Below are positions 1 to 32,484 of a stretch of 32,484 nucleotides of DNA, piece by piece. This DNA is from a virus (taxonomy: Duplodnaviria > Heunggongvirae > Uroviricota > Caudoviricetes). The notes beneath the pieces are model-generated. The model ran no database searches. It worked only from the letters and a program-made list of their open reading frames with translations, and was not told the origin of the DNA. How positions within the stretch are numbered: position 1 is the stretch's first letter; each line of letters begins with the position of its first letter. A program made the position numbers and the translations under genes. The stretch is taken from IMG/VR virus record IMGVR_UViG_2548876858_000013. One strand, 5' to 3'.

Positions 1-996
1 TTATGGACGCATTATGGACATTCCTGACACCGGGTTAAGAGTCACTGCATCTTGTAAGAAATCCGGTGCAAAGTGTGCGTAGGTCATAGTTTGCTGAATG
101 TTAGAATGACCCAGGATGCGCTGCAATGTGATTATGTTACCTCCATTCATTATAAAATGTGTGGCAAATGTATGCCTCAAAACATGCACTGCCTGTCCGT
201 CAGGTAAATCGGGTTTTACTTCCCTGAGAGCGTTGCGCACTTTGTAGTAACTGGCATTAAAAAGCCTGCCTGAATTTTTGGTCTTGATCCGTTTAATCAG
301 GTCCTGCGAAACGGGAATTGTCCTGCGCTTTCCGTTTTTAGTTTTCATAAACGTAACCATCTGGTTAATGATGTGTTCAGCTTTTAAATTAGACACTTCA
401 CTCCAGCGTCCACCAGTAGAAAGGCAGACCAGAGTCGCATTTAATTCATCACCATCGAGCATGGATAACAGCCGTGTAATCTCTTCACTGGACAAAAAAG
501 CCATTTCTGTAACAGCTTCACGTAATCGCTTAACCTCACGGAACGGGTTGTGAGAATGGTATTCACCGGCGTCAATTAACTTGGTGAACATCCCGCTCAT
601 TATTGCCAGATGCCGATTTACGCTGGCTGGTTTTAGACCATCGTTCATCATTACAACGCGATAATCAGTTATCGTTTTCTTTGTTAGCTGGTCAGCTCTG
701 GACACTCCCATTTCTGCAAATTTGGCGATTATTGTCGTCAAACGCCCCCGTTCAATATCTCCACGCTCATGTGATTTTCCGTGATATATCCACCATCTTC
801 CTAACAATTCTGTAAGAGTTCGGCGGTCGGCTGGCTTCTCCAGCCACTCTTTGTTGTGGTAGTTAACCAGTACATGACGTTCGAATGCTTGAGCTTCACC
901 TTTAGTTTTAAATTTCCGCCTGATACGTTTTCCATCTGCACCCTGCGGTCTGACGTCCACTTCATAACGACCATCATCGAGCTTTTTAATAGACAT
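1..996 (-). CDS. int: Phage integrase (tyrosine recombinase)
   Basis: 331-aa ORF at the prophage left end, leftward like P2 int; C-terminal region has tyrosine-recombinase-like boxes (HVLRHTFATHF ... LGHSNIQQTMTYAHF). Confidence 0.9.
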   Translation of the reverse strand: MSIKKLDDGRYEVDVRPQGADGKRIRRKFKTKGEAQAFERHVLVNYHNKEWLEKPADRRTLTELLGRWWIYHGKSHERGDIERGRLTTIIAKFAEMGVSRADQLTKKTITDYRVVMMNDGLKPASVNRHLAIMSGMFTKLIDAGEYHSHNPFREVKRLREAVTEMAFLSSEEITRLLSMLDGDELNATLVCLSTGGRWSEVSNLKAEHIINQMVTFMKTKNGKRRTIPVSQDLIKRIKTKNSGRLFNASYYKVRNALREVKPDLPDGQAVHVLRHTFATHFIMNGGNIITLQRILGHSNIQQTMTYAHFAPDFLQDAVTLNPVSGMSIMRP

Positions 997-1089
997 AAAG
1001 CCCTCCGATGACGCTGTTTACTTCTACTACTTGAAAATTAATGCAATTTTCTTTCGTACATTTACTGCACACATAAGCTGAATAAATCG

Positions 1090-1401
1090 TCAGCCAGTCT
1101 TTTGGTCTGAGTGGTGCAAGGTTGTTGAGTCTTGCCCAATGTGCGCGAGCGCCGGGGCTATTTGTCCGCCAGCGGGATCAGTTTCATCAAACATGAACCA
1201 GTCACGGTACTTGCGAAATCTTTCTGGCTTGAAAAATTTCATGCCTGCGTCAAAAGACATCTTTACTTTTCCCTGCTCATATCCAGCATAGGTGTTGTAG
1301 TTAATTCCAGTTAATTCAGCAACTTGCTTCCTTGTCATTCTTTCTGACTCCCGAATAAGTGCGAGTTTCTCTGCTTGAGATGTGATTTGTGTATTTGACA
1401 T
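1090..1401 (-). CDS. C: P2 C-type immunity repressor (HTH_XRE-like)
   Basis: Longest ORF is 1090..1449, but the probable start is the ATG at 1399-1401 (MSNTQITSQ...), giving about 103 aa. Helix-turn-helix segment RKQVAELTGINYNTYAGYEQG; divergent from the downstream cox-like gene as in the P2 immunity switch. Confidence 0.7.
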   Translation of the reverse strand: MSNTQITSQAEKLALIRESERMTRKQVAELTGINYNTYAGYEQGKVKMSFDAGMKFFKPERFRKYRDWFMFDETDPAGGQIAPALAHIGQDSTTLHHSDQKTG

Positions 1402-1505
1402 GAATTGTCGTATCTCGTAATTTATGTTGCATGCGACACGCCAGAACAACGCAGAGCGACTTCAAATAGCTCTGGTTGAATGGCACCAAAGTTGAGGATA
1501 TCAAA
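1402..1505. promoter_or_regulatory. Divergent early promoter/operator region (Pc/Pe-type switch), inferred
   Basis: 104-bp intergenic region between the divergently transcribed repressor and cox-like genes. Position-based inference only; operator repeats not resolved. Confidence 0.45.
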
Positions 1506-1862
1506 ATGAGTATTGGATCAGAAATGAATAACGATGTTGGAGAAAAAGTATCTGATCTCACAAAAAGTAAAAAATGTGACATCAAACTTGCAGCCGCACC
1601 GTCGGATTTGCTCTCGAAAGAGGGATTTGCTCTTTACATCGGTAAGACGCCTCGTGCTGTTGCTGAAATGGCGAAAGCAGGCAAGTTACCAGCCTTTTAT
1701 ATGACGGACCCATTAAAGCCGGGCGGTCATGCTGAGTTATGGATTAATCGCCGTGAGTGGGACAAGTACGCAGCCCAACTAGTTGATGAAGCTCCGACAG
1801 AATGGCATGACTGGAAAAATCGCATTAGTTACAGCAAATCAAGACATGGCCGTGCGGCTTAA
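1506..1862 (+). CDS. cox: Cox-like excision/regulatory protein
   Basis: ATG at 1506 preceded by GAGGAT (1494-1499); the ORF track start at 1476 is a TTG. Position and orientation match P2 cox. 118 aa is longer than the 91 aa I recall for P2 Cox, so the assignment is by synteny. Confidence 0.5.
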   Translation: MSIGSEMNNDVGEKVSDLTKSKKCDIKLAAAPSDLLSKEGFALYIGKTPRAVAEMAKAGKLPAFYMTDPLKPGGHAELWINRREWDKYAAQLVDEAPTEWHDWKNRISYSKSRHGRAA

Positions 1863-1872
1863 GGTGGAAAGG

Positions 1873-2043
1873 ATGAACGAGCCTCGTTGTATTGCTCAGT
1901 TATTGCGTAACGAAAGCCCCAGGGCGATTGACTTCACCATTACCCACGGTAAGGGGCGTAAGGGAATCATTATCCGCACTAAAAAACAGAGTCCGTTAAA
2001 AAAGGCTCTGACCTTTCTGAAAAGCCGGAGGGTATGGAAATGA
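1873..2043 (+). CDS. Small hypothetical early protein
   Basis: ATG at 1873 preceded by AAGGTGGAAAGG; 56 aa. The in-frame ORF from 1783 would overlap cox. Confidence 0.4.
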   Translation: MNEPRCIAQLLRNESPRAIDFTITHGKGRKGIIIRTKKQSPLKKALTFLKSRRVWK

Positions 2044-2540
2044 CAGTGATGACGCTCAATCTCGTTGAAAAACAACCAGCAACTATGCGCCGGATAATTG
2101 GTAAGCATCTTGCCGTCCCTCGCTGGCAGGAGACATGTGATTATTATAATCAGATGATGGAGCGCGAACGGCTAACGGTTTGCTTCCATGCGCAGTTAAA
2201 ACAGCGTCATGCAACGATGCGTTTTGAAGAAATGAACGACGTCGAACGTGAACGGCTGGTTTGTGCAATTGATGAATTGCGTGGGGCATTCTCAAAACGC
2301 CGTCAGGTCGGTGCAAGTGAGTATGCATATATTAGCTTTTTAACTGTCAGTCAGCGCCGTACTTTATTTATGCACGCACGACTGACAGAAAAAGAATTTA
2401 ACCAGCCATACTGGCGAATTAATGAAGAATCATGTTACTGGCGTGATGCTTTATTCCGTGCATTACGTGAATTATTCAGTCTGTTTGAATATGCACCGAC
2501 AATTCTGACGTCGGTAAAACCAGAGCAATATCTGCATTAA
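2040..2540 (+). CDS. Early protein at the P2 gene B position (possible replication protein B, or CII-like regulator)
   Basis: ORF 2034..2540 (168 aa); the ATG at 2040 has better spacing to GGAGGG (2026-2031). Size close to the 166 aa I recall for P2 gpB. Function by synteny only. Confidence 0.5.
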   Translation: MTVMTLNLVEKQPATMRRIIGKHLAVPRWQETCDYYNQMMERERLTVCFHAQLKQRHATMRFEEMNDVERERLVCAIDELRGAFSKRRQVGASEYAYISFLTVSQRRTLFMHARLTEKEFNQPYWRINEESCYWRDALFRALRELFSLFEYAPTILTSVKPEQYLH

Positions 2541-2603
2541 GTAATTAACCAAAGTTTTTAACGCACTTAATCGTGCGGGGCTTCTTTTTGCCTGGAGAAA
2601 GTC

Positions 2604-2816
2604 ATGTATACAGTTTCTGAAAATCAGTGCGGTAAATACGCATTAATGCTGCAACAGGCCAGAACTGAAGCACAGGCCGATGCAGCAACGCGCTTTTCGT
2701 CTCATCTTGATGCCATGATTCGCCACATCACAAAGGCGGAGTTATCCCGCGTGGAGATAGTCGAGTTGCTCAGTCAGGAGTCTGCCAAATTCCATAATCT
2801 AGGACTCAATAAATAA
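2604..2816 (+). CDS. Hypothetical early protein
   Basis: 70-aa ORF with GGAG (2594-2597) six nt upstream of the ATG. Confidence 0.55.
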
Positions 2817-2830
2817 CAGGAAAGTTGGAG

Positions 2831-3076
2831 ATGACAAATACAAAATGGTTCAGGAAACGCTTAACAGATTATCAACTTTCATTACTTAAAAAATTAGATG
2901 ACAAGACTCCACTACATCCTTCAAGCGATGTCTTCCGCTCCTGTCCTAGTCGTGTGGAAAAAGCATTTATAGCAATGGGGAAATGGGGGCTTGTGACCAA
3001 ATCAAGAGAAGGTTTCTGTATTACCGATAATGGCCGGGAAATGATTGATTCTGCGGAGAGGGCATATAGCGAATGA
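2831..3076 (+). CDS. Hypothetical early protein
   Basis: ATG at 2831 with AGGAAAG upstream (2817-2823); the ORF track start at 2825 is a TTG. 81 aa. Confidence 0.55.
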   Translation: MTNTKWFRKRLTDYQLSLLKKLDDKTPLHPSSDVFRSCPSRVEKAFIAMGKWGLVTKSREGFCITDNGREMIDSAERAYSE

Positions 3077-3363
3077 AAAATATATTGCTTAATAACTGGC
3101 TGAAGATTTCAGTCATGAAAAATGGTGATTTGTCGCTAGCTGATATTAAACGCGATAAAAACACTGGGGATATGGTGGAATCAACTATAGCCATTTATGC
3201 GGATAAATTAAATCTCCTGTCTGATGTGGTCAATTTACTTGTTAAACGCGCTGTATTTCACAAGCAAATCTCCTCCGTGGATGAACTGACGAAATTAACG
3301 ACAGAAATTGCCAGCTATTGCGCTGATGAATTTAAAAAACTGAACGACAAAAGGAGCTGGTAA
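3073..3363 (+). CDS. Hypothetical early protein
   Basis: 96-aa ORF; start overlaps the upstream stop (ATGA), suggesting translational coupling. Confidence 0.55.
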   Translation: MKNILLNNWLKISVMKNGDLSLADIKRDKNTGDMVESTIAIYADKLNLLSDVVNLLVKRAVFHKQISSVDELTKLTTEIASYCADEFKKLNDKRSW

Positions 3364-3587
3364 TGCCGGACAACGTAGATTTTATTCAGGAACAACAGGC
3401 TGAATTACTGGAGCGTCAGATTAACGCGGCAAGGGTAAAACATTGCGGTGCTTCTGCGCTGGTTTGCGAAGAGTGTGACGCGCCAATACCTGCTGCCCGT
3501 CGTGCGGCTTATCCGTCAGCCACGCGTTGTGTTTCCTGCCAGTCAGTCTTTGAAGCAAAAAACAAACATTACCGGAGAACGGCATGA
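3363..3587 (+). CDS. TraR/DksA-family C4 zinc-finger protein
   Basis: 74 aa with a four-cysteine motif CEECDAPIPAARR...TRCVSCQ typical of phage TraR/DksA-like proteins; start overlaps the upstream stop (TAATG). Confidence 0.8.
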   Translation: MPDNVDFIQEQQAELLERQINAARVKHCGASALVCEECDAPIPAARRAAYPSATRCVSCQSVFEAKNKHYRRTA

Positions 3588-3859
3588 GTATTCGTATTGA
3601 AATTGGCGAACGTTATGTCGTTACCAGTGACAGCTTTCAGTTTATTCTCCACGAGAAAAAGAGAGCTGAAAGCGGTAAAAACGCCGGTCAGGAATGGCTG
3701 GCGGTGGTTGGTTATTACCCGAAATTAAGCCAGCTCGTTTCCGGCCTGATGCATCACGATATTCTGACCGGAAGCGCAAAGTCTTTTGCTGATTTAAACG
3801 CGCAGGTTGAGCAACTCAGCAAGCGTTGTTCAGAGGCTTTTGGCTCATATGGCCGTTAA
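3584..3859 (+). CDS. Hypothetical early protein preceding gene A
   Basis: 91-aa ORF, start overlaps the upstream stop (ATGA), GGAG upstream. Confidence 0.55.
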   Translation: MSIRIEIGERYVVTSDSFQFILHEKKRAESGKNAGQEWLAVVGYYPKLSQLVSGLMHHDILTGSAKSFADLNAQVEQLSKRCSEAFGSYGR

Positions 3860-6125
3860 AGCCTCCGGGCGTTTTGTCCCTCCGTCAGCATTTGCCGCAG
3901 GCACCGGTAAGGCGTTTACCGGTGCTTATGCATGGAACGCGCCACGCGAGGCTGTCGGGCGCGAAAGACCCCTTACACGTGACGAGATGCGTCAGGTGCA
4001 AGGTGTTTTATCCACGATTAACCGCCTGCCTTACTTTTTGCGCTCGCTGTTTACTTCACGCTATGATTACATCCGGCGCAATAAAAGCCCGGTGCACGGG
4101 TTTTATTTCCTCACAGCCACTTTTCAGCGTCGTTTATGGCCGCGCATTGAGCGCGTGAATCAGCGCCATGAAATGAACACCGACGCGTCGTTACTGTTTC
4201 TGGCAGAGCGTGACCACTATGCGCGCCTGCCGGGAATGAATGACAAGGAGCTGAAAAAATTTGCCGCCCGTATCTCATCGCAGCTTTTCATGATGTATGA
4301 GGAACTCTGCGATGCCTGGGTGGATGCCCATGGCGAAAAAGAATCGCTGTTTACGGATGAGGCGCAGGCTCACCTGTATGGTCATGTTGCTGGCGCTGCA
4401 CGTGTTTTCAATATTTCCCCGCTCTACTGGAAAAAATACCGTAAAGGACAGATGACCACGAGGCAGGCATATTCTGCCATTGCCCGCCTGTTTAACGATG
4501 AGTGGTGGACTCATCAGCTTAAAGGCCAGCGTATGCGCTGGCATGAGGCGTTACTGATTGCTGTCGGGGAGGTCAATAAAGACCGTTCTCCTTATGCCAG
4601 TAAACATGCCATTCGTGATGTGCGTGCACGCCGCCAGGCAAATCTGGAATTTCTTAAATCGTGTGACCTTGAAAACAGGGAAACCGGCGAGCGCATCGAC
4701 CTTATCAGTAAGGTGATGGGCAGTATTTCTAATCCTGAAATTCGCCGGATGGAGCTGATGAACACCATTGCCGGTATTGAGCGTTACGCCGCAGCAGAGG
4801 GTGATGTGGGGATGTTTATCACGCTGACCGCGCCGTCAAAGTATCACCCGACACGTCAGGTCGGAAAAGGCGAAAGTAAAACCGTCCAGCTAAATCACGG
4901 CTGGAACGATGAGGCATTTAATCCAAAGGATGCGCAGCGTTATCTCTGCCATATCTGGAGCCTGATGCGCACGGCATTCAAGGATAATGATTTACAGGTC
5001 TACGGTTTGCGTGTCGTCGAGCCACACCACGACGGAACGCCGCACTGGCATATGATGCTTTTTTGTAATCCGCGCCAGCGTAACCAGATTATCGAAATCA
5101 TGCGTCGCTATGCGCTCAAAGAGGATGGCGACGAAAGAGGAGCCGCGCGAAACCGTTTTCAGGCAAAACACCTTAATCGGGGCGGTGCTGCGGGGTATAT
5201 CGCGAAATACATCTCAAAAAACATCGACGGCTATGCACTGGATGGTCAGCTCGATAACGATACCGGCAGGCCGCTGAAAGATACTGCTGCGGCTGTTACC
5301 GCATGGGCGTCAACGTGGCGCATTCCGCAATTTAAAACGGTTGGTCTGCCGACAATGGGGGCTTACCGTGAACTACGCAAATTGCCTCGCGGTGTCAGCA
5401 TTGCTGATGAGTTTGACGAGCGCGTCGAGGCTGCACGCGCCGCTGCAGACAGTGGTGATTTTGCGTTGTATATCAGCGCGCAGGGCGGGGCAAATGTCCC
5501 GCGCGATTGTCAGACTGTCAGGGTCGCCCGTAGCCCGTCGGATGACGTTAACGAGTACGAGGAAGAAGTCGAGAGAGTGGTCGGCATTTACGCGCCGCAT
5601 CTCGGCGCGCGTCATATTCATATCACCAGAACGACGGACTGGCGCATTGTGCCGAAAGTTCCGGTCGTTGAGCCTTTGACTTTAAAAAGCGGCATCGCCG
5701 CGCCTCGGAGTCCTGTCAATAACTGTGGAAAGCTCACCGGTGGTGATACTTCGTTACCGGCTCCCACACCTTCTGAGCACGCCGCAGCAGTGCTTAATCT
5801 GGTTGATGACGGTGTTATTGAATGGAATGAACCGGAGGTCGTGAGGGCGCTCAGGGGCGCATTAAAACACGACCTGCGAACGCCAAACCGTCAGCAAAGA
5901 AACGGAAGCCCGTTAAAACCACATGAAATTGCACCATCGGCCAGACTGACCCGGTCGGAAAGAATGCAAATTACCCGTATCCGCGTTGACCTTGCTCAGA
6001 ACGGTATCAGGCCGCAGCGATGGGAGCTTGAGGCGCTGGCGCGTGGCGCGACCGTAAATTATTACGGGAAATCTTTCAATTATCAGGTCGCTGATGAGTG
6101 GCCTGGATTTTTGTTACCCATTTGA
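3849..6125 (+). CDS. A: Rolling-circle replication initiation endonuclease (P2 gpA-like)
   Basis: Long ORF 3807..6125; start may be the ATG at 3849 (MAVKASG...) or 3807. Contains an HUH-like motif (PHWHMMLF, about 5038-5060) and a paired-tyrosine motif (GYIAKYISK, about 5195-5220) characteristic of phiX174/P2-type Rep proteins; P2 gene A position. Confidence 0.85.
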   Translation: MAVKASGRFVPPSAFAAGTGKAFTGAYAWNAPREAVGRERPLTRDEMRQVQGVLSTINRLPYFLRSLFTSRYDYIRRNKSPVHGFYFLTATFQRRLWPRIERVNQRHEMNTDASLLFLAERDHYARLPGMNDKELKKFAARISSQLFMMYEELCDAWVDAHGEKESLFTDEAQAHLYGHVAGAARVFNISPLYWKKYRKGQMTTRQAYSAIARLFNDEWWTHQLKGQRMRWHEALLIAVGEVNKDRSPYASKHAIRDVRARRQANLEFLKSCDLENRETGERIDLISKVMGSISNPEIRRMELMNTIAGIERYAAAEGDVGMFITLTAPSKYHPTRQVGKGESKTVQLNHGWNDEAFNPKDAQRYLCHIWSLMRTAFKDNDLQVYGLRVVEPHHDGTPHWHMMLFCNPRQRNQIIEIMRRYALKEDGDERGAARNRFQAKHLNRGGAAGYIAKYISKNIDGYALDGQLDNDTGRPLKDTAAAVTAWASTWRIPQFKTVGLPTMGAYRELRKLPRGVSIADEFDERVEAARAAADSGDFALYISAQGGANVPRDCQTVRVARSPSDDVNEYEEEVERVVGIYAPHLGARHIHITRTTDWRIVPKVPVVEPLTLKSGIAAPRSPVNNCGKLTGGDTSLPAPTPSEHAAAVLNLVDDGVIEWNEPEVVRALRGALKHDLRTPNRQQRNGSPLKPHEIAPSARLTRSERMQITRIRVDLAQNGIRPQRWELEALARGATVNYYGKSFNYQVADEWPGFLLPI

Positions 6126-6385
6126 GTAAAAATGCAGCGTGATTTTATATGCCTTTGAATGGATTATGCGAAGCGCCTCTAAGGCAGATGAGGAGCAATA
6201 GCATGCTGAAGTAGAAGGCTAAATTGTATTGAATCGCTAGCATGTAATTTAAGGCAGCTATTTGATTCGAGTCATAAAAGAGCATCTATTTCGGCTAATA
6301 AAACCATTGCGAGTGACCTTTTGTCGAAGCATAATTCATCTCGAGCGAAGTCTTGCTAGTCTTTCATCGGAATGATGACAGGCGC

Positions 6386-6415
6386 AAAAAAACCACCCTG
6401 GCAGGTGGTTTTTTT
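6386..6415. terminator. Bidirectional intrinsic terminator-like hairpin
   Basis: AAAAAAACCACC / loop CTGGCA / GGTGGTTTTTTT: an A-tract and T-tract flanking a GC stem; 13 nt downstream of the minus-strand small ORF stop and about 260 nt downstream of gene A. Confidence 0.6.
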
Positions 6416-6427
6416 GTTTGAAGCATA

Positions 6428-6541
6428 CTAAAGAATAATACTTACATGGATATTACTGACGTTTACTGACAAACCACTTGGACTACCATATGGATAGCCA
6501 AAGAGGGCCAGAACGAGAATGCAGTAATAGCACTTCTTCAT
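6428..6541 (-). CDS. Small hydrophobic protein (37 aa), candidate small membrane peptide
   Basis: Minus-strand ORF MKKCYYCILVLALFGYPYGSPSGLSVNVSNIHVSIIL, translated by hand. Near-consensus RBS GGAGGAGAT immediately upstream of the ATG and a hairpin terminator just downstream. Below the 60-aa cut-off of the ORF track. Confidence 0.4.
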   Translation of the reverse strand: MKKCYYCILVLALFGYPYGSPSGLSVNVSNIHVSIIL

Positions 6542-7112
6542 ATCTCCTCCTGTAAGCAGAGGGCAATTTCCGCCGATATATGCGCTTCTGAGGCGGAGTT
6601 ACTATTTAGCGAAGTCTTGCCCTGAAATAATGCTCTGTTTAAACGCAAAGTGATCTGGCATATCACCGAACAGAGAGCCTGAACAACACAACATATAGTA
6701 TGTCGTTGTTTCTGGTTGCATTTTATGTTGTGTAATACTGGTTTTGCATCAAGGATGTTTGAGCTTTTTTTGATATAGCTCAAAGTAAAAAGCAGGGACT
6801 ACGGATGATAAGGTATTGAAAGCAATGTAAATTTTTTAAAGTTATTGGTGGCTAAAAAATGCACGGTTTCAATATGGCGGACTTAAATAAGCAATTAAAA
6901 AAGTCATAAATATCACTAAAATCATGGTGTTACGTTTTTTTGTGGGAGCTGCGGTGACGCTTAAGTTGATTTGTCATTAAATAAGCCGTGCATGCAACAA
7001 GTGAATGTTTTTGCATGCGTCGGGGATGCCCGTTCCAGCTGCTCGCGGTCAGAGCTGGTGCGGATCCATAGTATCTATGCAACTGCATTAAAACCGCCAC
7101 ATGAAGCGGGCG

Positions 7113-7131
7113 GGCGAGGCGGGGAAAGCAC
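7113..7131. other. cos site (P2-type 19-nt cohesive end GGCGAGGCGGGGAAAGCAC)
   Basis: Exact 19-mer that I recall as the P2 cohesive end and start of the P2 genome, followed here by TGCGCGCT as I recall for P2; sits in a GC-rich patch within otherwise AT-rich DNA between A and Q. Confidence 0.65.
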
Positions 7132-7355
7132 TGCGCGCTCCATTAACGACCATTACATAATACTATTAGCCTATGAATCGAGTCATGAGATGTTATCTTT
7201 ACGATTCAGGCGAGTGCTTTCGTTACGATGAGTTAGTTTAAGCACACTATCTGCACAAAAAATAATCTGTTGAAGCGATTCATCATTCCTAACGCTCTAG
7301 AGTCTTAAATAAAAATATGTAAAATGCGTAAAATTTTCTGAATTATGGATCAGCT

Positions 7356-8438
7356 ATGCTTGGAACTTCATCACAAAGAGCTATTTCAGTACAACATGTT
7401 GATTTAAATGTAAAGTGTTGGGTCGTTAGACCTGGGATTAAGTATAGATATTTTGCAGACTTCCTTGAACGCAATATGGTTGCTACTGCTCACTTGGATA
7501 GGTTAAGTCCAGATCAAATTGACTTTAATGATGAAATTAACCATGAAAATATTAATCAAAAGGTTGATGGGTTAGATACTATTGGTTCAAGAAATATTCA
7601 TACCCAAATTGAAAATTTCCTCATAGATATGCAGGTCGGTGATGTTGTTTTCACTTTGTCAGGTGATATGGTTGTTCCTGGAGTTATTGCATCTTCCGCG
7701 TATTTTGAGCGTGAATGTTTAGGTAATAATGAAGGGTTTCATGTAAGACGTAGAGTCACATGGGGAGAGCCAGTTCGCAGACGAGAGATTCCATTAGCTC
7801 TTCAGAAATCGTTTACTGCATACCAGACCGTATTCTCTTTGGGCGGGAAGTCAGAAGAAGTACTGCATTGGTTAATGTCATTCTTTATAACGGATAATAT
7901 TTTCTGTACTAGCTTAAGAGTCGAGCAAGCAGAAGCCATTCGGCATCATACTCTTAAGCAGCTGGCTGAGCTGGTCGATAGAGTGCAGGTACTTGCGCTA
8001 TTAATTGGCGAAGAGTTTGATGGCGAGTATACAAACGAAGTTGTTCAGTTTGAGATGGAAAGACTTTCTAATAATGGAGAGTTATCCTTGACTGCTCAAC
8101 AAATGTTGATGTCTCCGGGGGATGTTTGGCTACAATTTAAAACAAATAATAGAAAGGCCGGAATTGCGTTTATGTTAATTATGGGGGCCATTTTTAATCA
8201 TGATGTAGCCTTCGCTTCAACGGTTGATAATCGTATAAGTGAGGAACTTCGATCTCATATTGAAGGGAAAAAAGAGGTTGCAATGGATGGATTAAACTTT
8301 GATAGAGTTTCTCAAGTTCTAGAGTTGCGTTTAAAAAGACAAAATAGAGGCTTTGTTTCTGCTCGTCCAACGAACCGTGAGATCGGACAGGGGATCAATT
8401 TCCCTGAAGATGGTGATGCGAGGCATGCGAGTGACTAA
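7356..8438 (+). CDS. Hypothetical cargo protein, 360 aa, soluble; first gene of a two-gene operon
   Basis: Long ORF in AT-rich DNA; weak RBS (GGAT), so the true start could be downstream. No nucleotidyltransferase GS..DxD motif and no clear HEPN or PD-(D/E)xK motif seen by eye. Confidence 0.7.
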   Translation: MLGTSSQRAISVQHVDLNVKCWVVRPGIKYRYFADFLERNMVATAHLDRLSPDQIDFNDEINHENINQKVDGLDTIGSRNIHTQIENFLIDMQVGDVVFTLSGDMVVPGVIASSAYFERECLGNNEGFHVRRRVTWGEPVRRREIPLALQKSFTAYQTVFSLGGKSEEVLHWLMSFFITDNIFCTSLRVEQAEAIRHHTLKQLAELVDRVQVLALLIGEEFDGEYTNEVVQFEMERLSNNGELSLTAQQMLMSPGDVWLQFKTNNRKAGIAFMLIMGAIFNHDVAFASTVDNRISEELRSHIEGKKEVAMDGLNFDRVSQVLELRLKRQNRGFVSARPTNREIGQGINFPEDGDARHASD

Positions 8439-8440
8439 CT

Positions 8441-9130
8441 ATGAACTTTGAATTTGTAAAAGAACACTGGCTGATAATAGGCATGCTATTCATAGCATGT
8501 CTATTATTAATTTTAAAATTCAAAGATATTTACAGAACACACGATCAGTTTAATAACGTCGTGATGTCATTGTGCGCTGTTTTGACACTTGTGTGGGGAG
8601 GATATACTTTTGATGTTTTGCACCAAAGGGATAAGGCAGAAGCTGATCTTATAGAGTTAAGAAATAGAATTAGAAATACAGAATCGACATTTTTTAATGT
8701 TGACGTTAATGTTGTTAAAATCGATGATGTGTTTTATATAAAGCCTATTGTGACTATTAGGAATAACAGTAATGAGCGAATTTATGTGAAGCTTAATAAC
8801 AAGTCCCTTGCTGTTAGTCGTGTTTTATCGGCCGGTGCAAAGCAAGTCGCTACGGAAGTTTTTTATCCAAATTATTATGAGGAGTTGGCTGTTCTTAATG
8901 AAGAAAGTAGCTCGCAAGGAAAAGCTAAAAATATACCTTTATATGACATATCCGTTCCTATCTCTGCTGAAAGACGCTTGAACTATCTTGTTTCGACAAA
9001 AGAAAAAGGAATGTATTATGTAACATTTAGTGCTGAGGCAATGAACGAAGATGGCTCGCCTGTTTCTAAATACATAAATGGGAAAAAATCTATATGGTTT
9101 TCTTCTTCATATATTGAAGTTAAAGATTGA
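8441..9130 (+). CDS. Hypothetical cargo membrane protein, 229 aa, two N-terminal TM helices plus a beta-rich-looking soluble domain
   Basis: ATG 2 nt after the upstream stop (TAACTATG). Hydrophobic segments WLIIGMLFIACLLLIL and VVMSLCAVLTLVWGGYTF; the remainder is rich in alternating hydrophobic/polar stretches. AT-rich. Confidence 0.7.
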   Translation: MNFEFVKEHWLIIGMLFIACLLLILKFKDIYRTHDQFNNVVMSLCAVLTLVWGGYTFDVLHQRDKAEADLIELRNRIRNTESTFFNVDVNVVKIDDVFYIKPIVTIRNNSNERIYVKLNNKSLAVSRVLSAGAKQVATEVFYPNYYEELAVLNEESSSQGKAKNIPLYDISVPISAERRLNYLVSTKEKGMYYVTFSAEAMNEDGSPVSKYINGKKSIWFSSSYIEVKD

Positions 9131-9225
9131 ATTTCTATTAAACCATATAGTAATTGAAGGTGTTGGGGGTTAATCTTGCCTGGATTGCATAGAATCACGC
9201 CGCCTGGAGACGGCGCTAAGGGTAC

Positions 9226-10254
9226 TTAATTAGATTCTAGACTGTAATCTTTAAAGCGGATGACCTCCTGACCGAGCCAGCCGTTTATCTCGCGGATCCT
9301 GTCCTGTAACGGGATAAGCTCATTGCGGACAAAGACCTTTGCCACTTTCTCAATATCACCCAGCGACCCGACGTTCTCCGGCTTGCCGCCCATCAACTGA
9401 AAGGGGATGCGGTGCGCGTCCAGCAGGTCAGCGGCGCTGGCTTTTTTGATATTAAAAAAATCGTCCTTCGTTGCCACTTCACTGAGCGGGATAATTTTAA
9501 TGCCGTCGGCTTTCCCCTGTGGGGCATAGAGAAACAGATTTTTAAAGTTATTGCGGCCTTTCGACTTAACCATGTTTTCGCGAAGCATTTCGATATCGTT
9601 GCGATCCTGCACGGCATCGGTGACGTACATGATGTATCCGGCATGTGCGCCATTTTCGTAATACTTGCGGCGGAACAGCGTGGCCGACTCATTCAGCCAG
9701 GCAGAGTTAAGGGCGCTGAGATATTCCGGCAGGCCGTACAGCTCCTGATTAATATCCGGCTCCAGCAGGTGAAACACGGAGCCGGGCGCGAAGGCTGTCG
9801 GCTCGTTGAAGGACGGCACCCACCAGTAAACATCCTCTTCCACGCCACGGCGGGTATATTTTGCCGGTGAGGTTTCCAGTCTGATGACCTTACCGGTGGT
9901 GCTGTAACGCTTTTCCAGAAATGCATTACCGAACACCAGAAAATCCAGCACAAAGCGGCTGAAATCCTGCTGGGACAGCCACGGATGCGGGATAAATGTC
10001 GAGGCCAGAATATTGCGTTTGACGTAAATCGGGGAGCTGTGATGCACGGCAGCACGCAGGCTTTTTGCCAGACCGGTAAAGCTGATTGGTGGCTCATACC
10101 ATCTGCCGTTACTGATGCACTCGACATAATCCAGAATGTCACGGCGGTCGAGTACCGGCACAGGCTCGCCAAAGGTGAATGCCTCCATTTTCGGGGCGCT
10201 GGCGGTCATTTTTTTTGCCGCAGGTTGCGGTGTTTTCCCTTTTTTCTTGCTCAT
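9226..10254 (-). CDS. Q: Portal protein (P2 gpQ-like)
   Basis: 342-aa ORF, leftward, next to the terminase gene; matches P2 Q position and approximate length. Confidence 0.9.
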   Translation of the reverse strand: MSKKKGKTPQPAAKKMTASAPKMEAFTFGEPVPVLDRRDILDYVECISNGRWYEPPISFTGLAKSLRAAVHHSSPIYVKRNILASTFIPHPWLSQQDFSRFVLDFLVFGNAFLEKRYSTTGKVIRLETSPAKYTRRGVEEDVYWWVPSFNEPTAFAPGSVFHLLEPDINQELYGLPEYLSALNSAWLNESATLFRRKYYENGAHAGYIMYVTDAVQDRNDIEMLRENMVKSKGRNNFKNLFLYAPQGKADGIKIIPLSEVATKDDFFNIKKASAADLLDAHRIPFQLMGGKPENVGSLGDIEKVAKVFVRNELIPLQDRIREINGWLGQEVIRFKDYSLESN

Positions 10255-12026
10255 CAGTAAAACTCCAGAATGGTGGATGTCAGCGGGGTGCTGATACCGG
10301 CGGTGAGTGGCTCATTTAACAGGGCGTGCATGGTCGCCCAGGCGAGGTCGGCGTGGCTGGCTTCCTCGCTGCGGCTGGCCTCATAGGTGGCGCTGCGTCC
10401 GCTGCTGGTCATGGTCTTGCGGATAGCCATAAACGAGCTGGTGATGTCGGTGGCGCTGACGTCATATTCCAGACAGCCACGGCGGATGACGTCTTTTGCC
10501 TTGAGCACCATTGCGGTTTTCATTTCCGGCGTGTAGCGGATGTCGCGCGCGGCGGGATAGAACGAGCGCACGAGCTGGAACACGCCGACACCGAGGCCGG
10601 TGGCATCAATACCGATGTATTCGACGTTATATTTTTCGGTGAGTTTGCGGATAGATTCCGCCTGGGTGGCAAAGTCCATGCCTTTCCACTGGTGACGCTC
10701 AAGTATTCTGAATTTGCCACCGGCCACCACCGGCGGTGCCAGTACCACGCATCCGGCGCTGTCGCCACGGTGTGACGGGTCGTAACCAATCCATACCGGA
10801 CGGGAGCCGAACGGATTGGCGGCAAACGGCGCATAGTCTTCCCATTCTTCCAGCGTGTCGACCATGCAGCGTTGCAGCTCCTCGAACGGGAACACCGACG
10901 CCTTGTCGTCAACAAATTCACACATGAACAGGTTTTTAAAATCGTCGGCGCTGTTTTCACGTTTGAGCTGCTCAATGTCGAACAGTGTGCAGCCACCTTT
11001 CAGGGCGTCCTCAATGGTGACAATCTGCCGCCACTGGCCGTCCGCACAGAGAAGACCTCCGGCAAGTGCGTTATGACTGACGTCGATTTCCACGCGTTCA
11101 GCGGCGCTGGCGCGTCCCCGGTTAAACAGTTCACCGGACCAGAACGGATAGGCGTCGTGCGCCAGCGTGGACGGGGTGGAGAAATAGGTCGAGCGCAGGT
11201 GACTCTGTGAGGCCATACCTGATGCCACCTTACGCAGTACCTGAAAATTCGGGATCCAGAAAATCTCGTCGACGTACAGGTCGCCGTTATGGCTCTGCGC
11301 GGTGTTGGAGTTGGTGCCGAGAAAAATCAGTTTTGCGCCGTTATTGCCCAGGACAATCGGGTCACCGGTCAGGTCAACGTCAACCAGCCGGGCAAAGGCG
11401 ATGATGTATTCGCGGAACACATACGCCTGTGTTTTACTGGCCGACAGAAAAATCTGGTTATGACCGGTTTTCAGGGCGCGCAGCAGCGCCTCGCGGGAAA
11501 AATAAAACGTCGCGCCAATCTGGCGGGATTTCAGGATATCGCGGATGCGGTGCTCAAGCCCGGCGCGATACCAGTGCAACTGATATTCGAAAGACTGCTC
11601 AAAGAAAATCTGCTCCAGCTTTTCGATGGCTTCGTCACTGAAAAAATTCTTTTTCGGTTTGCGACGCCCGCCTTTGTTGCGGTTAGCGACGTTCGGATTA
11701 AGGTCTGCCTCGTTGCCGGTCTGGCTGTAGCGGTTGACCCGTGCCAGTCGTTCAATCTGGCGTCCCAGCAGGTCAATTTCCTTGAAGTCACCGCCGGTTT
11801 TCTGCGGTTTGATGATGAGCCGGGTCAGCCGCGCTTCCAGACTCATTTCGACACGGCTGATGGGGGCAACGCTGTCCCAGCCGTCGCGCTGTTTCCAGCT
11901 CTGCACCGTCGGGCGTTTCATCTGCAACATGGCGGCAATCTGCGGCACGGAAAACCCCTGCCAGTACAGCAGCGCCGCCTGACGACGCGGGTCGTGTAAA
12001 AGGGTGGTGTCTGTGGTGATGGTCAT
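10254..12026 (-). CDS. P: Terminase large (ATPase) subunit (P2 gpP-like)
   Basis: Start taken as the ATG at 12024-12026 with GAGG five nt upstream, giving 590 aa (recalled P2 gpP length); the ORF track start at 12056 is a TTG. Stop overlaps the Q start by 1 nt. Confidence 0.9.
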   Translation of the reverse strand: MTITTDTTLLHDPRRQAALLYWQGFSVPQIAAMLQMKRPTVQSWKQRDGWDSVAPISRVEMSLEARLTRLIIKPQKTGGDFKEIDLLGRQIERLARVNRYSQTGNEADLNPNVANRNKGGRRKPKKNFFSDEAIEKLEQIFFEQSFEYQLHWYRAGLEHRIRDILKSRQIGATFYFSREALLRALKTGHNQIFLSASKTQAYVFREYIIAFARLVDVDLTGDPIVLGNNGAKLIFLGTNSNTAQSHNGDLYVDEIFWIPNFQVLRKVASGMASQSHLRSTYFSTPSTLAHDAYPFWSGELFNRGRASAAERVEIDVSHNALAGGLLCADGQWRQIVTIEDALKGGCTLFDIEQLKRENSADDFKNLFMCEFVDDKASVFPFEELQRCMVDTLEEWEDYAPFAANPFGSRPVWIGYDPSHRGDSAGCVVLAPPVVAGGKFRILERHQWKGMDFATQAESIRKLTEKYNVEYIGIDATGLGVGVFQLVRSFYPAARDIRYTPEMKTAMVLKAKDVIRRGCLEYDVSATDITSSFMAIRKTMTSSGRSATYEASRSEEASHADLAWATMHALLNEPLTAGISTPLTSTILEFY

Positions 12027-12199
12027 GAATACCTCGCCGTGATGAATACACGGCAAGGCTACTGAGTCGCGCCCTGCGATTCGCTAAGGTGCTGTTGTGT
12101 CAGTGATAAGCCATCCGGGACTGATGGCGGAGGATGCGCATCGTCGGGAAACTGATGCCGACATGTGAATCCTCTAATCACTATTCAGGACTCCTGACA
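12027..12199. promoter_or_regulatory. Divergent late promoter region for the P-Q and O-N-M-L operons, inferred by position
   Basis: Intergenic region between divergently transcribed P and O, as in P2. I searched for an exact TGT-N12-ACA activator site and did not find one. Confidence 0.35.
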
Positions 12200-13054
12200 A
12201 TGGCAAAAAAAGTCTCAAAATTCTTTCGTATCGGCGTTGAGGGTGACACCTGTGACGGGCGTGTCATCAGTGCGCAGGATATTCAGGAAATGGCGGAAAC
12301 CTTTGACCCGCGAGTCTATGGTTGCCGCATTAACCTGGAACATCTGCGCGGCATCCTGCCTGACGGTATTTTTAAACGTTATGGCGATGTGGCCGAACTG
12401 AAGGCCGAAAAGATTGACGATGATTCGGCGCTGAAAGGCAAATGGGCGCTGTTTGCGAAAATCACCCCGACCGATGACCTTATCGCGATGAACAAGGCCG
12501 CGCAGAAGGTCTACACCTCAATGGAAATTCAGCCGAACTTTGCCAACTCCGGCAAATGTTATCTGGTGGGGCTGGCCGTCACCGATGACCCGGCAAGCCT
12601 CGGCACGGAATACCTGGAATTCTGCCGCACGGCAAAACACAACCCCCTGAACCGCTTCAAATTAAGCCCTGAAAACCTGATTTCAGTGGCAACGCCCGTT
12701 GAGCTGGAATTTGAAGACCTGCCTGAAACCGTGTTCACAGCCCTGACCGAAAAGGTGAAATCCATTTTTGGCCGCAAACAGGCCAGCGATGACGCCCGTC
12801 TGAATGACGTGCATGAAGCGGTGACCGCTGTTGCTGAACATGTGCAGGAAAAACTGAGCGCCACTGAGCAGCGCCTCGCTGAGATGGAAACCGCCTTTTC
12901 CGCACTTAAGCAGGAGGTGACTGACAGGGCAGATGAAACCAGCCAGGCATTCAGCCGCCTGAAAAACAGTCTCGACCACACCGAAAGTCTGACCCAACAG
13001 CGCCGCAGCAAGGCCACCGGTGGTGGCGGTGACGCCCTGATGACGAACTGCTGA
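12200..13054 (+). CDS. O: Capsid scaffolding protein (P2 gpO-like)
   Basis: ATG at 12200 (MAKKVSKFFRIG...) gives 284 aa, the length I recall for P2 gpO; the ORF track start at 12134 is upstream and in frame. Confidence 0.9.
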   Translation: MAKKVSKFFRIGVEGDTCDGRVISAQDIQEMAETFDPRVYGCRINLEHLRGILPDGIFKRYGDVAELKAEKIDDDSALKGKWALFAKITPTDDLIAMNKAAQKVYTSMEIQPNFANSGKCYLVGLAVTDDPASLGTEYLEFCRTAKHNPLNRFKLSPENLISVATPVELEFEDLPETVFTALTEKVKSIFGRKQASDDARLNDVHEAVTAVAEHVQEKLSATEQRLAEMETAFSALKQEVTDRADETSQAFSRLKNSLDHTESLTQQRRSKATGGGGDALMTNC

Positions 13055-13112
13055 CCGGCGTCAGTCAGTCCGGGAAAACCTTCACGATTAACCCTTAATT
13101 TCAGGAAAAACT

Positions 13113-14186
13113 ATGCGCCAGGAAACCCGCTTTAAATTTAATGCCTACCTGTCCCGTGTTGCCGAACTGAACGGCATCGACGCCGGTGATGTGTCGAAAA
13201 AATTCACCGTTGAACCGTCGGTCACCCAGACCCTGATGAACACCATGCAGGAGTCCTCTGACTTTCTGACCCGCATCAACATTGTGCCGGTCAGCGAAAT
13301 GAAAGGGGAAAAAATTGGTATTGGTGTCACCGGCTCCATCGCCAGCACCACCGACACCGCCGGTGGCACCGAGCATCAGCCGAAGGACTTCTCGAAGCTG
13401 GCGTCAAACAAGTACGAATGCGACCAGATTAACTTCGATTTTTATATCCGCTACAAAACGCTGGACCTGTGGGCGCGTTATCAGGATTTCCAGCTCCGTA
13501 TCCGTAACGCCATTATCAAACGCCAGTCCCTTGATTTCATCATGGCCGGTTTTAACGGCGTGAAGCGTGCCGAAACCTCTGACCGCAGCAGCAATCCGAT
13601 GCTGCAGGATGTGGCGGTCGGCTGGCTGCAGAAATACCGCAATGAAGCCCCGGCGCGCGTGATGAGCAAGGTCACTGACGAGGAAGGGCACACCACCTCT
13701 GAGGTCATCCGCGTGGGTAAGGGCGGTGATTATGCCAGCCTTGATGCACTGGTGATGGATGCGACCAACAACCTGATTGAGCCGTGGTATCAGGAAGACC
13801 CTGACCTTGTGGTGATTGTGGGGCGTCAGTTACTGGCGGACAAGTATTTCCCCATCGTTAACAAGGAGCAGGACAACAGCGAAATGCTGGCCGCTGACGT
13901 CATCATCAGCCAGAAACGCATCGGTAACCTGCCGGCGGTACGTGTCCCGTACTTCCCGGCGGACGCGATGCTCATCACGAAGCTGGAAAACCTGTCCATC
14001 TACTACATGGATGACAGCCATCGCCGCGTGATTGTGGAAAACCCGAAACTCGACCGCGTGGAGAACTACGAGTCAATGAACATTGATTACGTGGTGGAAG
14101 ACTACGCCGCCGGTTGTCTGGTGGAAAAAATTAAGGTCGGTGATTTCTCCACACCGGCCAGGGCGACCGCAGAGCCGGGAGCGTAA
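13113..14186 (+). CDS. N: Major capsid protein (P2 gpN-like)
   Basis: 357 aa, the recalled P2 gpN length; follows the scaffold gene. Confidence 0.9.
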   Translation: MRQETRFKFNAYLSRVAELNGIDAGDVSKKFTVEPSVTQTLMNTMQESSDFLTRINIVPVSEMKGEKIGIGVTGSIASTTDTAGGTEHQPKDFSKLASNKYECDQINFDFYIRYKTLDLWARYQDFQLRIRNAIIKRQSLDFIMAGFNGVKRAETSDRSSNPMLQDVAVGWLQKYRNEAPARVMSKVTDEEGHTTSEVIRVGKGGDYASLDALVMDATNNLIEPWYQEDPDLVVIVGRQLLADKYFPIVNKEQDNSEMLAADVIISQKRIGNLPAVRVPYFPADAMLITKLENLSIYYMDDSHRRVIVENPKLDRVENYESMNIDYVVEDYAAGCLVEKIKVGDFSTPARATAEPGA

Positions 14187-14189
14187 CCG

Positions 14190-14933
14190 ATGATGAGTCC
14201 CGCACAGCGCCACATGATGCGGGTCTCGGCAGCGATGACCGCGCAGCGGGAAGCCGCCCCGCTGCGACATGCAACTGTCTATGAGCAGATGCTGGTTAAG
14301 CTCGCCGCAGACCAGCGCACACTGAAAGCGATTTATTCAAAAGAGCTTAAGGCCGCGAAAAAACGCGAACTGCTGCCGTTCTGGTTGCCGTGGGTGAACG
14401 GCGTGCTGGAGCAGGGCAAAGGTGCACAGGATGACATTCTGATGACGGTCATGCTGTGGCGTCTGGATACCGGCGATATTGCCGGTGCGCTGGAGATTGC
14501 CCGTTATGCCCTGAAGTACGGTCTGACCATGCCGGGTAAACACCGCCGTACCCCGCCGTACATGTTCACCGAGGAGGTGGCGCTTGCGGCCATGCGCGCT
14601 CACGCTGCCGGTGAGTCTGTGGATACCCGCCTGCTGACGGACACCCTTGAACTGACCGCCACGGCTGACATGCCTGATGAAGTGCGCGCAAAGCTGCACA
14701 AAATCACCGGTCTGTTTCTGCGTGACGCTGGTGATGCCGTAGGGGCGCTGGCGCACCTGCAACGCGCGACACAGCTCGACTGTCAGGCAGGCGTCAAAAA
14801 AGAGATTGAACGACTGGAGCGGGAGCTGAAACCGAAGCCGGAGCCGCAGCCAAAAGCGGCCACCCGCGCCCCGCGTAAGACCCGGAGCGTGACACCGGCA
14901 AAACGTGGACGCCCGAAAAAGAAAGCCAGTTAA
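14190..14933 (+). CDS. M: Terminase small/endonuclease subunit (P2 gpM-like)
   Basis: 247 aa, the recalled P2 gpM length; basic C-terminal tail (KRGRPKKKAS). Confidence 0.85.
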   Translation: MMSPAQRHMMRVSAAMTAQREAAPLRHATVYEQMLVKLAADQRTLKAIYSKELKAAKKRELLPFWLPWVNGVLEQGKGAQDDILMTVMLWRLDTGDIAGALEIARYALKYGLTMPGKHRRTPPYMFTEEVALAAMRAHAAGESVDTRLLTDTLELTATADMPDEVRAKLHKITGLFLRDAGDAVGALAHLQRATQLDCQAGVKKEIERLERELKPKPEPQPKAATRAPRKTRSVTPAKRGRPKKKAS

Positions 14934-15032
14934 CAACCGAATGCGCCCCGCGCCAGGGCGGCACGCCGGTCAGTGAGGGTGAATCACCTGACACTGCACC
15001 GGCGTCCACCGCCCGACTTTTCAGAGGTAGTC

Positions 15033-15542
15033 ATGATGACGCTGATTATTCCGCGAAAGGAGGCTCCCGTGTCCGGTGAGGGTACGGTGGTCATCCCGCA
15101 ACCGGCAGGCGACGAGCCGGTGATTAAAAACACGTTCTTTTTTCCCGATATCGACCCGAAGCGCGTCCGGGAACGTATGCGCCTTGAGCAGACCGTCGCC
15201 CCCGCCCGTCTGCGTGAGGCCATCAAGTCAGGCATGGCGGAAACAAATGCGGAGCTGTACGAGTACCGCGAACAGAAAATTGCCGCCGGTTTTACGCGTC
15301 TGGCGGACGTCCCGGCGGACGATATCGACGGTGAAAGCATCAAAGTTTTTTACTACGAGCGCGCCGTGTGTGCGATGGCGACCGCGTCGCTTTATGAGCG
15401 TTACCGCGGCGTGGATGCCAGTGCGAAAGGCGACAAGAAGGCTGACAGCATTGACAGCACCATTGATGAACTGTGGCGGGATATGCGCTGGGCAGTGGCG
15501 CGCATCCAGGACAAGCCGCGCTGCATCGTGAGTCAAATCTGA
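15033..15542 (+). CDS. L: Head completion/stabilisation protein (P2 gpL-like)
   Basis: ATG at 15033 with GAGG five nt upstream gives 169 aa (recalled P2 gpL length); the ORF track start at 14973 is upstream and in frame. Confidence 0.85.
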   Translation: MMTLIIPRKEAPVSGEGTVVIPQPAGDEPVIKNTFFFPDIDPKRVRERMRLEQTVAPARLREAIKSGMAETNAELYEYREQKIAAGFTRLADVPADDIDGESIKVFYYERAVCAMATASLYERYRGVDASAKGDKKADSIDSTIDELWRDMRWAVARIQDKPRCIVSQI

Positions 15543-15745
15543 TGAAGACCTTTGCGCTACAGGGCGACACGCTCGACGCCATTTGTGTCCGGTATTACGG
15601 GCGCACTGAGGGCGTGGTTGAGACCGTGCTCGCCGCAAATCCGGGACTGGCTGAACTGGGTGCTGTGCTGCCGCACGGCACCGCCGTCGAACTGCCCGAC
15701 GTTCAGACCGCGCCCGTGGCTGAAACTGTCAATCTGTGGGAGTAA
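15542..15745 (+). CDS. X: Tail protein X (P2 gpX-like)
   Basis: 67 aa (MKTFALQGDTLDAICVRYYG...) starting at the ATG overlapping the gpL stop (TGATG); matches recalled P2 gpX length. Confidence 0.8.
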   Translation: MKTFALQGDTLDAICVRYYGRTEGVVETVLAANPGLAELGAVLPHGTAVELPDVQTAPVAETVNLWE

Positions 15746-15748
15746 CGC

Positions 15749-16030
15749 ATGACAGCAGAAGAAAAAAGCGTCCTGTCGCTTTTCATGATTGGGGTGCTGA
15801 TTGTTGTCGGCAAGGTGCTTGCCGGTGGTGAACCCATCACCCCGCGTCTGTTTATCGGGCGCATGTTGCTCGGTGGTTTTGTCTCGATGGTTGCCGGTGT
15901 TGTTCTGGTGCAGTTTCCTGACCTGTCACTGCCTGCGGTGTGCGGTATCGGCTCCATGCTGGGTATCGCCGGTTATCAGGTGATTGAGATTGCCATTCAG
16001 CGCCGCTTTAAGGGCAGGAGAAAACCGTAA
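15749..16030 (+). CDS. Y: Holin (P2 gpY-like)
   Basis: 93 aa with hydrophobic helices and a charged C-terminus (RRFKGRRKP); first gene of the lysis cassette. Confidence 0.85.
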   Translation: MTAEEKSVLSLFMIGVLIVVGKVLAGGEPITPRLFIGRMLLGGFVSMVAGVVLVQFPDLSLPAVCGIGSMLGIAGYQVIEIAIQRRFKGRRKP

Positions 16031-16527
16031 TGCCGGTAATTAACACGCATCAGAATATCGCTGCCTTTCTCGACATGCTGGCCGTGTCCGAAGGGACGGC
16101 GAATCACCCGCTGACGAAAAACCGGGGTTATGACGTGATAGTCACCGGAGTGGACGGAAAGCCGGAAATTTTCACCGACTACAGTGACCACCCGTTCGCA
16201 CATGGCCGACCGGCGAAGGTGTTTAACCGTCGCGGTGAAAAATCCACGGCCTCCGGTCGCTATCAGCAGCTTTACCTGTTCTGGCCGCATTACCGCAAAC
16301 AGCTTGCCCTGCCGGATTTCAGTCCGTTGTCACAGGACAGACTCGCCATTCAGTTGATCCGCGAACGCGGTGCGCTGGATGACATCCGGGCGGGACGCAT
16401 TGAGCGCGCCATTTCACGCTGTCGCAATATCTGGGCGTCCCTGCCGGGTGCCGGTTACGGTCAGCGTGAGCATTCACTGGAAAAACTGGTCACCGTCTGG
16501 CGTACCGCCGGCGGCGTACCGGCTTAA
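16030..16527 (+). CDS. K: Endolysin (P2 gpK-like)
   Basis: 165 aa, recalled P2 gpK length; immediately after the holin. Confidence 0.9.
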   Translation: MPVINTHQNIAAFLDMLAVSEGTANHPLTKNRGYDVIVTGVDGKPEIFTDYSDHPFAHGRPAKVFNRRGEKSTASGRYQQLYLFWPHYRKQLALPDFSPLSQDRLAIQLIRERGALDDIRAGRIERAISRCRNIWASLPGAGYGQREHSLEKLVTVWRTAGGVPA

Positions 16528-16541
16528 ACGGAGTAAACACC

Positions 16542-16793
16542 ATGAAGAAATTATCCCTTTCACTGATGCTGAACGTGTCGCTGGCGCTGATGCTGGCACT
16601 GTCCCTGATTTACCCGCAGAGCGTGGCCGTCAGTTTTGTCGCCGCCTGGGCGATTCTGGCGACGTTTATCTCGCTGGTCGCTGCCGGGTGGATTTTTACC
16701 GCGCTGATTTATCTCGTGGCATCGGTGTTCTTCCGGCTGATACGTACGGCCTGCTGTCAGCGTTTTGAGGGGCGGGAACCATGTCAAAGCTGA
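16542..16793 (+). CDS. lysA: LysA-like small membrane protein (lysis accessory)
   Basis: 83 aa, mostly hydrophobic, at the P2 lysA position; shorter than I recall for P2 LysA, so the call is tentative. Confidence 0.6.
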   Translation: MKKLSLSLMLNVSLALMLALSLIYPQSVAVSFVAAWAILATFISLVAAGWIFTALIYLVASVFFRLIRTACCQRFEGREPCQS

Positions 16794-17206
16794 TGATTGT
16801 GCTGGTTGTGTTGTTATCACTGGCGGTAGCCGGTCTGTTTCTGGTGAAACACAAAAATGCCAGCCTGCGCGCCTCGCTGGACAGGGCGAACAACGTCGCC
16901 AGTGAACAGCAGACGACCATCACCATGCTGAAAAATCAGCTTCATGTTGCCCTTACCAGGGCAGACAAAAACGAGCTGGCGCAGGTGGCACTGCGTCAGG
17001 AGCTGGAGAACGCCGCGAAGCGTGAAGCACAGCGCGAGAAAACCATCACGAGGTTACTTAATGAAAACGAAGATTTTCGCCGCTGGTACGGCGCTGACCT
17101 GCCTGATGCTGTGCGCCGGTTGCACCAGCGCCCGGCCTGCGCCGACGCCAGTGATTGTCCACAACGCCTGCCCGAAAGTGAGCCTTTGCCCGATGCCGGG
17201 CAGTGA
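16781..17206 (+). CDS. lysB: LysB, Rz-like inner-membrane spanin
   Basis: 141 aa with an N-terminal TM (LMIVLVVLLSLAVAGLFLV) and a charged, probably coiled-coil periplasmic region; contains the lysC start in the +1 frame. Confidence 0.8.
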   Translation: MSKLMIVLVVLLSLAVAGLFLVKHKNASLRASLDRANNVASEQQTTITMLKNQLHVALTRADKNELAQVALRQELENAAKREAQREKTITRLLNENEDFRRWYGADLPDAVRRLHQRPACADASDCPQRLPESEPLPDAGQ

Positions 17207-17351
17207 CCCGGAGACGAACGGCGATTTAAGTGCTGATATCCGGCAGCTTGAGAACGCGCTGGCACGCTGTGCCAGCCAGGTAAAAATGATTAAATACTGT
17301 CAGGACGAAAACGATGCTCAAACCCGACAGCCTGCGCAGGGCGCTGACTGA
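17061..17351 (+). CDS. lysC: LysC, Rz1-like outer-membrane lipoprotein spanin
   Basis: ATG at 17061 with AGGT upstream gives 96 aa (recalled P2 LysC length) with a lipoprotein signal and lipobox (LMLCAGCTS); overlaps lysB out of frame, the typical Rz/Rz1 arrangement. Confidence 0.75.
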   Translation: MKTKIFAAGTALTCLMLCAGCTSARPAPTPVIVHNACPKVSLCPMPGSDPETNGDLSADIRQLENALARCASQVKMIKYCQDENDAQTRQPAQGAD

Positions 17352-17781
17352 TGCCGTCACGGTGCTGAAAACTAACCCCGATATGCTGCGGATATTCGTG
17401 GATAACGGGAGTATTGCCTCCACACTGGCGGCGTCGTTGTCATTCGAAAAGCGTTACACGCTCAATGTCATTGTGACCGACTTTACCGGTGATTTTGACC
17501 TGCTCATCGTGCCGGTGCTGGCGTGGCTGCGGGAAAATCAGCCCGACATCATGACCACCGACGCAGGCCAGAAAAAGGGCTTCACGTTTTATGCAGACAT
17601 CAACAATGACAGCAGCTTTGATATCAGCATCAGCCTGATGCTGACCGAGCGCACGCTGGTCAGTGAGGTGGACGGCGCGCTGCATGTGAAGAATATCCCG
17701 GAACCTCCGCCGCCGGAGCCGGTCACCCGCCCGATGGAGCTGTATATCAATGGCGAACTGGTGAGCAAGTGGGATGAATGA
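17314..17781 (+). CDS. R: Tail completion protein (P2 gpR-like)
   Basis: 155 aa, recalled P2 gpR length, in synteny. Confidence 0.85.
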   Translation: MLKPDSLRRALTDAVTVLKTNPDMLRIFVDNGSIASTLAASLSFEKRYTLNVIVTDFTGDFDLLIVPVLAWLRENQPDIMTTDAGQKKGFTFYADINNDSSFDISISLMLTERTLVSEVDGALHVKNIPEPPPPEPVTRPMELYINGELVSKWDE

Positions 17782-18226
17782 GTTTAAGCGTTTTGAAGAC
17801 CGGCTGACCGGACTGATTGAATCGCTGTCACCGTCAGGGCGTCGGCGACTGAGTGCCGAACTGGCGAAACGCCTGCGGCAGAGTCAGCAGCGTCGGGTGA
17901 TGGCACAGAAAGCTCCGGACGGCACACCCTACGCGCCACGCCAGCAGCAGAGCGCCAGAAAAAAGACCGGTCGTGTTAAGCGAAAAATGTTTGCGAAACT
18001 TATCACCAGTCGTTTTTTGCATATCCGCGCCAGCCCGGAACAGGCATCAATGGAGTTTTACGGCGGGAAGTCACCGAAAATCGCCAGTGTGCATCAGTTC
18101 GGTCTGTCGGAAGAAAACCGGAAAGACGGTAAGAAAATTGATTATCCGGCGCGTCCTCTGCTCGGCTTTACCGGTGAGGATGTGCAGATGATTGAAGAGA
18201 TTATCCTGGCTCACCTTGAGCGTTAG
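17774..18226 (+). CDS. S: Tail completion protein (P2 gpS-like)
   Basis: 150 aa, recalled P2 gpS length, in synteny. Confidence 0.85.
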   Translation: MNEFKRFEDRLTGLIESLSPSGRRRLSAELAKRLRQSQQRRVMAQKAPDGTPYAPRQQQSARKKTGRVKRKMFAKLITSRFLHIRASPEQASMEFYGGKSPKIASVHQFGLSEENRKDGKKIDYPARPLLGFTGEDVQMIEEIILAHLER

Positions 18227-18260
18227 TTTTATCCAGGCAGAGGCTGATGCGCAATTAAGC

Positions 18261-18287
18261 ATTGAGCGGCCGTGCTGGTCGCTCAAT
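18261..18287. terminator. Stem-loop between gpS and the convergent cargo gene (possible terminator)
   Basis: 8-bp inverted repeat ATTGAGCG ... CGCTCAAT with an 11-nt loop, between two convergent stops; no strong U-tract. Confidence 0.3.
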
Positions 18288-18297
18288 ATTTAGAGGT

Positions 18298-19083
18298 TTA
18301 TGAGTGGTTTTTATTTGATGCTTTGTATTCTAAAACCTTCTTATTGGCGTAAAGGAATTTTGTATATGACAGGAATATAAGCAGACCTGAAATGAAATAG
18401 GTTAGGGATATTATTAATAATGTTTTTCTGTGGCTGTTATTATCTTTAATCTCCTGACTTAACCATTCGGAGTCCTCCTTGTTTAGCTGTAAGAGCTTAT
18501 TGCAGGCGATCTCGGGAAGTGTGTCTTTTATAAATACGTTTTGCAGACTCTTGCAATCGGCAAGGCTATAAGTTTTATTAAATTCAACCGTTTTATTTTT
18601 GAAGGATAAAAGAACTTTGTCACTATAAACATAGTACATCATATTTTTATATGGTATACCTATGGCATCCCTTACTATAGCGGATTGTTCATTGTGTATA
18701 TAACATGCGAAGAGAATATAAATAATACTGGCCAGAATTACAATTATTGTTTTAATTATGTGTGGTGGTTTTGTTATGTCACCCCAGATGCGAGTAAGGA
18801 AAAAATACGATGTTTTTAGTTTTCCATCAATCAGTCCCTGCTGTATCATTCTCACATTTTCAATGCCTGATACATTGATTCCGTTAATTATTTTAAATAG
18901 TTGAATGTCGCGCCACTCGCGGTCAAGTCTTTTTAATTTTTTGTCTGAATATCCAAAATTGAAATAATGTGCAATAAGCCTCATAAGGTTACTTTTACCA
19001 AAGCTAAAAAATGCTAATACTGCAAAGCTACAAAGGAAAAAAACGATTAGCCCCCACACATTAGTCACATTATAGCTGACCAT
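18298..19083 (-). CDS. Hypothetical cargo membrane protein, 261 aa, three predicted TM helices
   Basis: Strong RBS (AAGGAG six nt upstream of the ATG at 19081-19083); very AT-rich; hydrophobic segments near the N-terminus (VWGLIVFFLCSFAVLAFFSF), middle (IIKTIIVILASIIYILFACYI) and C-terminus (LLIISLTYFISGLLIFLSY). Sits at the S-V variable locus. Confidence 0.75.
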   Translation of the reverse strand: MVSYNVTNVWGLIVFFLCSFAVLAFFSFGKSNLMRLIAHYFNFGYSDKKLKRLDREWRDIQLFKIINGINVSGIENVRMIQQGLIDGKLKTSYFFLTRIWGDITKPPHIIKTIIVILASIIYILFACYIHNEQSAIVRDAIGIPYKNMMYYVYSDKVLLSFKNKTVEFNKTYSLADCKSLQNVFIKDTLPEIACNKLLQLNKEDSEWLSQEIKDNNSHRKTLLIISLTYFISGLLIFLSYTKFLYANKKVLEYKASNKNHS

Positions 19084-19166
19084 TACGCTCTCCTTGAATG
19101 TTGTCTGGTAGTTCTACAAATGAATCCAGATAGCATAACTTTTATATATTGTGCAATCTCACATGC
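19084..19166. promoter_or_regulatory. Probable late promoter region upstream of V, shared with the divergent cargo gene
   Basis: Position-based inference; 83-bp AT-rich divergent intergenic region. Confidence 0.3.
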
Positions 19167-19802
19167 ATGAACACTCTCGCAAATATTCAGGAACTCGCGC
19201 GCGCACTGCGCAACATGATTCGCACCGGCATTATCGTCGAAACCGACCTTAACGCCGGTCGCTGCCGCGTGCAGACCGGCGGCATGTGCACCGACTGGCT
19301 TCAGTGGCTGACCCATCGCGCCGGGCGTTCGCGCACATGGTGGGCACCTTCCGTGGGGGAACAGGTGCTGATTCTGGCCGTGGGTGGTGAACTCGACACG
19401 GCGTTCGTTCTGCCGGGGATTTATTCCGGCGATAACCCCGCGCCGTCTGCGTCGGCGGATGCCCTGCATATCCGTTTCCCTGACGGGGCGGTGATTGAGT
19501 ATGAACCTGAAACCAGCGCGCTCACGGTAAGCGGAGTTAAAACGGCCAGCGTGACGGCTTCTGATTCTGTTACTGCCACGGTGCCGGTGGTCATGGTGAA
19601 AGCATCAACCCGCATCACCCTGGACACACCGGAGGTGGTCTGCACCAACAGGCTGATTACCGGCACGCTGGAAGTGCAGAAGGGCGGGACGATGCGCGGC
19701 AACATTGAACACACCGGCGGTGAGCTCTCATCAAACGGTAAGGTACTGCATACCCATAAACACCCCGGCGACAGCGGCGGCACAACCGGGGGACCTCTAT
19801 GA
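19167..19802 (+). CDS. V: Baseplate assembly/spike protein (P2 gpV-like)
   Basis: ATG at 19167 gives 211 aa (recalled P2 gpV length); the ORF track start at 19149 is a TTG. Confidence 0.85.
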   Translation: MNTLANIQELARALRNMIRTGIIVETDLNAGRCRVQTGGMCTDWLQWLTHRAGRSRTWWAPSVGEQVLILAVGGELDTAFVLPGIYSGDNPAPSASADALHIRFPDGAVIEYEPETSALTVSGVKTASVTASDSVTATVPVVMVKASTRITLDTPEVVCTNRLITGTLEVQKGGTMRGNIEHTGGELSSNGKVLHTHKHPGDSGGTTGGPL

Positions 19803-20146
19803 CTGCGCGTTATCTCGGAATGAATCGCAGTGATGGCCTGACTGTCACTGACCTTGAGCATATCAGCCAGAGTATCGGCGATATCCTGCGCACACCGGTC
19901 GGCTCACGGGTGATGCGTCGTGATTACGGCTCGTTGCTGGCGTCAATGATTGACCAGCCGCAGACCCCGGCGCTTGAGTTGCAGATTAAGGTCGCCTGTT
20001 ACATGGCGGTGCTGAAATGGGAACCCCGAGTCACCCTGTCATCCGTCACCACGGTGCGCAGTTTTGACGGGCGAATGACGGTCACGTTAACCGGTCAGCA
20101 CAACGACACCGGCCAGCCACTTTCGTTAACCATCCCTGTGAGTTGA
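19799..20146 (+). CDS. W: Baseplate protein (P2 gpW-like)
   Basis: 115 aa, recalled P2 gpW length; start overlaps the V stop. Confidence 0.85.
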   Translation: MTARYLGMNRSDGLTVTDLEHISQSIGDILRTPVGSRVMRRDYGSLLASMIDQPQTPALELQIKVACYMAVLKWEPRVTLSSVTTVRSFDGRMTVTLTGQHNDTGQPLSLTIPVS

Positions 20147-20150
20147 AACC

Positions 20151-21059
20151 ATGCCGATTATCGACCTGAACCAGCTACCCGCACCGGATGTGGTCGAGGA
20201 GCTGGACTTTGAAACCATTCTCGCCGAACGCAAGGCGACACTGATTTCCCTTTACCCGGAAGACCAGCAGGAGGCGGTCGCCCGTACCCTGACGCTGGAA
20301 TCTGAGCCTCTCGTCAAACTGCTGGAGGAAAATGCTTATCGTGAGCTTATCTGGCGTCAGCGTGTGAATGAGGCCGCACGGGCGGTGATGCTGGCCTGTG
20401 CCGCCGGTAATGACCTTGATGTGATTGGTGCCAATTACAACACCACGCGCCTGATTATCACCCCGGCAGATGATTCGACCCTCCCGCCGACACCGGCCGT
20501 GATGGAATCTGACACCGATTATCGTCTGCGTATTCAGCAGGCGTTTGAAGGTTTAAGCGTCGCCGGGTCGGTGGGGGCCTATCAGTATCATGGTCGCAGT
20601 GCTGACGGGCGTGTCGCGGATATCTCTGTTACCAGTCCGTCTCCTGCCTGCGTCACCATCTCCGTGCTGTCACGTGAAAATAACGGTGTCGCATCCGAAG
20701 ACCTGCTGGCTGTGGTGCGTAACGCCCTTAATGGTGAGGACGTCAGGCCGGTGGCCGACCGCGTGACCGTGCAGTCTGCCGCCATCGTTGAATACCAGAT
20801 AAACGCCACGCTTTACCTTTACCCTGGTCCCGAAAGCGAACCCATCCGCGCTGCCGCTGTGAAAAAGCTGGAAGCGTATATCACGGCACAGCACCGGCTG
20901 GGGCGCGACATCCGTCTGTCTGCCATTTATGCCGCTTTGCATGTGGAAGGCGTGCAGCGTGTCGAACTGGCTGCACCGCTGGCCGATATCGTGCTTAACA
21001 GCACGCAGGCGTCTTTCTGTACCGAATACCGCGTCGTGACCGGAGGCTCGGATGAGTGA
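20151..21059 (+). CDS. J: Baseplate protein (P2 gpJ-like)
   Basis: 302 aa, recalled P2 gpJ length. Confidence 0.9.
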   Translation: MPIIDLNQLPAPDVVEELDFETILAERKATLISLYPEDQQEAVARTLTLESEPLVKLLEENAYRELIWRQRVNEAARAVMLACAAGNDLDVIGANYNTTRLIITPADDSTLPPTPAVMESDTDYRLRIQQAFEGLSVAGSVGAYQYHGRSADGRVADISVTSPSPACVTISVLSRENNGVASEDLLAVVRNALNGEDVRPVADRVTVQSAAIVEYQINATLYLYPGPESEPIRAAAVKKLEAYITAQHRLGRDIRLSAIYAALHVEGVQRVELAAPLADIVLNSTQASFCTEYRVVTGGSDE

Positions 21060-21582
21060 TTCGCGACTGCTGCCGACCGGCTCATCACCGCTTGAGGTCG
21101 CCGCCGCAAAAGCCTGTGCGGAAATTGAAAAAACGCCGGTCAGTATTCGTGAGCTGTGGAACCCGGATACCTGTCCGGCAAATCTGCTGCCGTGGCTGGC
21201 GTGGGCGTTTTCGGTCGACAGGTGGGATGAGAAGTGGCCGGAAGCGACAAAACGCGCCGTTATCCGCGATGCGTATTTCATTCATTGTCATAAAGGCACT
21301 GTCGGTGCAATCCGGCGTGTGGTGGAGCCGCTCGGCTATCTCATCAACGTGACGGAGTGGTGGGAAAACAGTGACCCGCCCGGCACCTTCCGGCTTGATA
21401 TTGGTGTACTGGAAAGTGGCATCACAGAGGCAATGTATCAGGAAATGGAACGGCTGATTGCTGATGCCAAACCTGCAAGCCGCCACCTTATTGGCCTGAA
21501 CATTACCCGGGACATTCCCGGCTACCTGTTCGCCGGTGGTGTGGCTTACGACGGCGATGTAATTACGGTTTACCCCGGATAA
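21052..21582 (+). CDS. I: Tail/baseplate protein (P2 gpI-like)
   Basis: 176 aa, recalled P2 gpI length; start overlaps the J stop. Confidence 0.85.
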   Translation: MSDSRLLPTGSSPLEVAAAKACAEIEKTPVSIRELWNPDTCPANLLPWLAWAFSVDRWDEKWPEATKRAVIRDAYFIHCHKGTVGAIRRVVEPLGYLINVTEWWENSDPPGTFRLDIGVLESGITEAMYQEMERLIADAKPASRHLIGLNITRDIPGYLFAGGVAYDGDVITVYPG

Positions 21583-21592
21583 GTGAGGAATA

Positions 21593-23722
21593 ATGAGCAC
21601 AAAATTCAGAACCGTTATCACCACTGCCGGTGCAGCAAAGCTGGCAGCGGCAACCGCGCCGGGAGGGCGGAAGGTCAACATTACCACGATGGCCGTCGGG
21701 GATGGCGGTGGTAAATTGCCTGTCCCGGATGCCGGACAGACCGGGCTTATCCATGAAGTCTGGCGACATACGCTGAACAAAATCAGCCAGGACAAACGAA
21801 ACAGTAATTATATTATCGCAGAGCTGGTTATTCCGCCGGAGGTGGGTGGTTTCTGGATGCGTGAGCTTGGCCTGTACGATGATGCGGGAACGTTAATTGC
21901 CGTGGCGAACATGGCCGAAAGTTATAAACCTGCCCTTGCCGAAGGCTCAGGGCGTTCGCAGACCTGCCGCATGGTCATCATCGTCAGCAGTGTGGCCTCA
22001 GTGGTGCTGACCATTGACACCACAACGGTGATGGCGACGCAGGATTACGTTGATGACAAAATTGCAGAGCATGAACAGTCACGACGTCACCCGGACGCCT
22101 CGCTGACCGCAAAAGGTTTTACTCAGTTAAGCAATGCGACCAACAGCACGTCTGAAACACTGGCCGCAACGCCGAAAGCGGTAAAGGCCGCCTATGACCT
22201 GGCTAACGGGAAATATACTGCGCAGGATGCCACCACAGCGCGAAAAGGTCTTGTCCAGCTCAGTAGTGCCACCAACAGCACGTCTGAAACGCTCGCCGCA
22301 ACACCAAAAGCGGTAAAGGCCGCGTATGACCTTGCTAACGGGAAATACACTGCACAGGACGCCACCACAGCGCGAAAAGGTCTTGTCCAGCTCAGTAGCG
22401 TCACCAACAGCGATTCTGAAATGCTTGCGGCAACGCCAAAGGCGGTTAAGACAGCGTATGACCTTGCTAATGGGAAATACACTGCACAGGATGCCACCAC
22501 GGCGCGGAAAGGTCTTGTTCAGCTCAGTAGCGCCACCAACAGCGATTCTGAAACGCTGGCTGCAACGCCAAAGGCGGTTAAGACAGCGTATGACCTTGCT
22601 AACGGGAAATACACTGCACAGGACGCCACCACAGCGAGAAAAGGCCTTGTCCAGCTCAGTAGCGCCACCAACAGCGATTCTGATACGCTGGCCGCAACAC
22701 CAAAAGCGGTGAGGTCTGCCTATGACAATGCTGAGAAACGTCTTCAGAAAGATCAGAACGGCGCGGATATTCCTGATAAAAGATTATTCCTGCGCAATAT
22801 TGGAGCAACAAATTCAACAACCATGTCTTTTAGTGGTGGTACAGGATGGTTCAGGCTGGCAACTGTAACCATGCCACAGGCCAGTTCCGTGGTTTACATA
22901 AGTCTGATTGGTGGTGCCGGGTATAATGTTAACTCCCCTATGCAGGCTGGTATATCTGAACTTGTTCTTCGTGCGGGAAATGGAAATCCAAAAGGTCTTA
23001 CTGGTGCGTTATGGCGACGGACCTCGGTTGGATTTACTAATTTTGCATGGGTGAATACATCCGGTGATACCTATGATGTTTATGTTGAAATAGGTAATTA
23101 CGCCACAGGTGTTAATATTCAGTGGGATTATACCAGTAACGCCAGCGTAACGATTCATACATCACCAACTTATACAGCGAATAAACCAACAGGCCTGACA
23201 GATGGAACTGTATATGTAATTTACAGTTCGCACATTAAACCGACTGCTGCTGATGTTGGGGCGTTATCATTATCTGGAGGTCAATTGAATGGTGCACTGG
23301 GCATCGGTACATCCAGTGCTCTTGGCGGTAACTCGATTGTTTTGGGTGATAATGACACGGGCTTTAAACAAAATGGCGACGGTAATCTGGATGTTTATGC
23401 TAATAACGTCCATGTTATGCGCTTTGTCTCCGGTAGCATTCAAAGTAATAAAACCATAAATATTACGGGGCGTGTTAATCCCTCGGATTACGGTAACTTT
23501 GATTCCCGCTATGTCCGGGATATCCGGCTTGGTGGTGCTGCCACATACAAACCTGCGAACAATGGCATGACATGGACACATCAGGCACCATCCGGGTGTG
23601 TATATTCCGGCATTATTGTTCAGGATACCGGCTCAAACTCTGCCGATAACATTGGTGGCGTATATTACAGGCCGGTGCAGAAATACATTAACGGGACATG
23701 GTATAACGTGGTGCAGGTATAA
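21593..23722 (+). CDS. H: Tail fiber protein (P2 gpH-like) with internal tandem repeats
   Basis: 709 aa after the baseplate genes; conserved N-terminal region, a central block of 44-aa tandem repeats, and a more AT-rich C-terminal region. Confidence 0.9.
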   Translation: MSTKFRTVITTAGAAKLAAATAPGGRKVNITTMAVGDGGGKLPVPDAGQTGLIHEVWRHTLNKISQDKRNSNYIIAELVIPPEVGGFWMRELGLYDDAGTLIAVANMAESYKPALAEGSGRSQTCRMVIIVSSVASVVLTIDTTTVMATQDYVDDKIAEHEQSRRHPDASLTAKGFTQLSNATNSTSETLAATPKAVKAAYDLANGKYTAQDATTARKGLVQLSSATNSTSETLAATPKAVKAAYDLANGKYTAQDATTARKGLVQLSSVTNSDSEMLAATPKAVKTAYDLANGKYTAQDATTARKGLVQLSSATNSDSETLAATPKAVKTAYDLANGKYTAQDATTARKGLVQLSSATNSDSDTLAATPKAVRSAYDNAEKRLQKDQNGADIPDKRLFLRNIGATNSTTMSFSGGTGWFRLATVTMPQASSVVYISLIGGAGYNVNSPMQAGISELVLRAGNGNPKGLTGALWRRTSVGFTNFAWVNTSGDTYDVYVEIGNYATGVNIQWDYTSNASVTIHTSPTYTANKPTGLTDGTVYVIYSSHIKPTAADVGALSLSGGQLNGALGIGTSSALGGNSIVLGDNDTGFKQNGDGNLDVYANNVHVMRFVSGSIQSNKTINITGRVNPSDYGNFDSRYVRDIRLGGAATYKPANNGMTWTHQAPSGCVYSGIIVQDTGSNSADNIGGVYYRPVQKYINGTWYNVVQV
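22113..22722 (+). repeat. In-frame tandem repeat inside the tail fiber gene, about 4.6 copies of a 132-bp (44-aa) unit
   Basis: Repeated peptide KGLVQLSSATNS(T/D)SETLAATPKAVKAAYDLANGKYTAQDATTAR; copies begin near 22113, 22245, 22377, 22509 and 22641 with a few substitutions. Confidence 0.85.
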
Positions 23723-23725
23723 TTT

Positions 23726-24253
23726 ATGCAGCATTTAAAAAATATTACGGCGGGTAATCCAAAAACGGTTGAACAATATCAATTAACAAAGGACTTTGAT
23801 GTTGTCTGGTTTTTTTCAGAAGATGGTAAGAACTGGTACGAAGAACAAAAGTATTTTGCTGATGACACGATAAAAATAGCGTACGACAAAGATAATATCA
23901 TCCGCTATGTGGAAAAGGATGTGACAGCTATCAGACCAGATGGATTAAGTGTTGTTGAAGTGGCGGATATTACTGCTAACCGACGGGCGGACATTTCAGG
24001 GAACTGGATGTTTAAAGACGGCACAGTGATTAAACGAATTTATACGGCGGAGGAATTGCAGCAGCAGGCAGAAAATCGGAAAGCCAGACTTCTTACAGAT
24101 GCTGAATACGTGATTTTGCCGTTGGAGCGCGCGGTCAGGCTGAACATAGCAACAGAGGAGGAGCGCACACGGTTGGAGGCTTGGGAACGCTACAGCGTTC
24201 TGGTCAGTCGTGTGGATCCTGCGAATCCTGAATGGCCGGAAATGCCGCAATAA
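23726..24253 (+). CDS. G: Tail fiber assembly protein (P2 gpG-like)
   Basis: 175 aa, recalled P2 gpG length, directly after H. Confidence 0.85.
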
Positions 24254-24310
24254 GTTCTATGAGCTCTGGTGTGAGCTGACATATCTATGGCAAAGAGTAA
24301 AGCCTAATCT

Positions 24311-24342
24311 GACAGTCCGCTCTGTGCCATGAGCGGACTGTC
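24311..24342. terminator. Perfect 12-bp inverted repeat stem-loop downstream of G (possible terminator)
   Basis: GACAGTCCGCTC / 8-nt loop / GAGCGGACTGTC; no clear U-tract, so terminator efficiency is uncertain. Confidence 0.4.
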
Positions 24343-24537
24343 AATAAACAGATTTACGTGTAAATCTTGAAGCTATACATATTTACTTTCAATGATAAAT
24401 AAAAGAACCACCCCAAAATCACTGAAAGTATATTTTAACTAACCACCTGCAACTACTAACATTAATTTCACTCAACCTCAAAGAGTCGTAATTAAAATGA
24501 TATGTATAGCAATTTGCCTCGATACGAATCATATGAA

Positions 24538-25236
24538 TTATATTTTTCCATGCTTTTCACCGTCAAATCGAATCATGCTAGGATCAAGAAAATAAATCAA
24601 ATCAATTAACGCATGTTGTATTCTGATTAGCCTTTCTTTATAAGGCTCGATATTTTTTGTCATATTTATCACTTCATTGTTTAAATCTAAAAAAAATGGT
24701 TCATTGACAAAGCAATTTTCCTTTGTGAAACCGCCGTAACCTATGCAATCAAATCCAGCATCTGTTGATATCAACATCTTTTCCGCAATAGCTCTCTGCT
24801 CTCCTATGAAAAACATAAAATACTGACCAAAGGCGTCTGTTTGGATTAATGAGTTAATATTGTTCTGTAATCTAATAAACTCCCTCATTTTTTTATTTTT
24901 TTCTAGACTAAGGTATTGAATGTCTATGCGGGCAGCTTCTGTCCATGCAAAGAACTGGGAAAAAAGAAAAACCGTATTTTTGATAACATAATCTTGTTGG
25001 CGCTTACTCCCATTATGATAAAACTCTTCAATAAACCCTAATTCTAATATGTTATAAATGCGGCTTTGTAAGTCTGAAGCTGAGCGAATTAACGGTTCAA
25101 TATAGTACTGATGTTTTCTCCTTACATCCAGTGTTTCATTGAGCTTGTTTATTCTATTCTGATTATAGGTAGATATAGCAATAGAGATTATAGATATTGC
25201 ACCACCAATAAGGCTTGAAATTAATGCCACACTCAT
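24538..25236 (-). CDS. Hypothetical cargo protein, 232 aa, N-terminal TM helix plus soluble domain
   Basis: RBS AAGGA seven nt upstream of the ATG at 25234-25236; very AT-rich; N-terminal hydrophobic segment VALISSLIGGAISIISIAISTY; at the G-FI variable locus. Confidence 0.7.
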   Translation of the reverse strand: MSVALISSLIGGAISIISIAISTYNQNRINKLNETLDVRRKHQYYIEPLIRSASDLQSRIYNILELGFIEEFYHNGSKRQQDYVIKNTVFLFSQFFAWTEAARIDIQYLSLEKNKKMREFIRLQNNINSLIQTDAFGQYFMFFIGEQRAIAEKMLISTDAGFDCIGYGGFTKENCFVNEPFFLDLNNEVINMTKNIEPYKERLIRIQHALIDLIYFLDPSMIRFDGEKHGKI

Positions 25237-26058
25237 CTAAAAGTCCTTTGATTTTCTTGGTTAACAAAATGACATGGTTTTATTTAATGTCGCAGCAACT
25301 TAATAATACACCATGATATGATTATTATGGTGTGATTTTTCGCATCTGTAATCCATTACAAACAGATGCAAGGTATAACTTGTCTATTTTTAGTCAGAAA
25401 ATTCGTAAACATCCAAAGTAGCCTCATCAAACTCTTAAAATTCTATACATTTGAGTGTAAAGATTTTAAATTCAGCTGCATGGTATCGACTCATGTTTAT
25501 TATATCTTTTATTTGTAATTAAAGGTTGCATTATTTTCGATAGTAAATCATCGCAAGATTGAAATATGATTTCACTTGATGCAATGTTTCATGTGGCCCA
25601 GCGATTTGAGTTACACCCAGCTGTACGGGTAATATAAATCAAATTGATGAACTTTTGATACACTCCTCTCTCCTCATTACTTTATGTTTTTGCTCTCAAA
25701 AATATCTTGCTCTCTGAAAATTATTCTTTAAGTTCAAAGTCGAGGACTGCATGAGTGTTAGATACAAAGCTAATATGTTGAAATGTTTTTCATCTCCCCA
25801 TAACGGCATTATTATCTAAAATATTTACACAAATATAGGATTACCCCTTTAACGTAAACTAGGTATCAAGTTAACACCATTATATATATCATAAACATGA
25901 TATTTTGTATATTTTTATCATTTAGCCTTGATTGTACAGGGCGTACTCTCAACGAAGTAGGGAAAGTCTGTTTTTCGCTCAAAACTGGCTGTCAGATTTG
26001 ATAGCATTTGGGCTATGTAAATTGTCAGTTGGAGAATGAGGGAGTAAAAATCAGGACA

Positions 26059-26085
26059 GGCGGGCGAATTGCCCGCCTTTTCTTT
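26059..26085 (+). terminator. Intrinsic terminator-like hairpin upstream of FI
   Basis: GGCGGGC / loop GAATT / GCCCGCC followed directly by TTTTCTTT on the plus strand. Confidence 0.5.
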
Positions 26086-26181
26086 ATCTGTTGTTTCATC
26101 CACTGACCAGCCAGGTCAAATAGCGTCTCATGTACTACCCAACGGAAAATAGTTGCACCCATTAACCACGGAGTTAAACGG
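26086..26181 (+). promoter_or_regulatory. Probable late promoter region upstream of FI, inferred by position
   Basis: Region between the terminator and the FI start. One-mismatch candidate to the recalled TGT-N12-ACA late-promoter site (TGT at 26092-26094, CCA twelve nt later); not conclusive. Confidence 0.3.
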
Positions 26182-27372
26182 ATGAGTGACTATCATCACG
26201 GCGTGCAGGTGCTGGAGATTAACGACGGCACCCGCGTCATTTCCACTGTATCCACGGCCATTGTCGGCATGGTCTGCACGGCCAGCGATGCGGATGCGGA
26301 AATCTTCCCCCTCAATAAACCGGTGCTGATTACCAATGTGCAGAGCGCAATTGCAAAGGCCGGTAAAAAAGGCACGCTGGCGGCATCGTTGCAGGCTATC
26401 GCCGACCAGTCAAAACCGGTCACCGTTGTTGTGCGCGTGGAAGACGGCACCGGCGACGACGAAGAAACGAAACTCGCGCAGACCGTTTCCAATATCATCG
26501 GCACCACCGACGAAAACGGTCAGTACACCGGACTGAAAGCCCTGATGGGGGCGGAGTCGGTTACCGGCGTTAAACCACGCATTCTCGGCGTACCGGGGCT
26601 GGACACCAAAGAGGTTGCCGTCGCACTGGCATCGGTATGCCAGGAACTGAATGCATTCGGGTATATCAGCGCATGGGGCTGTAAAACCATTTCCGAGGCA
26701 AAAGCCTACCGTCAGAATTTCAGCCAGCGTGAGCTGATGGTCATCTGGCCGGATTTCCTCGCATGGGATACGGTTACCAGTACCACCGCCACCGCGTATG
26801 CCACCGCCCGTGCGCTGGGTCTGCGCGCTAAAATCGACCAGGAGCAGGGCTGGCATAAAACGCTGTCCAACGTCGGGGTGAACGGTGTTACCGGCATCAG
26901 TGCATCCGTCTTCTGGGATTTGCAGAAGCCCGGCACTGATGCTGACCTGCTTAACGAGTCAGGCGTCACTACGCTGATTCGCCGCGACGGTTTCCGCTTC
27001 TGGGGTAACCGTACCTGCTCTGATGATCCGCTGTTCCTCTTTGAAAGTTACACCCGCACCGCGCAGGTACTGGCCGACACGATGGCTGAGGCGCACATGT
27101 GGGCTATTGATAAGCCCATCACCGCAACGCTGATTCGCGACATCATTGACGGCATCAATGCCAAATTCCGTGAACTGAAAAACAACGGTTATATCGTGGA
27201 TGGCACATGCTGGTTCAGCGAAGAATCCAACGATGCGGAAACCCTCAAGGCCGGCAAACTGTATATCGACTACGACTATACACCGGTGCCTCCTCTTGAA
27301 AATCTGACCCTGCGCCAGCGTATTACTTCCAGATACCTGGCAAGTCTGGTCACTTCGGTTAACAGCAATTAA
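26182..27372 (+). CDS. FI: Tail sheath protein (P2 gpFI-like)
   Basis: 396 aa, recalled P2 FI length. Confidence 0.9.
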   Translation: MSDYHHGVQVLEINDGTRVISTVSTAIVGMVCTASDADAEIFPLNKPVLITNVQSAIAKAGKKGTLAASLQAIADQSKPVTVVVRVEDGTGDDEETKLAQTVSNIIGTTDENGQYTGLKALMGAESVTGVKPRILGVPGLDTKEVAVALASVCQELNAFGYISAWGCKTISEAKAYRQNFSQRELMVIWPDFLAWDTVTSTTATAYATARALGLRAKIDQEQGWHKTLSNVGVNGVTGISASVFWDLQKPGTDADLLNESGVTTLIRRDGFRFWGNRTCSDDPLFLFESYTRTAQVLADTMAEAHMWAIDKPITATLIRDIIDGINAKFRELKNNGYIVDGTCWFSEESNDAETLKAGKLYIDYDYTPVPPLENLTLRQRITSRYLASLVTSVNSN

Positions 27373-27384
27373 GGAGCCTGACCG

Positions 27385-27903
27385 ATGGCAATGCCGCGCA
27401 AACTCAAGTTAATGAACGTCTTTCTGAACGGCTACAGCTATCAGGGCGTTGCAAAGTCCGTCACGCTGCCAAAACTGACCCGTAAGCTCGAAAACTATCG
27501 CGGTGCGGGGATGAACGGCAGCGCACCGGTAGACCTCGGCCTTGATGACGATGCGCTGTCAATGGAGTGGTCGCTCGGTGGTTTCCCGGATTCGGTTATC
27601 TGGGAGCTTTACGCAGCAACCGGTGTGGATGCCGTGCCGATTCGTTTTGCAGGCTCTTACCAGCGCGACGATACCGGCGAAACGGTGGCCGTCGAGGTGG
27701 TCATGCGTGGACGTCAGAAAGAAATCGACACCGGCGAGGGTAAACAGGGAGAAGACACCGAGTCGAAAATCTCCGTGGTCTGCACCTATTTCCGGCTGAC
27801 GATGGACGGTAAGGAGCTGGTCGAAATTGACACCATCAACATGATTGAGAAGGTGAACGGCGTCGACCGGCTGGAGCAACACCGCCGCAATATTGGCCTG
27901 TGA
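27385..27903 (+). CDS. FII: Tail tube protein (P2 gpFII-like)
   Basis: 172 aa, recalled P2 FII length; directly after the sheath gene. Confidence 0.9.
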   Translation: MAMPRKLKLMNVFLNGYSYQGVAKSVTLPKLTRKLENYRGAGMNGSAPVDLGLDDDALSMEWSLGGFPDSVIWELYAATGVDAVPIRFAGSYQRDDTGETVAVEVVMRGRQKEIDTGEGKQGEDTESKISVVCTYFRLTMDGKELVEIDTINMIEKVNGVDRLEQHRRNIGL

Positions 27904-27959
27904 TTTTCATCCGGTCAGCCTGACTGGCCGGTTAACCCCGATTCAGATGTGAGAAAACC

Positions 27960-28235
27960 ATGAACAAAGAAAATGTGATTACCCTGGAAAATCCGGTCAA
28001 ACGTGGTGAGCAGGTTATCAAACAGGTCACGCTGATGAAACCTAATGCCGGGACGCTTCGCGGTGTCAGTCTGGCTTCGGTCGCACACTCCGAAGTCGAT
28101 GCACTTATTAAGGTGCTGCCGCGCATGACGGCACCGATGCTGACCGAGCAGGAAGTCGCCGCGCTGGAACTGCCTGACCTTGTGGAACTGGCCGGTAAGG
28201 TGGTCGGTTTTTTGTCGCCGAACTCGGTGCAGTGA
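27960..28235 (+). CDS. E: Tail assembly chaperone (P2 gpE-like)
   Basis: 91 aa, recalled P2 gpE length; contains the slippery run GGTTTTTTG near its 3' end. Confidence 0.85.
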   Translation: MNKENVITLENPVKRGEQVIKQVTLMKPNAGTLRGVSLASVAHSEVDALIKVLPRMTAPMLTEQEVAALELPDLVELAGKVVGFLSPNSVQ

Positions 28236-28387
28236 CGTTTCCGAAAAATCTGTCGGTCGATGACCTGATGGCGGATGTGGCAGTGATATTTCACTGGCCG
28301 CCATCAGAACTGTATCCCATGAGCCTGACCGAACTTATCACATGGCGCGAAAAGGCGCTCCGGCGAAGCGGAAACACGAATGAGTAA
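27960..28387 (+). CDS. gpE+E' product of a programmed -1 ribosomal frameshift
   Basis: Slippery sequence T TTT TTG at 28208-28214. Hand translation of the -1 frame from 28214 gives VAELGAVTFPKNLSVDDLMADVAVIFHWPPSELYPMSLTELITWREKALRRSGNTNE, stopping at 28385-28387 and overlapping the T start; fusion about 142 aa, the recalled P2 E+E' length. Confidence 0.7.
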
Positions 28388-30827
28388 CAATGTAAAATTA
28401 CAGGTATTGCTCAGGGCTGTTGACCAGGCATCCCGCCCGTTTAAATCCATCCGTACAGCGAGCAAGTCGCTGTCGGGGGATATCCGGGACACACAAAAAT
28501 CACTGCGCGAGCTGAACGGTCACGCATCCCGTATTGAGGGATTTCGCAAGACCAGCGCACAGCTCGCCGTGACTGGTCATGCACTTGAGAAGGCACGGCT
28601 GGAAGCCGAAGCCCTTGCCACACAGTTTAAAAATACCGAACGTCCGACCCGTGCTCAGGCGAAAGTGCTGGAATCCGTAAAGCGAGCGGCGGAGGACTTA
28701 CAGGCGAAATATAACCGCCTGACGGATTCCGTTAAACGCCAGCAGCGGGAGCTGGCCGCTGTGGGAATTAATACCCGCAATCTTGCACATGATGAGCAGG
28801 GACTGAAAAACCGTATCAGTGAAACCACTACACAGCTTAACCGTCAGCGTGATGCGCTGGCGCGTGTCAGTGCGCAACAGGCAAAACTTAACGCAGTAAA
28901 ACAGCGTTATCAGGCCGGAAAGGAACTGGCCGGAAATATGGCCTCGGTGGGCGCTGCCGGTGTGGGGATTGCGGCGGCGGGAACGATGGCCGGAGTTAAG
29001 TTGCTGATGCCCGGTTATGAGTTTGCGCAGAAAAACTCAGAATTGCAGGCCGTGCTCGGAGTGGCAAAAGACTCCGCCGAAATGGCCGCGCTCCGCAAGC
29101 AGGCGCGCCAGCTCGGCGATAATACCGCCGCCTCGGCGGATGATGCGGCCGGTGCGCAGATTATCATTGCGAAAGCGGGTGGAGATGCTGCGGCTATTCA
29201 GGCGGCAACGCCGGTCACGCTGAATATGGCACTGGCGAACCGCCGCACGATGGAAGAAAACGCCGCCCTGCTGATGGGGATGAAATCCGCCTTTCAGCTT
29301 TCAAACGATAAGGTCGCTCATATCGGGGATGTTCTCTCCATGACGATGAACAAAACTGCCGCCGATTTTGACGGCATGAGCGATGCGCTGACCTATGCCG
29401 CACCTGTGGCAAAAAATGCCGGTGTCAGCATTGAAGAAACCGCCGCAATGGTCGGGGCGCTGCATGATGCAAAAATTACCGGTTCAATGGCGGGGACGGG
29501 AAGCCGTGCCGTGTTAAGTCGCCTGCAGGCACCGACGGGAAAAGCATGGGATGCACTCAAAGAGCTTGGCGTGAAAACCTCAGACAGCAAGGGGAATACC
29601 CGGCCAGTATTTACCATTCTGAAAGAAATGCAGGCCAGTTTTGAGAAAAACCGGCTCGGTACTGCCCAGCAGGCTGAATACATGAAAACTATTTTCGGGG
29701 AGGAGGCCAGCTCAGCCGCCGCTGTGCTGATGACTGCCGCCTCAACCGGAAAGCTGGACAAACTGACCGCTGCGTTTAAAGCCTCAGACGGAAAGACCGC
29801 AGAGCTGGTAAATATCATGCAGGACAACCTCGGCGGTGACTTTAAGGAGTTTCAGTCCGCTTATGAGGCGGTGGGGACTGACCTGTTTGACCAGCAGGAA
29901 GGCGCACTGCGTAAGCTCACGCAGACGGCCACAAAGTATGTGTTAAAACTCGACGGCTGGATCCAGAAAAATAAATCACTGGCGTCAACCATCGGCATTA
30001 TTGCCGGTGGTGCACTGGCGCTGACTGGCATCATTGGTGCCATTGGCCTCGTAGCCTGGCCGGTTATCACCGGCATCAATGCCATCATCGCGGCAGCAGG
30101 CGCAATGGGGGCAATCTTCACGACGGTTGGCAGTGCCGTTATGACGGCCATCGGGGCGATTAGCTGGCCGGTTGTGGCTGTGGTGGCCGCCATTGTCGCC
30201 GGGGCGTTGCTTATCCGTAAATACTGGGAGCCTGTCAGCGCATTCTTTGGCGGTGTGGTTGAAGGGCTGAAAGCGGCATTTGCGCCGGTGGGGGAATTGT
30301 TCACGCCACTTAAACCGGTGTTTGACTGGCTGGGTGAAAAGTTACAGGCCGCGTGGCAGTGGTTTAAAAACCTGATTGCCCCGGTCAAAGCCACCCAGGA
30401 CACACTGAACCGTTGCCGTGACACGGGCGTCATGTTCGGGCAGGCACTGGCTGACGCGCTGATGCTGCCGCTTAATGCGTTCAACAAACTGCGCAGTGGT
30501 ATTGACTGGGTACTGGAAAAACTCGGTGTCATCAACAAAGAGTCAGACACACTTGACCAGACCGCCGCCAGAACTCAAGCCGCCACGTATGGCAGCAGTG
30601 GTTATATTCCGGCGACCAGCTCTTATGCAGGCTATCAGGCTTATCAGCCGGTCACGGCACCGGCTGGTCGCTCTTATGTAGACCAGAGTAAAAACGAATA
30701 TCACATCAGCCTTACGGGTGGTACTGCGCCGGGGACACAGCTTGACCGCCAGTTACAGGATGCGCTCGAAAAATACGAGCGGGATAAACGTGCGCGCGCC
30801 CGTGCCAGCATGATGCATGACGGTTAA
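28380..30827 (+). CDS. T: Tail tape measure protein (P2 gpT-like)
   Basis: 815 aa, recalled P2 gpT length; central hydrophobic Gly/Ala-rich segment. Confidence 0.9.
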   Translation: MSNNVKLQVLLRAVDQASRPFKSIRTASKSLSGDIRDTQKSLRELNGHASRIEGFRKTSAQLAVTGHALEKARLEAEALATQFKNTERPTRAQAKVLESVKRAAEDLQAKYNRLTDSVKRQQRELAAVGINTRNLAHDEQGLKNRISETTTQLNRQRDALARVSAQQAKLNAVKQRYQAGKELAGNMASVGAAGVGIAAAGTMAGVKLLMPGYEFAQKNSELQAVLGVAKDSAEMAALRKQARQLGDNTAASADDAAGAQIIIAKAGGDAAAIQAATPVTLNMALANRRTMEENAALLMGMKSAFQLSNDKVAHIGDVLSMTMNKTAADFDGMSDALTYAAPVAKNAGVSIEETAAMVGALHDAKITGSMAGTGSRAVLSRLQAPTGKAWDALKELGVKTSDSKGNTRPVFTILKEMQASFEKNRLGTAQQAEYMKTIFGEEASSAAAVLMTAASTGKLDKLTAAFKASDGKTAELVNIMQDNLGGDFKEFQSAYEAVGTDLFDQQEGALRKLTQTATKYVLKLDGWIQKNKSLASTIGIIAGGALALTGIIGAIGLVAWPVITGINAIIAAAGAMGAIFTTVGSAVMTAIGAISWPVVAVVAAIVAGALLIRKYWEPVSAFFGGVVEGLKAAFAPVGELFTPLKPVFDWLGEKLQAAWQWFKNLIAPVKATQDTLNRCRDTGVMFGQALADALMLPLNAFNKLRSGIDWVLEKLGVINKESDTLDQTAARTQAATYGSSGYIPATSSYAGYQAYQPVTAPAGRSYVDQSKNEYHISLTGGTAPGTQLDRQLQDALEKYERDKRARARASMMHDG

Positions 30828-30841
30828 GGAGGTGAGGAAAA

Positions 30842-31321
30842 ATGATGCTCGCGTTAGGTATGTTTGTTTTTATGCGCCAGACGTTGCCACACCAGACCAT
30901 GCAGCGTGAATCAGATTATCGCTGGCCGTCAAATTCCCGTATCGGTAAACGGGATGCCTTTCAGTTTCTCGGTGTGGGTGAGGAAAACATCACGCTTGCC
31001 GGTGTGCTTTATCCCGAACTGACCGGCGGGAAGCTGACGATGACCACGCTCAGGCTGATGGCAGAGGAAGGCCGGGCGTGGCCGTTGCTGGATGGCACCG
31101 GCATGATTTACGGCATGTATGTCATCAGCAGGGTGAGTGAAACAGGGAGTATTTTCTTTGCAGACGGCACACCCCGAAAAATTGATTTTACGCTGTCGCT
31201 CACCCGCGTTGATGAATCACTGGCCGCGCTTTATGGCGATATCGGTAAACAGGCGGAATCGCTCATCGGTAAGGCTGGCAGTATGGCGACTAAATTCACG
31301 GGTATGACGGGGGCGGGATAA
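30842..31321 (+). CDS. U: Tail protein (P2 gpU-like)
   Basis: 159 aa, recalled P2 gpU length. Confidence 0.85.
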   Translation: MMLALGMFVFMRQTLPHQTMQRESDYRWPSNSRIGKRDAFQFLGVGEENITLAGVLYPELTGGKLTMTTLRLMAEEGRAWPLLDGTGMIYGMYVISRVSETGSIFFADGTPRKIDFTLSLTRVDESLAALYGDIGKQAESLIGKAGSMATKFTGMTGAG

Positions 31322-32484
31322 TGCTGGATGCGCTGACATTTGATGCAGGCAGCACGCTGACGCCGGATTACATGCTGATGCTCGACAGTAGGGATATTAC
31401 CGGCAATATCAGCGACCGTCTGATGAGCATGACCCTGACGGATAACCGGGGCTTTGAGGCTGACCAGCTTGATATTGAACTGAACGATGCCGACGGGCAG
31501 GTCGGGCTGCCGGTTCGTGGCGCTGTCCTGACGGTGTATATCGGCTGGAAAGGTTTTGCCCTGGTATGCAAAGGGAAATTCACCGTTGATGAGGTTGAAC
31601 ACAGGGGCGCGCCGGATGTGGTCACTATCCGCGCCCTGAGTGCAGATTTTCGCGGGACGCTCAATTCCCGCCGTGAAGGCTCCTGGCATGACACCACGCT
31701 CGGTGCGATTGTTGAGGCGATAGCCTCCCGTAACAGGCTGGAAGCCAGTGTCGCTCCGTCACTGGCCGGAATTAAAATCCCGCACATCGACCAGTCGCAG
31801 GAGTCTGATGCAAAATTCCTGACCCGCCTTGCTGAACGCAACGGCGGTGAGGTGTCGGTAAAAATGGGAAAATTGTTGTTTCTCAAAGCGGGGCAGGGGG
31901 TGACGGCCAGCGGTAAAAAAATCCCGCAGATTACCATCGCCCGCAGCGACGGCGACCGTCATCATTTTGCGATTGCTGACCGTGGAGCCTACACCGGCGT
32001 AACGGCAAAGTGGTTACACACCAAAGACCCGAAGCCACAAAAGCAGAAGGTAAAACTGAAACGCAAAAAGAAAGAGAAACACCTGCGCGCACTGGAGCAC
32101 CCGAAAGCGAAACCGGTCACGCAGAAGAAAGCGCCAAAAGTACCGGAAGCGCGCGAAGGTGAATACATGGCCGGTGAGGATGACAATGTTTTTGCCCTGA
32201 CCACGGTATATGCCACGAAAGCGCAGGCCATGCGCGCCGCTCAGGCGAAGTGGGATAAACTGCAACGGGGCGTTGCGGAGTTCTCCATCAGCCTGGCTAC
32301 CGGTCGGGCAGATATTTACACGGAAACACCGGTTAAGGTGTCAGGCTTTAAGCGCGTCATAGACGAGCAGGACTGGACCATAACTAAGGTGACACATTTT
32401 CTGAATAATAGCGGCTTCACGACGTCCTTAGAGCTTGAGGTCAGGCTTTCTGATGTGGAGTACGAAACAGAAGATGATGAGTGA
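31321..32484 (+). CDS. D: Late tail protein (P2 gpD-like)
   Basis: 387 aa, recalled P2 gpD length; start overlaps the U stop; window ends at its stop codon. Confidence 0.9.
   Translation: MLDALTFDAGSTLTPDYMLMLDSRDITGNISDRLMSMTLTDNRGFEADQLDIELNDADGQVGLPVRGAVLTVYIGWKGFALVCKGKFTVDEVEHRGAPDVVTIRALSADFRGTLNSRREGSWHDTTLGAIVEAIASRNRLEASVAPSLAGIKIPHIDQSQESDAKFLTRLAERNGGEVSVKMGKLLFLKAGQGVTASGKKIPQITIARSDGDRHHFAIADRGAYTGVTAKWLHTKDPKPQKQKVKLKRKKKEKHLRALEHPKAKPVTQKKAPKVPEAREGEYMAGEDDNVFALTTVYATKAQAMRAAQAKWDKLQRGVAEFSISLATGRADIYTETPVKVSGFKRVIDEQDWTITKVTHFLNNSGFTTSLELEVRLSDVEYETEDDE

Follow-up and report, generated by a model that had tools for sequence, protein, structure and literature searches.

The DNA analysed here (the window, 32,484 nucleotides in all) is a P2-like prophage, in which gene A for the replication endonuclease ends at position 6125 and the cos site, GGCGAGGCGGGGAAAGCAC, can be read straight from the sequence at 7113-7131. 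The segment between them, 6126-7112, is the gene A side of the gpA-gpQ hotspot, and it carries a 573-bp module with a minus-strand gene for a 37-aa hydrophobic peptide and a predicted plus-strand small RNA gene, which converge on one bidirectional terminator. The gpA-gpQ interval is a published P2 hotspot, with old and tin located there in P2 (PMC9122126). The segment and its surroundings are arranged as follows:

6126-6261, no strand: linker from the gene A stop codon to the module, found in module-bearing prophages only, with no conserved ORF
6262-6834, no strand: the whole mobile module, 573 bp, with limits given by the homology between the prophage and the Klebsiella, Citrobacter and Kluyvera copies
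6835-6960, no strand: AT-rich spacer, only partly common to the prophage classes
6961-7112, no strand: cos-proximal backbone, the last ~150 bp, true P2-like backbone
7356-8438 and 8441-9130: two AT-rich cargo ORFs, on the far side of cos from gene A
9226-10254, minus strand: portal gene Q

The original prediction had described this segment as AT-rich, without a credible ORF of at least 60 aa and situated at the tin/old slot, and each of these descriptions held. The GC fraction was 0.33-0.45 over 6100-7000, compared to 0.50-0.60 within gene A. Just two mechanical frames reached the length in question, of 81 and 86 aa. The 81-aa ORF (6538-6783, minus strand, TTG start) contained stops or frameshifts in relatives, and the 86-aa ORF (6971-7231, plus strand) ran across cos, spanning the cut site. 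Smaller ORFs at 6145-6285 (minus), 6262-6375 (plus), 6602-6721 (minus) and 6930-7100 (minus) were also rejected, being broken by stops or frameshifts in relatives. As for protein-coding exclusion genes of the P2 tin/old type, no long conserved ORF was found in 6126-7112. The protein cargo of the prophage is located beyond cos, at 7356-9130, and its first ORF (7356-8438) matched the PADLOC candidate PDC-S02. A scan also listed a promoter-like site at 6895-6922, which was no more than expected by chance.

Homologs of the 987-bp segment were found in 8 phage records and 183 Escherichia coli genomes, and none of these records carried any annotation within it. The E. coli and phage sequences fell into four classes with approximately 99, 94, 90 and 86% identity. 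The core of the module (6300-6790) was present in 152 of 5426 complete E. coli genomes, and the region was unannotated in every one of these 152 RefSeq genomes. The 3' end of a P2-like gene A was present in 1682 E. coli genomes, giving a module frequency of roughly 9% among them (152 vs 1682). The cargo beside the module in E. coli varied, and included a SIR2 protein, an ImmA/IrrE protease with two hypothetical proteins, an AAA ATPase with a hypothetical protein, and the pair of ORFs seen in the window. Since only ~9% of the gene A-positive E. coli genomes carry the module, and next to different cargo, the comparison identifies it as conserved accessory cargo and not as backbone. The idea that relatives might show this sequence as conserved backbone, raised in the original prediction, was thus right in part: the sequence is conserved beside differing cargo, but in only a small share of the genomes that could carry it. 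The same division could be made along the segment. Positions 6961-7112 (836-987 of the query) matched many P2-like phages at the right genome end, as well as many E. coli prophages that have no module, and form the true cos-flanking backbone, whereas the module is accessory.

The module was also found outside prophages. A sensitive plasmid search with 6327-6790 returned ~390 large plasmids with ~74% identity over 95% of the query length. Nearly all of them were from Klebsiella, and those examined were mostly of the IncFIB/IncFII types. The plasmid copies were likewise without annotation. Their neighborhoods were non-phage and mutually different, with ABC transporters, IS66 or IS3, Mla-like genes or a RES-domain gene. 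In local blastn comparisons, 6262-6834 aligned with the plasmid loci L036-L038 and L057-L060 at 72.5 to 74% identity, and the matches to loci L054 and L047 were slightly shorter. Further copies were present in Citrobacter freundii, Kluyvera georgiana and one metagenome contig. A scan of genome contigs for the pattern of the repeat pair (described below) gave 18 loci, of which only those in Kluyvera and Citrobacter were real; the remaining ones were discarded, as they came from unrelated phyla and looked like chance matches. In Klebsiella MGH 78578, a strain with published dRNA-seq, the module was not found in the 150 of 176 kb of plasmid pKPN3 that were scanned. By these alignments, the module is a discrete mobile unit of ~570 bp. 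Its elements are listed below:

6307-6335, plus strand: predicted small RNA promoter (-35 TTGCGA, 17-bp spacer, -10 CATAAT; 9/12 in the promoter scan)
6343-6420, plus strand: predicted ~77-nt antisense small RNA (candidate antitoxin), composed of a seed at the 5' end, followed by hairpin SL1 and the terminator hairpin
6344-6356, plus strand: repeat copy 1 and small RNA 5' seed, an exact copy that starts 8 nt after the -10 box in every lineage
6359-6383, plus strand: hairpin SL1 of the small RNA, which folds in ten distinct variants
6385-6416, both strands: bidirectional intrinsic terminator (inverted repeat I3), common to the two convergent transcripts
6381-6713, minus strand: predicted ~330-nt peptide (candidate toxin) mRNA, based on fold and covariation
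6428-6541, minus strand: gene for the 37-aa hydrophobic peptide (candidate toxin), MKKCYYCILVLALFGYPYGSPSGLSVNVSNIHVSIIL, running from 6541 to 6428 and intact in all lineages
6544-6551, minus strand: strong Shine-Dalgarno (SD) sequence AGGAGGAG, 2 nt before the ATG, with its GGAGG core 4 nt before it
6608-6620, minus strand: repeat copy 2 and predicted seed-binding site, which reads GCAAGACUUCGCU in the mRNA, ~67-79 nt upstream of the AUG (6541)
6633-6675, minus strand: conserved two-tier hairpin in the mRNA 5' untranslated region (UTR), with helices 2 and 3 100% paired
6720-6749, minus strand: predicted peptide mRNA promoter (-35-like ATGCAA at 6749 to 6744, 18-bp spacer, -10 TAAAAT at 6725 to 6720)

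The 37-aa ORF was the only frame of the region without stops or frameshifts in every lineage. It was intact, with a length of 37 to 38 aa and no indels, in all 31 distinct module sequences. Its pN/pS ratio was 0.1 to 0.5, and between lineages the synonymous and non-synonymous divergences were 0.4 to 0.7 and 0.17 to 0.25 per site, respectively; purifying selection acts on the ORF, as judged from these substitutions. The core M.....CILVL.L.GYP.G..S..S..VS was invariant in all seven representative peptides that were compared. The peptide has a GRAVY value of 0.7 to 0.95. Behind a short, basic N-terminus it is almost uncharged, and residues ~4 to 16 form a hydrophobic stretch. No charged residue followed position 3 in six of the seven representatives, and the Kluyvera peptide had one, an Asp at position 20. 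In contrast to most type I toxins, its C-terminal half carries no charge and is polar or beta-like. A Trp residue after the hydrophobic stretch was present only in most of the plasmid and other non-phage variants. A gene for a small, hydrophobic and apparently membrane-directed peptide is one of the traits of the type I class, and the module has such a gene by its sequence.

Searches with the peptide and the 81-aa ORF against Pfam and NCBIfam (E of 1 or less) and PADLOC gave no family at all, and the best PHROGs match had an E value of 0.41. The peptide matched none of the profiles for Hok/Gef, Ldr, Ibs, TisB, ShoB, ZorO, DinQ and other curated toxins. It is also nearly missing from protein databases: a padded 43-aa query retrieved 2 proteins, an exhaustive HMMER search retrieved 8, and just two clusters contained it in a collection of 5.8 billion protein clusters.

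The mRNA for this peptide is predicted to start near 6713. Across 12 lineages, TTGATGCAAA and TArAATG (with a -10 of TAAAAT or TAGAAT) were conserved, with a divergent spacer between them. The -35 of this putative promoter is weak, and the consensus promoter scan did not list it. The predicted mRNA of ~330 nt had a minimum free energy of -94.7 kcal/mol, with a z-score of -2.5 relative to shuffled sequences. Its consensus structure contained 8 pairs with double-sided changes, compared to 2.4 ± 1.0 in column shuffles (none of 500 reached this number) and 0 to 3 in slid controls; as this structure came from the very sequences that were scored, the paired fraction is inflated. In the 5' UTR hairpin at 6633-6675, UA was replaced by CG twice in the metagenome locus L061, and AU by GC once in L054. 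Nearly all lineages have retained the GGAGG of the SD sequence, and the predicted fold pairs it with an anti-SD sequence lying upstream (helix 6), where compensatory changes were present. Opening the region from the SD to the AUG would cost 5 to 12 kcal/mol, and the SD is predicted to be sequestered in every lineage. A long-range pairing between the 5' and 3' parts of the mRNA (helix 1) was weakly predicted.

On the opposite strand, the promoter elements TTGCGr and CATAAT were kept in all the lineages examined, and the 17-bp spacer between them diverges. The limits of the predicted small RNA are those of this conserved promoter and the terminator. Hairpin SL1 differed in sequence between lineages and was re-created by unrelated sequences, leaving the sequence-based alignment out of structural register; for this reason, SL1 was assessed by fold z-scores of each variant and not by positional covariation. 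All ten distinct variants formed the hairpin, with z-scores of -1.0 to -4.2, and in nine of them G.U pairs made the plus strand fold more stably than the reverse complement. The strong bidirectional terminator reported previously is indeed present, with arms of 13 nt at 6385-6397 and 6404-6416 that are 100% complementary, a 6-nt loop, seven A residues before and seven T residues after. A simple terminator scan did not list it, probably because the A and T runs form part of the extended stem. The stem was invariant in all lineages, and so was the loop, except for one base in Citrobacter. An Rfam scan of 5900-7500 (E of 1 or less) gave only sub-threshold matches, which were driven by the terminator. 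The best scores were 26.2 bits for RNAI (47 required) and 26.2 bits for Phe_leader (55 required), both from the terminator hairpin. Known antitoxin and antisense families in Rfam (Sok, IstR, OhsC, OrzO, Rdl, Sib, SymR, PtaRNA1, RNAI and others) gave no match at the gathering threshold.

The two transcribed strands are connected by the 13-bp direct repeat AGCGAAGTCTTGC, which had been noticed at the outset as flanking the terminator and a small ORF. We could reproduce both observations: the copies at 6344-6356 and 6608-6620 are exact, and the ORF that they enclose together with the terminator is the 37-aa frame (6428-6541, minus strand). Apart from a tandem array, this was the only exact direct repeat of at least 13 bp within 400 bp in the whole window. 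The array itself lies in a tail-fibre-like ORF. By arithmetic, ~0.006 such repeat pairs would be expected by chance in this 1 kb and ~0.2 in the whole window, and when up to two mismatches were allowed the repeat had 3 matches in the window against 0.96 expected. The repeat by itself is only mildly unusual, and its significance comes from its conservation in relatives, as read from the alignments. Both copies were kept across 26% divergence, with diverging flanks.

Since the repeat is direct and the genes are convergent, the 5' seed of the small RNA would be complementary to the 5' UTR of the mRNA. The small RNA is predicted to begin with GAGCGAAGUCUUGC, the complement of which lies within the minus-strand mRNA, and the potential seed duplex is 13 to 18 nt long, depending on the lineage. 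The differences between the two copies were all wobble-compatible or compensated. In the W class, the base that follows the shared GTCTTG is T in copy 1 and C in copy 2, allowing a U.G pair; in the classes of the window and of ZH177, this difference lies one position further along. In Klebsiella variicola and Kluyvera, copy 1 has G and copy 2 has A, corresponding to G.U. In the metagenome locus L061, a concerted change from C to T in both copies gives a U-A pair. The 11-nt core of the repeat never varied, and three peripheral, pairing-compatible changes were seen, one of them double-sided. The proposed seed pairing is therefore backed by conservation and a few compatible changes, and not by strong covariation. 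An RNAduplex shuffle test did not separate the seed from shuffled sequences (-31.7 vs -26.1 ± 3.1, with a shuffle minimum of -40.1), as this program allows long interior loops. Duplex prediction also showed the two RNAs to be fully complementary over ~35 nt at their 3' ends, in the shared terminator. Type I systems also have a neighboring small RNA gene whose product is complementary to the toxin mRNA, and the module possesses one at the level of sequence prediction. An anti-anti-SD model, in which the small RNA site and the SD would compete for the anti-SD, was set aside because its support was weak and inconsistent. The computed effect was small: blocking the small RNA site raised the SD opening cost by 0.3 to 3.4 kcal/mol in 10 of 12 lineages and left it unchanged in the other two.

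The arrangement was compared with known systems. The par locus of Enterococcus faecalis plasmid pAD1 (RNA I, the Fst toxin mRNA, and RNA II, the antitoxin) has convergent promoters, a bidirectional terminator, direct repeats and an SD-sequestering stem; its terminator hairpins start the contact between the two RNAs, and the direct repeats add a second complementarity (PMC7472228). The module shares with it the convergent promoters, the common bidirectional terminator with mutually complementary hairpins, the SD-sequestering stem, the small hydrophobic peptide and the location on plasmids and phages. As in par(pAD1) and other Gram-positive par-like loci, its direct repeats are transcribed in opposite directions and would provide a second complementarity at the 5' end. 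However, the module has one repeat pair, as opposed to DRa plus DRb in par, and its repeat is placed ~70 nt ahead of the start codon and not over the translation initiation region. No repeat duplex over the initiation region was predicted, the target being 6620 to 6608 and the AUG at 6541. Furthermore, the hosts are Enterobacteriaceae instead of Gram-positive bacteria, and the peptide has no similarity to Fst/Ldr and no charged C-terminal tail. The Fst/Ldr superfamily is characterized by a conserved Trp behind its transmembrane helix, a highly charged C-terminal tail and a P/D/S/TxxxG motif, and the peptide does not fit this combination.

In tisB/IstR-1, zorO/OrzO, dinQ/AgrB and shoB/OhsC, the small RNA genes are separate and divergently transcribed, and are not known to share a terminator with the toxin gene. 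These systems have no peptide or RNA homology to the module. They resemble it in host group, in their small hydrophobic peptides and in their long structured 5' UTRs, and also in small RNA pairing over ~13 to 20 nt far upstream of the ribosome-binding site (RBS); PMC3919570 is one source for this comparison. hok/Sok of plasmid R1 and the prophage hokW/sokW are similar to the module in being carried by plasmids and prophages, in a folded mRNA of ~300 to 400 nt and in SD occlusion. However, Sok overlaps the mok/hok leader in cis and the module has no coupling reading frame, and the peptide has no match to the defined family of Hok (~50 aa). Finally, P2 old/tin and the protein defense systems of the hotspot occupy the same gpA-gpQ slot next to cos (PMC9122126). 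Those systems are protein-coding and catalogued by gene arrangement, as opposed to a module consisting of a 37-aa ORF and an RNA gene. The module co-occurs with the hotspot protein systems rather than replacing them.

The anatomy of the module, its conservation, the selection on its coding frame and the covariation of its RNA are direct observations. Starting from these, we infer that the module is transcribed and that it encodes a toxic product under repression, with a biological role of its own. We consider it probable (roughly 0.68) that the module represents a new type I toxin-antitoxin-like family with the architecture of Gram-positive par/Fst and an unrelated peptide. The toxicity of the peptide is suggested by this architecture and by the distribution on mobile elements. 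The minus strand would give a structured mRNA of ~330 nt (from ~6713 to 6381) that encodes the 37-aa hydrophobic peptide, and the conserved sigma-70 promoter on the plus strand would drive a small RNA of ~77 nt (~6343-6420), both genes converging on one bidirectional terminator. The small RNA could bind the mRNA through the terminator hairpins (~35 nt) and through its first 13 to 18 nt, ~70 nt upstream of the start codon. Binding may keep the sequestered RBS closed, block an upstream standby or activating structure, or trigger cleavage; a block of the standby site and cleavage by RNase III are equally possible as the mode of repression. The membrane-active peptide would therefore appear only once the level of the small RNA drops, as upon loss of the element or when an infecting phage shuts off transcription.

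The main rival, which we regard as unlikely, is that the peptide is a tightly regulated but non-toxic small membrane protein, such as one for lysogenic conversion or exclusion or a modulator of membrane proteins, and that the small RNA converging on its gene acts as an ordinary antisense regulator, with no addiction or abortive module involved. All the comparative evidence for the two genes fits this explanation equally well, and it accords with a peptide that matches no toxin family model and is without the charged tail typical of Fst/Ldr-type toxins. What it explains less readily is the set of features around the coding frame. The long structured 5' UTR and the sequestered SD (5 to 12 kcal/mol) are hallmarks of a product that is kept off, the antisense RNA is a dedicated one, and the pair has reached plasmids and prophages with unrelated neighboring genes. 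The association of such hallmarks with toxic products is established for type I systems (PMC7472228; PMC11228461).

The original prediction had offered two readings of the segment, a decayed or deleted cargo slot or a carrier of small RNA or peptide genes. The second is supported by the comparative evidence, both for the gene of the 37-aa peptide and for the small RNA gene that converges on it. The first, in which non-functional remnants were left after the loss of a tin/old-like gene, the terminator serves the early operon only and the repeat is due to chance or a recombination scar, was not supported. It would suit the lack of a long ORF, the AT-rich composition, the absence of annotation in all 152 RefSeq genomes and a 13-mer that alone is only mildly improbable at window scale. 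Yet the conservation goes far beyond the neutral level, and it applies to a discrete 573-bp unit on prophages and unrelated plasmids of several genera. In addition, the ORF shows purifying selection and no indels, the conservation pattern is promoter-shaped, the RNA covariation exceeds the controls, and both repeat copies were maintained while their flanks diverged. The comparative data have already largely refuted decay, and we consider it highly improbable.

Like decay, a purely DNA-level function is poorly compatible with the data and just as improbable: the repeats and hairpins could be operator- or iteron-like protein sites, or packaging or replication signals near cos, with an incidental small ORF, as the position between a replication gene and cos and the invariant repeat core and terminator would allow, but the module also occurs on plasmids with no cos or P2 gene A nearby, its G.U-containing helices favor one transcribed strand per element, the ORF has a coding substitution pattern, and the true cos-flanking backbone lies elsewhere, at 6961-7112.

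Returning to the toxin-antitoxin-like interpretation, full-text literature, of incomplete coverage, contained no description of the module locus or of a named family. In a text search of the hotspot survey PMC9122126, neither "non-coding" nor "small RNA" was mentioned. Judged against Rfam, Pfam, NCBIfam, PHROGs, PADLOC and the full-text literature, the module family is provisionally new. A more specific proposal is possible, although we hold it only tentatively and think it somewhat doubtful: the module would be an unrecognized type I toxin-antitoxin family of Enterobacteriaceae, either convergent with par or related to it, and a hidden part of the P2 defense hotspot that protein annotation does not reveal, acting as an abortive-infection trigger that responds to the shut-off of host transcription by a phage, or as an addiction element that ties the neighboring, often exchanged defense cargo and the IncF plasmids to their hosts.

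Protein-coding genes are the basis of plasmid annotation and of surveys of phage defense hotspots, and the region of the module is unannotated. If the two genes are a working toxin-antisense RNA pair, they would add a new family to the type I systems and extend the par-type layout of convergent genes, shared terminator and direct-repeat seed beyond Gram-positive bacteria. An RNA-controlled membrane toxin would then ride with the cargo of the P2 hotspot and with widespread Klebsiella IncF-type plasmids. Such a pair could contribute to plasmid persistence or phage defense, and many of the plasmids that carry the module are from clinical isolates.

The 37-aa peptide of the module between gene A and cos, a candidate toxin, has a variant that was called as a 68-aa protein (P0001) in one NCBI genome. 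Residues 1 to 37 of P0001 are those of the window peptide except for L13S, and the reading frame then runs on through the terminator region, which suggests that the stop codon of the peptide gene was lost in this genome. The promoter predicted for the peptide mRNA carries an insertion in one locus. In a degraded P2-like prophage of E. coli CUPS TF 6/1_01 (L006), an IS4-like ISVsa5 element occupies positions 4626-5954 of the locus, with an apparent 9-bp duplication at the insertion site. This site is equivalent to window ~6740-6748 and falls exactly at the predicted -35 region, so that the candidate toxin might be expressed differently in this prophage.

The core of the module's bidirectional terminator (6387-6413) showed short matches of at least 99% identity in ~670 records of the plasmid collection, mostly mobilizable plasmids, and likewise in Escherichia virus TH38. 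The Rfam family RNAI scored 26 bits on the same core. The hairpin may be common to ColE1-type replicons, or it may be a recurrent terminator cassette.

Elsewhere in the window, a 132-nt unit is repeated five times in tandem at 21979-22770 (61 to 100% identity), within what is presumably a tail-fibre gene. The interval between gene A and cos is not where this prophage has its protein cargo, which is found at 7356-9130, between cos and the portal gene.

Open reading frames in these regions
7356-8438: 360-aa ORF; matches PADLOC defence candidate PDC-S02 (E 2.4e-12) and phrog_10226
8441-9130: 229-aa ORF; membrane-like segment at the N-terminus, no family assigned
21593-23722, + strand: 709-aa ORF, putative tail fibre; contains the tandem array

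A prophage locus of E. coli M172-1 (L005) shares 99.9% identity with the window over the 987 bp from gene A to cos, and between cos and the portal gene it has a single 812-aa SIR2-family protein (5103-7541 of the locus) in place of the two ORFs of the window. The far side of cos is where cargo swaps, while the module stays fixed.

Follow-up and report, generated by a model that had tools for sequence, protein, structure and literature searches.

Positions ~6300-6760 of the window (the whole stretch of DNA analysed, 32,484 nucleotides) probably form a self-contained module of two RNAs which belongs to the type I toxin-antitoxin kind, and in which repression and toxicity are both predicted. The module is built around ORF37, a minus-strand gene for a small hydrophobic protein. 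Its parts are held with different degrees of confidence, all from sequence comparison. Confidence is high that ORF37 is a real, conserved coding sequence under purifying selection, and high that the locus encodes a co-evolving partner RNA. It is moderate for repression of ORF37 by the partner RNA, and lower for toxicity of the ORF37 protein. Type I systems are generically defined by a small (<60 aa) hydrophobic protein from a genuine ORF, which ORF37 provides, and by a small RNA from the same locus which is complementary to the mRNA; the module provides the latter in silico. The module is apparently an undescribed family of type I toxin-antitoxin-like kind. No published description was found in the searchable part of the literature; an earlier description is possible. 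If confirmed, it would join the few known enterobacterial type I toxin-antitoxin systems as a new family.

The features of the module and of its left-hand neighbour are as follows.

Ends at 6125, plus strand: replication endonuclease gpA of the P2-family prophage
6307..6335, plus strand: predicted small-RNA promoter from a promoter scan, with -35 TTGCGA (6307-6312), a 17-nt spacer and -10 CATAAT (6330-6335)
~6343..6415, plus strand: predicted small RNA (putative antitoxin) of ~73 nt, with ends placed by the promoter and terminator positions
6344..6356, minus strand: repeat copy 2, GCAAGACTTCGCT; its plus-strand transcript is the predicted small-RNA 5' end, GAGCGAAGUCUUGC
6385..6416, both strands: bidirectional intrinsic terminator A7-CCACC-UGCCAG-GGUGG-U7, serving the mRNA (minus) and the predicted small RNA (plus)
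6428..6541, minus strand: small-protein gene ORF37, 37 codons and TAG, product MKKCYYCILVLALFGYPYGSPSGLSVNVSNIHVSIIL, supported by the ORF, its homologues and dN/dS
6546..6550, minus strand: Shine-Dalgarno (SD) sequence GGAGG, 4 nt before the ATG, kept as GGAGG, GGTGG or GGAG in all subfamilies
6569..6597, minus strand: leader hairpin SL3, UCCGCC...GGCGGA, between the small-RNA target and the SD, from RNAalifold and compensatory variants
6608..6621, minus strand: repeat copy 1, G-GCAAGACTTCGCT, the predicted small-RNA target in the leader, which co-varies with copy 2
6633..6675, minus strand: leader hairpin SL2, with outer stem CUCUGU/ACAGAG, inner stem GUGAU/AUCAC and loop AUGCCAG, from RNAalifold
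6712..6752, minus strand: putative mRNA promoter, with block TTGATGCAAA (6752-6743), -10 TAAAAT (6725-6720) and a predicted start at ~6712; the blocks are conserved in all subfamilies

Prophage context

The window is a P2-family (Peduovirus) prophage. There is an integrase at its left end; this is followed by gpA and later by the portal, terminase, capsid and tail genes. The sequence GGCGAGGCGGGGAAAGCAC at 7113-7131 is presumably the P2 cohesive end (cos), and the equivalent of window position 7112 is the exact terminus of linear phage records, which backs the assignment. Since gpA ends at 6125 and cos lies at 7113-7131, the ORF37 module falls within the gpA-to-cos interval, an accessory hotspot. 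Phage P2 has tin and old in the gpA-cos-gpQ region, a hotspot in which accessory and defence genes are documented (PMC9122126). The ORF37 module goes unmentioned in this study and in a second one on the P2 hotspot (PMC13586616).

The small-protein gene

An earlier sequence-only reading described a 37-aa minus-strand ORF at this position, with a near-consensus ribosome-binding site (RBS). Both descriptions are accurate. The translation is as it had been given, and GGAGGAGAT (6550-6542) directly adjoins the ATG; the gap of only 4 nt between GGAGG and ATG is short but usable. The same reading considered the combination of SD, ORF and hairpin unlikely for a spurious ORF. Its conclusion holds, but not on those grounds: the combination alone is statistically unremarkable. 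GGAGG-N3-8-ATG is expected 4.7 times in the window and occurs seven times; 18 of 100 shuffles equal or exceed this count. ORF37 is judged non-spurious because of its conservation, not because of its signals.

ORF37 homologues of 37-39 codons are present at 63 loci and comprise 21 unique coding sequences. Nucleotide identity within the family is 70-75%, with the positions of start, SD and stop kept. Among the 21 unique sequences, dN/dS in the ORF37 frame is 0.37 in the 37-aa group and 0.30 in the 39-aa group; between subfamilies it is 0.18-0.38. In the remaining two sense frames, the 37-aa group has values of 1.2-1.7 and the 39-aa group, which is small, values of 0.64 and 1.58. Variable columns are most numerous at codon position 3 and fewest at position 2 (18/11/28 and 20/5/23 for the three positions). 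Length varies by whole codons only (37, 38 or 39); frame-breaking indels are restricted to the flanks, where indels of 1-5 nt occur. It is the frame-specific dN/dS, the in-frame lengths and the retention of SD, ATG and stop which argue that ORF37 is a real gene.

Other reading frames were considered and rejected. An upstream 39-aa ORF (6721..6602) and an 81-aa ORF with a TTG start are both disrupted by indels in the plasmid copies of the module. The 88-aa ORFs found in databases are an artefact; an upstream stop has been lost in one P2 sub-lineage.

It is hardly credible that ORF37 is a chance frame in AT-rich recombination junk of the P2 hotspot, with the hairpin merely ending the gpA early operon. 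The hotspot does contain recombination remnants (PMC13586616), the hairpin lies 260 nt downstream of gpA on the plus strand, and the SD-ATG pattern is no rarer than chance. However, the module is conserved, coding signature included, on plasmids and filamentous prophages which have no gpA. Covariation in the leader hairpins and between the repeat copies (see below) also contradicts a chance frame; the comparative data as a whole run against it.

Standard annotation misses ORF37 entirely: NCBI PGAP annotates it in none of the 152 E. coli genomes which carry it. The sequence-only reading, which called it unannotated, is correct in this respect. The exact peptide is nevertheless filed as 'hypothetical protein' in GenBank/UniProt, on roughly 750 to >1,000 contigs; examples are ECW_m2278 (E. 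coli W) and WFG40939.1.

Shared terminator

The hairpin with a U-tract which the sequence-only reading placed 13 nt after the stop is present (6416-6385, -19.1 kcal/mol); it begins 11-12 nt past the ORF37 stop. It is not, as that reading had it, a terminator belonging to the ORF. It has a symmetrical A7-stem-U7 form, which lets it work on both strands, and it is common to the predicted plus-strand RNA. A terminator scan missed this hairpin because the A-tract pairs with the U-tract.

The terminator is 100% identical across all ORF37 family members. The same 26 nt also terminate RNA I of some ColE1-type plasmids; the terminator is therefore not diagnostic of the ORF37 family alone, and part of its conservation may be due to other causes. 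When it is used as a family probe, about half of the metagenome matches are ColE1-type RNA I regions, which are not members of the family.

This sharing raises an alternative in which the module is an RNA device only, either a ColE1 RNA I/RNA II-type antisense pair or another regulatory RNA, and ORF37 is incidental and untranslated. The subset of ColE1-like plasmids with the identical terminator also has a UGCCAG-containing loop in RNA I, and there is a weak match to the Rfam RNAI model (RF00106) at 26.2 bits. Among close relatives, moreover, the non-coding flanks are as conserved as ORF37. The RNAI match, however, is well below the gathering threshold of 47 bits and is confined to the terminator; the rest of the matched stretch (6428-6494) is 3' coding sequence of ORF37. 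Unlike ColE1-type RNA I, the module has no origin of replication, and in prophage contexts it adjoins no replication gene. The coding evidence also stands against an RNA-only device: dN/dS is 0.2-0.4 in frame and >1 in other sense frames, lengths stay in frame at 37, 38 and 39 codons, and SD, ATG and stop are retained at a nucleotide identity of about 70%. An RNA device without a protein is very improbable. At the gathering threshold, Rfam finds nothing in the module; the RNAI and Phe-leader matches at permissive thresholds are driven by the terminator.

Predicted partner RNA

Beyond the terminator, the only conserved blocks in the subfamily alignment are repeat copy 2 and the plus-strand TTGCGA-N17-CATAAT. 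The latter is the predicted small-RNA promoter. It is found in 34 of 34 unique modules, and an AATAAA block lies directly upstream of it. Ten subfamily representatives were compared. The -10 is identical in all of them (mean pairwise identity 1.00); the -35 has a mean pairwise identity of 0.79 and the spacer one of 0.50. Within the predicted RNA, the terminator is again identical (1.00), the pairing region is at 0.87 and the middle at 0.58. The gap between the -10 and the pairing region is a constant 7 nt.

In the predicted small RNA, the 5' end GAGCGAAGUCUUGC (6343-6356) is free, the middle is a hairpin whose sequence varies, and the terminator hairpin follows, with loop CUGGCA. Its fold has a z-score of -4.1. 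The sequence-only reading suggested a search for an antisense RNA across 6428-6600. The RNA predicted here lies elsewhere: it is convergent to the mRNA, at ~6343-6415 on the plus strand, and would pair with the leader at 6608-6621, far upstream of the RBS.

mRNA leader and RNA-RNA pairing

The mRNA is predicted to be ~327 nt long (about 6712 to 6386, both ends predicted), with a leader of ~170 nt. Its promoter is weak or unclear. The assignment of the -35 is uncertain, as TTGATG, the best -35-like hexamer, is 21 nt from the -10; the promoter scan made no call at 6712-6752.

There are two hairpins in the leader. The two SL2 helices are paired in 97.5% and 100% of cases, with changes on both sides in six pairs. 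The SL2 stems co-vary while the UGCCA of the loop is invariant in 20 of 20 sequences. This UGCCA is the sequence of the mRNA terminator loop, and it is complementary to the small-RNA terminator loop CUGGCA. Compensatory variants of SL3 are CCACC/GGUGG, UCCUUCAG/CUGAAGGA and UCCGUCAC/GUGUCGGA. When SL2 and SL3 are combined in one explicit structure, 88.7% of cells are paired, versus 38-48% with slid partners, and ten pairs show double changes, versus one to four in the slid controls; the covariation is matched by none of 500 shuffles, and it should be noted that the sequences are phylogenetically related, such that covariation counts overstate the number of independent events. A common anti-SD helix, or sequestration of the SD in the full-length mRNA fold, was also considered; results differ between subfamilies, and no weight is placed on either.

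The two repeat copies are identical over 13 nt in the window. Copy 1 ends 65 nt upstream of the AUG in the window, and 63-66 nt upstream in eight of eight representatives. There are 15 distinct combinations of copy 1 and copy 2, each of which predicts a 15-18-nt duplex; the duplex begins at nucleotide 1-2 of the predicted small RNA in all subfamilies. Both copies are GCAAGACTTCGCT in the P2 and Klebsiella types and GTAAGGCTTTGCT in the Salmonella types; Salmonella-type modules carry GGTAAGGCTTTGCTCA in copy 1 and in copy 2. Internal differences between the copies are G.U-compatible (wobble) in six of six cases, which represent only about three independent events, the sequences being related. 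The Salmonella-type small RNA is predicted to pair with Salmonella-type leaders at -32 to -42 kcal/mol and with P2- and Klebsiella-type leaders at -14 to -26 kcal/mol. The paired variants (P2/Klebsiella-type versus Salmonella-type) are natural specificity mutants with which the RNA-RNA mechanism could be tested directly.

Direct repeats around a mobile cassette are a common footprint, and two direct repeats of 13-18 nt, identical over 13 nt in the window, might instead be DNA sites, either binding sites of one protein or scars of cassette insertion. Several features of the repeats do not fit with this. Copy 2 is always exactly 7 nt past the conserved -10, at the predicted RNA 5' end; the distance from copy 1 to the AUG is fixed; the copies differ only in G.U-compatible ways; and the unit extends past the repeats, since conserved promoter blocks are found beyond them. 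DNA sites are a very improbable explanation.

In the proposed RNA mechanism, a ~330-nt minus-strand mRNA with a structured leader of ~170 nt would encode the 37-aa hydrophobic protein, and a convergent plus-strand promoter, beyond the shared terminator, would give rise to the ~73-nt small RNA. The terminator loop CUGGCA of the small RNA would first kiss the SL2 loop and/or the mRNA terminator loop. The duplex formed by its 5' tail would then extend the contact, its first 15-18 nt pairing with a single-stranded leader stretch 63-66 nt upstream of the AUG. The duplex would block translation at a distance, through interference with a standby site or with leader structure as in TimR/timP and IstR-1/tisB, and/or trigger cleavage of the mRNA. 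In IstR-1/tisB, the target of the repressor RNA is likewise far from the ribosome-binding site. Predicted SD sequestration differs between subfamilies and points to no single route from pairing to repression. Once the unstable small RNA is no longer made, for example following loss of the plasmid or prophage, the ORF37 protein would be produced and the cell envelope would be harmed; the module would stabilise the mobile element or abort phage infection.

Distribution and mobility

As judged from sequence comparison, the only carriers of the ORF37 module are mobile elements. They are of three kinds which are unrelated to each other, namely P2-type prophages, large enterobacterial plasmids and filamentous prophages, and the whole unit is shown to move between P2-type prophages, IncF plasmids and inovirus-type prophages. 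The sequence-only reading had named lack of conservation in related prophages as a result which would count against its ORF; instead, ORF37 is conserved well beyond prophages.

The module of ~450 nt is found in 152 of 5,426 E. coli genomes, with 90-100% identity over the surrounding ~240 nt. About 390 mostly conjugative Klebsiella IncFIB/IncFII plasmids in PLSDB also carry it, at ~75% identity over the whole length of ~240 nt. In the Klebsiella plasmid copy, SD, ATG and stop are all retained, and the ORF is exactly 37 codons long. Salmonella and Citrobacter IncF plasmids have a much more divergent homologue of 39 codons, which was initially matched through the terminator only. Further variants come from IMG/VR and metagenome contigs. 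An exhaustive HMMER scan found two more subfamilies beside secretin, Zot and DUF2523 genes; these neighbours assign them to inovirus-type (filamentous) prophages. A word-indexed protein search, for which the query was the peptide plus three residues from in-frame upstream codons, gave two close matches only. One sequence carries the locus in two copies.

A search anchored on gpA found the module to be absent from 60 P2-like loci of other species, where only the cos segment is common; the module is therefore cargo and not part of the phage core. Carriage by three unrelated kinds of mobile element, together with this absence, fits an addiction or abortive-infection module. The carriers are clinically important: they include the ~390 Klebsiella IncFIB/IncFII plasmids, and P2-type prophages in about 3% of complete E. 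coli genomes. A role in plasmid stabilisation or phage defence would bear on the persistence of resistance plasmids.

Relationship to known systems

In its predicted layout, the module matches par/Fst of the Enterococcus faecalis plasmid pAD1, a pair of RNAs (RNA I and RNA II) with the toxin Fst of the Fst/Ldr superfamily. The par/Fst system has convergent promoters, one bidirectional terminator with complementary loops, opposed direct repeats and a structured toxin leader; loop-loop contact starts the pairing and the repeats complete it (PMC7472228). The ORF37 module likewise has (predicted) convergent promoters with a shared bidirectional intrinsic terminator, two complementary transcribed loops, and direct DNA repeats which are transcribed in opposite directions as a second pairing region; the repeats are present in all ORF37 subfamilies. 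A structured leader, a protein of ~33-37 aa and carriage on plasmids and phages are also shared. There are differences. par/Fst has the repeats DRa and DRb whereas the ORF37 module has one repeat pair; its small RNA is ~40 nt rather than ~73 nt; and its pairing covers the translation initiation region, whereas the ORF37 target lies upstream of that region. Fst/Ldr toxins have a hydrophobic domain with a PXXXG motif and a charged C-terminal tail, and the ORF37 peptide has neither the Fst/Ldr motif nor the tail. Pfam and NCBIfam scans of three ORF37-family peptide variants gave no match at E<=10. The hosts of ORF37 are Gram-negative, and the par-type layout has so far been described in Gram-positive bacteria (PMC7472228). 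If the module is confirmed, this layout would extend to Enterobacteria.

TimP/TimR is similar in other respects. TimP (38-41 aa) is of similar size to the ORF37 protein, and its N-terminal segment is hydrophobic and signal-like; TimP of E. coli K-12 and ORF37 have the N-terminal pattern M-K-x-x-C-x-C-I-x-L in common. TimR binds the timP mRNA >60 nt upstream of the RBS (PMC7667032), and the target of the ORF37 small RNA is similarly distant. If confirmed, ORF37 would be a second case, after TimP, of a signal-peptide-like small toxin controlled far upstream of the RBS. However, the TimR gene is divergent and upstream, whereas the ORF37 small-RNA gene is convergent and downstream with a shared terminator, and TimP/TimR (the ryfA locus) belongs to the chromosomal core in Salmonella and E. 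coli while the ORF37 module is on mobile elements. Homology to TimP was rejected on statistical grounds despite the likeness by eye: the hhalign probability is 11% and BLASTP gives no alignment. The TimP model NF040796 has no match in three ORF37-family peptides (E<=10), and scores 86.8 bits with K-12 TimP. Rfam ryfA (RF00126) has no match in the module even at E<=10.

TisB/IstR-1, ZorO/OrzO, DinQ/AgrB and ShoB/OhsC are enterobacterial type I systems whose sRNAs are encoded at the locus and act in trans. Their 5' UTR is long and structured, and it contains a complementary stretch of ~15-20 nt at some distance from the RBS. These systems resemble ORF37 in the small hydrophobic protein, in the short and distant complementarity, and in that the locus can be duplicated. 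Unlike ORF37, they have divergent sRNA genes without a shared terminator, and their toxins are single alpha-helical transmembrane proteins. PMC7667032 gives a list of such systems. In Pfam and NCBIfam scans, ORF37 has no sequence match to their toxins.

Hok/Sok of plasmid R1, like its relatives, stabilises enterobacterial plasmids and prophages. Its toxin mRNA is highly structured and long-lived, and its antisense RNA is small and unstable. Hok/Sok differs from the ORF37 module in that Sok is a true cis-antisense RNA over the mok/hok leader, and Hok is ~50 aa with an overlapping mok frame. There is no Pfam match of ORF37 to Hok_Gef. Pas sRNAs were considered as relatives and rejected; they are lambdoid and unrelated.

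Peptide properties and toxicity

The family consensus is M-[KNR]-[KR]-x2-3-C-[IL]-[LIF]-[VLI]-L-[ATV]-L-[FLIV]-G-Y-P-x-G-S-[PQ]-S-G-[WL]-S-V-x-V-S-x-I-x-V-x-I-x-L. GRAVY values in the family are 0.5-0.9, with the hydrophobic core at residues 4-17. The peptide has a basic N-terminus, followed by a hydrophobic core of only ~11-14 residues and then by a Gly/Pro/Ser-rich, helix-breaking GYP/GSxS segment, which is signal-peptide-like. By eye, it has a basic n-region, an h-region of 11-14 residues, GYP, and small residues at S-x-S. The C-terminal half, of ~15 residues, alternates strictly between polar and hydrophobic residues, is uncharged and lacks a charged tail. The C-terminus GLSVNVSNIHVSIIL (Salmonella types have an aromatic end, ...QFY or ...QVF) would form an amphipathic beta-strand of ~15 residues. 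Judged from its sequence, the peptide is less like a classical type I toxin than like a signal peptide joined to an amphipathic strand. The sequence-only reading had inferred a hydrophobic peptide of the type I toxin kind, and of the readings considered this has the best support. Purifying selection and the co-varying partner RNA are in keeping with this; the short core and the uncharged C-terminus are not.

The main competitor to a toxin is a regulated but non-toxic membrane or exported peptide, which could be an envelope-protein modulator, a superinfection-exclusion factor or a signalling peptide whose expression is tuned by the partner RNA. All of the RNA evidence fits equally well with such a peptide, and a signal peptide with a 15-residue amphipathic strand is closer to it than to a pore-forming helix. 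TimP at native levels also allows growth (PMC7667032). On the other hand, carriage on mobile elements only, of three unrelated kinds, and a par-type layout are typical of addiction and abortive-infection modules, and tight dual-site RNA control would be unusual for a harmless peptide. A non-toxic peptide is unlikely, at roughly one chance in five.

Within the toxin-antitoxin reading, a more specific and rather doubtful proposal is that ORF37 represents the first Gram-negative par-type family, whose toxin would act in another way than the usual pore-forming helices, and in which a Sec-delivered C-terminal strand mimics the beta-signal of outer-membrane proteins (OMPs) and disturbs OMP assembly or envelope-stress sensing. 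The first ~22 residues would be the Sec signal peptide, with possible cleavage after S-x-S; the C-terminal strand would reach the periplasmic side and mimic the C-terminal beta-signal of an outer-membrane protein. If true, this would be an envelope-directed addiction or abortive-infection weapon for prophages, plasmids and inoviruses. For the single ORF37 sequence, AlphaFold gives a low-confidence helical hairpin (pLDDT 70).

Gene calling, divergent family members and a resemblance to TimP

Automated annotation does not always recover the 37-aa protein (ORF37) encoded by the module. One P2 sub-lineage (L002 and about 16 IMG/VR loci, such as L072) no longer has the in-frame stop codon that precedes the SD sequence, and because of this gene callers give an 88-aa (or 97-aa) 'hypothetical protein' (protein records P0015-P0018). 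These longer proteins are artefacts; the real product is the last 37 residues. The over-long calls mislead protein clustering.

Divergent family members of 37 and 38 aa are found at three loci, adjoined by secretin, Zot and DUF2523 genes:

L220, 3001-3114: divergent family member
L221, 1009-1125: divergent family member
L222, 68-184: divergent family member

Their neighbours place them in filamentous (inovirus-type) prophages. All of the RNA features of the module are present in each.

TimP, the small toxin of the TimP/TimR system, resembles the family at the N-terminus: E. coli K-12 TimP (timP, L223 1502-1627) and the ORF37 family (window 6541-6428) both begin M-K-x-x-C-x-C-I-x-L-x, and both have an S-x-S-G motif further on. 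This likeness is without statistical support; the two could be very distantly homologous, or their signal-like segments could have converged.

Predicted regulatory sequences of the module

Conserved sequence is also found upstream of the promoter of the predicted small RNA, at equivalent positions in all subfamilies:

6262-6300, plus strand: conserved blocks upstream of the small-RNA promoter

One block, TTGATTC...GTCATAAAAG, lies about 45-75 nt upstream of the promoter -35; the other, AATAAA, is just upstream of it. Possible roles for the blocks are an UP element or a binding site for a regulator.

The 26-nt terminator of the module, AAAAACCACCTGCCAGGGTGGTTTTT, is found in identical form at the end of the RNA I region in a group of ColE1-type plasmids (metagenome loci L103-L219, for example L111, L106 and L168). 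The stem-loop which precedes the terminator in these plasmids has a CUGCCAGG loop as well.

Cos site and accessory cargo

The sequence at window 7113-7131 (GGCGAGGCGGGGAAAGCAC) is the P2-type cos site. Of the spacer between the replication endonuclease gene (gpA) and the cargo, only the roughly 60 nt around cos (7077-7139) are shared with P2-like prophages from many other genera. In some records of linear phages the sequence stops at the counterpart of window 7112.

Three sites carry genes that are, or may be, accessory cargo:

7356-9130, plus strand: two-gene cargo between cos and the portal gene
18298-19469, minus strand: two ORFs of 261 and 128 aa with overlapping ends, which break up the plus-strand late gene block
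24538-25236, minus strand: 232-aa ORF with the tail-fibre genes to one side and the tail-sheath gene (at 26182) to the other

In the first, the 360-aa protein, which has no Pfam domain, gives a match to PDC-S02, a candidate defence family in PADLOC (E 2.4e-12); the 229-aa protein has a hydrophobic segment at its N-terminus and only a weak match to DUF4131. Cargo at this position differs among prophages with the same small-protein module; in E24377A, for example, it is an AAA ATPase. The 232-aa ORF lies where P2 has its Z/fun accessory locus; it lacks a Pfam domain, and its PADLOC match, to RTasTM of DRT systems, is weak (E 1e-6). The 261- and 128-aa ORFs, which have no match in Pfam or PADLOC, may be further accessory cargo.

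Neighbouring and duplicated modules

Plasmid pJ53-KPC_Vir has, about 1.1 kb away from its Klebsiella-type module and among IS elements, a gene that bears the annotation of type I toxin DinQ (L065 5346-5483); together they may constitute a cluster of small toxin modules. Duplication is common at type I loci. Two differing variants of the module, encoding MNRWCLC... and MNRVCLC..., are found together on one metagenome contig (L217).

Follow-up and report, generated by a model that had tools for sequence, protein, structure and literature searches.

A P2-type cos site with a two-gene operon on its portal-gene side in a P2-like prophage

Accessory DNA next to cos in P2-related elements

Phage P2 has the same 19-nt cohesive end, in the same orientation to the portal gene Q and the terminase genes P and M, as the locus described here, which lies in a 32,484-nt stretch of viral DNA (IMG/VR record IMGVR_UViG_2548876858_000013; the window in what follows). 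The two differ in where the cargo resides. In P2, 167 bp separate cos from the Q stop codon and the cargo genes orf91, tin and old are found on the A side, whereas the window has an empty A side of 987 bp and 2094 bp on the Q side.

An accessory site between cos and the portal-gene terminator goes back to Dodd and Egan 1996 (Virology 219:115), as cited in PMC5694545, PMC6868368 and PMC7826664, and the same three papers point to Nakayama 1999 as a further precedent. Retrons Ec67 and Ec86 of 186-related prophages, as well as retron-Ec48 of phage pro147, are cassettes that take the place of the DNA between cos and the terminator or 3' end of the portal gene, with this same junction after the cos core. 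Their cargo is a retron, whereas that of the window encodes a DUF8426 protein and a predicted membrane-protein partner. In pro147 (NC_028896; L135 in our sample) the exact 19-mer at 3530–3548 is followed by a 2.26-kb retron-Ec48 cassette, with a retron-Ec48-type reverse transcriptase and a membrane effector at 3874–5768 on the plus strand, and then by the portal gene, the stop codon of which lies at 5811. Mitomycin C induces this phage, which plaques on four E. coli strains and has been imaged as contractile-tailed (PMC5285337).

The psu-cos-gop/beta/cII-int hotspot of P4 (Rousset et al. 2022) likewise holds its cargo directly after the 19-mer, on the left-end side, as in the window. In the P4 reference, gop starts at nt 247 and is followed by beta, both reading away from cos; the operon of the window starts at nt 244. 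P4 differs in being a satellite without Q or terminase genes, which is packaged by the P2 terminase (PMC9122126), and it has no DNA in common with the cassette of the window. In phiCTX (ctx) and phiRSY1/phiRSA1 (ORF1-4), which are viable phages, conversion genes are located between cosL and the gpQ homologue (PMC5694545), a position explicitly termed a hotspot in that paper. Unlike the window, these phages belong to Pseudomonas and Ralstonia hosts and have diverged cohesive ends.

A gpA-gpQ hotspot "adjacent to the cos site" was described by Rousset et al. 2022, and a 2026 NAR survey (PMC13586616) again treats gpA-gpQ as one hotspot; as far as searched, the main text of neither paper states on which side of cos each system lies. 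The cargo of the window is placed between A (3807–6125) and Q (9226–10254), that is, within the gpA-gpQ hotspot, and the supplementary table of Rousset et al. 2022 contains WP_024234794 or WP_064556667, paired with WP_024234795, under the entry "hypothetical + hypothetical". The layout has been known for the family since 1996, and the gene pair is already catalogued.

The cos core and its prophage context

A tblastn search with 41 P2 proteins identified the window as a P2-like prophage in the usual permuted order: int (minus strand), C, cox, B, A (plus), cos, Q (minus), P (minus), O, N, M, L, X, Y, K, lysA/B, R, S, V, W, J, I, H, G, FI, FII, E, T, U and D. Matches were obtained for 36 of these proteins, most of them full length and mostly at 94–100% identity; partial matches were those of H (first 251 of 669 residues) and lysB (without its first 22). 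Fun(Z), orf91, tin and old had no match in the window, and ogr would fall past its end. The cognate terminase (gpP, gpM) and the portal gpQ adjoin cos in the P2-type gene order, this terminase being the enzyme that cuts the site in P2. Judged from its gene content, the prophage looks intact within the window, with ogr and the att sites outside. The features relevant to the analysis are as follows.

1–996, minus strand: int (tblastn)
3807–6125, plus strand: replication gene A, 98% identical to P2 gpA; left border of the A-Q hotspot
6126–7074, no strand: A-side spacer, about 950 bp, 40% GC (ORF list, Rfam, RefSeq relatives)
7075–7139, plus strand: conserved cos core, about −38 to +26 around the 19-mer (column conservation; comparison of P2, 186 and P4)
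7113–7131, plus strand: cohesive-end 19-mer (identity with P2 cosL/cosR; 17/19 with 186)
7140–9249, plus strand: Q-side cassette, 2.1 kb, with leader, operon, GC hairpin and recoded Q 3' end (short-word blastn)
7356–8438, plus strand: gene 1, 360 aa, PF28530/DUF8426, with a predicted N-terminal EVE/YTH/ASCH-type (PUA-like) fold
8441–9130, plus strand: gene 2, conserved alongside gene 1; 229 aa, the N-terminal part with two hydrophobic segments (translation)
9143–9162, minus strand: 8-bp GC-rich hairpin GCGCCGUC/GGCGGCGU (RNA fold of 9131–9228, both strands)
9226–10254, minus strand: portal gene Q, 98% identical to P2 gpQ; last approximately nine codons recoded
10254–12056, minus strand: large terminase subunit gene P, 99.7% identical to P2 gpP
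14190–14933, plus strand: small terminase subunit gene M, 98% identical to P2 gpM

Three parts of the window (1–1900, 16542–16790 and 21593–24253) are mosaic relative to P2. The products of int, C and cox share only 53%, 48% and 35% identity with those of P2, indicating a different integration/immunity module, and lysA is 48% identical. The alignment of H over its first 251 residues only, together with 74% identity for G, suggests that the host-range module has been swapped. The Z/fun locus (24254–26180, between G and FI), a second accessory locus of the prophage, is devoid of fun(Z) and contains an ORF of 232 aa (24538–25236, minus strand), which PADLOC matches weakly to RTasTM (E 1e-6).

The 19-mer GGCGAGGCGGGGAAAGCAC was found as a single copy in a scan of the whole window, at 7113–7131 on the plus strand. 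Allowing up to three mismatches revealed no second site in the window, and 100 dinucleotide-preserving shuffles yielded none. Directly 3' of it, at 7132–7139, lies TGCGCGCT. The GC content reaches 74% over 7094–7139, compared with 40% for 6126–7074, 37% for 7140–9225 and 50.5% for the whole window. The 19-mer is identical in all 19 positions to the annotated cosL (1–19) and cosR (33575–33593) of P2 (NC_001895) and in 17 of 19 to the annotated cos (1–19) of phage 186 (NC_001317). A previous sequence-only reading of this DNA had noted the exact 19-mer and TGCGCGCT in a GC-rich patch and had taken the 19-mer for the P2 cohesive end; both statements hold, and the comparison with the P2 and 186 cos regions that it had proposed as a check shows that the shared core is kept as well.

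In an ungapped comparison, the block common to the window, circularised P2, 186 and P4 extends from approximately −38 to +26, counted from the first base of the 19-mer. Its extent was also followed in a sample of 120 IMG/VR loci with the exact 19-mer (L007–L126), P4-like satellites included, where column conservation is 0.9–1.0 from about −35 to +25 and drops to approximately 0.6 beyond. The core of the window departs from the consensus of these 120 loci at one position, which reads as part of the loop of the upstream hairpin. Relative to P2, the 29 bp 5' of the 19-mer contain two mismatches and the 8 bp of TGCGCGCT on its 3' side are identical. A 55-bp core of the P2, 186 and P4 cos sites is attributed to Ziermann and Calendar 1990, as cited in PMC5694545; no data on the minimal cos site came from PMC9942202. 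An 86-aa ORF (6971–7231 of the window) that spans the cos core is almost certainly spurious; the public phage record ON470601 has a similar cos-spanning ORF annotated as "hypothetical protein" (L004 3685–3882).

The two flanks of cos and the operon

On the A side, the spacer 6126–7074 contains no credible gene and no Rfam match, and nothing is annotated there in the RefSeq relatives. The distance from A to cos varies between 767 and 5679 bp in 68 loci, with a median of 2.7 kb, and the 987 bp of the window are near the minimum. The A-side spacer represents the classical tin/old cargo side in a nearly empty form. Its sequence is at least 99% identical across many E. coli P2-like prophages, and it could be regulatory DNA, a small RNA or the remains of a gene.

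On the Q side, short-word blastn matched the P2 cos region to the window at 7084–7139 and then only at 9250–9293. The homology stops at 7139, 8 bp past the cohesive end, and restarts at 9250, approximately 25 nt inside the 3' end of Q, so that the cassette stands in place of P2 nt 28–216. Foreign DNA replaces the segment from the cos core to the 3' end of the portal gene, and the P2 spacer (nt 28–186) is absent elsewhere in the window by the same search. The C-terminus of Q is altered accordingly: it reads ...KDYSLESN* in the window and, in our reading of the P2 sequence, ...KNYSLDTDND* in P2. No direct or inverted repeats and no transposon or IS signatures were found at the cassette edges. 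The sequence-only reading had placed tin and old between A and cos in P2, and in NC_001895 they are indeed located between A and cosR. It had rightly put the P2 Q stop close to cos, although the distance of 100–150 bp that it gave was slightly low (167 bp, with the Q CDS starting at 187). Its estimate of about 2.1 kb between cos and Q in the window agrees with the 2094 bp that we measured from the last base of the 19-mer to the Q stop. Its placement of the operon on the Q side, where, unlike tin/old of P2, it would lie at the left end once the genome is packaged, is supported by the operon coordinates (7356–9130) in the orientation of the P2 map.

In this position the operon would begin 244 nt from the left end, with its transcription directed from cos towards Q. 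When 6100–9300 was scanned for promoters and terminators, no plus-strand promoter was called between cos and the operon (7140–7355). The only terminator-like call in 6100–9300 was the hairpin of the cos core, on the minus strand, and shuffled sequence gave at least as many hits. The Rfam scan of 6100–9300 gave no match at the gathering score, the hits below threshold (RNAI, Phe leader, mir-363) being due to chance. The folded hairpin at 9143–9162 lies 64–83 nt downstream of the Q stop (9226–9228) on the Q strand; no T-run follows it, and it was not among the calls of the terminator scan. The tQ terminator of P2 (160–181), in contrast, is only about 6 nt from the Q stop. Given this difference in distance and the missing T-run, the hairpin may at most be a loose counterpart of tQ.

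The DUF8426 family search returned 48 clusters. The named entries, all labelled hypothetical, stem from Enterobacterales and Pseudomonas. A structural model of gene 1, built from 23 homologues (pLDDT 83, pTM 0.80), predicts a PUA-like reader domain in the N-terminal ~190 residues, and Foldseek agrees with this match; W22, R25, H46 and D48 are invariant residues of this putative reader. In gene 2, two hydrophobic segments, read by eye as predicted membrane helices, precede a soluble domain; no significant or informative family match was obtained for this protein. Pfam, NCBIfam and PHROGs gave nothing informative for either protein of the operon, and PADLOC reported a weak, partial match to the unvalidated candidate PDC-S02.

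The operon is present in 7 of 5426 complete E. coli genomes. Genes 1 and 2 co-occur in Citrobacter, in Serratia and in most IMG/VR loci with homologues. A P2-like prophage of Citrobacter freundii has the operon, at 74% amino-acid identity, next to a cos with one mismatch, on the Q side, and carries a different gene on the A side. Six IMG/VR contigs (L136–L140 and L145, L136 being the contig of L024) have it on the Q side of cos. In a Serratia chromosome the pair adjoins icd, with no P2 context within the 6-kb flanks examined. Homologues of the cassette at 67–72% identity occupy the A side in three 186-like contigs, L141 (5968–9887), L142 (3376–6530) and L143, in which another gene is found on the Q side; the idea that the DUF8426 cassette always keeps to the Q side was rejected on the basis of these placements. 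In L150 and L151 (~6001–7768; 11.5-kb contig), more distant homologues of gene 1 (41%) are encoded close to a P4 alpha-like primase. The operon behaves as a mobile two-gene cassette, the side of which relative to cos is not fixed. As a separate observation, the cassette moves between both flanks of cos, and also between helper-like and satellite-like elements.

By analogy with the other occupants of the site, the operon is most likely a lysogenic-conversion or anti-phage module. Hints of a role in defence come from the weak PDC-S02 match, the EVE/YTH-like fold, the predicted two-helix partner and the organisation as a mobile two-gene cassette. Based on the predicted fold and membrane segments, a sensor of modified nucleic acid acting with a membrane effector is a plausible function for the pair.

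Frequency, origin and significance of Q-side cargo

The 120 IMG/VR loci were oriented on the 19-mer, and Q, A and P4 markers were placed by tblastn. The distance from cos to Q was 166–182 bp in 84 of the 92 P2-like loci with a visible Q (exactly 178 bp, by our own measure, in 68 of them), and it was kept even where Q was only 52–80% identical. This constancy of length suggests a constraint from which the cargo-bearing phages have escaped. The conserved spacer could aid packaging efficiency or terminate the P-Q transcript. The remaining 8 of the 92 loci have 0.9–3.2 kb between cos and Q, and three more truncated loci extend for at least 0.9 kb after cos and end before Q is reached. In every long case the foreign DNA starts 6–8 bp past the 19-mer.

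The eight Q-side cargoes (seven in addition to that of the window) show no detectable DNA similarity to one another, have a GC content of 33–37% and are mostly plus-strand two-gene operons. PADLOC calls among them comprise DRT2 (E 5e-205), an Avs5-like SIR2 protein, PD-T4-4 A and B, a retron type IV reverse transcriptase with a 2TM effector, and an AAA ATPase pair. For the PD-T4-4 and ATPase cassettes, no isolated phage carrier was found in the phage collection. Both flanks may be filled at once. In pro147 (L135 1779–5768) a 514-aa reverse transcriptase is encoded on the A side and the retron-Ec48-type reverse transcriptase and effector on the Q side, while in E. coli Ec-U9-2 (L005) the DUF8426 operon on the Q side is accompanied by an annotated reverse-transcriptase gene and an HTH gene on the A side.

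Among the P4-like loci, psu lies 167–216 bp before cos (mostly 168 or 177) in the 20 with a psu match, and variable cargo of 0.9–3.6 kb follows the 19-mer in all 21 that hold both psu and int. As a layout, the Q-side position recurs in a minority of P2-like phages, whereas in P4-like satellites it is the rule. The layout of the window differs from that of P2 itself and is not unusual for the family. Since the P4-like loci carry variable cargo after the 19-mer, and since P4 and P2 have nothing in common beyond +26, this comparison shows that the P2 terminase tolerates unrelated sequence from +27 onward.

We consider it very probable that 7075–7139 is the functional cos of an apparently intact P2-like prophage that carries a Q-side cassette. 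After excision and replication, the gpM/gpP terminase would introduce staggered nicks at both ends of the 19-mer, and the resulting linear genome would have its left end starting at 7113 and its right end finishing at 7131. We infer cleavage at this site from the intact core, the near-identical terminase genes and the precedent of pro147. Only the ~60-bp core would matter for recognition, and both flanks would therefore be free for accessory cargo. The cassette most probably arrived by homologous recombination, with the cos core and Q as arms, and its donor would have been another P2-like phage, because it brought along a diverged but homologous 3' end of Q. On this sequence evidence, an exchange between two P2-like genomes is the simplest route.

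A different origin can be imagined, in which the cassette was captured from a P4-like satellite through the shared cos core or the cohesive ends, in an exchange between helper and satellite. The left junction, 6–8 bp past the 19-mer, coincides with the point at which P4 and P2 diverge, the starts of P4 gop-beta (nt 247) and of the operon (nt 244) are at nearly the same distance and both read away from cos, and the 41% DUF8426 homologues adjoin a P4 alpha-like primase (L150, L151); Rousset et al. 2022, moreover, speculate on recombination mediated by cos ends. The right junction, however, is situated inside Q, in a diverged homologous 3' end, and P4 has no Q. No sampled P4-like locus shares DNA with any Q-side cargo, and the protein similarity is marginal. 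For these reasons satellite capture is the less likely origin, and the cassette family is in addition found on the A side of three 186-like contigs, so that its side is not fixed. We give this origin only a very slight chance. The broader proposal that P2-like phages share their Q-side cargo with P4-like loci was rejected on the same absence of shared DNA and marginal protein similarity.

It is also conceivable, albeit quite unlikely, that the cos core is a relic in a cryptic, packaging-defective prophage, in which the loss of the spacer and of tQ impairs the terminase or the expression of P and Q; the operon would then be merely chromosomal cargo that never resides at a virion end. The near-constant spacer of 166–182 bp in 84 of 92 P2-like loci, even with Q at 52–80% identity, would fit such a constraint, as the window has no spacer and only a T-less hairpin 64–83 nt from the Q stop, and the operon is rare (7 of 5426 complete E. 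coli genomes). Nevertheless, every gene for structure, lysis, replication or terminase within the window is full length, and most are 94–100% identical to their P2 counterparts. Phage pro147, which shares this junction and has no spacer either, can be induced and forms plaques, and P4, equally without the spacer, is packaged by the P2 terminase (PMC9122126). The persistence of the layout across genera, at 74% protein identity, argues in the same direction. These points favour a functional cos with a Q-side cassette over a relic.

A more far-reaching proposal combines two parts: that the cos flanks are distinct cargo bays, with Q-side cassettes exchanged between helpers and satellites, and, separately, that the DUF8426 pair is an abortive-infection sensor. 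We regard this combination as improbable. Within it, Q-side cassettes could be exchanged through recombination at the shared core or at the free cohesive ends, and a position 244 nt from the genome end could confer a distinct timing of entry and expression. The DUF8426 protein (EVE/YTH-like reader) and the predicted membrane protein could form an abortive-infection system that senses modified phage nucleic acid. In every sampled case, P4-like satellites have their cargo on this Q side.

The published gpA-gpQ hotspot is made up of two cargo bays split by a core of approximately 60 bp, with the Q-side bay used by 8 of 92 P2-like elements. Separating the A side from the Q side is a useful small refinement for annotation, rather than a discovery. 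The cos site fixes the expected ends of the packaged genome, and the operon would be the leading gene block at the left end, in the manner of gop/beta in P4 and ctx in phiCTX.

Follow-up and report, generated by a model that had tools for sequence, protein, structure and literature searches.

A co-inherited, mobile gene pair between cos and Q of a P2-like prophage as candidate anti-phage cargo

Between cos and the portal gene Q, the window (the whole 32,484-nucleotide stretch of Caudoviricetes DNA analysed here, IMG/VR record IMGVR_UViG_2548876858_000013) carries two adjacent genes that stay together in relatives with as little as 20% identity and move, moron-like, among phage accessory loci and islands. 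We tentatively read the pair as a sensor for modified bases or nucleotides linked to an effector in the membrane, leading to abortive infection or exclusion; we infer both the defence role and the mechanism, and give this reading somewhat less than an even chance.

The cos-to-Q interval and its two genes

When the window was compared with P2 (NC_001895, blastn), positions 7113-7139 matched P2 bases 1-27 exactly, and positions 9244-10433 matched P2 bases 211-1400. As these two blocks flank 7140-9243, the gene pair truly lies between cos and Q, on a segment that stands in place of the 183-bp cos-to-Q spacer of P2. The 19-nt cohesive end of P2, GGCGAGGCGGGGAAAGCAC, was found at 7113-7131. Homology to other P2-like prophages restarts at position 7078, and approximately 2000 E. 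coli genomes match bases 7100-7147. The GC content was 0.31-0.44 over 7150-9250, whereas the neighbouring A, Q and P genes had 0.50-0.63. The P2 alignment and the GC profile thus agree with the first-pass annotation, which had placed the pair between cos and Q in AT-rich DNA and its end about 95 bp before the Q stop (95 nt were measured). Of 5426 complete E. coli genomes, 7 carried the cargo segment at 99.7% identity, and 4 IMG/VR contigs contained it as well. The features of the interval are as follows:

7078-7139, no strand: conserved P2-type cos core, containing the 19-nt cohesive end
7140-9243, plus strand: AT-rich cargo segment, 2104 bp
7140-7355, plus strand: upstream leader, with weak promoter-like hexamers only
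7356-8438, plus strand: ORF1, 360 aa, ATG start; cytoplasmic, acidic (pI 5.45), member of Pfam DUF8426 (PF28530)
8441-9130, plus strand: ORF2, 229 aa, ATG start; membrane protein beginning 2 nt after ORF1
9198-9215, no strand: GC-rich hairpin CGCCG-8 nt-CGGCG in the intergenic stretch where ORF2 and Q converge, from sequence and folding
9226-10254, minus strand: Q (portal) ORF

In P2, tin and old map to the A side of cos and not to the Q side, which in P2 spans only 186 bp and here holds the pair. The present locus shows that the P2 hotspot consists of two cargo sites that swap independently and have cos between them. The junction between gpA and gpQ of P2-like phages is a documented defence hotspot with experimentally validated systems (PMC9122126), in line with the earlier description of the A-to-Q junction as a variable defence locus.

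All coordinates first proposed for the two ORFs (360 and 229 aa, 2 nt apart) held, and both reading frames are intact. With 2 nt between the ORF1 stop and the ORF2 ATG, ORF2 is, judging by this spacing, translationally coupled to ORF1. Identical protein copies were found on 247 contigs for ORF1 and 468 for ORF2, a profile search with ORF1 returned 900 representative relatives (nearly all 340-390 aa), and the structure models of both proteins were confident to moderate; the ORFs are therefore genuine genes and not chance reading frames. A consensus scan of the plus strand of the leader (7140-7355) called no promoter at its threshold, and the best candidates in a relaxed scan reached 8 of 12 matches, e.g., TAGAGT-16-TAAAAT at 7298-7325 and TTAAAT-18-TAAAAT at 7305-7334. 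The hairpin at 9198-9215 occupies the position of the P2 tQ terminator and is a possible terminator itself; it has no T-run and was not called by a terminator scan.

Searches of PADLOC, Pfam, NCBIfam and PHROGs matched the pair to no validated system and to neither tin nor old, as the first-pass annotation had judged by eye. The description of the pair as uncharacterised stands insofar as no function has been assigned, but the genes had already been recorded, both as Pfam DUF8426 and in Table S5 of Rousset et al. 2022, where the entry reads 'hypothetical + hypothetical'. The main text of Rousset et al. gives no account of assaying the pair, and no report of such an assay was found in the literature.

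Predicted architecture of the two proteins

The precomputed Pfam table assigned PF28530.1 to the cluster representative of ORF1 (P0001, 100% identical) and to most of its relatives, and one RefSeq record names a near-identical protein (99.7% DNA identity) 'DUF8426 domain-containing protein'. DUF8426 membership is taken from this precomputed column and the RefSeq name, the local Pfam copy being one without the PF28530 model. The segments distinguished in the two proteins are listed below:

7377-7925, plus strand: ORF1 N-terminal domain (approximately aa 8-190), predicted PUA-like fold of the EVE/YTH type
7944-8360, plus strand: ORF1 C-terminal alpha/beta domain (approximately aa 197-335), with conserved motifs HHxLKxLxExxDRxQV and MSPGDxW
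8379-8435, plus strand: disordered acidic C-terminal tail of ORF1, with a conserved F-P-(E/D)-D-G motif
8468-8530, plus strand: first hydrophobic helix of ORF2 (aa 10-30), hydropathy maximum 2.84, variable in sequence
8531-8611, plus strand: K/R-containing loop and H-D-x-F-N-N juxtamembrane motif of ORF2, followed by the conserved TM helix (aa 38-57, WGGYTF), with invariant columns
8612-9121, plus strand: helical stalk of ORF2 (aa 58-80, QRDKAEADL...TEST) and Ig/FnIII-like beta-sandwich (aa 83-227), predicted periplasmic

In the AlphaFold2 model of ORF1 (pLDDT 82.7, pTM 0.81), a fold search identified residues 8-190 as PUA-like, with the restriction endonuclease VcaM4I and the YTH-like N-domains of McrB near the top of the fold neighbours. 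The structure-based search proposed in the first-pass annotation thus returned a reader fold in ORF1 and no enzyme domain. The PUA-like assignment comes from the predicted structure; the EVE, YTH and ASCH models of Pfam gave no matches at E<=1 for ORF1 or 63 family members. Four residues (W22, D96, G109 and W136) do not vary across the broad ORF1 family, and R25, H46, Q84 and F88 hardly do; the Trp and Asp residues among the invariant positions could form the lining of a base pocket. A modified nucleobase is the probable ligand of the N-terminal domain, and the acidity of this reader domain (family median pI 5.6) is a weak pointer to a small ligand. In the C-terminal domain, S253 and G255 are the sole residues invariant across the broad family; sequence and fold searches returned no PDB match for this domain, and no family was found for it. 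The tail (aa 342-360) has a pLDDT below 50 and a median pI of 4.1 in the family, with F349 and P350 hardly varying. Pfam, PADLOC, PDB sequence and fold searches detected neither a nuclease nor any other enzyme domain in the pair.

ORF2 had been described as having two N-terminal TM helices. The first passes a strict hydropathy cut-off, whereas the second does not; the second helix is less hydrophobic yet conserved, and it is the only one kept by some distant homologues, the first being missing from the partners at loci L016 and L019. Since a K/R-rich segment precedes the conserved helix in all ORF2 homologues, including those with a single helix, an N-in/C-out orientation is predicted. The bulk of the protein, including the beta-sandwich, which is a generic fold, probably lies in the periplasm, and the predicted topology leaves approximately 12-40 cytoplasmic residues able to receive a signal. 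No PADLOC v2 profile matched ORF2 at E<=1.

Co-inheritance, mobility and interpretation of the pair

A membrane partner adjoined the ORF1 relative in 9 of the 12 genomic or metagenomic contexts sampled and in all 13 informative IMG/VR viral contigs; in each of the two-gene loci examined, this partner was homologous to ORF2. In the loci from Serratia, Pectobacterium, Shewanella and metagenomes, as well as in these viral contigs, the ORF2 homologue comes immediately after ORF1, the junction ranging from a 4-nt overlap to a gap of a few nucleotides. The paired identities to the window proteins (ORF1/ORF2) were 45/43, 41/47, 38/38, 28/36, 28/30, 24/23 and 20/17%. In the P2-like A-Q hotspot, the pair was found to one or the other side of cos. 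A further P2-like prophage had it between cI and int. Its other positions were between the lambda-like tail genes K and I, beside a D5-type primase together with an FRG-domain protein and a helicase, and near HsdR. In Pectobacterium, it resides in an integrase island with CcdAB, TacAT and AbiE, where the CcdAB and TacAT modules flank it. Sequenced phage isolates and plasmids gave no matches to the pair. Shorter ORF1 relatives (325-342 aa) without a partner also exist; two of them are in housekeeping-like contexts, and one partnerless ORF1-like protein adjoins a type II restriction-modification pair.

We would place the pair among mobile two-gene conflict modules carried as prophage cargo, most likely anti-phage ones. 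The PUA-like domain of ORF1 would bind either a free modified nucleotide arising from infection or the modified nucleic acid of the invader, and the C-terminal domain and acidic tail would pass ligand binding on to ORF2. In the inner membrane, the H-D-x-F-N-N motif of ORF2 would face the cytoplasm, and the stalk and beta-sandwich the periplasm. Once activated, ORF2 may oligomerise and compromise the membrane, or block further DNA entry, and either action would abort or exclude the infection. This defence reading is proposed because the pair replaces the P2 cos-to-Q spacer inside the validated gpA-gpQ hotspot, because the pairing of ORF1 with ORF2 is strict in two-gene loci, because its spread across phages and islands is moron-like, and because there is a precedent in the sensing of m6dAMP by a PUA-like domain and in a TM effector triggered by m6dAMP (preprints 10.1101/2025.11.05.686725 and 10.64898/2026.01.15.699771). 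Several observations were counted against it: the negative result for a representative of the PADLOC candidate PDC-S02 (see below) and the partnerless relatives in housekeeping-like contexts; a fold that comes from a model, with no EVE, YTH or ASCH match and no PUA-Cal pocket motifs; the few cytoplasmic residues and generic beta-sandwich of ORF2; and the lack of a convincing promoter and of matches in phage isolates or plasmids. The first-pass idea of a soluble sensor with a membrane protein in an abortive-infection layout was supported in part: the hotspot, the lack of a match to validated systems, the conserved mobile layout and the PUA-like fold, which type IV restriction enzymes and the m6dAMP-sensing Metis and PUA-Cal-HAD systems also employ, speak for it. 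On the other side, no enzyme domain turned up, the PDC-S02 representative was negative, solo relatives exist in housekeeping-like contexts, and the probably periplasmic bulk of ORF2 complicates the simple picture of a sensor activating a small membrane toxin.

A more specific arrangement, which we regard as rather doubtful, is a trans-envelope immune module. Here a protein that reads modified bases or nucleotides in the cytoplasm would directly contact, through the six-residue H-D-x-F-N-N motif and the F-P-E-D-G tail, a bitopic ORF2 with a periplasmic functional domain, and information would cross the inner membrane either outwards or inwards: a cytoplasmic nucleotide alarm could lead to periplasmic action, or periplasmic sensing of injection could engage a cytoplasmic DNA reader. 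To our knowledge, neither arrangement has been described for PUA-like sensors.

A role outside defence is unlikely. The two genes might form a toxin-antitoxin or addiction pair, with ORF2 as toxin and ORF1 as neutraliser, or serve lysogenic conversion or an envelope function, as the CcdAB and TacAT neighbours in Pectobacterium, the solo relatives in housekeeping-like contexts and the negative PDC-S02 representative would allow; however, the pair turns up repeatedly at validated defence hotspots and in the moron positions of unrelated phages, and its reader fold is typical of conflict systems. A signal running in reverse, as in Kiwa, ranks next and is likewise improbable: ORF2 would sense envelope perturbation or the injection apparatus with its periplasmic domain and recruit or release ORF1 where entry takes place, and ORF1, as the effector, would bind the modified DNA of the invader and block its replication or expression. 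Such a scheme is consistent with the predicted periplasmic bulk of ORF2, with the use of the reader fold for DNA recognition by VcaM4I and McrB, and with the partnerless ORF1-like proteins (one beside a type II restriction-modification pair), by which ORF1 may act alone. It sits poorly with an acidic ORF1 in which no nuclease or ATPase was recognisable and with the absence of KwaA or KwaB matches in PADLOC, and the topology it builds on is itself predicted. Superinfection exclusion, in which ORF2 would stop the incoming genome at the inner membrane or in the periplasm, with ORF1 as an accessory regulator or chaperone, is quite improbable; it would suit a module carried only by temperate elements and islands and a predicted periplasm-facing ORF2 with no enzymatic domain, but does not explain why ORF2 is so strictly inherited with a cytoplasmic protein of 360 aa that has a reader fold, and Pfam, PHROGs and PADLOC revealed no likeness to known exclusion proteins. 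A type IV restriction-like enzyme, with ORF1 reading a modified base and its C-terminal domain being a cryptic nuclease, is very improbable: VcaM4I and McrB N-domains are among the top structural neighbours and the N-terminal domain aligns with a portion of a PADLOC model for a type II restriction enzyme, but Pfam, PDB sequence and fold searches found no HNH, PD-(D/E)xK or other nuclease signature, S253 and G255 alone do not resemble a catalytic set, and type IV systems have no membrane partner.

Should the pair prove active, it would add a periplasm-facing membrane protein as a third effector class to the sensing of modified nucleotides or bases, beside nucleases and nucleotide- or NAD-depleting enzymes, and a function would be gained for DUF8426 and its relatives (approximately 900 representative clusters).

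Comparison with known systems

With P2 tin and old, the pair has the gpA-gpQ hotspot in common, and the proteins are unrelated: no match to Old (ATPase and TOPRIM) or Tin was found in Pfam, NCBIfam, PHROGs or PADLOC, Tin having been judged through these databases. ORF1 belongs to DUF8426, for which the Pfam entry gives no function, membrane partner or fold. The closest PADLOC entry is PDC-S02, an unvalidated single-gene candidate with homology to ORF1 aa 20-206 (E 2.4e-12). Only profile positions of approximately 3-185 align (the profiles are 300-346 long, 324 for the match of ORF1), and the C-terminal half differs; ten diverse ORF1 relatives gave the same partial, less than full-length match. 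PDC-S02 is defined as a single gene, whereas the ORF1 family has its adjacent membrane partner (9/12 contexts, 13/13 viral contigs). One PDC-S02 representative assayed in other work gave no protection against T4, T5 or T7. When searched against PADLOC v2, including Kiwa and other validated systems, ORF1 matched PDC-S02 only and ORF2 matched nothing.

The EVE, YTH and ASCH readers, such as VcaM4I and the McrB N-domains, have the fold predicted for ORF1 aa 8-190, but ORF1 has neither a sequence-level match to them nor a fused nuclease or GTPase, and Pfam, PADLOC, PDB sequence and fold searches found no HNH, PD-(D/E)xK or AAA+ domain of a type IV (EVE-HNH or McrBC-like) module. The layout is also like that of RexAB of lambda and Kiwa (KwaAB), in which a soluble nucleic-acid-binding protein is partnered with a membrane protein on prophages or islands. 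Unlike ORF2, RexB and KwaA are four-helix proteins without a periplasmic beta-sandwich, and no sequence similarity of the pair to either system was found in Pfam or PADLOC.

Metis and PUA-Cal-HAD are m6dAMP-sensing abortive infection systems, type II Metis kills through a transmembrane protein, and the P4 hotspot has yielded a related pair of a hydrolase and a transmembrane protein. In Metis type I and PUA-Cal-HAD, the PUA-like domain is fused to a calcineurin-like phosphoesterase and accompanied by a HAD phosphatase gene; in Pfam, neither ORF1 nor ORF2 matched PF00149 or PF13419, and the m6dAMP-pocket motifs of PUA-Cal, VWWGWWxKxxExxP and TPxYY (II and V), are absent from ORF1. The pair contains no HAD gene of the Metis type II (MisB-MisC) kind, and MisC, compared by its description, has three TM helices and an intracellular nucleotide pocket, whereas ORF2 has one or two helices and a probably periplasmic beta-sandwich. 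What the pair would have in common with Metis and PUA-Cal-HAD, by analogy, is the proposed logic, in which infection is signalled by a modified nucleotide that a PUA-like pocket recognises.

ORF1 and ORF2 in the region around cos

The first-pass annotation placed two open reading frames between cos and the portal gene Q of this P2-like prophage, in DNA more AT-rich than the flanking phage genes, and both statements were borne out. ORF1 and ORF2 are real proteins, and their coordinates leave 2 nt between them:

7113-7131: P2 cohesive end GGCGAGGCGGGGAAAGCAC
7356..8438, plus strand: ORF1, 360 aa, cytoplasmic protein
8441..9130, plus strand: ORF2, 229 aa, membrane protein
9226..10254, minus strand: Q (portal), with P (terminase) beyond it

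The GC content was 0.31-0.44 over 7150-9250 versus 0.50-0.63 in the A, Q and P genes. Comparison with P2 aligned 7113-7139 with P2 bases 1-27 and 9244-10433 with P2 bases 211-1400; because the P2 matches end and resume there, the 2104-bp segment 7140-9243 stands in for the 183 bp between cos and Q of P2, tQ terminator included. Of 5426 complete E. coli genomes, 7 carried the segment (99.7% identity). Proteins identical to ORF1 occurred on 247 contigs and proteins identical to ORF2 on 468; every one of these contigs came from E. coli, and every protein was named 'hypothetical'. The 90% cluster of ORF1 contained several E. coli entries of 51-320 aa, not all flagged as partial, which suggests that the gene is occasionally truncated or frameshifted in some strains.

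The cos-proximal gpA-gpQ region is a P2 defence hotspot in which several systems have been validated (Rousset et al., PMC9122126), in agreement with the initial description of the A-to-Q junction as a variable defence locus. Table S5 of that study lists the window's pair (WP_024234794 + WP_024234795) as 'hypothetical + hypothetical', and its text gives no account of testing these proteins. The A side and the Q side of cos exchange cargo independently, as determined by comparing the cos region (window 7078-7139) with loci L001, L010, L022-L025 and L037. In the seven E. coli genomes with the cos-Q pair, the A side carried a reverse transcriptase (retron-like) gene cluster, and the window's A-cos segment was found in none of them. 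The A-to-cos distance was 898-2831 bp in IMG/VR contigs with the cos-Q pair, and in strain E24377A the window's A-cos segment was joined to other cos-Q cargo, an AAA ATPase and a 145-aa protein. This A-to-cos segment (window 6102-7077; 975 bp without an annotated feature), present in at least 148 complete E. coli genomes, resembles an unannotated small-protein gene cassette:

6428..6541, minus strand: small hydrophobic ORF, 37 aa (MKKCYYCILVLALFGYPYG...), with a strong GGAGGA ribosome-binding site
6388-6417, same strand, after the 37-aa ORF: CCACC/GGTGG hairpin with a T-run

Elsewhere in the window, the tail-fibre genes are followed on the opposite strand by an ORF of 232 aa (24538..25236, minus). 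It weakly matched the PADLOC model RTasTM (1.1e-6), which is the transmembrane partner of DRT systems, had no match in Pfam, and possibly marks a second cargo site. Another possible moron is a 261-aa ORF (18298..19083, minus) that runs antisense to the late genes around it and matched nothing in Pfam or PADLOC.

Conservation and contexts of the pair

ORF1 and ORF2 form one unit. An ORF2 homologue lay directly 3' of the ORF1 homologue in Serratia, Pectobacterium, a metagenomic contig near hsdR and three further distant metagenomic or prophage loci, as well as in all 13 IMG/VR contigs reaching past the ORF1 homologue; in Shewanella the two overlapped by 4 nt. The ORF1/ORF2 identities to the window pair dropped in parallel (45/43, 41/47, 38/38, 28/36, 28/30, 24/23 and 20/17%). 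Three shorter ORF1 relatives (325-342 aa) had no ORF2 partner; one adjoined a type II restriction-modification pair and two were in housekeeping-like neighbourhoods. The relative beside the restriction-modification pair, 340 aa long and from the hydrothermal-vent metagenome locus L015 (311-3695), immediately precedes genes for an MvaI/BcnI-type restriction enzyme and a C5 DNA methyltransferase, which hints that the reader domain is tied to cytosine methylation in this branch.

Divergent P2-like phages carried related pairs in their A-Q region, in some cases to the A side of a sequence resembling cos. Two divergent P2-like viral contigs, L027 (~5001-7030) and L028 (~3409-5438), have the pair upstream of a cos-like GGCGNGGCGGGG site, hence on the A side, and the cos-to-Q interval holds ~1.5-2 kb of other DNA. 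Another P2-like prophage carried a related pair between cI and int. In the lambda-like viral contig L031 (4097-8227), the pair (49% and 54% identity) and an unassigned 147-aa ORF were inserted between tail genes K (JAB/NlpC-P60) and I. In a separate element, the pair adjoined a D5-type primase; an FRG-domain protein and a helicase were encoded there too. The Pectobacterium pair was in an integrase island that also held CcdAB, TacAT and AbiE. No relative was found in the sequenced phage isolates and plasmids searched.

Predicted folds and membrane topology

As the first reading by eye had indicated, ORF1 matched no validated family in PADLOC, PHROGs, Pfam and NCBIfam profile searches, and ORF2 matched no family at all in the same four collections. 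The only PADLOC match of ORF1 was PDC-S02, an unvalidated single-gene phage defence candidate (2.4e-12; aa 20-206 against profile positions 3-185 of 324), and its PHROGs match was a family with unknown function. The local Pfam and NCBIfam copies gave no match, and newer annotation assigns ORF1 to DUF8426 (PF28530). An exhaustive profile search retrieved 900 representatives at E<=1e-3 (244 at E<=1e-10), nearly all of 340-390 aa and aligned across both domains. Residues W22, D96, G109, W136, S253 and G255 were invariant among 63 diverse members, and ten of ten diverse representatives matched PDC-S02 via the N-domain alone.

It is from structure, and from structure only, that a modified-base reader fold (PUA-like, EVE/YTH type) is predicted for ORF1: VcaM4I, 1zce (Atu2648) and YTHDF2 independently took the top Foldseek ranks, and EVE, YTH and ASCH models matched none of the 63 members at E<=1. 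The C-terminal domain (~aa 197-335), with the conserved motifs HHxLKxLxExxDRxQV and MSPGDxW, had no neighbour in structure and sequence searches; the tail is acidic and disordered, and a conserved F-P-E-D-G motif stands at its end.

The ORF2 model (pLDDT 73) comprised a helix (aa 10-30), a long helix (aa 34-80) and a beta-sandwich (aa 83-227) similar to many Ig/FnIII-like domains (ApaG, the TMEM106B luminal domain, arrestin N-lobes), a likeness not informative on function. The two N-terminal transmembrane helices originally proposed held in part: the first is strongly hydrophobic but variable, and the conserved helix is the second (aa 38-57, ...SLCAxxTxxWGGYTF). The first is missing in two distant partners (L016 and L019), where a K/R-rich N-terminal tail precedes the conserved helix instead; in two-helix forms, the K/R-bearing part is the loop joining the helices. 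By the positive-inside rule, this K/R-rich segment would orient the conserved helix from cytoplasm to periplasm, so that the stalk and beta-sandwich would be periplasmic, with only a short segment bearing the conserved H-D-x-F-N-N motif on the cytoplasmic face.

Possible mechanism and comparison with known systems

The predicted reader fold is the strongest clue to function. PUA-like domains can sense N6-methyl-dAMP, freed when phages degrade Dam-methylated host DNA, as an alarm, and the transmembrane protein MisC (type II Metis) can serve as the effector that kills in response to this signal (preprints 10.1101/2025.11.05.686725, 10.64898/2026.01.15.699771). Its different pocket motifs place ORF1 outside that PUA family, and a Pfam search found no calcineurin or HAD component in the pair. 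The fold and these precedents, short of family membership, lead to a tentative working model, which we hold at slightly below even chances: ORF1 would recognise a modified nucleotide or base and, by way of its C-domain or acidic tail, act on the juxtamembrane segment that ORF2 would expose to the cytoplasm, and ORF2 would oligomerise and then damage or close the membrane. The acidity of the reader domain (median pI 5.6) weakly suggests that the ligand is small rather than an extended nucleic acid.

Four main rivals were weighed. Information could flow in reverse, as in Kiwa, with ORF2 as an envelope sensor and ORF1 as a DNA-directed effector. The pair might act by plain superinfection exclusion, or serve addiction or another non-defence function. 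Lastly, ORF1 might contain a cryptic nuclease. Several of the ten representatives also matched an internal part of a PADLOC type II restriction-enzyme model; no enzymatic feature was detected in ORF1 or ORF2. One PDC-S02 representative tested elsewhere was negative, and this result, with the solo relatives in housekeeping-like contexts, weighs against over-confidence in the working model.

The pair is already catalogued, yet uncharacterised. It does not have the defining features of type IV restriction, Metis, PUA-Cal-HAD, Kiwa or Old. ORF1 belongs to DUF8426 and has one domain in common with PDC-S02, no more. The pair is a candidate hotspot-borne sensor-plus-membrane-protein defence system, a good and directly testable one, if not wholly unexpected at the P2 hotspot, and its unusual trait is the partner ORF2, which probably faces the periplasm.

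Follow-up and report, generated by a model that had tools for sequence, protein, structure and literature searches.

What do two adjacent genes of no assigned function contribute to the P2-like prophage that carries them? The window considered here, i.e. the whole stretch of 32,484 nucleotides that was analysed, is a P2-like prophage as judged from its list of open reading frames and from the annotation of the equivalent genes in Escherichia coli Ec-U9-2. Gene A (7356-8438; this and all further coordinates refer to the + strand unless marked otherwise), taken from the same list, encodes a protein of 360 amino acids (RefSeq WP_024234794.1), and gene B (8441-9130), encoding a protein of 229 amino acids (WP_024234795.1), begins 2 nt past the stop codon of gene A. 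The two probably constitute an uncharacterised anti-phage sensor-and-killer pair, and the arguments for this reading are drawn from their location, from the predicted fold of A, from the predicted membrane helices of B, and from the company that both genes keep in other genomes.

The pair is bordered on the left by a P2 gpA-like replication endonuclease gene (3807-6125; 'replication endonuclease' in the equivalent Ec-U9-2 locus, L001) and on the right by a P2 gpQ-like portal protein gene (9226-10254, - strand; 'phage portal protein' in L001), next to a terminase gene (10254-12056, - strand) whose equivalent is also annotated in Ec-U9-2. A 19-nt sequence, GGCGAGGCGGGGAAAGCAC (7113-7131), which we take to be the P2 cohesive end (cos), has a single exact match, and none in 100 shuffles; the A/B module is located between it and the portal gene. 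This putative cos 19-mer cuts the interval in two, with A/B on the portal side. Between the gpA-like and portal genes, G+C falls to 0.37-0.40, against about 0.55 outside. The gpA-cos-gpQ interval of P2 is an experimentally validated defence hotspot (Rousset et al. 2022, PMC9122126), whose supplementary hotspot table lists WP_024234794 and WP_024234795 as 'hypothetical + hypothetical', and the A/B pair has this very position between gpA and gpQ. In strain Ec-U9-2 (L001, 1529-3711), a helix-turn-helix gene and a reverse-transcriptase gene fill the gpA side, and an identical A/B pair stays on the portal side.

Scans of the region 6000-9300 with Rfam and for promoters and terminators gave nothing over threshold or over shuffled expectation. 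Within it, about 1 kb downstream of gpA (6126-7078) is devoid of long open reading frames. More than 2,000 records match this segment in all, the best E. coli genomes at about 99% identity, and none of the matches listed has an annotated feature beneath it. A hairpin with a T-run behind it lies at about 6386-6416, and Rfam gives only sub-threshold matches (RNAI-like, 26 bits against a gathering score of 47 bits). The segment may have a conserved role in regulation or packaging, or encode an unannotated RNA.

Other islands are apparent elsewhere in the window. Within the tail and baseplate region, an island of low GC (0.38) encodes a predicted membrane protein of 261 amino acids (18298-19083, - strand), which belongs to phrog_2407 (function not assigned), has no match in Pfam or PADLOC, and is probably another moron. 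GC reaches its minimum for the window (0.32) in an island that follows the tail-fibre genes, presumably at the equivalent of the P2 Z/fun site; this island carries an ORF of 232 amino acids (24538-25236, - strand) assigned to phrog_5606 (function not assigned), with a weak PADLOC match to the RTasTM of DRT systems (E 1.1e-6). The 709-residue tail-fibre ORF at 21593-23722 features about five tandem repeats of about 40 residues (…AQDATTARKGLVQLSSATNS-SETLAATPKAVK-AYDLANGKYT…).

Gene A has family labels without a function. RefSeq names WP_024234794.1 a 'DUF8426 domain-containing protein', and a precomputed assignment to PF28530 exists for P0001, a protein identical to A, and for most homologues, which places A in DUF8426 (PF28530). 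Since P0218, a protein that shares only the N-terminal domain with A (see below), also carries PF28530, the model is suggested to span at least this domain. The protein is further found in phrog_10226 (function not assigned), and is matched by four HMMs of PDC-S02, a candidate defence system of PADLOC, the best of them (E 2.4e-12) aligning residues 20-206 with profile positions 3-185 of 324 and leaving the C-terminal half unmatched. A HMMER search of 1.84 billion cluster representatives returned 896 relatives of gene A at E≤1e-3, nearly all of 330-400 amino acids; of 71 diverse relatives sampled from these, 69 are matched by the PDC-S02 HMMs. No family was found for A by hmmscan at E≤10 in a Pfam-A copy that lacks the PF28530 model; scans of A and B against Pfam-A, NCBIfam and PHROGs gave sub-threshold noise and a PHROG without function, and profile searches against PDB sequences gave only noise (MotB, a GNAT protein and alpha-1-antitrypsin, E 0.1-0.9). 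P0057, an E. coli protein of 135 amino acids, has exactly the sequence of A's N-terminal part; it stems from a truncated or split copy of the gene in some strains.

The sequence-only reading of this locus had pointed to a PUA/EVE-like pattern in the N-terminal region of A, namely the strings CWVVRPG (residues 21-27, 7416-7436) and MQVGDVVFTLSGDMVVPGVIASSAYFE (residues 92-118, 7629-7709). Both are present as read, the former forming strand beta-1 and the latter two strands, and comparison of homologues bears the pattern out. Invariant in 46 homologues of 38-74% identity are W22, V24, R25, G27, M92, G95, D96, F99, T100, P108 and G109, and W22, D96 and G109 are still invariant in the 71 diverse relatives, together with W136 in a third motif, RRRVTWG (residues 131-137, 7746-7766). 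Conservation of R25, R131 and V134 is 90% or more. What the sequence-only reading had picked up is therefore the family's conserved core and no coincidence. An AlphaFold2 model of A computed from the 46-sequence alignment (pLDDT 84.3, pTM 0.81) contains a PUA-like beta pseudo-barrel, with a helical insertion at residues ~45-91, in the domain formed by residues ~15-190 (7398-7925). Comparison of this model with known folds, the check that the same reading had proposed, returned folds of the YTH, ASCH and EVE type: lower-listed matches were YTH domains (8.4-6.8) and ASCH (6.6), followed by the m5C-binding N-terminal domain of Thermococcus gammatolerans McrB (6.3) and THYN1 (5.8). The top ~30 matches of Foldseek, which works by a different method, were YTH domains only, with probabilities up to 0.93, marginal E values of 0.02-0.2 and TM scores of 0.45-0.55. 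The expected match to a profile of the PUA clan did not materialise: neither A, by hmmscan against Pfam-A at E≤10, nor any of the 71 relatives matches EVE, YTH, ASCH, PUA or SRA, and PDB sequences searched with profiles yielded nothing PUA-like. The barrel is detectable from structure and not from the HMM searches run. Residues ~15-190 are modelled, with high confidence, as a divergent PUA-like (EVE/YTH-type) barrel, and the conserved residues W22, R25, F36, H46, F88, D96, R131 and W136 are compatible with a candidate base pocket.

The use of this domain in other proteins provides clues on its role. A profile search with the N-terminal domain returned 26 proteins, among them P0218, a metagenomic protein of 321 amino acids (L013, 772-1737; L014, 145-1110). 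Homology to the N-terminal domain of A covers its first ~150 residues (profile search, E 9.7e-11; hhalign probability 98.8%, E 7.8e-17), and its residues 181-296 constitute a Mrr_cat PD-(D/E)xK restriction nuclease domain (E 1.5e-21). By its domain content, P0218 resembles a type IV restriction enzyme that uses the reader domain of gene A, in a layout equivalent to the EVE-PD(D/E)xK arrangement described for such enzymes (PMC7641849). Moreover, 21 of the 71 relatives match, via the second half of the domain, internal positions ~321-427 of a PADLOC type II restriction endonuclease profile of 857 positions. The fusion to Mrr_cat and this profile match argue that the N-terminal domain is a portable module set on different outputs.

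The output region of A itself is of a different kind. The sequence-only reading had seen no catalytic motif in the C-terminal half, and this holds: the mostly helical region of residues ~191-342 (7926-8381) has neither a recognisable fold nor a catalytic motif, and no nuclease or other catalytic domain was found anywhere in gene A. Pfam scans of ten distant relatives matching through the N-terminal half only gave no alternative known C-terminal domain. The region carries the motif MSPGDVW (residues 252-258, 8109-8129), with S253 and G255 invariant in the 71 distant relatives. Directly downstream lies a fully hydrophobic stretch, AGIAFMLIMGAIF (residues 268-280, 8157-8195), which exceeds every other part of the protein in hydrophobicity and is a helix at residues 266-279 in the model. 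The most hydrophobic 17-residue window falls at this position in 61 of the 71 relatives, and its mean Kyte-Doolittle value there is at least 1.6 in 44 of them. Short for a transmembrane span, the helix may simply lie buried at the centre of a helical bundle or be a latent membrane-inserting element, and is offered as a lead only. The last residues (343-360), of low confidence in the model, form a disordered tail (pLDDT < 50) with the motif FPEDGD (residues 349-354, 8400-8417), in which both P350 and D352 reach a conservation of 90% or more.

Gene B is predicted to encode a membrane protein with two transmembrane helices, at residues ~9-27 (8465-8521; Kyte-Doolittle 2.3-2.8) and ~38-56 (8552-8608; 1.7, with 1.6-2.0 in homologues), and both hydrophobic segments are conserved. 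They are followed by an invariant juxtamembrane motif, L-x-QRDKA (residues 60-66, 8618-8638), and by a C-terminal part that is beta-rich by the look of its sequence. No match to B was found in Pfam, PADLOC, PHROG or PDB. Counts of lysine and arginine fit a C-terminal domain on either the cytoplasmic or the periplasmic side; in the periplasmic case, only a short loop would be available for direct contact with A.

Homologues of B lie immediately 3′ of homologues of A in five other genera, with a gap of 2 nt or with overlapping genes. Identities to A and B, respectively, are 74/79, 67/72, 49/53, 45/43 and 41/46%, so that the two proteins diverge in parallel, as expected of a co-inherited unit. 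In Citrobacter and Pantoea, the homologues are found on adjacent locus tags or on the same contigs; in Serratia, the pair adjoins icd; in Pectobacterium, it lies together with CcdAB, TacAT and AbiE in an integrase-flanked island; and in Pseudomonas grimontii (L009, 1801-3719 and 3935-5799), it is located directly downstream of a 322-aa ORF and an RVT_1 reverse-transcriptase gene. The module thereby adjoins a reverse-transcriptase gene twice, the other instance being Ec-U9-2 ('reverse transcriptase family protein'). A second P2-like hotspot with the pair is recognised in Enterobacter ludwigii by the sizes and order of its ORFs; there, an extra ORF of 357 amino acids without Pfam match (L008, 6544-7617) is situated between A/B and the portal gene.

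The module is rare. An intact pair of at least 99.8% identity is present in 7 of 5,426 complete E. coli genomes, never as a single gene, and a locus search detected 3 loci only among species-representative genomes. It is absent from plasmid and sequenced-phage collections (no match to A by tblastn against PLSDB and INPHARED), and it also occurs outside prophages, in chromosomal islands.

Several known systems are close to A/B. The EVE-domain enzymes of type IV restriction (EVE-HNH VcaM4I, PDB 6yex; EVE-PD(D/E)xK, Bell et al. 2020, PMC7641849) possess a nuclease, whereas none is fused to A or partnered with it, and the Pfam EVE profile is unmatched by A. As the output of A consists of a helical domain and the two-TM partner B, any effect would hit the cell membrane and not DNA. 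YTH domains, which are m6A readers and are represented by the YTH-like N-terminal domain of an archaeal McrB (PDB 6p0g), share only 3-16% identity with A; an AAA+ GTPase is missing from A/B, and the sequence of A gives no clue to a specificity for m6A or m5C. In PUA-Cal-HAD (bioRxiv 10.64898/2026.01.15.699771), a PUA-like sensor triggers abortive infection, and it shows that sensors of this type may bind a free modified nucleotide (m6-dAMP) rather than polymer. Its PUA-like motifs VWWGWWxKxxExxP and TPxYY are missing from A, and its effectors, a calcineurin-like phosphoesterase and a HAD phosphatase, deplete dNTPs, whereas A/B has a membrane protein. PADLOC PDC-S02 proteins are of similar length to A (~300-350 aa), but the matches on A, like nearly all those of ten distant relatives, cover only the N-terminal 140-185 positions of profiles of 308-346 positions, and PDC-S02 is defined as a single-gene system, unlike the A/B clade with its tightly coupled second gene in every case. 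A/B resembles an EVE/YTH reader module of type IV restriction, without the nuclease, and is a DUF8426 member related to PDC-S02 through the N-terminal domain only.

Parallels in architecture come from two-component abortive-infection systems of prophages or hotspots, in which the sensor is cytosolic and the effector sits in the membrane. RexA/RexB of phage lambda is one of them; another is the TIR + TM system of the P2-like phage AC1, located in the same P2 hotspot as A/B (PMC9122126). Like A/B, they are prophage-encoded and combine a soluble protein with a small multi-TM protein. RexA, RexB and TIR have no sequence or fold kinship with A/B, and both the type of sensor and the family of the partner differ. 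No description of a PUA-like reader combined with a novel helical domain and a dedicated two-TM partner was found in the literature searched.

Taken as a whole, a defence role of some kind for A/B is reasonably likely. A specific course of events, leading from the PUA-like sensor through the C-terminal region of A to B and the membrane, and so to abortive infection, is proposed tentatively, at somewhat short of an even chance. The PUA-like domain, for which domain shuffling suggests a sensor role, would bind a modified base in its candidate pocket, either a flipped-out base of phage DNA or RNA or the base of a free modified nucleotide released in infection; the latter ligand is plausible because the PUA-like domain of PUA-Cal-HAD binds m6-dAMP (bioRxiv 10.64898/2026.01.15.699771). 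Binding would change the C-terminal region of A, which would then engage B at the inner membrane or, in an alternative relay, act on the membrane directly. The membrane would be permeabilised or depolarised, and the infected cell would no longer support phage growth, to the benefit of the lysogen and its prophage. Transmembrane proteins have been discussed as suicide effectors of P2/P4 hotspot systems (PMC9122126). A wider extension of this proposal, which we consider rather doubtful, is that DUF8426/PDC-S02-type proteins at large (~900 clusters at 50% identity) form a large unrecognised immune class, in which a divergent EVE/YTH-like reader of a modified base or nucleotide would directly gate a helical membrane-acting module made up of the S-P-G turn and the hydrophobic helix, with the two-TM partner helping in the enterobacterial clade.

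The alternative that survives best leaves the killing to A. Distant relatives of A stand alone, or are followed by an unrelated single-TM protein or by a likely unrelated lipoprotein; B is therefore limited to the enterobacterial/Pseudomonas clade and is not universally required. A might be a self-contained sensor-effector, in which the ligand would release the buried helix 268-280, downstream of the invariant S-P-G turn, for insertion into the membrane, by analogy with pore-forming colicins or Bcl-2-type 'inside-out' helical bundles, and B would be an accessory of its clade only (a membrane receptor, an amplifier, or an immunity or regulatory factor). We hold this alternative to be unlikely. 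The B of the distant member P0147 was ruled out as a homologue of gene B by BLASTP.

It is less probable still that A/B is a prophage moron unrelated to abortive infection, with B blocking superinfection or injection and A serving as a nucleic-acid-binding regulator, or with A binding modifications of host RNA or tRNA. RNA-modifying and housekeeping proteins, too, contain PUA-like folds (bioRxiv 10.64898/2026.01.15.699771), B is without similarity to any known effector, and small prophage transmembrane proteins can block injection, as suggested for YmfE (bioRxiv 10.64898/2026.09.05.749240). Furthermore, one distant PDC-S02 representative gave E. coli B no protection against T4, T5 and T7 (bioRxiv 10.1101/2024.09.26.614923), a result that also weighs against the course of events proposed above. 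However, the module is found in several defence-rich contexts, its sensor domain is common to the restriction-type nuclease fusion, and its presence in chromosomal islands outside prophages is an ill fit with a phage-specific housekeeping role. A toxin-antitoxin function was also considered, and the data speak neither for nor against it. That the PUA-like resemblance is a prediction artefact or chance topology, the N-terminal half being an unrelated alpha/beta domain, is very improbable; it would agree with the lack of any sequence profile tying the domain to EVE, YTH, ASCH or PUA, with the marginal Foldseek values and with the predicted nature of the structure.

Modified bases are typically read by PUA-like domains (EVE, YTH, SRA, ASCH), whose known examples in bacterial immunity mostly confer specificity on nucleases. 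The sensor-and-killer pair that A and B probably form couples such a reader to a domain without a recognisable fold and to a membrane protein, in a validated P2 defence hotspot. If active, it would extend the sensing of modifications or nucleotides to a membrane-level output, and, if the wider reading of the DUF8426 class were true, sensing in the style of type IV restriction would lead not to DNA cleavage but to abortive infection through disruption of the membrane. The pair is a compact two-gene system with clear sites for point mutants (W22, D96, W136, S253/G255 and helix 268-280), and, if active, it would provide the first functional handle on DUF8426 and on PADLOC PDC-S02, both of which are counted in many defence surveys without a mechanism.

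Follow-up and report, generated by a model that had tools for sequence, protein, structure and literature searches.

The gpS-gpV interval and the orf30 gene

The window (the whole 32,484-nucleotide stretch of DNA analyzed) carries an AT-rich cassette of 940 bp at 18227..19166, between the tail genes gpS (17774..18226) and gpV (19167..19802); the bounds given by the first-pass annotation enclose precisely what lies between the stop codon of gpS and the start codon of gpV. Its gene, orf30, lies at 18298..19083 on the minus strand, antisense to both neighbors, and encodes 261 amino acids from an ATG start to a stop codon at 18298-18300. A Shine-Dalgarno sequence, AAGGAG, can be read on the same strand at 19090..19095, 6 nt upstream of the start, and comparable sequences precede divergent homologues. 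The GC content of the gene is 0.33 (GC3 = 0.35) as against 0.55-0.62 (about 0.58) in the flanking tail genes, which bears out the original description of an AT-rich antisense gene with a strong ribosome binding site. This drop in GC, together with the conservation of a protein family, makes orf30 a real gene rather than a chance open reading frame.

Sequence comparison leaves almost no doubt that the gene is the orthologue of P2 orf30. The protein is 94.6% identical to P2 Orf30 (AAD03281.1), also 261 residues long, and the 14 substitutions between them fall within the mosaic allelic variation of E. coli prophages; an exact match exists as WP_024234803.1. The P2 region has colinear flanks, the same layout and 97% nucleotide identity, with slot, orientation and flanking regulatory elements all the same. 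Orf30 matches PHROG 2407 (annotated as of unknown function) with an E-value of 2.6e-146, residues 1-261 aligning to profile positions 1-261 of 261, and the divergent relatives P0007, P0026, P0036 and P0084 match the same profile over their full length. The gene is thus one long known in P2, where the first-pass annotation could assign no family and saw new cargo in the place where P2 has orf30. The cargo-like character proposed there holds up (AT-rich, antisense, and labeled "nonessential" in the P2 annotation). Homology to a P2 backbone protein had been named as what would speak against it; the homology found is indeed to a known P2 gene, but Orf30 is a non-essential accessory protein, so in the strict sense this objection does not arise. 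UniProt lists P2 Orf30 as "Uncharacterized 30.4 kDa protein in S-V intergenic region." Literature searches on orf30, its protein accession, "30.4 kDa protein" and DUF6216 returned no functional study or phenotype, and orf30 is among the last genes of this model phage without an assigned function while being present in about 9% of complete E. coli genomes. New here are the sharing of the S-V slot by divergent Orf30 relatives, a distant, moderately supported link to DUF6216, the topology prediction, and the evidence on dN/dS and mosaicism; the result is a known gene with comparative evidence and a hypothesis, not a new kind of system.

The cassette also holds regulatory elements. A hairpin with an 11-bp stem, AUUGAGCGGCC...GGUCGCUCAAU, lies at 18260..18288 between the convergent gpS and orf30 and appears in RNA folds of both strands. 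It maps to positions 9397..9433 of the P2 annotation, where a putative rho-independent terminator is recorded for the O operon, and it probably ends the orf30 transcript as well; by energy alone it does not stand out (z-scores of about -1.4 to -1.5). The putative Ogr activator site of the late promoter P_V can be placed at 19098..19125 on the plus strand, by position in this 97% identical region (P2 feature 10239..10266, offset +8859), and it overlaps the 5' region of orf30 within the cassette. Searches upstream of orf30 and of its homologues turned up no sigma-70 promoter, whether consensus or conserved, and an Rfam scan of the locus gave a sub-threshold chance match only.

Predicted membrane architecture and a possible distant link to DUF6216

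Orf30 is a predicted three-pass membrane protein. Kyte-Doolittle peaks above 2.0, taken with an AF2 model, place the three hydrophobic segments reported earlier at residues about 9-29, 109-131 and 220-241. TM1 (residues 9-29; 18997..19059, minus strand, as for all the protein features that follow), called by hydropathy, is the segment that varies most among alleles. TM2 (residues 109-131; 18691..18759) is called from both hydropathy and the model. TM3 (220-241) and a basic cytoplasmic C-tail (242-261) share 18301..18426, with conserved N247 and K254. The N-tail of 8 residues is free of K and R in 27 of 27 family members and the C-tail is basic. The predicted topology is N-out/C-in, with a helical cytoplasmic domain of about 80 residues and a beta/alpha periplasmic domain of about 88. 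The former (residues 30-108; 18760..18996) has 14 K+R in 79 residues and three short helices, modeled at 47-66, 73-85 and 90-93 (model numbering, the true residue number minus 1), and in the family alignment it contains the best-conserved motif, DxQLF[KR]xxNGINVxxxxDA...G87. The latter (residues 132-219; 18427..18690) is modeled as a four-stranded sheet with two helices. This second loop has exactly two cysteines in 27 of 27 family members, in Orf30 the conserved Cys177 (18553-18555) and Cys194 (18502-18504), and a disulfide between them probably locks the domain; one homologue adjoins a DsbA-like gene. No catalytic-type residues are predicted to be conserved. The first-pass annotation had suggested homology and structure searches; the former led to P2 Orf30 and PHROG 2407, while the latter gave no significant fold match in PDB or BFVD, and a search of solved structures by sequence profile returned noise only (E 0.12 or worse).

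Scans of the window protein against Pfam, NCBIfam and PADLOC families give no match. This includes the Pfam model for DUF6216 (PF19723; gathering threshold 27.3 bits), which fails to match even at E<=1. Among the 27 family members, however, five match PF19723 at E<=0.01 (best 8.7e-7), and one, P0034, bears a precomputed PF19723 label; rescanned singly, the relatives score 13-22 bits, below the 27.3 cut-off. An hhalign comparison of the Orf30-family alignment with that of DUF6216 gives a probability of 69.5% (E 4.2e-5) over 112 columns, confined to the C-terminal half, with both cysteines aligned. The corresponding single-sequence profile comparison reaches 7%, and direct BLASTP gives no significant match. 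We place moderate confidence in a distant link between the two families, as judged from these profile comparisons.

The DUF6216 protein of BL21(DE3) (WP_000115390.1 / ECD_RS04470) is encoded, like Orf30, antisense between homologues of gpS and gpV; it is likewise AT-rich in its coding sequence, has three TM helices and is of similar size (268 aa). The two share a core order of TM helix, four strands, helix with Cys, helix with Cys and long TM helix, the DUF6216 structure model being confident for residues 80-230 only. Their N-terminal halves cannot be aligned, and DUF6216 has a cytoplasmic loop about 40 aa shorter and a C-tail about 40 aa longer. Proteins of the BL21 type fall outside PHROG 2407 and are absent from 50,697 phage records. 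(The window itself was considered as a BL21-type prophage, and this was rejected on its different hotspot cargo.) A preprint reports that H-NS binds the BL21 gene and that hns/stpA mutants derepress it (10.64898/2026.09.05.749240). In the part of the DefensePredictor results available, an E. coli DUF6216 protein, with mean log-odds 5.07, is labeled a "predicted novel defense gene" (PMC13092281 Table S10), a computational score for a distant relative and not for orf30, whose accessions are absent among the entries listed there.

These features can be read in terms of abortive infection, with Orf30 as a membrane-acting effector, inert until an infection cue reaches its cytoplasmic domain, that then depolarizes or permeabilizes the membrane so that the lysogen dies before the phage matures (the logic of RexB, in a single protein). 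A lone AT-rich prophage gene that codes for three TM helices would suit such an effector; its most conserved motif lies in the predicted cytoplasmic domain, where it might sense a cue or contact a partner, the reported silencing of the BL21 slot-mate by H-NS is in keeping with a potentially toxic product, and the DefensePredictor call on the DUF6216 relative, as far as that source was available, points the same way. We nevertheless think it unlikely. Comparison of the neighborhoods of homologues reveals no conserved partner or sensor gene adjoining orf30, and the protein has no similarity to Abi families in PADLOC; a periplasmic disulfide domain has no obvious use in a pore triggered from the cytoplasm, and three TM helices per monomer would need oligomerization. 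In PADLOC-DB v2.0.0 the window protein matches nothing at E<=1, and 27 relatives together give a single marginal match (HamA, E 0.0067).

Occupancy of the slot and selection on orf30

Complete E. coli genomes carry orf30 in 464 of 5,426 cases (8.6%), from many hosts. Among 76 close relatives of P2, the S-V slot holds orf30 in 21, is empty in about 53, and has the alternative occupant of R18C in 2. The R18C occupant was considered as a possible family member and rejected, since that protein is soluble, unrelated and weakly matched by HNH_5. The empty-site phage W-phi has an unrelated 66-bp spacer to which neither end of the 940 bp aligns; judging from this comparison, the cassette replaces the whole gpS-gpV spacer of the P2-like prophage. 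It is a horizontally acquired, non-essential cassette. Relatives with 25-35% identity occupy the same antisense gpS-gpV slot in divergent P2-like elements, and both flanks are present at 77 of 83 further loci, in a survey that is weighted toward closer family members because it was run on a narrower alignment. The sequences surveyed thus describe a small family almost confined to the S-V slot of P2-like elements. The junction had been called a variable cargo locus, which is overstated: close relatives show the three states just given, and distant P2-like elements mostly carry divergent versions of this family.

So tight and ancient a tie to one slot would be expected if Orf30 served the cycle of the phage itself, in the timing of lysis, a block to re-injection or the crossing of the inner membrane by the tail, or if the cassette mattered for its regulatory DNA (the O-operon terminator and P_V), since it replaces the entire spacer and carries both the hairpin and the putative activator site. 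This seems very unlikely to us when set against the "nonessential" label in P2 and the roughly 70% of close relatives that are viable with an empty slot. Moreover, orf30 is antisense to the late operons, so that late transcription should oppose its expression, and its reading frame remains whole in prophages whose tail genes next to it are decaying or already inactivated, which points to an advantage for the host and not for the virion.

Such an advantage need not involve phage. Immunity proteins against pore-forming colicins are small and cross the inner membrane with 3-4 TM helices; Orf30 is membrane-embedded too, and has a predicted periplasmic domain. One locus (L030) has two paralogues of 26% identity in tandem, an arrangement reminiscent of orphan immunity arrays. 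Orf30 might accordingly be a factor for lysogenic conversion or immunity, serving host fitness (stress, colonization) or protection from pore-forming colicins, R-type tailocins or secreted effectors, as its persistence in decayed prophages and at chromosomal sites and its presence in 8.6% of genomes from many hosts would allow. Against this, the family is nearly confined to one slot in one lineage, whereas genes for toxin immunity usually move along with toxins or within islands; the neighborhoods compared show no toxin gene next to orf30 homologues, and searches by sequence and fold revealed no resemblance of Orf30 to immunity proteins already known. On balance we regard this explanation as improbable.

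Across 11 alleles, dN/dS is 0.47 for orf30 versus 0.09 for gpS and 0.14 for gpV. By segment, the soluble domains lie at 0.24-0.39 (cytoplasmic 0.39, periplasmic 0.30), while TM1 (1.26) and TM3 are at about 1.1-1.3, values that come from short regions and from pairs that are non-independent and affected by recombination. The high TM values could simply reflect weak constraint on hydrophobic segments. The alleles are mosaic, with three alternative cassettes for TM1 and two for TM2, and at two loci (L016 and L020) near-identical backbones carry swapped orf30 alleles.

The fairly high overall ratio, the failure to find a promoter and the lack of a reported phenotype in the literature searched might suggest a passenger without function, the relic of a moron carried along by an essential promoter region. 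This would be most surprising given how the gene is preserved: it is intact and without frameshifts in 11 of 11 alleles compared, exactly 261 codons long in 70 of 79 further copies, and constrained in its soluble domains, and homologues down to 25% identity retain the length, the three TM helices, the motifs and the Cys pair.

A candidate superinfection-exclusion protein

The features of Orf30 suit a prophage protein at work in the cell envelope, possibly against other phages. The first-pass annotation had put forward superinfection exclusion or abortive infection, which is plausible on circumstantial evidence. Our best guess, with a probability of roughly 30% and drawn by analogy, is a block to phage genome entry like that of SieA from phage P22. 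Besides the lineage restriction, it draws on the frame kept whole in decaying prophages, the mosaic and swapped alleles, the tandem paralogues of L030, the H-NS control reported for the BL21 slot-mate and the DefensePredictor call on a DUF6216 protein; on the other side stand the negative results from PADLOC, fold, promoter and literature searches. Orf30 and SieA are each the product of a single prophage gene that lies antisense beside tail or ejection genes, and each has three predicted TM helices. SieA is confined to the P22-like lineage, in which sequence types less than 30-35% identical occupy the same slot (PMC10883804), and a similar lineage restriction, with types of that divergence in one slot, is seen for Orf30. 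The likeness is one of analogy: homology was rejected (hhalign probability 0.2%, PHROG 7745 versus 2407), the SieA motif FxRYPxEAxxFNK (types A-C) is absent from the Orf30 sequence, and SieA, at 162-164 aa, is without the two soluble domains of about 80 aa found in Orf30. The block of DNA injection by SieA is an experimental result, where Orf30 is known here from its sequence.

As a SieA-like factor, Orf30 would be produced by the prophage in small amounts, kept low by H-NS, and would act in the inner membrane, non-enzymatically, as a superinfection-exclusion factor. Like SieA, it would hinder incoming phages in penetrating the membrane or delivering their genomes, the most plausible targets being relatives with contractile tails, and the variable TM cassettes may set its specificity. 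The exclusion phenotypes that decades of P2 genetics have yielded belong to old, tin and fun(Z), and none is known to map to orf30. Superinfection of P2 lysogens by P2 can yield double lysogens; therefore any exclusion of P2 itself by Orf30 would be at most partial.

A more speculative extension, doubtful as a whole, would join Orf30 and DUF6216 in an unrecognized inner-membrane exclusion family of the P2 lineage, housed in the gpS-gpV slot. The shuffled TM cassettes and periplasmic variants would then decide which phages with contractile tails, or which R-type tailocins, are blocked at the cytoplasmic membrane, stacked paralogues would broaden the spectrum, and H-NS would silence the genes in the laboratory. 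Such silencing under laboratory conditions would explain how P2 genetics missed Orf30, and the case would, if true, show how such silencing can hide prophage functions.

The old, tin and fun(Z) genes are AT-rich, non-essential P2 cargo, expressed from the prophage and acting against other phages (PMC9122126; 10.1101/2024.10.15.618418), and they reside at two classical hotspots; recent surveys of P2 hotspots do not count the S-V slot as one and nowhere mention gpS, gpV or orf30. If the Orf30 family does consist of defense or exclusion factors, the slot would be a third defense locus of P2-like phages, one that houses a conserved, lineage-specific family and is not a hotspot for swapping: it differs from the loci of old, tin and fun(Z) in being far less diverse, with one family or nothing.

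The S-V slot and its occupant

The window is a complete P2-like prophage, with an integrase (1..996), replication gene A, portal, terminase, capsid, lysis and tail genes. Between the tail genes gpS (17774..18226) and gpV (19167..19802), on the strand opposite to both, lies a single ORF (18298..19083) that encodes a 261-aa protein from an ATG with the Shine-Dalgarno sequence AAGGAG 6 nt upstream. Its GC content is 0.33, against 0.55-0.62 for the flanks, and hydropathy marks three clear transmembrane (TM) segments (residues ~9-29, 109-131 and 220-241). The first-pass annotation had reported this placement, orientation, AT-richness, strong ribosome-binding site and trio of hydrophobic segments at 18227-19166, an interval whose ends are exactly the stop codon of S and the start codon of V, and its observation is confirmed. 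It had also taken the gene for cargo of no assignable family at the orf30 locus of P2; the gene is orf30 itself, and is already known. The homology searching that it proposed finds P2 Orf30 by tblastn at 94.6% identity across all 261 residues (AF063097 9439..10224, annotated "nonessential"), with 97% nucleotide identity to P2 over a 2-kb region, and PHROG 2407 ("unknown function") is matched end to end (E 2.6e-146). The structure searching that it proposed finds no significant neighbour in PDB or BFVD. The exact protein is WP_024234803.1 ("hypothetical protein"), and scans against Pfam, NCBIfam and PADLOC give no match.

The gene is a known, non-essential, horizontally acquired part of P2; the papers that name it call it either unknown or a region gained horizontally (PMC3091744, PMC2771037, PMC6823313). 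Recent surveys of P2 defence hotspots treat the old/tin and Z/fun positions, one adding a third site near the repressor, and S-V is absent from them; our literature search found no paper containing the Orf30 accession, "30.4 kDa protein" or "S-V intergenic". The 90%-identity cluster listed for the exact sequence is represented by a 197-aa "recombinase family protein", and most of its listed members are recombinases too. This looks like a clustering or lookup artefact, and may explain the absence of the cluster from the first homology search results.

Of 5,426 complete E. coli genomes, 464 carry the 940-bp cassette (18227-19166), which is chromosomal and annotated as hypothetical in every case. 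Set against 1,810 places with P2-type gpV (in 1,581 genomes), this means that orf30 is present at about one quarter of close P2-type junctions. Of 76 close phage relatives, 21 have orf30 in the slot, about 53 have an empty slot, and 2 have a soluble protein of the R18C type. The R18C occupant (locus L032, 645-1385, forward strand, 246 aa, CxxC…H…CxxC motifs, a sub-threshold HNH_5 match) was considered as an Orf30 relative and is unrelated. Empty sites have a 66-bp spacer, with a GC-rich hairpin of its own (GCCGCCGG…CCGGCGGC), that has no similarity to the 940 bp at either end, so the cassette runs exactly from stop codon to start codon; the empty junction of W-phi (L034, 528-593), for instance, has no sequence in common with 18227-19166 from S stop to V start. 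A hairpin terminator of its own (18260-18288) comes with the cassette, as does the P_V activator site (19098-19125), which was placed by position using the P2 annotation. Because the junctions are unrelated, phages with and without orf30 must differ in the terminator and P_V promoter sequences of the essential V operon. That orf30 serves P2's own cycle, or that the cassette is mainly regulatory, is nevertheless distinctly improbable for a gene annotated as nonessential. Upstream of orf30 and its homologues, the promoter search turned up no consensus sigma-70 site.

A divergent family and its probable link to DUF6216

Searched exhaustively with phmmer, 1.84 billion representatives yield only 35 matches to Orf30, about 20 of them full-length (250-270 aa, 22-34% identity). 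These align over their entire length and share the three TM helices, a cytoplasmic motif DxQLF[KR]xxNGINVxxxxDA...G, an FGxIG turn ahead of TM2, two cysteines in loop 2 (the predicted periplasmic domain, residues 132-219) and NxxxxxxK close to the C-terminus. The family is small and restricted to one lineage, and Orf30 is a conserved three-TM member of it. Five homologues, P0007 (34%), P0010 (33%), P0026 (27%), P0036 (25%) and P0023 (28%), lie antisense and adjoining gpV in P2-like elements; gpS is on the other side of the first four, and the remnant that holds P0023 is degraded and has no called gpS. GC is ~0.34 for P0007, P0010 and P0026, the three computed. The tail proteins beside these homologues share 47-84% identity with their window counterparts, the membrane protein only 33-35%. 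A survey of genome and viral collections, biased towards closer members of the family, adds 83 loci, 77 of them with the full order gpV, homologue, gpS; of the rest, four are cut by contig ends and two are chromosomal copies in Enterobacter. The persistence of a single divergent family in the S-V slot is new here.

There are exceptions to the slot: a Pantoea member directly downstream of a 186/P2-like prophage integrase, a member adjoining a DsbA-like gene, and P0032 (L014, 6001-6765; GCA_034107775.1), seen on many contigs, alone between yegQ and yegS homologues. In E. coli K-12 the yegQ-yegS interval houses the cryptic P2 remnant (ogrK-yegZ-yegR), and P0032 may be all that is left of a prophage since lost. 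The degraded P2-like prophage of L030 has P0023 and P0040, 26% identical, in tandem beside gpV (7001-7771 and 7900-8658). Elsewhere the slot holds further genes: between the Orf30 homologue and gpS, one for a protein of 273 aa that has two hydrophobic helices near its N-terminus and no Pfam match (L111, 3416-4237; also L037, L112, L114 and L115), and, on the gpV side of the homologue, a pair encoding 180 aa and a 133-aa DUF7480 protein (L010, 4965-5899).

Five of 27 family members match Pfam DUF6216 (PF19723; best E 8.7e-7), and one carries a precomputed PF19723 label. Every member rescanned individually falls below the 27.3-bit cut-off that defines DUF6216, so Orf30 is not counted as a member; it is probably a distant relative. 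Profile-profile comparison aligns the two over 112 columns (69.5% probability, E 4.2e-5) spanning the periplasmic domain, TM3 and the C-terminal motif, with both cysteines aligned. The AF2 models, that of DUF6216 being confident in this core only, have the same order of TM helix, four strands, short Cys-1 helix, Cys-2 helix and long TM helix. In BL21(DE3), WP_000115390.1 ("DUF6216 family protein" by PGAP; 44.5 bits to the Pfam model) lies antisense between gpS and gpV homologues of a 186/P2-like prophage remnant. The link matters because the three H-NS peaks in that prophage include this BL21 gene, which is derepressed in hns/stpA mutants, as a 2026 preprint (10.64898/2026.09.05.749240) reports, and because an E. 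coli DUF6216 protein is a predicted, unvalidated defence gene in DefensePredictor (PMC13092281). The connection to DUF6216, and through it to H-NS silencing, is new and probable.

Predicted topology, evolution and possible function

The AF2 model of Orf30 is confident (pLDDT 85.3, pTM 0.76). All 27 family members have an N-tail without K or R, a basic C-tail and exactly two cysteines in loop 2, which together with the model argue for an N-out/C-in topology with a cytoplasmic three-helix domain of ~80 aa and a periplasmic sheet-plus-helices domain of ~88 aa, the latter probably disulfide-bonded at C177-C194. This predicted topology, with its conserved periplasmic cysteine pair, is also new here. 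No enzyme-like constellation of conserved His, Asp or Ser was found among the 27.

Selection maintains the gene, which is evolving more quickly than the genes beside it. All 11 alleles are intact at 261 codons, and mean dN over mean dS is 0.47 for orf30, 0.09 for gpS and 0.14 for gpV. By region the ratio is 1.26 for the N-tail and TM1, 0.45 for TM2 and 1.11 for TM3, and it drops to 0.39 in the cytoplasmic domain, 0.30 in the periplasmic domain and 0.24 in the C-tail; all these values come from short regions and non-independent pairs with recombination present. Ratios near 1 in TM helices do not imply positive selection, since such helices tolerate substitutions. Allele differences take the form of alternative cassettes shuffled between alleles; two loci (L016 and L020) have flanks nearly identical to the window and a divergent orf30, which argues for allele replacement by recombination. 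This mosaic, accelerated evolution is likewise new. The gene is intact even in the decaying prophages of L020 (NZ_CP033401.1) and L023 (NZ_CP126931.1), with gpV truncated in one and gpS cut beside an ISEc12 transposase in the other. A functionless passenger is hardly credible.

We suggest that orf30 would be expressed from the prophage, limited by H-NS, and that its product would act in the inner membrane to the lysogen's benefit. The best-fitting mechanism would be a non-enzymatic block of phage genome delivery like that of P22 SieA, to which we give a probability of roughly 0.3, as no sequence relation to SieA was detected and the reading is by analogy. SieA too is a three-TM inner-membrane protein (as Orf30 is by prediction), encoded antisense beside tail or ejection genes and limited to one phage lineage, and its sequence types in one slot are <30-35% identical. 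The same membrane placement might suit an abortive-infection effector, which seems unlikely; equally doubtful is a fitness or immunity factor directed at something other than phage, even with retention in decaying prophages. The functional guess of the first-pass annotation, exclusion or abortive infection, is reasonable but unproven. Interest in orf30 is modest, and would be greater if an exclusion phenotype were demonstrated.

Other loci of the prophage

The old/tin-position hotspot (6200-9200) is AT-rich and has ORFs at 7356..8438 and 8441..9130, both on the plus strand. The N-terminal half of the first product (360 aa) matches the PADLOC candidate PDC-S02 (E 2.4e-12), and the second (229 aa) has no Pfam or PADLOC match; the pair may be an uncharacterised two-gene defence candidate. 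At the Z/fun position (24300-26180), a minus-strand ORF (24538..25236) encodes a 232-aa protein with no Pfam match and a weak PADLOC match to RTasTM, a DRT-associated TM protein (E 1.1e-6). It is followed by ~900 bp of AT-rich DNA (25240-26180) with no ORF above 61 aa. In translation, the tail fibre gene gpH (21593..23722) repeats a unit of ~46 aa about five times in tandem, …TARKGLVQLSSATNS[TD]SETLAATPKAVK[AT]AYDLANGKYTAQDAT….

Follow-up and report, generated by a model that had tools for sequence, protein, structure and literature searches.

What do the three variable loci of a P2-type prophage carry, and does a membrane protein at each of them mean that they act together at the cell envelope? 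The window analyzed here is a 32,484-nucleotide stretch of viral DNA (Caudoviricetes; IMGVR_UViG_2548876858_000013). Synteny with P2 and composition show that a P2-type prophage fills it from int to D. The initial annotation had described AT-rich insertions at A-Q, S-V, and G-FI, each encoding a protein with predicted transmembrane (TM) helices, and had suggested a multi-layer accessory arsenal. The three P2 variable regions were already established (PMC3091744), and they are known hotspots for anti-phage cargo (PMC3091744; PMC9122126; PMC9519451; PMC13586616). Rousset (2022) treated the P2 slots as defence hotspots (PMC9122126), Vassallo (2022) described the fun locus as a second hotspot (PMC9519451), and a defence hotspot "within the tail genes" has also been described (PMC13586616).

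Three AT-rich slots in a P2 backbone

The AT-rich blocks proved to be as described. The GC content is 0.372 at A-Q (7140-9225), 0.345 at S-V (18227-19148), and 0.339 at G-FI (24254-26181), against 0.536 for the window outside these dips. Across 238 intervals of 700 bp, the backbone has a mean GC of 0.538 (sd 0.051) and a minimum of 0.404. The cargo ORFs were found at the coordinates given in the initial annotation, and all four (360-aa, 229-aa, orf30, and 232-aa) are intact (Table 1). The range 18298-25236 singled out in that annotation is mainly the ordinary V-W-J-I-H-G tail operon. TM segments were called with Kyte-Doolittle 19-residue scans.

Table 1. Features at the variable loci, in window positions
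Feature	Position	Strand	Remarks
P2-type cos site	7084-7139	.	matches the cosR/cosL junction of P2 directly
19-nt cohesive end GGCGAGGCGGGGAAAGCAC	7113-7131		inside the cos site
360-aa DUF8426 (PF28530) protein	7356-8438	+	predicted soluble; proposed sensor
229-aa partner	8441-9130	+	TM helices 9-27 and 40-57; C-terminal fold unassigned; proposed membrane effector
P2 orf30, 261-aa 3-TM inner-membrane protein	18298-19083	-	in the S-V slot, antisense; 33% GC
Z-region cassette, left inverted repeat	24226-24342	.	takes in the hairpin downstream of G
232-aa protein, P2-EC58 "ORF1, putative lysogenic protein"	24538-25236	-	one N-terminal TM helix
AT-rich non-coding leader	25237-25961	.	precedes the 232-aa ORF; belongs to the mobile cassette
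Z-region cassette, right inverted repeat	25962-26056	.	shortly before the FI promoter region

A two-gene module between cos and Q

The cos site parts an empty A-to-cos segment from an occupied cos-to-Q segment. Among 5426 E. coli genomes, 2129 carry a 60-bp piece of it, at up to five places per genome. A tin/old position for the A-Q cargo was considered and rejected, since the cos site puts the cargo in the cos-to-Q segment. No ORF in the A-to-cos segment (6126-7112) is longer than 86 aa. A 37-aa ORF there (6428-6541) had been put forward as a possible fourth membrane-active product, a proposal that found no support; its hydropathy maximum is 1.23, and the scan supported no TM helix. The ORF and the block around it alike share about 97% identity with a P2-like phage of Salmonella, and just three nucleotide differences fall within the ORF.

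The first cargo gene of the cos-Q segment encodes a protein without a clear TM segment (hydropathy maximum, 1.57). Its AlphaFold2 model is confident and globular with two domains, of which the N-terminal one is predicted to be PUA-like (EVE/YTH-type) and the C-terminal one helical. The family PF28530 is on record for a cluster representative 100% identical to the protein. The second gene starts 3 nt past the stop of the first, and its product is the sole membrane protein of the A-Q locus. Thus, the claim of a TM protein at every locus holds for the 229-aa protein, Orf30, and the 232-aa protein, but not for the DUF8426 protein. In the 229-aa protein, the two helices score 2.33 and 1.78, and the topology is ambiguous. 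Searches of Pfam, PADLOC, and NCBIfam gave it no match that reached or approached a family threshold; NCBIfam matches far below the cut-offs were to TsiR (E 0.0015) and a Bf21-family immunity protein (E 0.62). Directly after the DUF8426 gene, Citrobacter, Serratia, and Pseudomonas carry homologues of this partner with 79%, 43%, and 44% identity, respectively. The pair is kept in four genera, with the reading frames adjacent or nearly so, and is rare in E. coli (7 of 5426 genomes).

Several known proteins resemble the DUF8426 protein. Its N-terminal half (residues 20-206) matches the HMM of the PADLOC candidate PDC-S02 (E 2.4e-12). PDC-S02 is listed under one name and read as a single-gene candidate, whereas a conserved 2-TM partner is present here. 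The N-terminal predicted fold matches modified-base readers of the EVE/YTH type, a type whose EVE domains are known in defence contexts (PMC7641849). Unlike the EVE/YTH/ASCH PUA-like readers compared (PH1033, VcaM4I, YTHDC1, THYN1, and the McrB N-domain), the 360-aa protein has no sequence-level Pfam match and no fused nuclease, and its output would have to come from a separate membrane protein. Metis offers a precedent for PUA-like sensors triggering abortive defence (bioRxiv 10.1101/2025.11.05.686725). In type I Metis (MisA/MisB), a modified mononucleotide is sensed by the PUA-like domain of MisA; in type II (MisB/MisC), the 3-TM MisC is both sensor and effector. However, the cos-Q module has neither a calcineurin-like phosphoesterase domain nor a HAD phosphatase gene, its partner has two TM helices instead of three, and the likeness is not one of demonstrated sequence relationship. 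The PUA-like domain may bind a modified base or nucleotide, either in hypermodified phage DNA or as methylated nucleotides freed by phage breakdown of the host genome. The ligand-bound protein would then activate the co-translated 2-TM partner, which would damage the membrane and abort the infection.

The resident orf30 of P2 in the S-V slot

The S-V gene was examined as a new insertion, a status that was rejected. It is the resident orf30 of P2, with 97% nucleotide identity to AF063097 (9439-10224), where it is annotated "Orf30, nonessential". The gene matches phrog_2407 (E 2.6e-146), and there is no material difference from P2 orf30 (AAD03281; phrog_2407) in gene, slot, antisense orientation, or length. 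The function of Orf30 is listed as unknown (PMC3091744). Its TM segments (9-27, 109-127, and 221-239) score 2.15-2.63, and the charge distribution fits an N-out/C-in topology. The family comprises 44 representative clusters; the DLQLF(K/R)..NGINV motif, Cys177/Cys194, and the 3-TM layout are conserved in it.

The Orf30 family is small and diverges very fast, yet it stays in the S-V slot across P2-like lineages. In fact, a homologue of only 24% identity occupies the same antisense slot in a lineage with 70-83% identity in the R, V, W, J, and N proteins. This could mean that the family is locked in the slot because it serves P2's own cycle instead of being exchangeable cargo, by modulating lysis or injection or by excluding superinfecting P2 relatives. 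The host range and frequency fit such a role: close clusters (81-94% identity) bear only E. coli names, the exception being a 38%-identical Enterobacter relative, about 460 of 5426 E. coli genomes carry the gene, and near-identical copies are found in P2 and other P2-like phages. We nevertheless regard a role in the P2 cycle as quite unlikely. The gene is non-essential in P2, its AT-richness and antisense orientation to the late operons are typical of lysogen-expressed morons, and members of the family are also found outside prophage tail regions.

No link of Orf30 to any defence family or model was detected. Functional analogues exist among Sie-type inner-membrane proteins such as Kunado (YmfE) of prophage e14. 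Kunado is a prophage-borne, AT-rich, H-NS-silenced, multi-TM protein with a proposed block of DNA entry (bioRxiv 10.64898/2026.09.05.749240), but it has no homology to Orf30 (hhalign probability, 0.1%). The S-V slot of BL21 carries an AT-rich multi-TM DUF6216 gene, which is bound by H-NS and becomes derepressed in hns/stpA mutants (bioRxiv 10.64898/2026.09.05.749240). The similarity of its product to Orf30 is marginal (hhalign E 1.5e-3, probability 17%; BLASTP E 0.13). Extrapolating from a different prophage, H-NS silencing of the AT-rich cargo is likely here as well. With a basic loop that is likely cytoplasmic and a disulfide-bonded loop that is likely periplasmic, Orf30 may be an exclusion-type protein acting at the envelope against incoming phage.

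The Z-region cassette in the G-FI slot

The G-FI cargo is the same cassette as the Z-region ORF1 of P2-EC58 (AJ512683; phrog_5606). The identity of 98% over 1988 bp takes in the inverted repeats, the promoter annotation, and the 232-aa ORF, with no material difference. The "lysogenic protein" of that record is a mere label from the original deposit. The annotated left and right inverted repeats (record positions 3-115 and 1743-1833) map to 24226-24338 and 25966-26056, and the arms of repeat pair I1 lie at 24306-24342 and 25962-25998. About 940 nt of the AT-rich block (24254-26181) are non-coding. Neither strand of the leader contains an ORF of at least 60 aa (maximum, 50 aa), and the leader had no Rfam match above threshold and matched no other phage record; AJ512683 annotates a promoter (-35/-10) and an RBS in it.

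Such stretches (25237-26181 and also 6126-7112), together with AT-richness, which predicts H-NS silencing (bioRxiv 10.64898/2026.09.05.749240), would fit cargo DNA that is silenced or decaying and has no function at present. A cassette copy outside the P2 context speaks otherwise. It is 87% identical overall, but the CDS keeps 94% identity against 85% for the leader, and second codon positions vary least, with 6 changes versus 16 and 18 at the others. Given also the four intact ORFs and families kept across genera with invariant motifs, decay is highly improbable.

The single TM segment of the 232-aa protein (residues 3-21) scores 2.35. It is followed by an extended helical stalk and by a conserved helical domain that is probably cytoplasmic. 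All 38 aligned family members match the PADLOC RT-associated TM model, RTasTM (best E 9.8e-11), over this conserved domain, although the protein's own match is weak (E 1.1e-6) and covers part of the profile only. In six divergent contexts, homologues are stand-alone genes beside SIR2-HerA, RelE/MqsA, PIN, or PARIS genes, and neither there nor here does an RT or nitrilase gene adjoin. The family has distant homology to the TM protein that accompanies RT-nitrilase, but its members always stand alone, in defence or toxin-antitoxin (TA) islets. RT-nitrilase systems (UG1/DRT type 1 and UG5-large) have a TM component that is of similar size (about 230 aa), is likewise found in P2/P4 hotspots (PMC9122126, PMC9226505), and shares the one N-terminal TM helix of Rousset's "RT-nitrilase + 1TM"; the differences are the missing neighbor genes and the distant similarity. 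This TM component is required for UG5-large defence, according to a passage citing Rousset (PMC9226505). The 232-aa protein, borne on an inverted-repeat-bounded mobile cassette, would work without a reverse transcriptase, as a stand-alone membrane-anchored abortive-infection effector.

Independence and possible roles of the cargos

With all three slots occupied and a TM protein in each, the loci could form a single coordinated, co-selected envelope arsenal, as originally suggested. This is very unlikely. No complete E. coli genome among 5426 holds all three cargos, and the closest hold two, so the cargos are not inherited together. Frequencies span a range of about 60-fold, with 7 genomes for the cos-Q pair versus about 413 for the G-FI cargo and about 460 for orf30. 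Orf30 and the 232-aa family, compared directly, are unrelated. The 229-aa protein differs in architecture and has no family match in common with either, so the membrane proteins of the three slots appear unrelated, the 229-aa protein being set apart by architecture and family matches only. Rapid independent swapping at P2 hotspots (PMC13586616) also argues against coordination. The pattern of a TM protein in all three slots is real, though largely ordinary: it was noticed after the fact, and orf30 alone is so frequent that the three events are not independent draws. Two of the cargos are already-catalogued genes, and the third is a rare two-gene module that resembles a sensor of modified nucleotides joined to a membrane partner.

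The cargo could also consist of morons with host- or phage-benefit functions unrelated to phage defence, such as membrane stress tolerance, bacteriocin immunity, or virulence or colonisation factors. P2 hotspot cargo does include plasmid-partition systems and a cytolethal distending toxin (Rousset et al.), Orf30 and the 229-aa protein lack a defence-family match, and the sub-threshold NCBIfam matches of the latter are to immunity-type proteins. We consider this unlikely in view of the PDC-S02 and RTasTM matches, an EVE/YTH-type fold typical of modification-sensing defence proteins (PMC7641849), and the defence or TA neighbors of the 232-aa family. Furthermore, unknown genes in satellite and phage hotspots have often been validated, as tested for P4 loci (PMC13586616).

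From the slots, gene identities, family distributions, predicted folds, TM segments, and contexts observed here, we infer ligand, activation, membrane damage, and exclusion as outlined above. The evidence supports reading the cargo as accessory genes of the P2 variable loci that were acquired horizontally and are non-essential, and anti-phage roles of these particular genes are plausible. That each of the three classical slots carries an independent, seemingly unrelated accessory module with a membrane-anchored component, functioning in the ways proposed, is an explanation whose chances we judge to be about even.

Composition and variable slots of the prophage

The ORF map and comparison with the annotated P2 genome place the window in the P2 family (Peduovirus). 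Gene A is followed by Q/P and then by the capsid, lysis and tail genes up to D. The backbone has a GC content of 53.6%, and its 700-bp windows (n = 238) have a mean GC of 0.538 with a standard deviation of 0.051 and a minimum of 0.404. The initial annotation reported AT-rich blocks at the A-Q, S-V and G-FI positions. Since all three fall far under the backbone windows, well outside backbone variation, this compositional claim is real. GC also falls, to 0.40-0.48, at 22600-24250, over the C-terminal part of the tail-fibre gene H and the assembly gene G, which points to a mosaic module for host range that is separate from the backbone.

Features of the prophage and its three variable slots
Feature	Coordinates	Strand	GC	Remark
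int	1-996	-		ORF map and P2 comparison
A	3807-6125			ORF map and P2 comparison
37-aa ORF	6428-6541			
P2 cohesive-end sequence	7113-7131			within conserved cos region 7084-7139
AT-rich block, A-Q	7140-9225		0.372	
DUF8426 gene, 360 aa	7356-8438	+		
2-TM partner gene, 229 aa	8441-9130	+		
AT-rich block, S-V	18227-19148		0.345	
orf30, 261 aa	18298-19083	-		
ORF of 128 aa	19083-19469	-		antisense, overlaps gene V
ORF of 146 aa	19421-19861	-		antisense, overlaps gene V
Inverted repeats of AJ512683	24226-24338 and 25966-26056			
AT-rich block, G-FI	24254-26181		0.339	
Inverted-repeat pair I1, arms	24306-24342 and 25962-25998			
232-aa ORF	24538-25236	-		
Terminator-like hairpin	26058-26078	+		
D	31321-32484			ORF map and P2 comparison

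P2-like phages carry horizontally acquired genes at the TO-region, at the Z-region and at orf30 (PMC3091744). Rousset et al. identified A-Q as their defence hotspot (PMC9122126), and Vassallo et al. described a second one at the fun locus (PMC9519451). Because these variable regions and hotspots were already published, the framework of the initial annotation is established knowledge. The A-Q and G-FI slots hold nothing that resembles old, tin or fun(Z), the reference cargo of P2, in sequence. Phage records cover at most 29% of 6000-9300, with the matching parts in the flanks. Most of the Z block is covered by AJ512683 only; complete P2-like genomes match its flanks alone (25-26% coverage). Promoter and terminator counts near the A-Q and G-FI cargo are close to shuffle expectations and so carry no information, and Rfam gave no match in the whole window. 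Searches of Pfam and NCBIfam with the four cargo proteins found nothing at or near the threshold of any family, and the Pfam families SLATT_1-5 of pore-forming effectors gave no match to them at E up to 1.

Membrane character of the encoded proteins

A TM protein had been proposed for each slot, and this holds for one protein at every locus. In a Kyte-Doolittle scan of 19 residues, the 229-aa protein of the A-Q cargo has two N-terminal TM segments (residues 9-27, score 2.33, and 40-57, score 1.78), Orf30 in the S-V slot has three (2.15-2.63), and the 232-aa G-FI protein has a single N-terminal one (2.35). It does not hold for the 360-aa A-Q protein. Its hydropathy maximum is 1.57 and its AlphaFold2 model is globular with two domains; having no clear TM segment, it is probably not a membrane protein. 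The 37-aa peptide proposed as a fourth membrane-active product lacks TM-grade hydropathy (maximum 1.23). Its ORF lies in a block (~6240-6840) with ~97% identity to a P2-like phage of Salmonella, in the ORF as well as around it; the ORF itself has three nucleotide differences, too few for a coding test. The 37-aa peptide was rejected as a membrane-active product on both grounds.

A DUF8426 protein and its membrane partner between cos and Q

The cohesive end marks the cargo (7356-9130) as lying between cos and Q. The segment from A to cos (6126-7112), which is the classical tin/old position, contains no ORF exceeding 86 aa. Thus cos divides the A-Q hotspot into two sub-slots: the A-to-cos side of ~1 kb with 40.6% GC, and the cos-to-Q side, which carries the cargo and lies at the left end once the genome is packaged. 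The cargo is rare, being found in seven of 5426 E. coli genomes and absent from every record of the phage collection.

The two cargo genes form an operon, with 2 nt between the first stop codon and the second gene. The 360-aa product of the first gene belongs to DUF8426 (PF28530), as given by the Pfam identifier of a 100%-identical cluster representative and by the RefSeq annotation of the same protein. Its N-terminal half only (residues 20-206) matches the PADLOC model PDC-S02 (E 2.4e-12), which we take from the 'S' in its name to be a single-gene candidate. The locus differs from this reading in that a homologous 2-TM gene follows the DUF8426 gene in E. coli and also directly downstream in Citrobacter (79% identity), Serratia (43%) and Pseudomonas (44%). 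This conserved adjacency makes the pair, rather than a single gene, the functional unit. E. coli Ec-U9-2 is among the seven genomes carrying the pair; there, genes annotated as HTH-domain and reverse-transcriptase (RT) family lie ~1.3 kb upstream of the pair (locus L004, 599-1835). They may be a retron, and two systems may be stacked at that locus.

The N-terminal domain of the 360-aa protein is predicted to be a PUA-like beta-barrel of the EVE/YTH type. It shares this modelled fold with EVE, YTH and ASCH readers but not their sequence profiles, as no Pfam EVE, YTH or ASCH family matched at E up to 1. Seven residues are invariant in the protein family (W22, Y30, F36, H46, F99, W136 and W172), and they are candidates for an aromatic cage that would bind a modified base. 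In the proposed mechanism, an EVE/YTH-type protein that reads modified bases or nucleotides would gate a membrane effector. A comparable logic is known from Metis, in which PUA-like domains sense m6dAMP and trigger abortive defence (bioRxiv 10.1101/2025.11.05.686725). The proposed logic would be that of Metis or of type IV restriction, but the parts are entirely different. Both the calcineurin-like phosphoesterase domain of MisA and the HAD phosphatase gene misB are absent here: the cos-Q cargo has two genes in all, neither of them HAD, and Pfam gave nothing for their products besides two DUF matches below threshold, both with the 229-aa protein. Membership in Metis was therefore rejected on composition, and the missing components make the cos-Q module an analogue of Metis instead.

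A mobile Z-region cassette at G-FI

The G-FI block is 98.0% identical to AJ512683 over the 1988 bp of that record, which make up most of the block. AJ512683 is described as 'P2-EC58 proviral Z-region, ORF1 putative lysogenic protein' (phrog_5606), and its annotated features are a promoter, an RBS and an inverted repeat on the left and on the right. The inverted repeats were also recovered independently as pair I1. Among 5426 genomes, 413 have 80% or more of the block. A copy of 24272-25995 with 87% identity occurs outside any P2 tail region in E. coli 21AR0807, so the unit bounded by the inverted repeats is mobile as a cassette. That copy (NZ_CP195483.1, 2094411-2099125) lies between ImmA/IrrE-type and LprI-family genes and includes the inner parts of the inverted repeats. 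The coding sequences of the two copies are 94% identical, with 16, 6 and 18 differences at codon positions 1, 2 and 3.

The 232-aa ORF is preceded by an AT-rich non-coding stretch of ~940 nt (25237-26181), which also travels with the cassette outside P2 and whose ORFs all fall short of 60 aa. Two identities were considered for this leader, a DRT-style ncRNA and a pseudogene remnant of an RT, and both were rejected for lack of evidence. A permissive Rfam scan of 24200-26250 gave sub-threshold chance matches alone, the 725-nt leader is less conserved between the two copies than the coding sequence (85%), and no record of the phage collection matches it except AJ512683. It may be a long regulatory leader, an H-NS nucleation site or a gene remnant. 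Just beyond the right inverted repeat and upstream of FI, there is a strong hairpin of terminator type, AGGCGGGCGAATTGCCCGCCT, with a T-run behind it.

The 232-aa protein belongs to a family of at least 228 members across Proteobacteria without a Pfam domain. Alignment of 38 members revealed 22 invariant residues, which lie in the motifs EPL..A.DLQSR.YN, AQ.FAWTE..R, F.GEQRAIGE and LDP..R. All 38 match the PADLOC model RTasTM (best E 9.8e-11), which we assume to represent the TM protein of the UG1 and UG5-large RT-nitrilase systems. The protein of the window matches it at E 1.1e-6, with residues 69-205 aligned to positions 84-213 of the 229 in the profile. Defence by UG5-large depends on its TM protein (PMC9226505; PMC9122126).

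The likeness to RT-nitrilase systems (UG1/UG5-large, DRT class 3) ends at the TM profile, as the adjacent RT-nitrilase gene is absent. No RT gene lies beside the 232-aa gene, the cassette has no other ORF of at least 60 aa, and the genes of six divergent homologues are all stand-alone, with no RT next to them. Because it is encoded without the defining partner, the protein was not filed as a member of these systems. We read it as a stand-alone relative of their membrane component. Neighbours of the homologues include SIR2-HerA, RelE/MqsA and PIN toxin-antitoxin (TA) modules, or PARIS and an integrase in a P2/186-like prophage. In Lonsdalea (1715-5729 of locus L024), the homologue is directly downstream of the prophage integrase and adjoins a PARIS-like pair (AAA_15 and DUF4435), an arrangement resembling the minor 'int-att' hotspot described for P2. 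In three related metagenome-assembled genomes (loci L009, L025 and L026), homologues occupy a small variable islet, between hemB (ALAD) and an acyl-CoA dehydrogenase gene, that also holds PIN-type TA modules.

A divergent protein family locked to the S-V slot

The S-V gene had been taken for an insertion. It is P2's own orf30, 97% identical at the nucleotide level to P2 (AF063097, 9439-10224), where it is annotated as 'Orf30, nonessential'. The 261-aa product, encoded antisense between gpS and gpV, matches phrog_2407 over its full length (E 2.6e-146), and the gene is found in ~460 of 5426 complete E. coli genomes. Two antisense ORFs, 128 and 146 aa long, overlap with gene V where the DNA is GC-rich; both are very likely spurious and no extension of the orf30 unit.

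Only five clusters of Orf30 relatives came out of a word-indexed search over 5.8 billion proteins. An exhaustive search with an HMMER profile over 1.84 billion representatives gave 44 clusters, many of them full-length (250-270 aa). The 3-TM layout is kept in 24 aligned full-length relatives with 17-33% identity to Orf30. The family has a DLQLF(K/R)..NG(I/V)NV...DA motif between TM1 and TM2, and near-invariant C177 and C194 between TM2 and TM3. The first loop is basic (14 K+R vs 7 D+E), as is the C-tail (5 vs 1), which suggests an N-out/C-in topology with the loop of the Cys pair in the periplasm.

The slot of another P2-like lineage holds P0194, an antisense-encoded divergent Orf30 relative (24% identity, 34.5% GC). 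The R, V, W, J and N proteins of that lineage are 70-83% identical to those of the window, and S is 50% identical. In P2-like prophages other than that of the window, very divergent AT-rich multi-TM genes, 24% identical or barely alignable, are antisense in the S-V slot at loci L020 (6001-6771) and L027 (25115-25921; BL21(DE3)). DUF6216 (PF19723) matches nine of the 24 relatives (best E 8.7e-7) and does not match Orf30 of the window in Pfam at E up to 0.1. In the P2-like remnant of BL21(DE3), this slot is taken, in the orientation of orf30, by a gene for a 'DUF6216 family protein'. The product aligns marginally to the Orf30 profile, in the region of the two cysteines (hhalign E 1.5e-3, probability 17%; BLASTP E 0.13). 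The gene is reported to have an H-NS ChIP peak and to be derepressed in hns/stpA mutants (bioRxiv 10.64898/2026.09.05.749240). PADLOC defence models gave no match to the Orf30 family, and homology of Orf30 to YmfE/Kunado was rejected after hhalign with the Orf30 profile (probability 0.1%). Since the family is slot-locked, though very rapidly diverging, the content of the S-V slot is not random cargo. Its hyper-divergence within one slot fits an interaction surface under diversifying pressure, or an arms-race interface.

Probable independent exchange of the three cargos

The three loci had been proposed to form a multi-layer arsenal acting at the cell envelope. Coordination of this kind found no support. 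When complete E. coli genomes were searched with an 18-kb query across the three loci, none had the full set of cargos; the best matches carry either orf30 and the Z cassette or the A-Q cargo and orf30. The genome frequencies of the cargos differ ~60-fold. Comparison of Orf30 with the 232-aa family showed no relationship, and kinship between them was rejected. The 229-aa protein has its two TM helices plus a separate C-terminal domain, and no family match in common with either. Rapid independent modular swapping has been described (PMC13586616), and the pattern fits such swapping rather than a co-selected arsenal.

Significance

The initial annotation thus stands for the AT-rich cargo and the TM proteins, but not for the 360-aa and 37-aa products as membrane proteins or for orf30 as an insertion. 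Its interpretation stands for accessory genes in known defence hotspots, with links to defence families for two of the three, but not for their coordination. Judged from sequence, anti-phage roles of these genes are plausible. Two further proposals, that the cos-Q module is an undescribed abortive-infection system and, separately, that the 232-aa family is an autonomous single-gene defence, are possible but rather doubtful.

The finding is mostly ordinary. The pattern as a whole contributes little: earlier work covers the variable regions of P2 and their use as anti-phage hotspots well, and databases already contained two of the three genes (P2 orf30 and P2-EC58 ORF1). Its value is in three testable leads on uncharacterised families. 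The rare sensor-like protein of predicted EVE/YTH fold, with its conserved 2-TM partner, would extend the theme of modified-nucleotide sensing in defence. The slot-locked, hyper-divergent membrane-protein family in the S-V slot of P2-like phages is another lead. The widespread stand-alone relative of the RT-nitrilase TM protein could clarify the role of that component in DRT1/UG5 systems. If the 232-aa family is autonomous, the TM 'accessory' of RT-nitrilase (DRT1/UG5) systems would be an independent effector module, able to act without a reverse transcriptase.

Follow-up and report, generated by a model that had tools for sequence, protein, structure and literature searches.

The 132-bp repeats in tail fibre gene H of a P2-like Escherichia coli prophage: a known fibre module with a variable number of copies

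Why does a phage tail fibre carry the same 44 residues several times in a row, and does the number of copies change? The question arises from a 32,484-nucleotide stretch of viral DNA (IMG/VR record IMGVR_UViG_2548876858_000013), here called the window. The original prediction saw about 4.6 in-frame copies of a 44-aa unit at 22113-22722 in its tail fibre gene. It suggested recent expansion or ongoing recombination, and a copy number that may vary between isolates. We find that the 132-bp repeats are a real and known module, the "phage tail fibre repeat", in a P2-like tail fibre gene. We argue that the array probably consists of shaft copies of the PF03406 repeat, and that the phage population holds copy-number alleles of gpH generated by recombination.

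Gene H and its repeat units

The open reading frame, Pfam matches and gene order identify the gene as the tail fibre gene H of a P2-like (Peduovirus) E. coli prophage (21593..23722, plus strand, 709 aa). Pfam finds PF12571 and five PF03406 matches in the product. PF12571 (Phage_tail_fib, E 1.2e-57) is the N-terminal tail-collar or baseplate-attachment domain, aa 1-151 (21593..22045, plus strand), and the PF03406 array separates it from the C-terminal half, which is variable. Directly 3' of H is a gene for a tail fibre assembly chaperone of the gpG or Tfa type (23726..24253, plus strand; PF02413 Caudo_TAP, E 1.5e-33), in the position of P2 gene G. The window also encodes P2-type gpA and gpI, and the order around H is I-H-G as in phage P2. 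The N-terminal domain and gene order are homologous to those of P2 H, which places the protein in the P2 gpH type. P2 H and G match the window at 87% identity in megablast, and P2 H has the same Pfam architecture. P2 gpH (NC_001895) and the Peduovirus H proteins share with the window the I-H-G order, the PF12571 N-terminus, the downstream Tfa-type chaperone gene, a first repeat motif at residue 191 and a 44-aa period. P2 H differs in having one full and one truncated motif copy, 2 in all, where the window has 5. Its C-terminal half is another mosaic, and P2 DNA coverage is only 54% overall. One public protein, P0014, is identical to window H and is annotated 'tail fiber protein [Escherichia coli]'.

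The array amounts to four full 44-aa units at 22109-22636, all in the frame of the 709-aa ORF, and a fifth of about 29 codons, which confirms the predicted 4.6 copies. All five units are on the plus strand and were placed by frame register. Unit 1 (22109..22240; AKGFTQLSNATNSTSE...) is an edge unit. Its DNA has 76-85% identity to the other full units, yet 93-99% to the first unit of relatives. The internal units are unit 2 (22241..22372, 'NSTSE' type), unit 3 (22373..22504, 'NSDSE' type) and unit 4 (22505..22636, also 'NSDSE' type). Unit 2 is 100% identical to unit 2 of one relative (L006); the counterpart of unit 3 in relatives is ambiguous, being either unit 3 or unit 4. Terminal unit 5 (22637..22723, 'NSDSD ... 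AVRSAYD') is truncated. Its agreement with the consensus lasts about 29 codons, until about 22723, after which it diverges; with the terminal unit in relatives the match is 89-93%. The NSTSE, NSDSE and NSDSD variants quoted in the original prediction are all found in the array. After unit 5 comes a conserved joint (NAEKRLQKDQNGADIPDKRLFLRNIGATNS; 22724..22816, plus strand) that a phmmer match shows to be common to phage Mu fibre protein S.

Tandem Repeats Finder gives one array in the whole window, at 22139-22710 (period 132, 4.3 copies, 90% matches, no indels, score 878). A second, independent repeat search gives copies spaced 132 nt from about 22111. The repeats had been called near-perfect. 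At the protein level this is right, with 2-8 of 44 residues changed between any two full units, but the DNA copies are only 76-93% identical. The closest pair is units 3 and 4 (9 differences in 132 nt, 93% identity), and the codons that differ between units are mostly synonymous. The units belong to PF03406 (Phage_fiber_2), with 319.7 bits against a cut-off of 22 over 5 stretches (E 1e-97), the best of which spans profile positions 1-41 of 42. They exceed the curated gathering threshold as tandem copies, and the protein that carries them is a phage tail fibre. All five match the Pfam model end to end and do not differ from it in kind; what is unusual is how alike they are in a single protein (82-95% amino-acid identity). 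A Pfam TPR_20 match on the repeat (23.5 bits) was under its cut-off of 25 and was disregarded.

Copy number among relatives and recombination between units

Copy number does vary between isolates, as had been predicted. Near-identical E. coli alleles carry 4, 5 or 6 copies. The 120 best E. coli homologues have lengths of 665 aa (24), 709 aa (91), 745 aa (1) and 753 aa (4), and H proteins of 665, 709 and 753 aa have 4, 5 and 6 motif copies. Flanks of the array from different length classes can be as close as 4-5 differences in 505 residues (at least 99% identity). Matches are found in about 1,600 E. coli genomes. Among the 60 top listed matches in complete E. coli genomes, 38 have a 2130-bp gene and 19 a 1998-bp gene. 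Isolated infectious Peduovirus phages have 2 copies (P2, Wphi, pro147 and P2_AC1), 3 copies (fiAA91-ss and Yersinia P37) or 4 copies (vB_EcoM-12474III and vB_YpM_46), with the first motif at residue 191 and a spacing of 44 aa in all that were examined. The IMG/VR relatives have 2-8 copies in the 74 of 80 loci that yielded a count. Their spacing is 44 aa nearly throughout; the few gaps of 88 aa are places where a unit escaped the motif pattern. The 29 genomes of other enterobacterial genera have 1-4 copies. A PF03406-type unit is found in 1511 proteins of a representative library, and the best 150 listed have 2 to 19 stretches that match. It must be noted that some of the copy-number data come from short-read assemblies, which are prone to repeat mis-counts, but complete genomes and isolated phages vary likewise. 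The array is an in-frame variable-number tandem repeat, with otherwise near-identical alleles differing by whole units. The range in related phages is 1 to at least 8 copies, all in frame, and the feature is thus an ordinary one, already catalogued. A phase-variable contingency locus, turned on and off by slipped-strand events, was considered and rejected because the unit of 132 bp is 44 codons and keeps the frame. In the literature covered, which includes neither the 1992 paper on the P2 tail fibre nor the review of P2, we found nothing specific about differences in the number of these repeats among P2-like H genes.

The suggestion of ongoing recombination is supported by shuffled internal units, excess divergence in the array and an excess of paralogous variants. 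The first and last units stay in place between alleles, and the number and order of the internal units vary (1-2-3-5, 1-2-4-5, 1-3-5, 1-2-5, 1-2-3-3-5, 1-2-4-3-5 and 1-2-2-5 are all seen). Between alleles the array diverges 3-5 times as much as the remaining H; in 5-copy alleles this is 5.5-7.3% against 0.7-2.6%. The allelic differences in the array are bases already present in another unit in 62-82% of cases, against a null of about 25%, and 0 of 2000 simulations were as high. This indicates recombination between units, although the null ignores site-to-site rate variation, and the signal would be inflated by recurrent mutation at synonymous sites that evolve fast. In distant lineages the internal units are 91-100% identical within a gene and 77-86% identical to the window's internal units, a pattern of lineage-specific duplication or homogenisation. 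Only two positions within the peptide are polymorphic across 460 internal units compared. Together with the mostly synonymous differences between copies, this argues for purifying selection on the peptide.

Recent expansion, on the other hand, is not supported for the window allele. Its copies are 7-24% apart in DNA, far above the allelic differences in the flanks, and the 1-2-3/4-5 architecture is also present in relatives with other C-terminal domains. The closest 4-copy allele, that of L006, does not have a clean unequal-crossover junction. Its unit 3 is a patchwork of unit 3 and unit 4 variants with no single switch. No Chi site that might stimulate recombination is present in the window.

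We argue that tandem 44-residue PF03406 copies would form part of the trimeric shaft of a P2-type gpH. The shaft repeats would lie between an N-terminal domain that plugs into the baseplate and a chaperone-dependent, receptor-binding C-terminal half. Out-of-register homologous recombination, either unequal crossing-over or gene conversion, would add, remove or patch whole units. Neighbours are similar enough for such exchange (76-93% identity), and a unit length of exactly 132 bp would leave the frame intact. The result would be a family of alleles in P2-like prophages with fixed edge units and a variable number and order of internal ones, the peptide being held nearly constant by purifying selection. 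The recombination between units is presumably ordinary homologous recombination, and each unit probably adds a fixed increment to the length of the shaft. A repeating structure permits adjustment of fibre length, as stated in PMC6116203. A pyocin fibre chimera with only residues 291-669 of the P2 fibre is active on the P2 host (PMC6116203). This P2 fragment is downstream of the P2 units (about residues 172-245), so the repeats are not the receptor-binding part.

It is worth considering what known structures say about the unit. An AlphaFold2 monomer of full-length H, made with a 14-sequence alignment, is unusable (mean pLDDT 38.7, and below 50 throughout the repeat region). A PDB search with the unit profile finds the unit (residues 116-150) only in phage Mu S and the S/S' chimera. 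Mu fibre protein S (gp49; PDB 5yvq and 9ki1) has one unit and the joint that follows (phmmer aligns query aa 332-408 with chain residues 99-175), and it also shares the last ~85 residues of window H. It differs in having a single unit and a different N-terminal anchor. Mu switches the variable part of its fibre by DNA inversion and not by repeat number (PMC11915804). The Mu cryo-EM work modelled only the 'N-terminus' of gp49, with the residue range unstated (PMC11915804). The mixed alpha-beta repeat of T4 gp34 and gp12 (PDB 4UXE family) has a pattern that looks the same by eye, a short strand started by a conserved Gly and a Ser/Thr-Pro helix cap, and T4 gp34 is like window H in having a tandem unit within what would be the fibre shaft. 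The capped helix of gp34 belongs to a central three-helix bundle (PMC5537660). Homology to the gp34 repeats (residues 744-868) is not supported, with an hhalign probability of 6.9% over 10 columns. PF03406 has no Pfam match on T4 gp34, and the unit profile (hmmsearch) also finds nothing there. We take the resemblance as a lead for the fold and not as membership.

Other readings of the array

The units might instead be a homology 'adaptor' for swaps of the C-terminal receptor-binding module among unrelated phages (P2, Mu, P1 and those with lambda-type side fibres), with copy change as a side effect. The idea reportedly traces to Haggard-Ljungquist et al. 1992 and Sandmeier 1994. We give it serious but less than even weight, and it is compatible with recombination-generated copy-number alleles rather than exclusive of them. 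DNA similarity to other H genes stops inside or just after the array (query ends at 594, 860, 1002 and 1181 of H). ORFs of 623 to 1166 aa combine N-termini and arrays of 94-98% identity with C-terminal halves that are quite unlike one another. Mu S shares the terminal unit and the joint and nothing upstream. However, the megablast breakpoints are partly places where identity falls below the word-size threshold, and not mapped recombination junctions. Copy number also varies where the same C-terminal half is kept and the flanks are at least 99% identical. Since alleles that share a C-terminal half differ in copies, module swapping is unnecessary for copy change.

Another scenario is that the unit is a binding module, so that copies would tune avidity and not length. 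The partner could be the tail sheath, against which the fibres would be stowed, or a surface glycan. In the extended state of Mu, a related phage, the fibres do run alongside the sheath (PMC11915804). An insertion in T4 gp34's own repeat has been suggested as a sheath contact (PMC5537660), though homology of that repeat to the PF03406 unit is not shown. The very strong conservation of the unit peptide would also fit. P2 receptor specificity, however, maps downstream of the units (PMC6116203). The unit is found in fibres of very different phage types in 1-19 copies, as would be expected of a general structural element more than of a site that binds one partner. We consider tuning of avidity improbable.

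Could the variation be an artefact of short-read assembly, with a true number that is fixed? Many homologues do come from draft assemblies, and very long arrays with perfect higher-order repeats (P0121 and P0122) could be mis-assembled. But RefSeq 'complete genome' assemblies hold both the 2130-bp and the 1998-bp gene, and isolated phages that were sequenced independently have 2, 3 or 4 copies. Collapse of the repeat is unlikely because the units differ by 7-24%, and alleles of different copy number have distinct combinations of unit variants. The artefact is already largely refuted, and we think it very improbable.

The original prediction also dismissed an antisense ORF (22192..22500, minus strand, 102 aa, GTG start) as a spurious product of the repeat, and we agree that it is a by-product and not a gene. 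There is no Shine-Dalgarno sequence upstream of it. Of the three antisense frames, two stay open over much or all of the array, both in the window and in 12 relatives. In the whole array just one sense codon, a TTA, would read as a stop on the opposite strand. The frame of this ORF runs from 87 to 242 codons among the window and its relatives, with stop positions that differ between close relatives. A real overlapping gene has an open frame of 102 codons in its favour, but a GTG start with no Shine-Dalgarno sequence, an openness that is a property of the repeat unit and a length that is inconstant in relatives leave it next to no credibility. Another ORF (22326..22712, plus strand, 128 aa) is wholly inside the array in another frame of the H strand and is a putative by-product too.

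What the array means for P2-like phages

The array is an ordinary and already known feature. It has little discovery value since the family is curated in Pfam, the exact protein is public and length adjustment by fibre repeats is already in the structural literature. Its practical value is modest. Within the 5' half of H, which is otherwise conserved, no part varies more than the array, so that typing of P2-like prophages can be misled, as possibly can their assembly from short reads. The array also matters for the engineering of delivery particles based on P2 or pyocins. Infectious phages work with 2 to at least 4 units and prophage alleles reach at least 8, so the shaft should tolerate changes of length.

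One may go further and propose that length is selected, with frequent in-frame gain and loss of units adjusting the reach of the fibre in P2-like phage populations. We regard this as doubtful. If it were true, reach could match the thickness of the O-antigen or capsule, or the fibre's own C-terminal receptor-binding module; variation in copy number would in that case be adaptive and not neutral, a fast-evolving host-range trait.

Gene H and its repeat array

The window, a P2-like (Peduovirus) E. coli prophage, carries an integrase (1-996), gpA (3807-6125), gpI (21052-21582) and a Caudo_TAP fibre-assembly chaperone (23726-24253), and megablast matches it to P2, Wphi and many Peduovirus records. 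Its tail fibre gene H is the 709-aa ORF at 21593-23722 (+). In Pfam, residues 1-151 of H match PF12571 (E 1e-57), and PF03406, Phage_fiber_2, matches 5 times (E 1e-97, 319.7 bits vs a cut-off of 22). Both the repeat, as a Pfam entry, and the protein family were known before. The exact H protein is already in public databases: NCBI lists an identical one (P0014) under the name "tail fiber protein [Escherichia coli]". The gpH of phage P2 is built the same way, with 2 motif copies.

The original prediction described about 4.6 near-perfect in-frame copies at 22113-22722. Tandem Repeats Finder detects just one array anywhere in the window, at 22139-22710 (period 132, 4.3 copies, 90% matches, 0 indels, score 878). 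A second repeat search reproduced the 132-nt spacing, and the array lies wholly inside H. Read in the H frame (+), four full units of 44 codons start at 22109, 22241, 22373 and 22505. A fifth starts at 22637, keeps the consensus for ~29 codons and then diverges into NAEKRLQKDQNGAD. The copy count stands, as does the repeat observation as a whole. "Near-perfect" is fair for the protein, where 2-8 of the 44 residues differ between full units, but not for the DNA, where pairwise identity between copies is 76-93%. The closest pair, units 3 and 4, has 9 differences per 132 nt. Most of the codons that differ between copies are synonymous.

The antisense ORF at 22192-22500 (-) had been called spurious, and it is indeed a by-product of the repeat. 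It has a GTG start without a Shine-Dalgarno, and its frame varies from 87 to 242 codons across the window and 12 relatives. It is open because of the codon content of the unit: of all the sense codons in the array, a single TTA would read as a stop on the other strand. In the window and the same relatives, 2 of the 3 antisense frames stay open over much of the array or all of it. The alternative-frame ORF at 22326-22712 (+) is probably a by-product too.

Other ORFs of the prophage

None of the 5,426 complete E. coli genomes contains the full mosaic (window 1-25000); the best match reaches 81% coverage of the first 25 kb, with 97% identity. Relatives vary at the cargo hotspots, with SIR2, reverse transcriptase and DUF7380 genes. 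Cargo ORFs at 7356-8438 (+, 360 aa) and 8441-9130 (+, 229 aa) sit in a classical P2 accessory/defence hotspot, with replication gene A on one side and the portal gene on the other. Pfam matches neither of them, and PADLOC weakly matches the first to the candidate system PDC-S02 (E 2e-12). Two adjoining ORFs at 18298-19083 (-, 261 aa) and 19083-19469 (-, 128 aa) run antisense to tail genes, flanked by ORF 17774-18226 and an ORF starting at 19149, a position we take to be that of P2 orf30. They have no Pfam or PADLOC match and may be an uncharacterised cargo pair. ORF 24538-25236 (-, 232 aa) lies between the fibre chaperone gene and an ORF starting at 26182, presumably the P2 Z/fun position. It has 0 Pfam matches and a weak PADLOC match to the DRT-associated 'RTasTM' model (E 1e-6). 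In related genomes the corresponding stretch carries the RefSeq label 'lysogenic protein'.

Copy number and evolution of the array

It had been suggested that copy number may vary between isolates, and among relatives it does. The 120 best E. coli homologues are 665 aa (24), 709 aa (91), 745 aa (1) or 753 aa (4) long, with 4, 5 or 6 motif copies. Of the 505 residues outside the array, as few as 4-5 differ between such proteins and the window protein. Among the top 60 matches listed in complete E. coli genomes, 38 genes are 2130 bp (5 copies) and 19 are 1998 bp (4 copies). Isolated phages have 2 copies (P2, Wphi, pro147, P2_AC1), 3 (fiAA91-ss, Yersinia P37) or 4 (vB_EcoM-12474III, vB_YpM_46), with the first motif at residue 191 every time and a spacing of 44 aa. 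The 74 of 80 IMG/VR loci that yielded a count have 2-8. Motifs in nearly all of these arrays are 44 aa apart; a few arrays have an 88-aa spacing where the motif pattern skipped a unit. Other Enterobacterales genera have 1-4 (29 genomes), and the best 150 of 1511 representative proteins with the unit have 2-19 matched stretches. Since relatives differ, copy number is not fixed, and 5 is a mid-range value. A literature search found no paper specifically on copy-number polymorphism of P2-type H genes; it is an expected property of such arrays.

Two fibre proteins in the representative set, P0121 and P0122, have 11-12 matched copies in a nearly perfect higher-order repeat of ~107 aa, one 44-aa unit plus a 63-aa variant with a 'AGKAPSSHTHPWNQITGVPTASLT' insert. 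The cause is either mis-assembly or very recent expansion. Three contigs (L102, L111, L112) carry enterobacterial-type fibre genes with the repeat under the labels Chryseobacterium sp., Bacillota MAG and Collinsella MAG, likely through contamination or binning error.

The edge units are positionally conserved. The first is 93-99% and the last 89-93% identical to its counterparts in relatives, vs just 69-87% to other units. We assigned every unit in 50 related arrays to its nearest window unit. Order 1-2-3-5 occurs in 25 of the 50, and the others include 1-2-4-5, 1-3-5, 1-2-5, 1-2-3-3-5, 1-2-4-3-5, 1-3-4-5, 1-2-2-5 and 1-3-3-5. Protein haplotypes behave likewise, with 62 distinct arrays in 120 proteins. 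No other part of H varies as much as the array: 5-copy alleles diverge by 5.5-7.3% in it, vs 1.0-2.5% in the N-terminal region and 0.7-2.6% downstream. Between 62 and 82% of these allelic differences are bases that another unit already has at that column. A null matched for codon position, which ignores site-to-site rate variation, gives ~25% and reached the observed value in 0 of 2000 simulations. Distant lineages expand independently. Within one of their genes the internal units share 91-100% identity, as against only 77-86% with those of the window, which indicates lineage-specific duplication or homogenisation. Across 460 full units the internal units are polymorphic at only 2 positions, T/D at 15 (NS[T/D]SE) and A/V/T at 28 (AVK[A/V/T]AYD), counted from the Ala before RKG in 22109-22636, the first unit then running from 22106. 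Both are probably surface-exposed. In the terminal unit position 28 also takes S, Y, F and A. The unit peptide is under purifying selection.

Anchored edges, varied internal units, array divergence, shuffled variants, independent expansion and purifying selection are together the classical signs of unequal recombination in a tandem array whose edges are anchored. The shuffled orders and paralogous variants bear out the proposed recombination between units. Recent expansion of the window allele is not supported by the sequence comparison, because its copies are 7-24% diverged, far above the flank divergence between alleles, and because relatives with other C-terminal domains have the same architecture. 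Apart from this the original prediction was largely right.

Role of the units

In H the array follows the baseplate-attachment domain and precedes the variable C-terminal half. A chimeric pyocin fibre whose P2 part is limited to residues 291-669 of the P2 fibre is active on the P2 host (PMC6116203). The P2 units lie upstream of that fragment and hence do not determine receptor specificity. According to the paper, repeating structures let fibre length be adjusted (PMC6116203). Given this and the placement of the array, we read the units as putative shaft modules whose number would set shaft length. The length-setting role is one we infer, since three structural routes gave little. The AlphaFold2 monomer model of H was unusable (pLDDT 38.7). 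Among solved chains, only those of Mu fibre protein S and an S/S' chimera include the unit in their sequence (residues 116-150), and the Mu cryo-EM paper is silent on whether Mu S residues 116-150 were modelled (PMC11915804). The alpha-beta fibrous repeat of T4 gp34/gp12 resembles the unit by eye, with Gly beginning a strand and Ser/Thr-Pro capping the central helix (PMC5537660), but profile comparisons with the gp34 repeat did not back this likeness.

The last 70-85 residues of H (window 23500-23722, H ~623-707) match two C-termini, that of Mu S (5yvq) and that of a 'short tail fiber' (9cuy, E 3e-18). The fibre may work with the downstream chaperone through this part. Alignments with other H genes stop in or just past the array (query end-points 594, 860, 1002, 1181), and Mu S has only the terminal unit, the following joint and the C-terminal tail in common with H. 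That units provide homology for module swaps is reportedly an old idea, of Haggard-Ljungquist et al. in 1992 and Sandmeier in 1994. The end-points and the sharing with Mu S suggest that the conserved units may also serve as homology for swapping C-terminal modules, a second role compatible with that of shaft modules.
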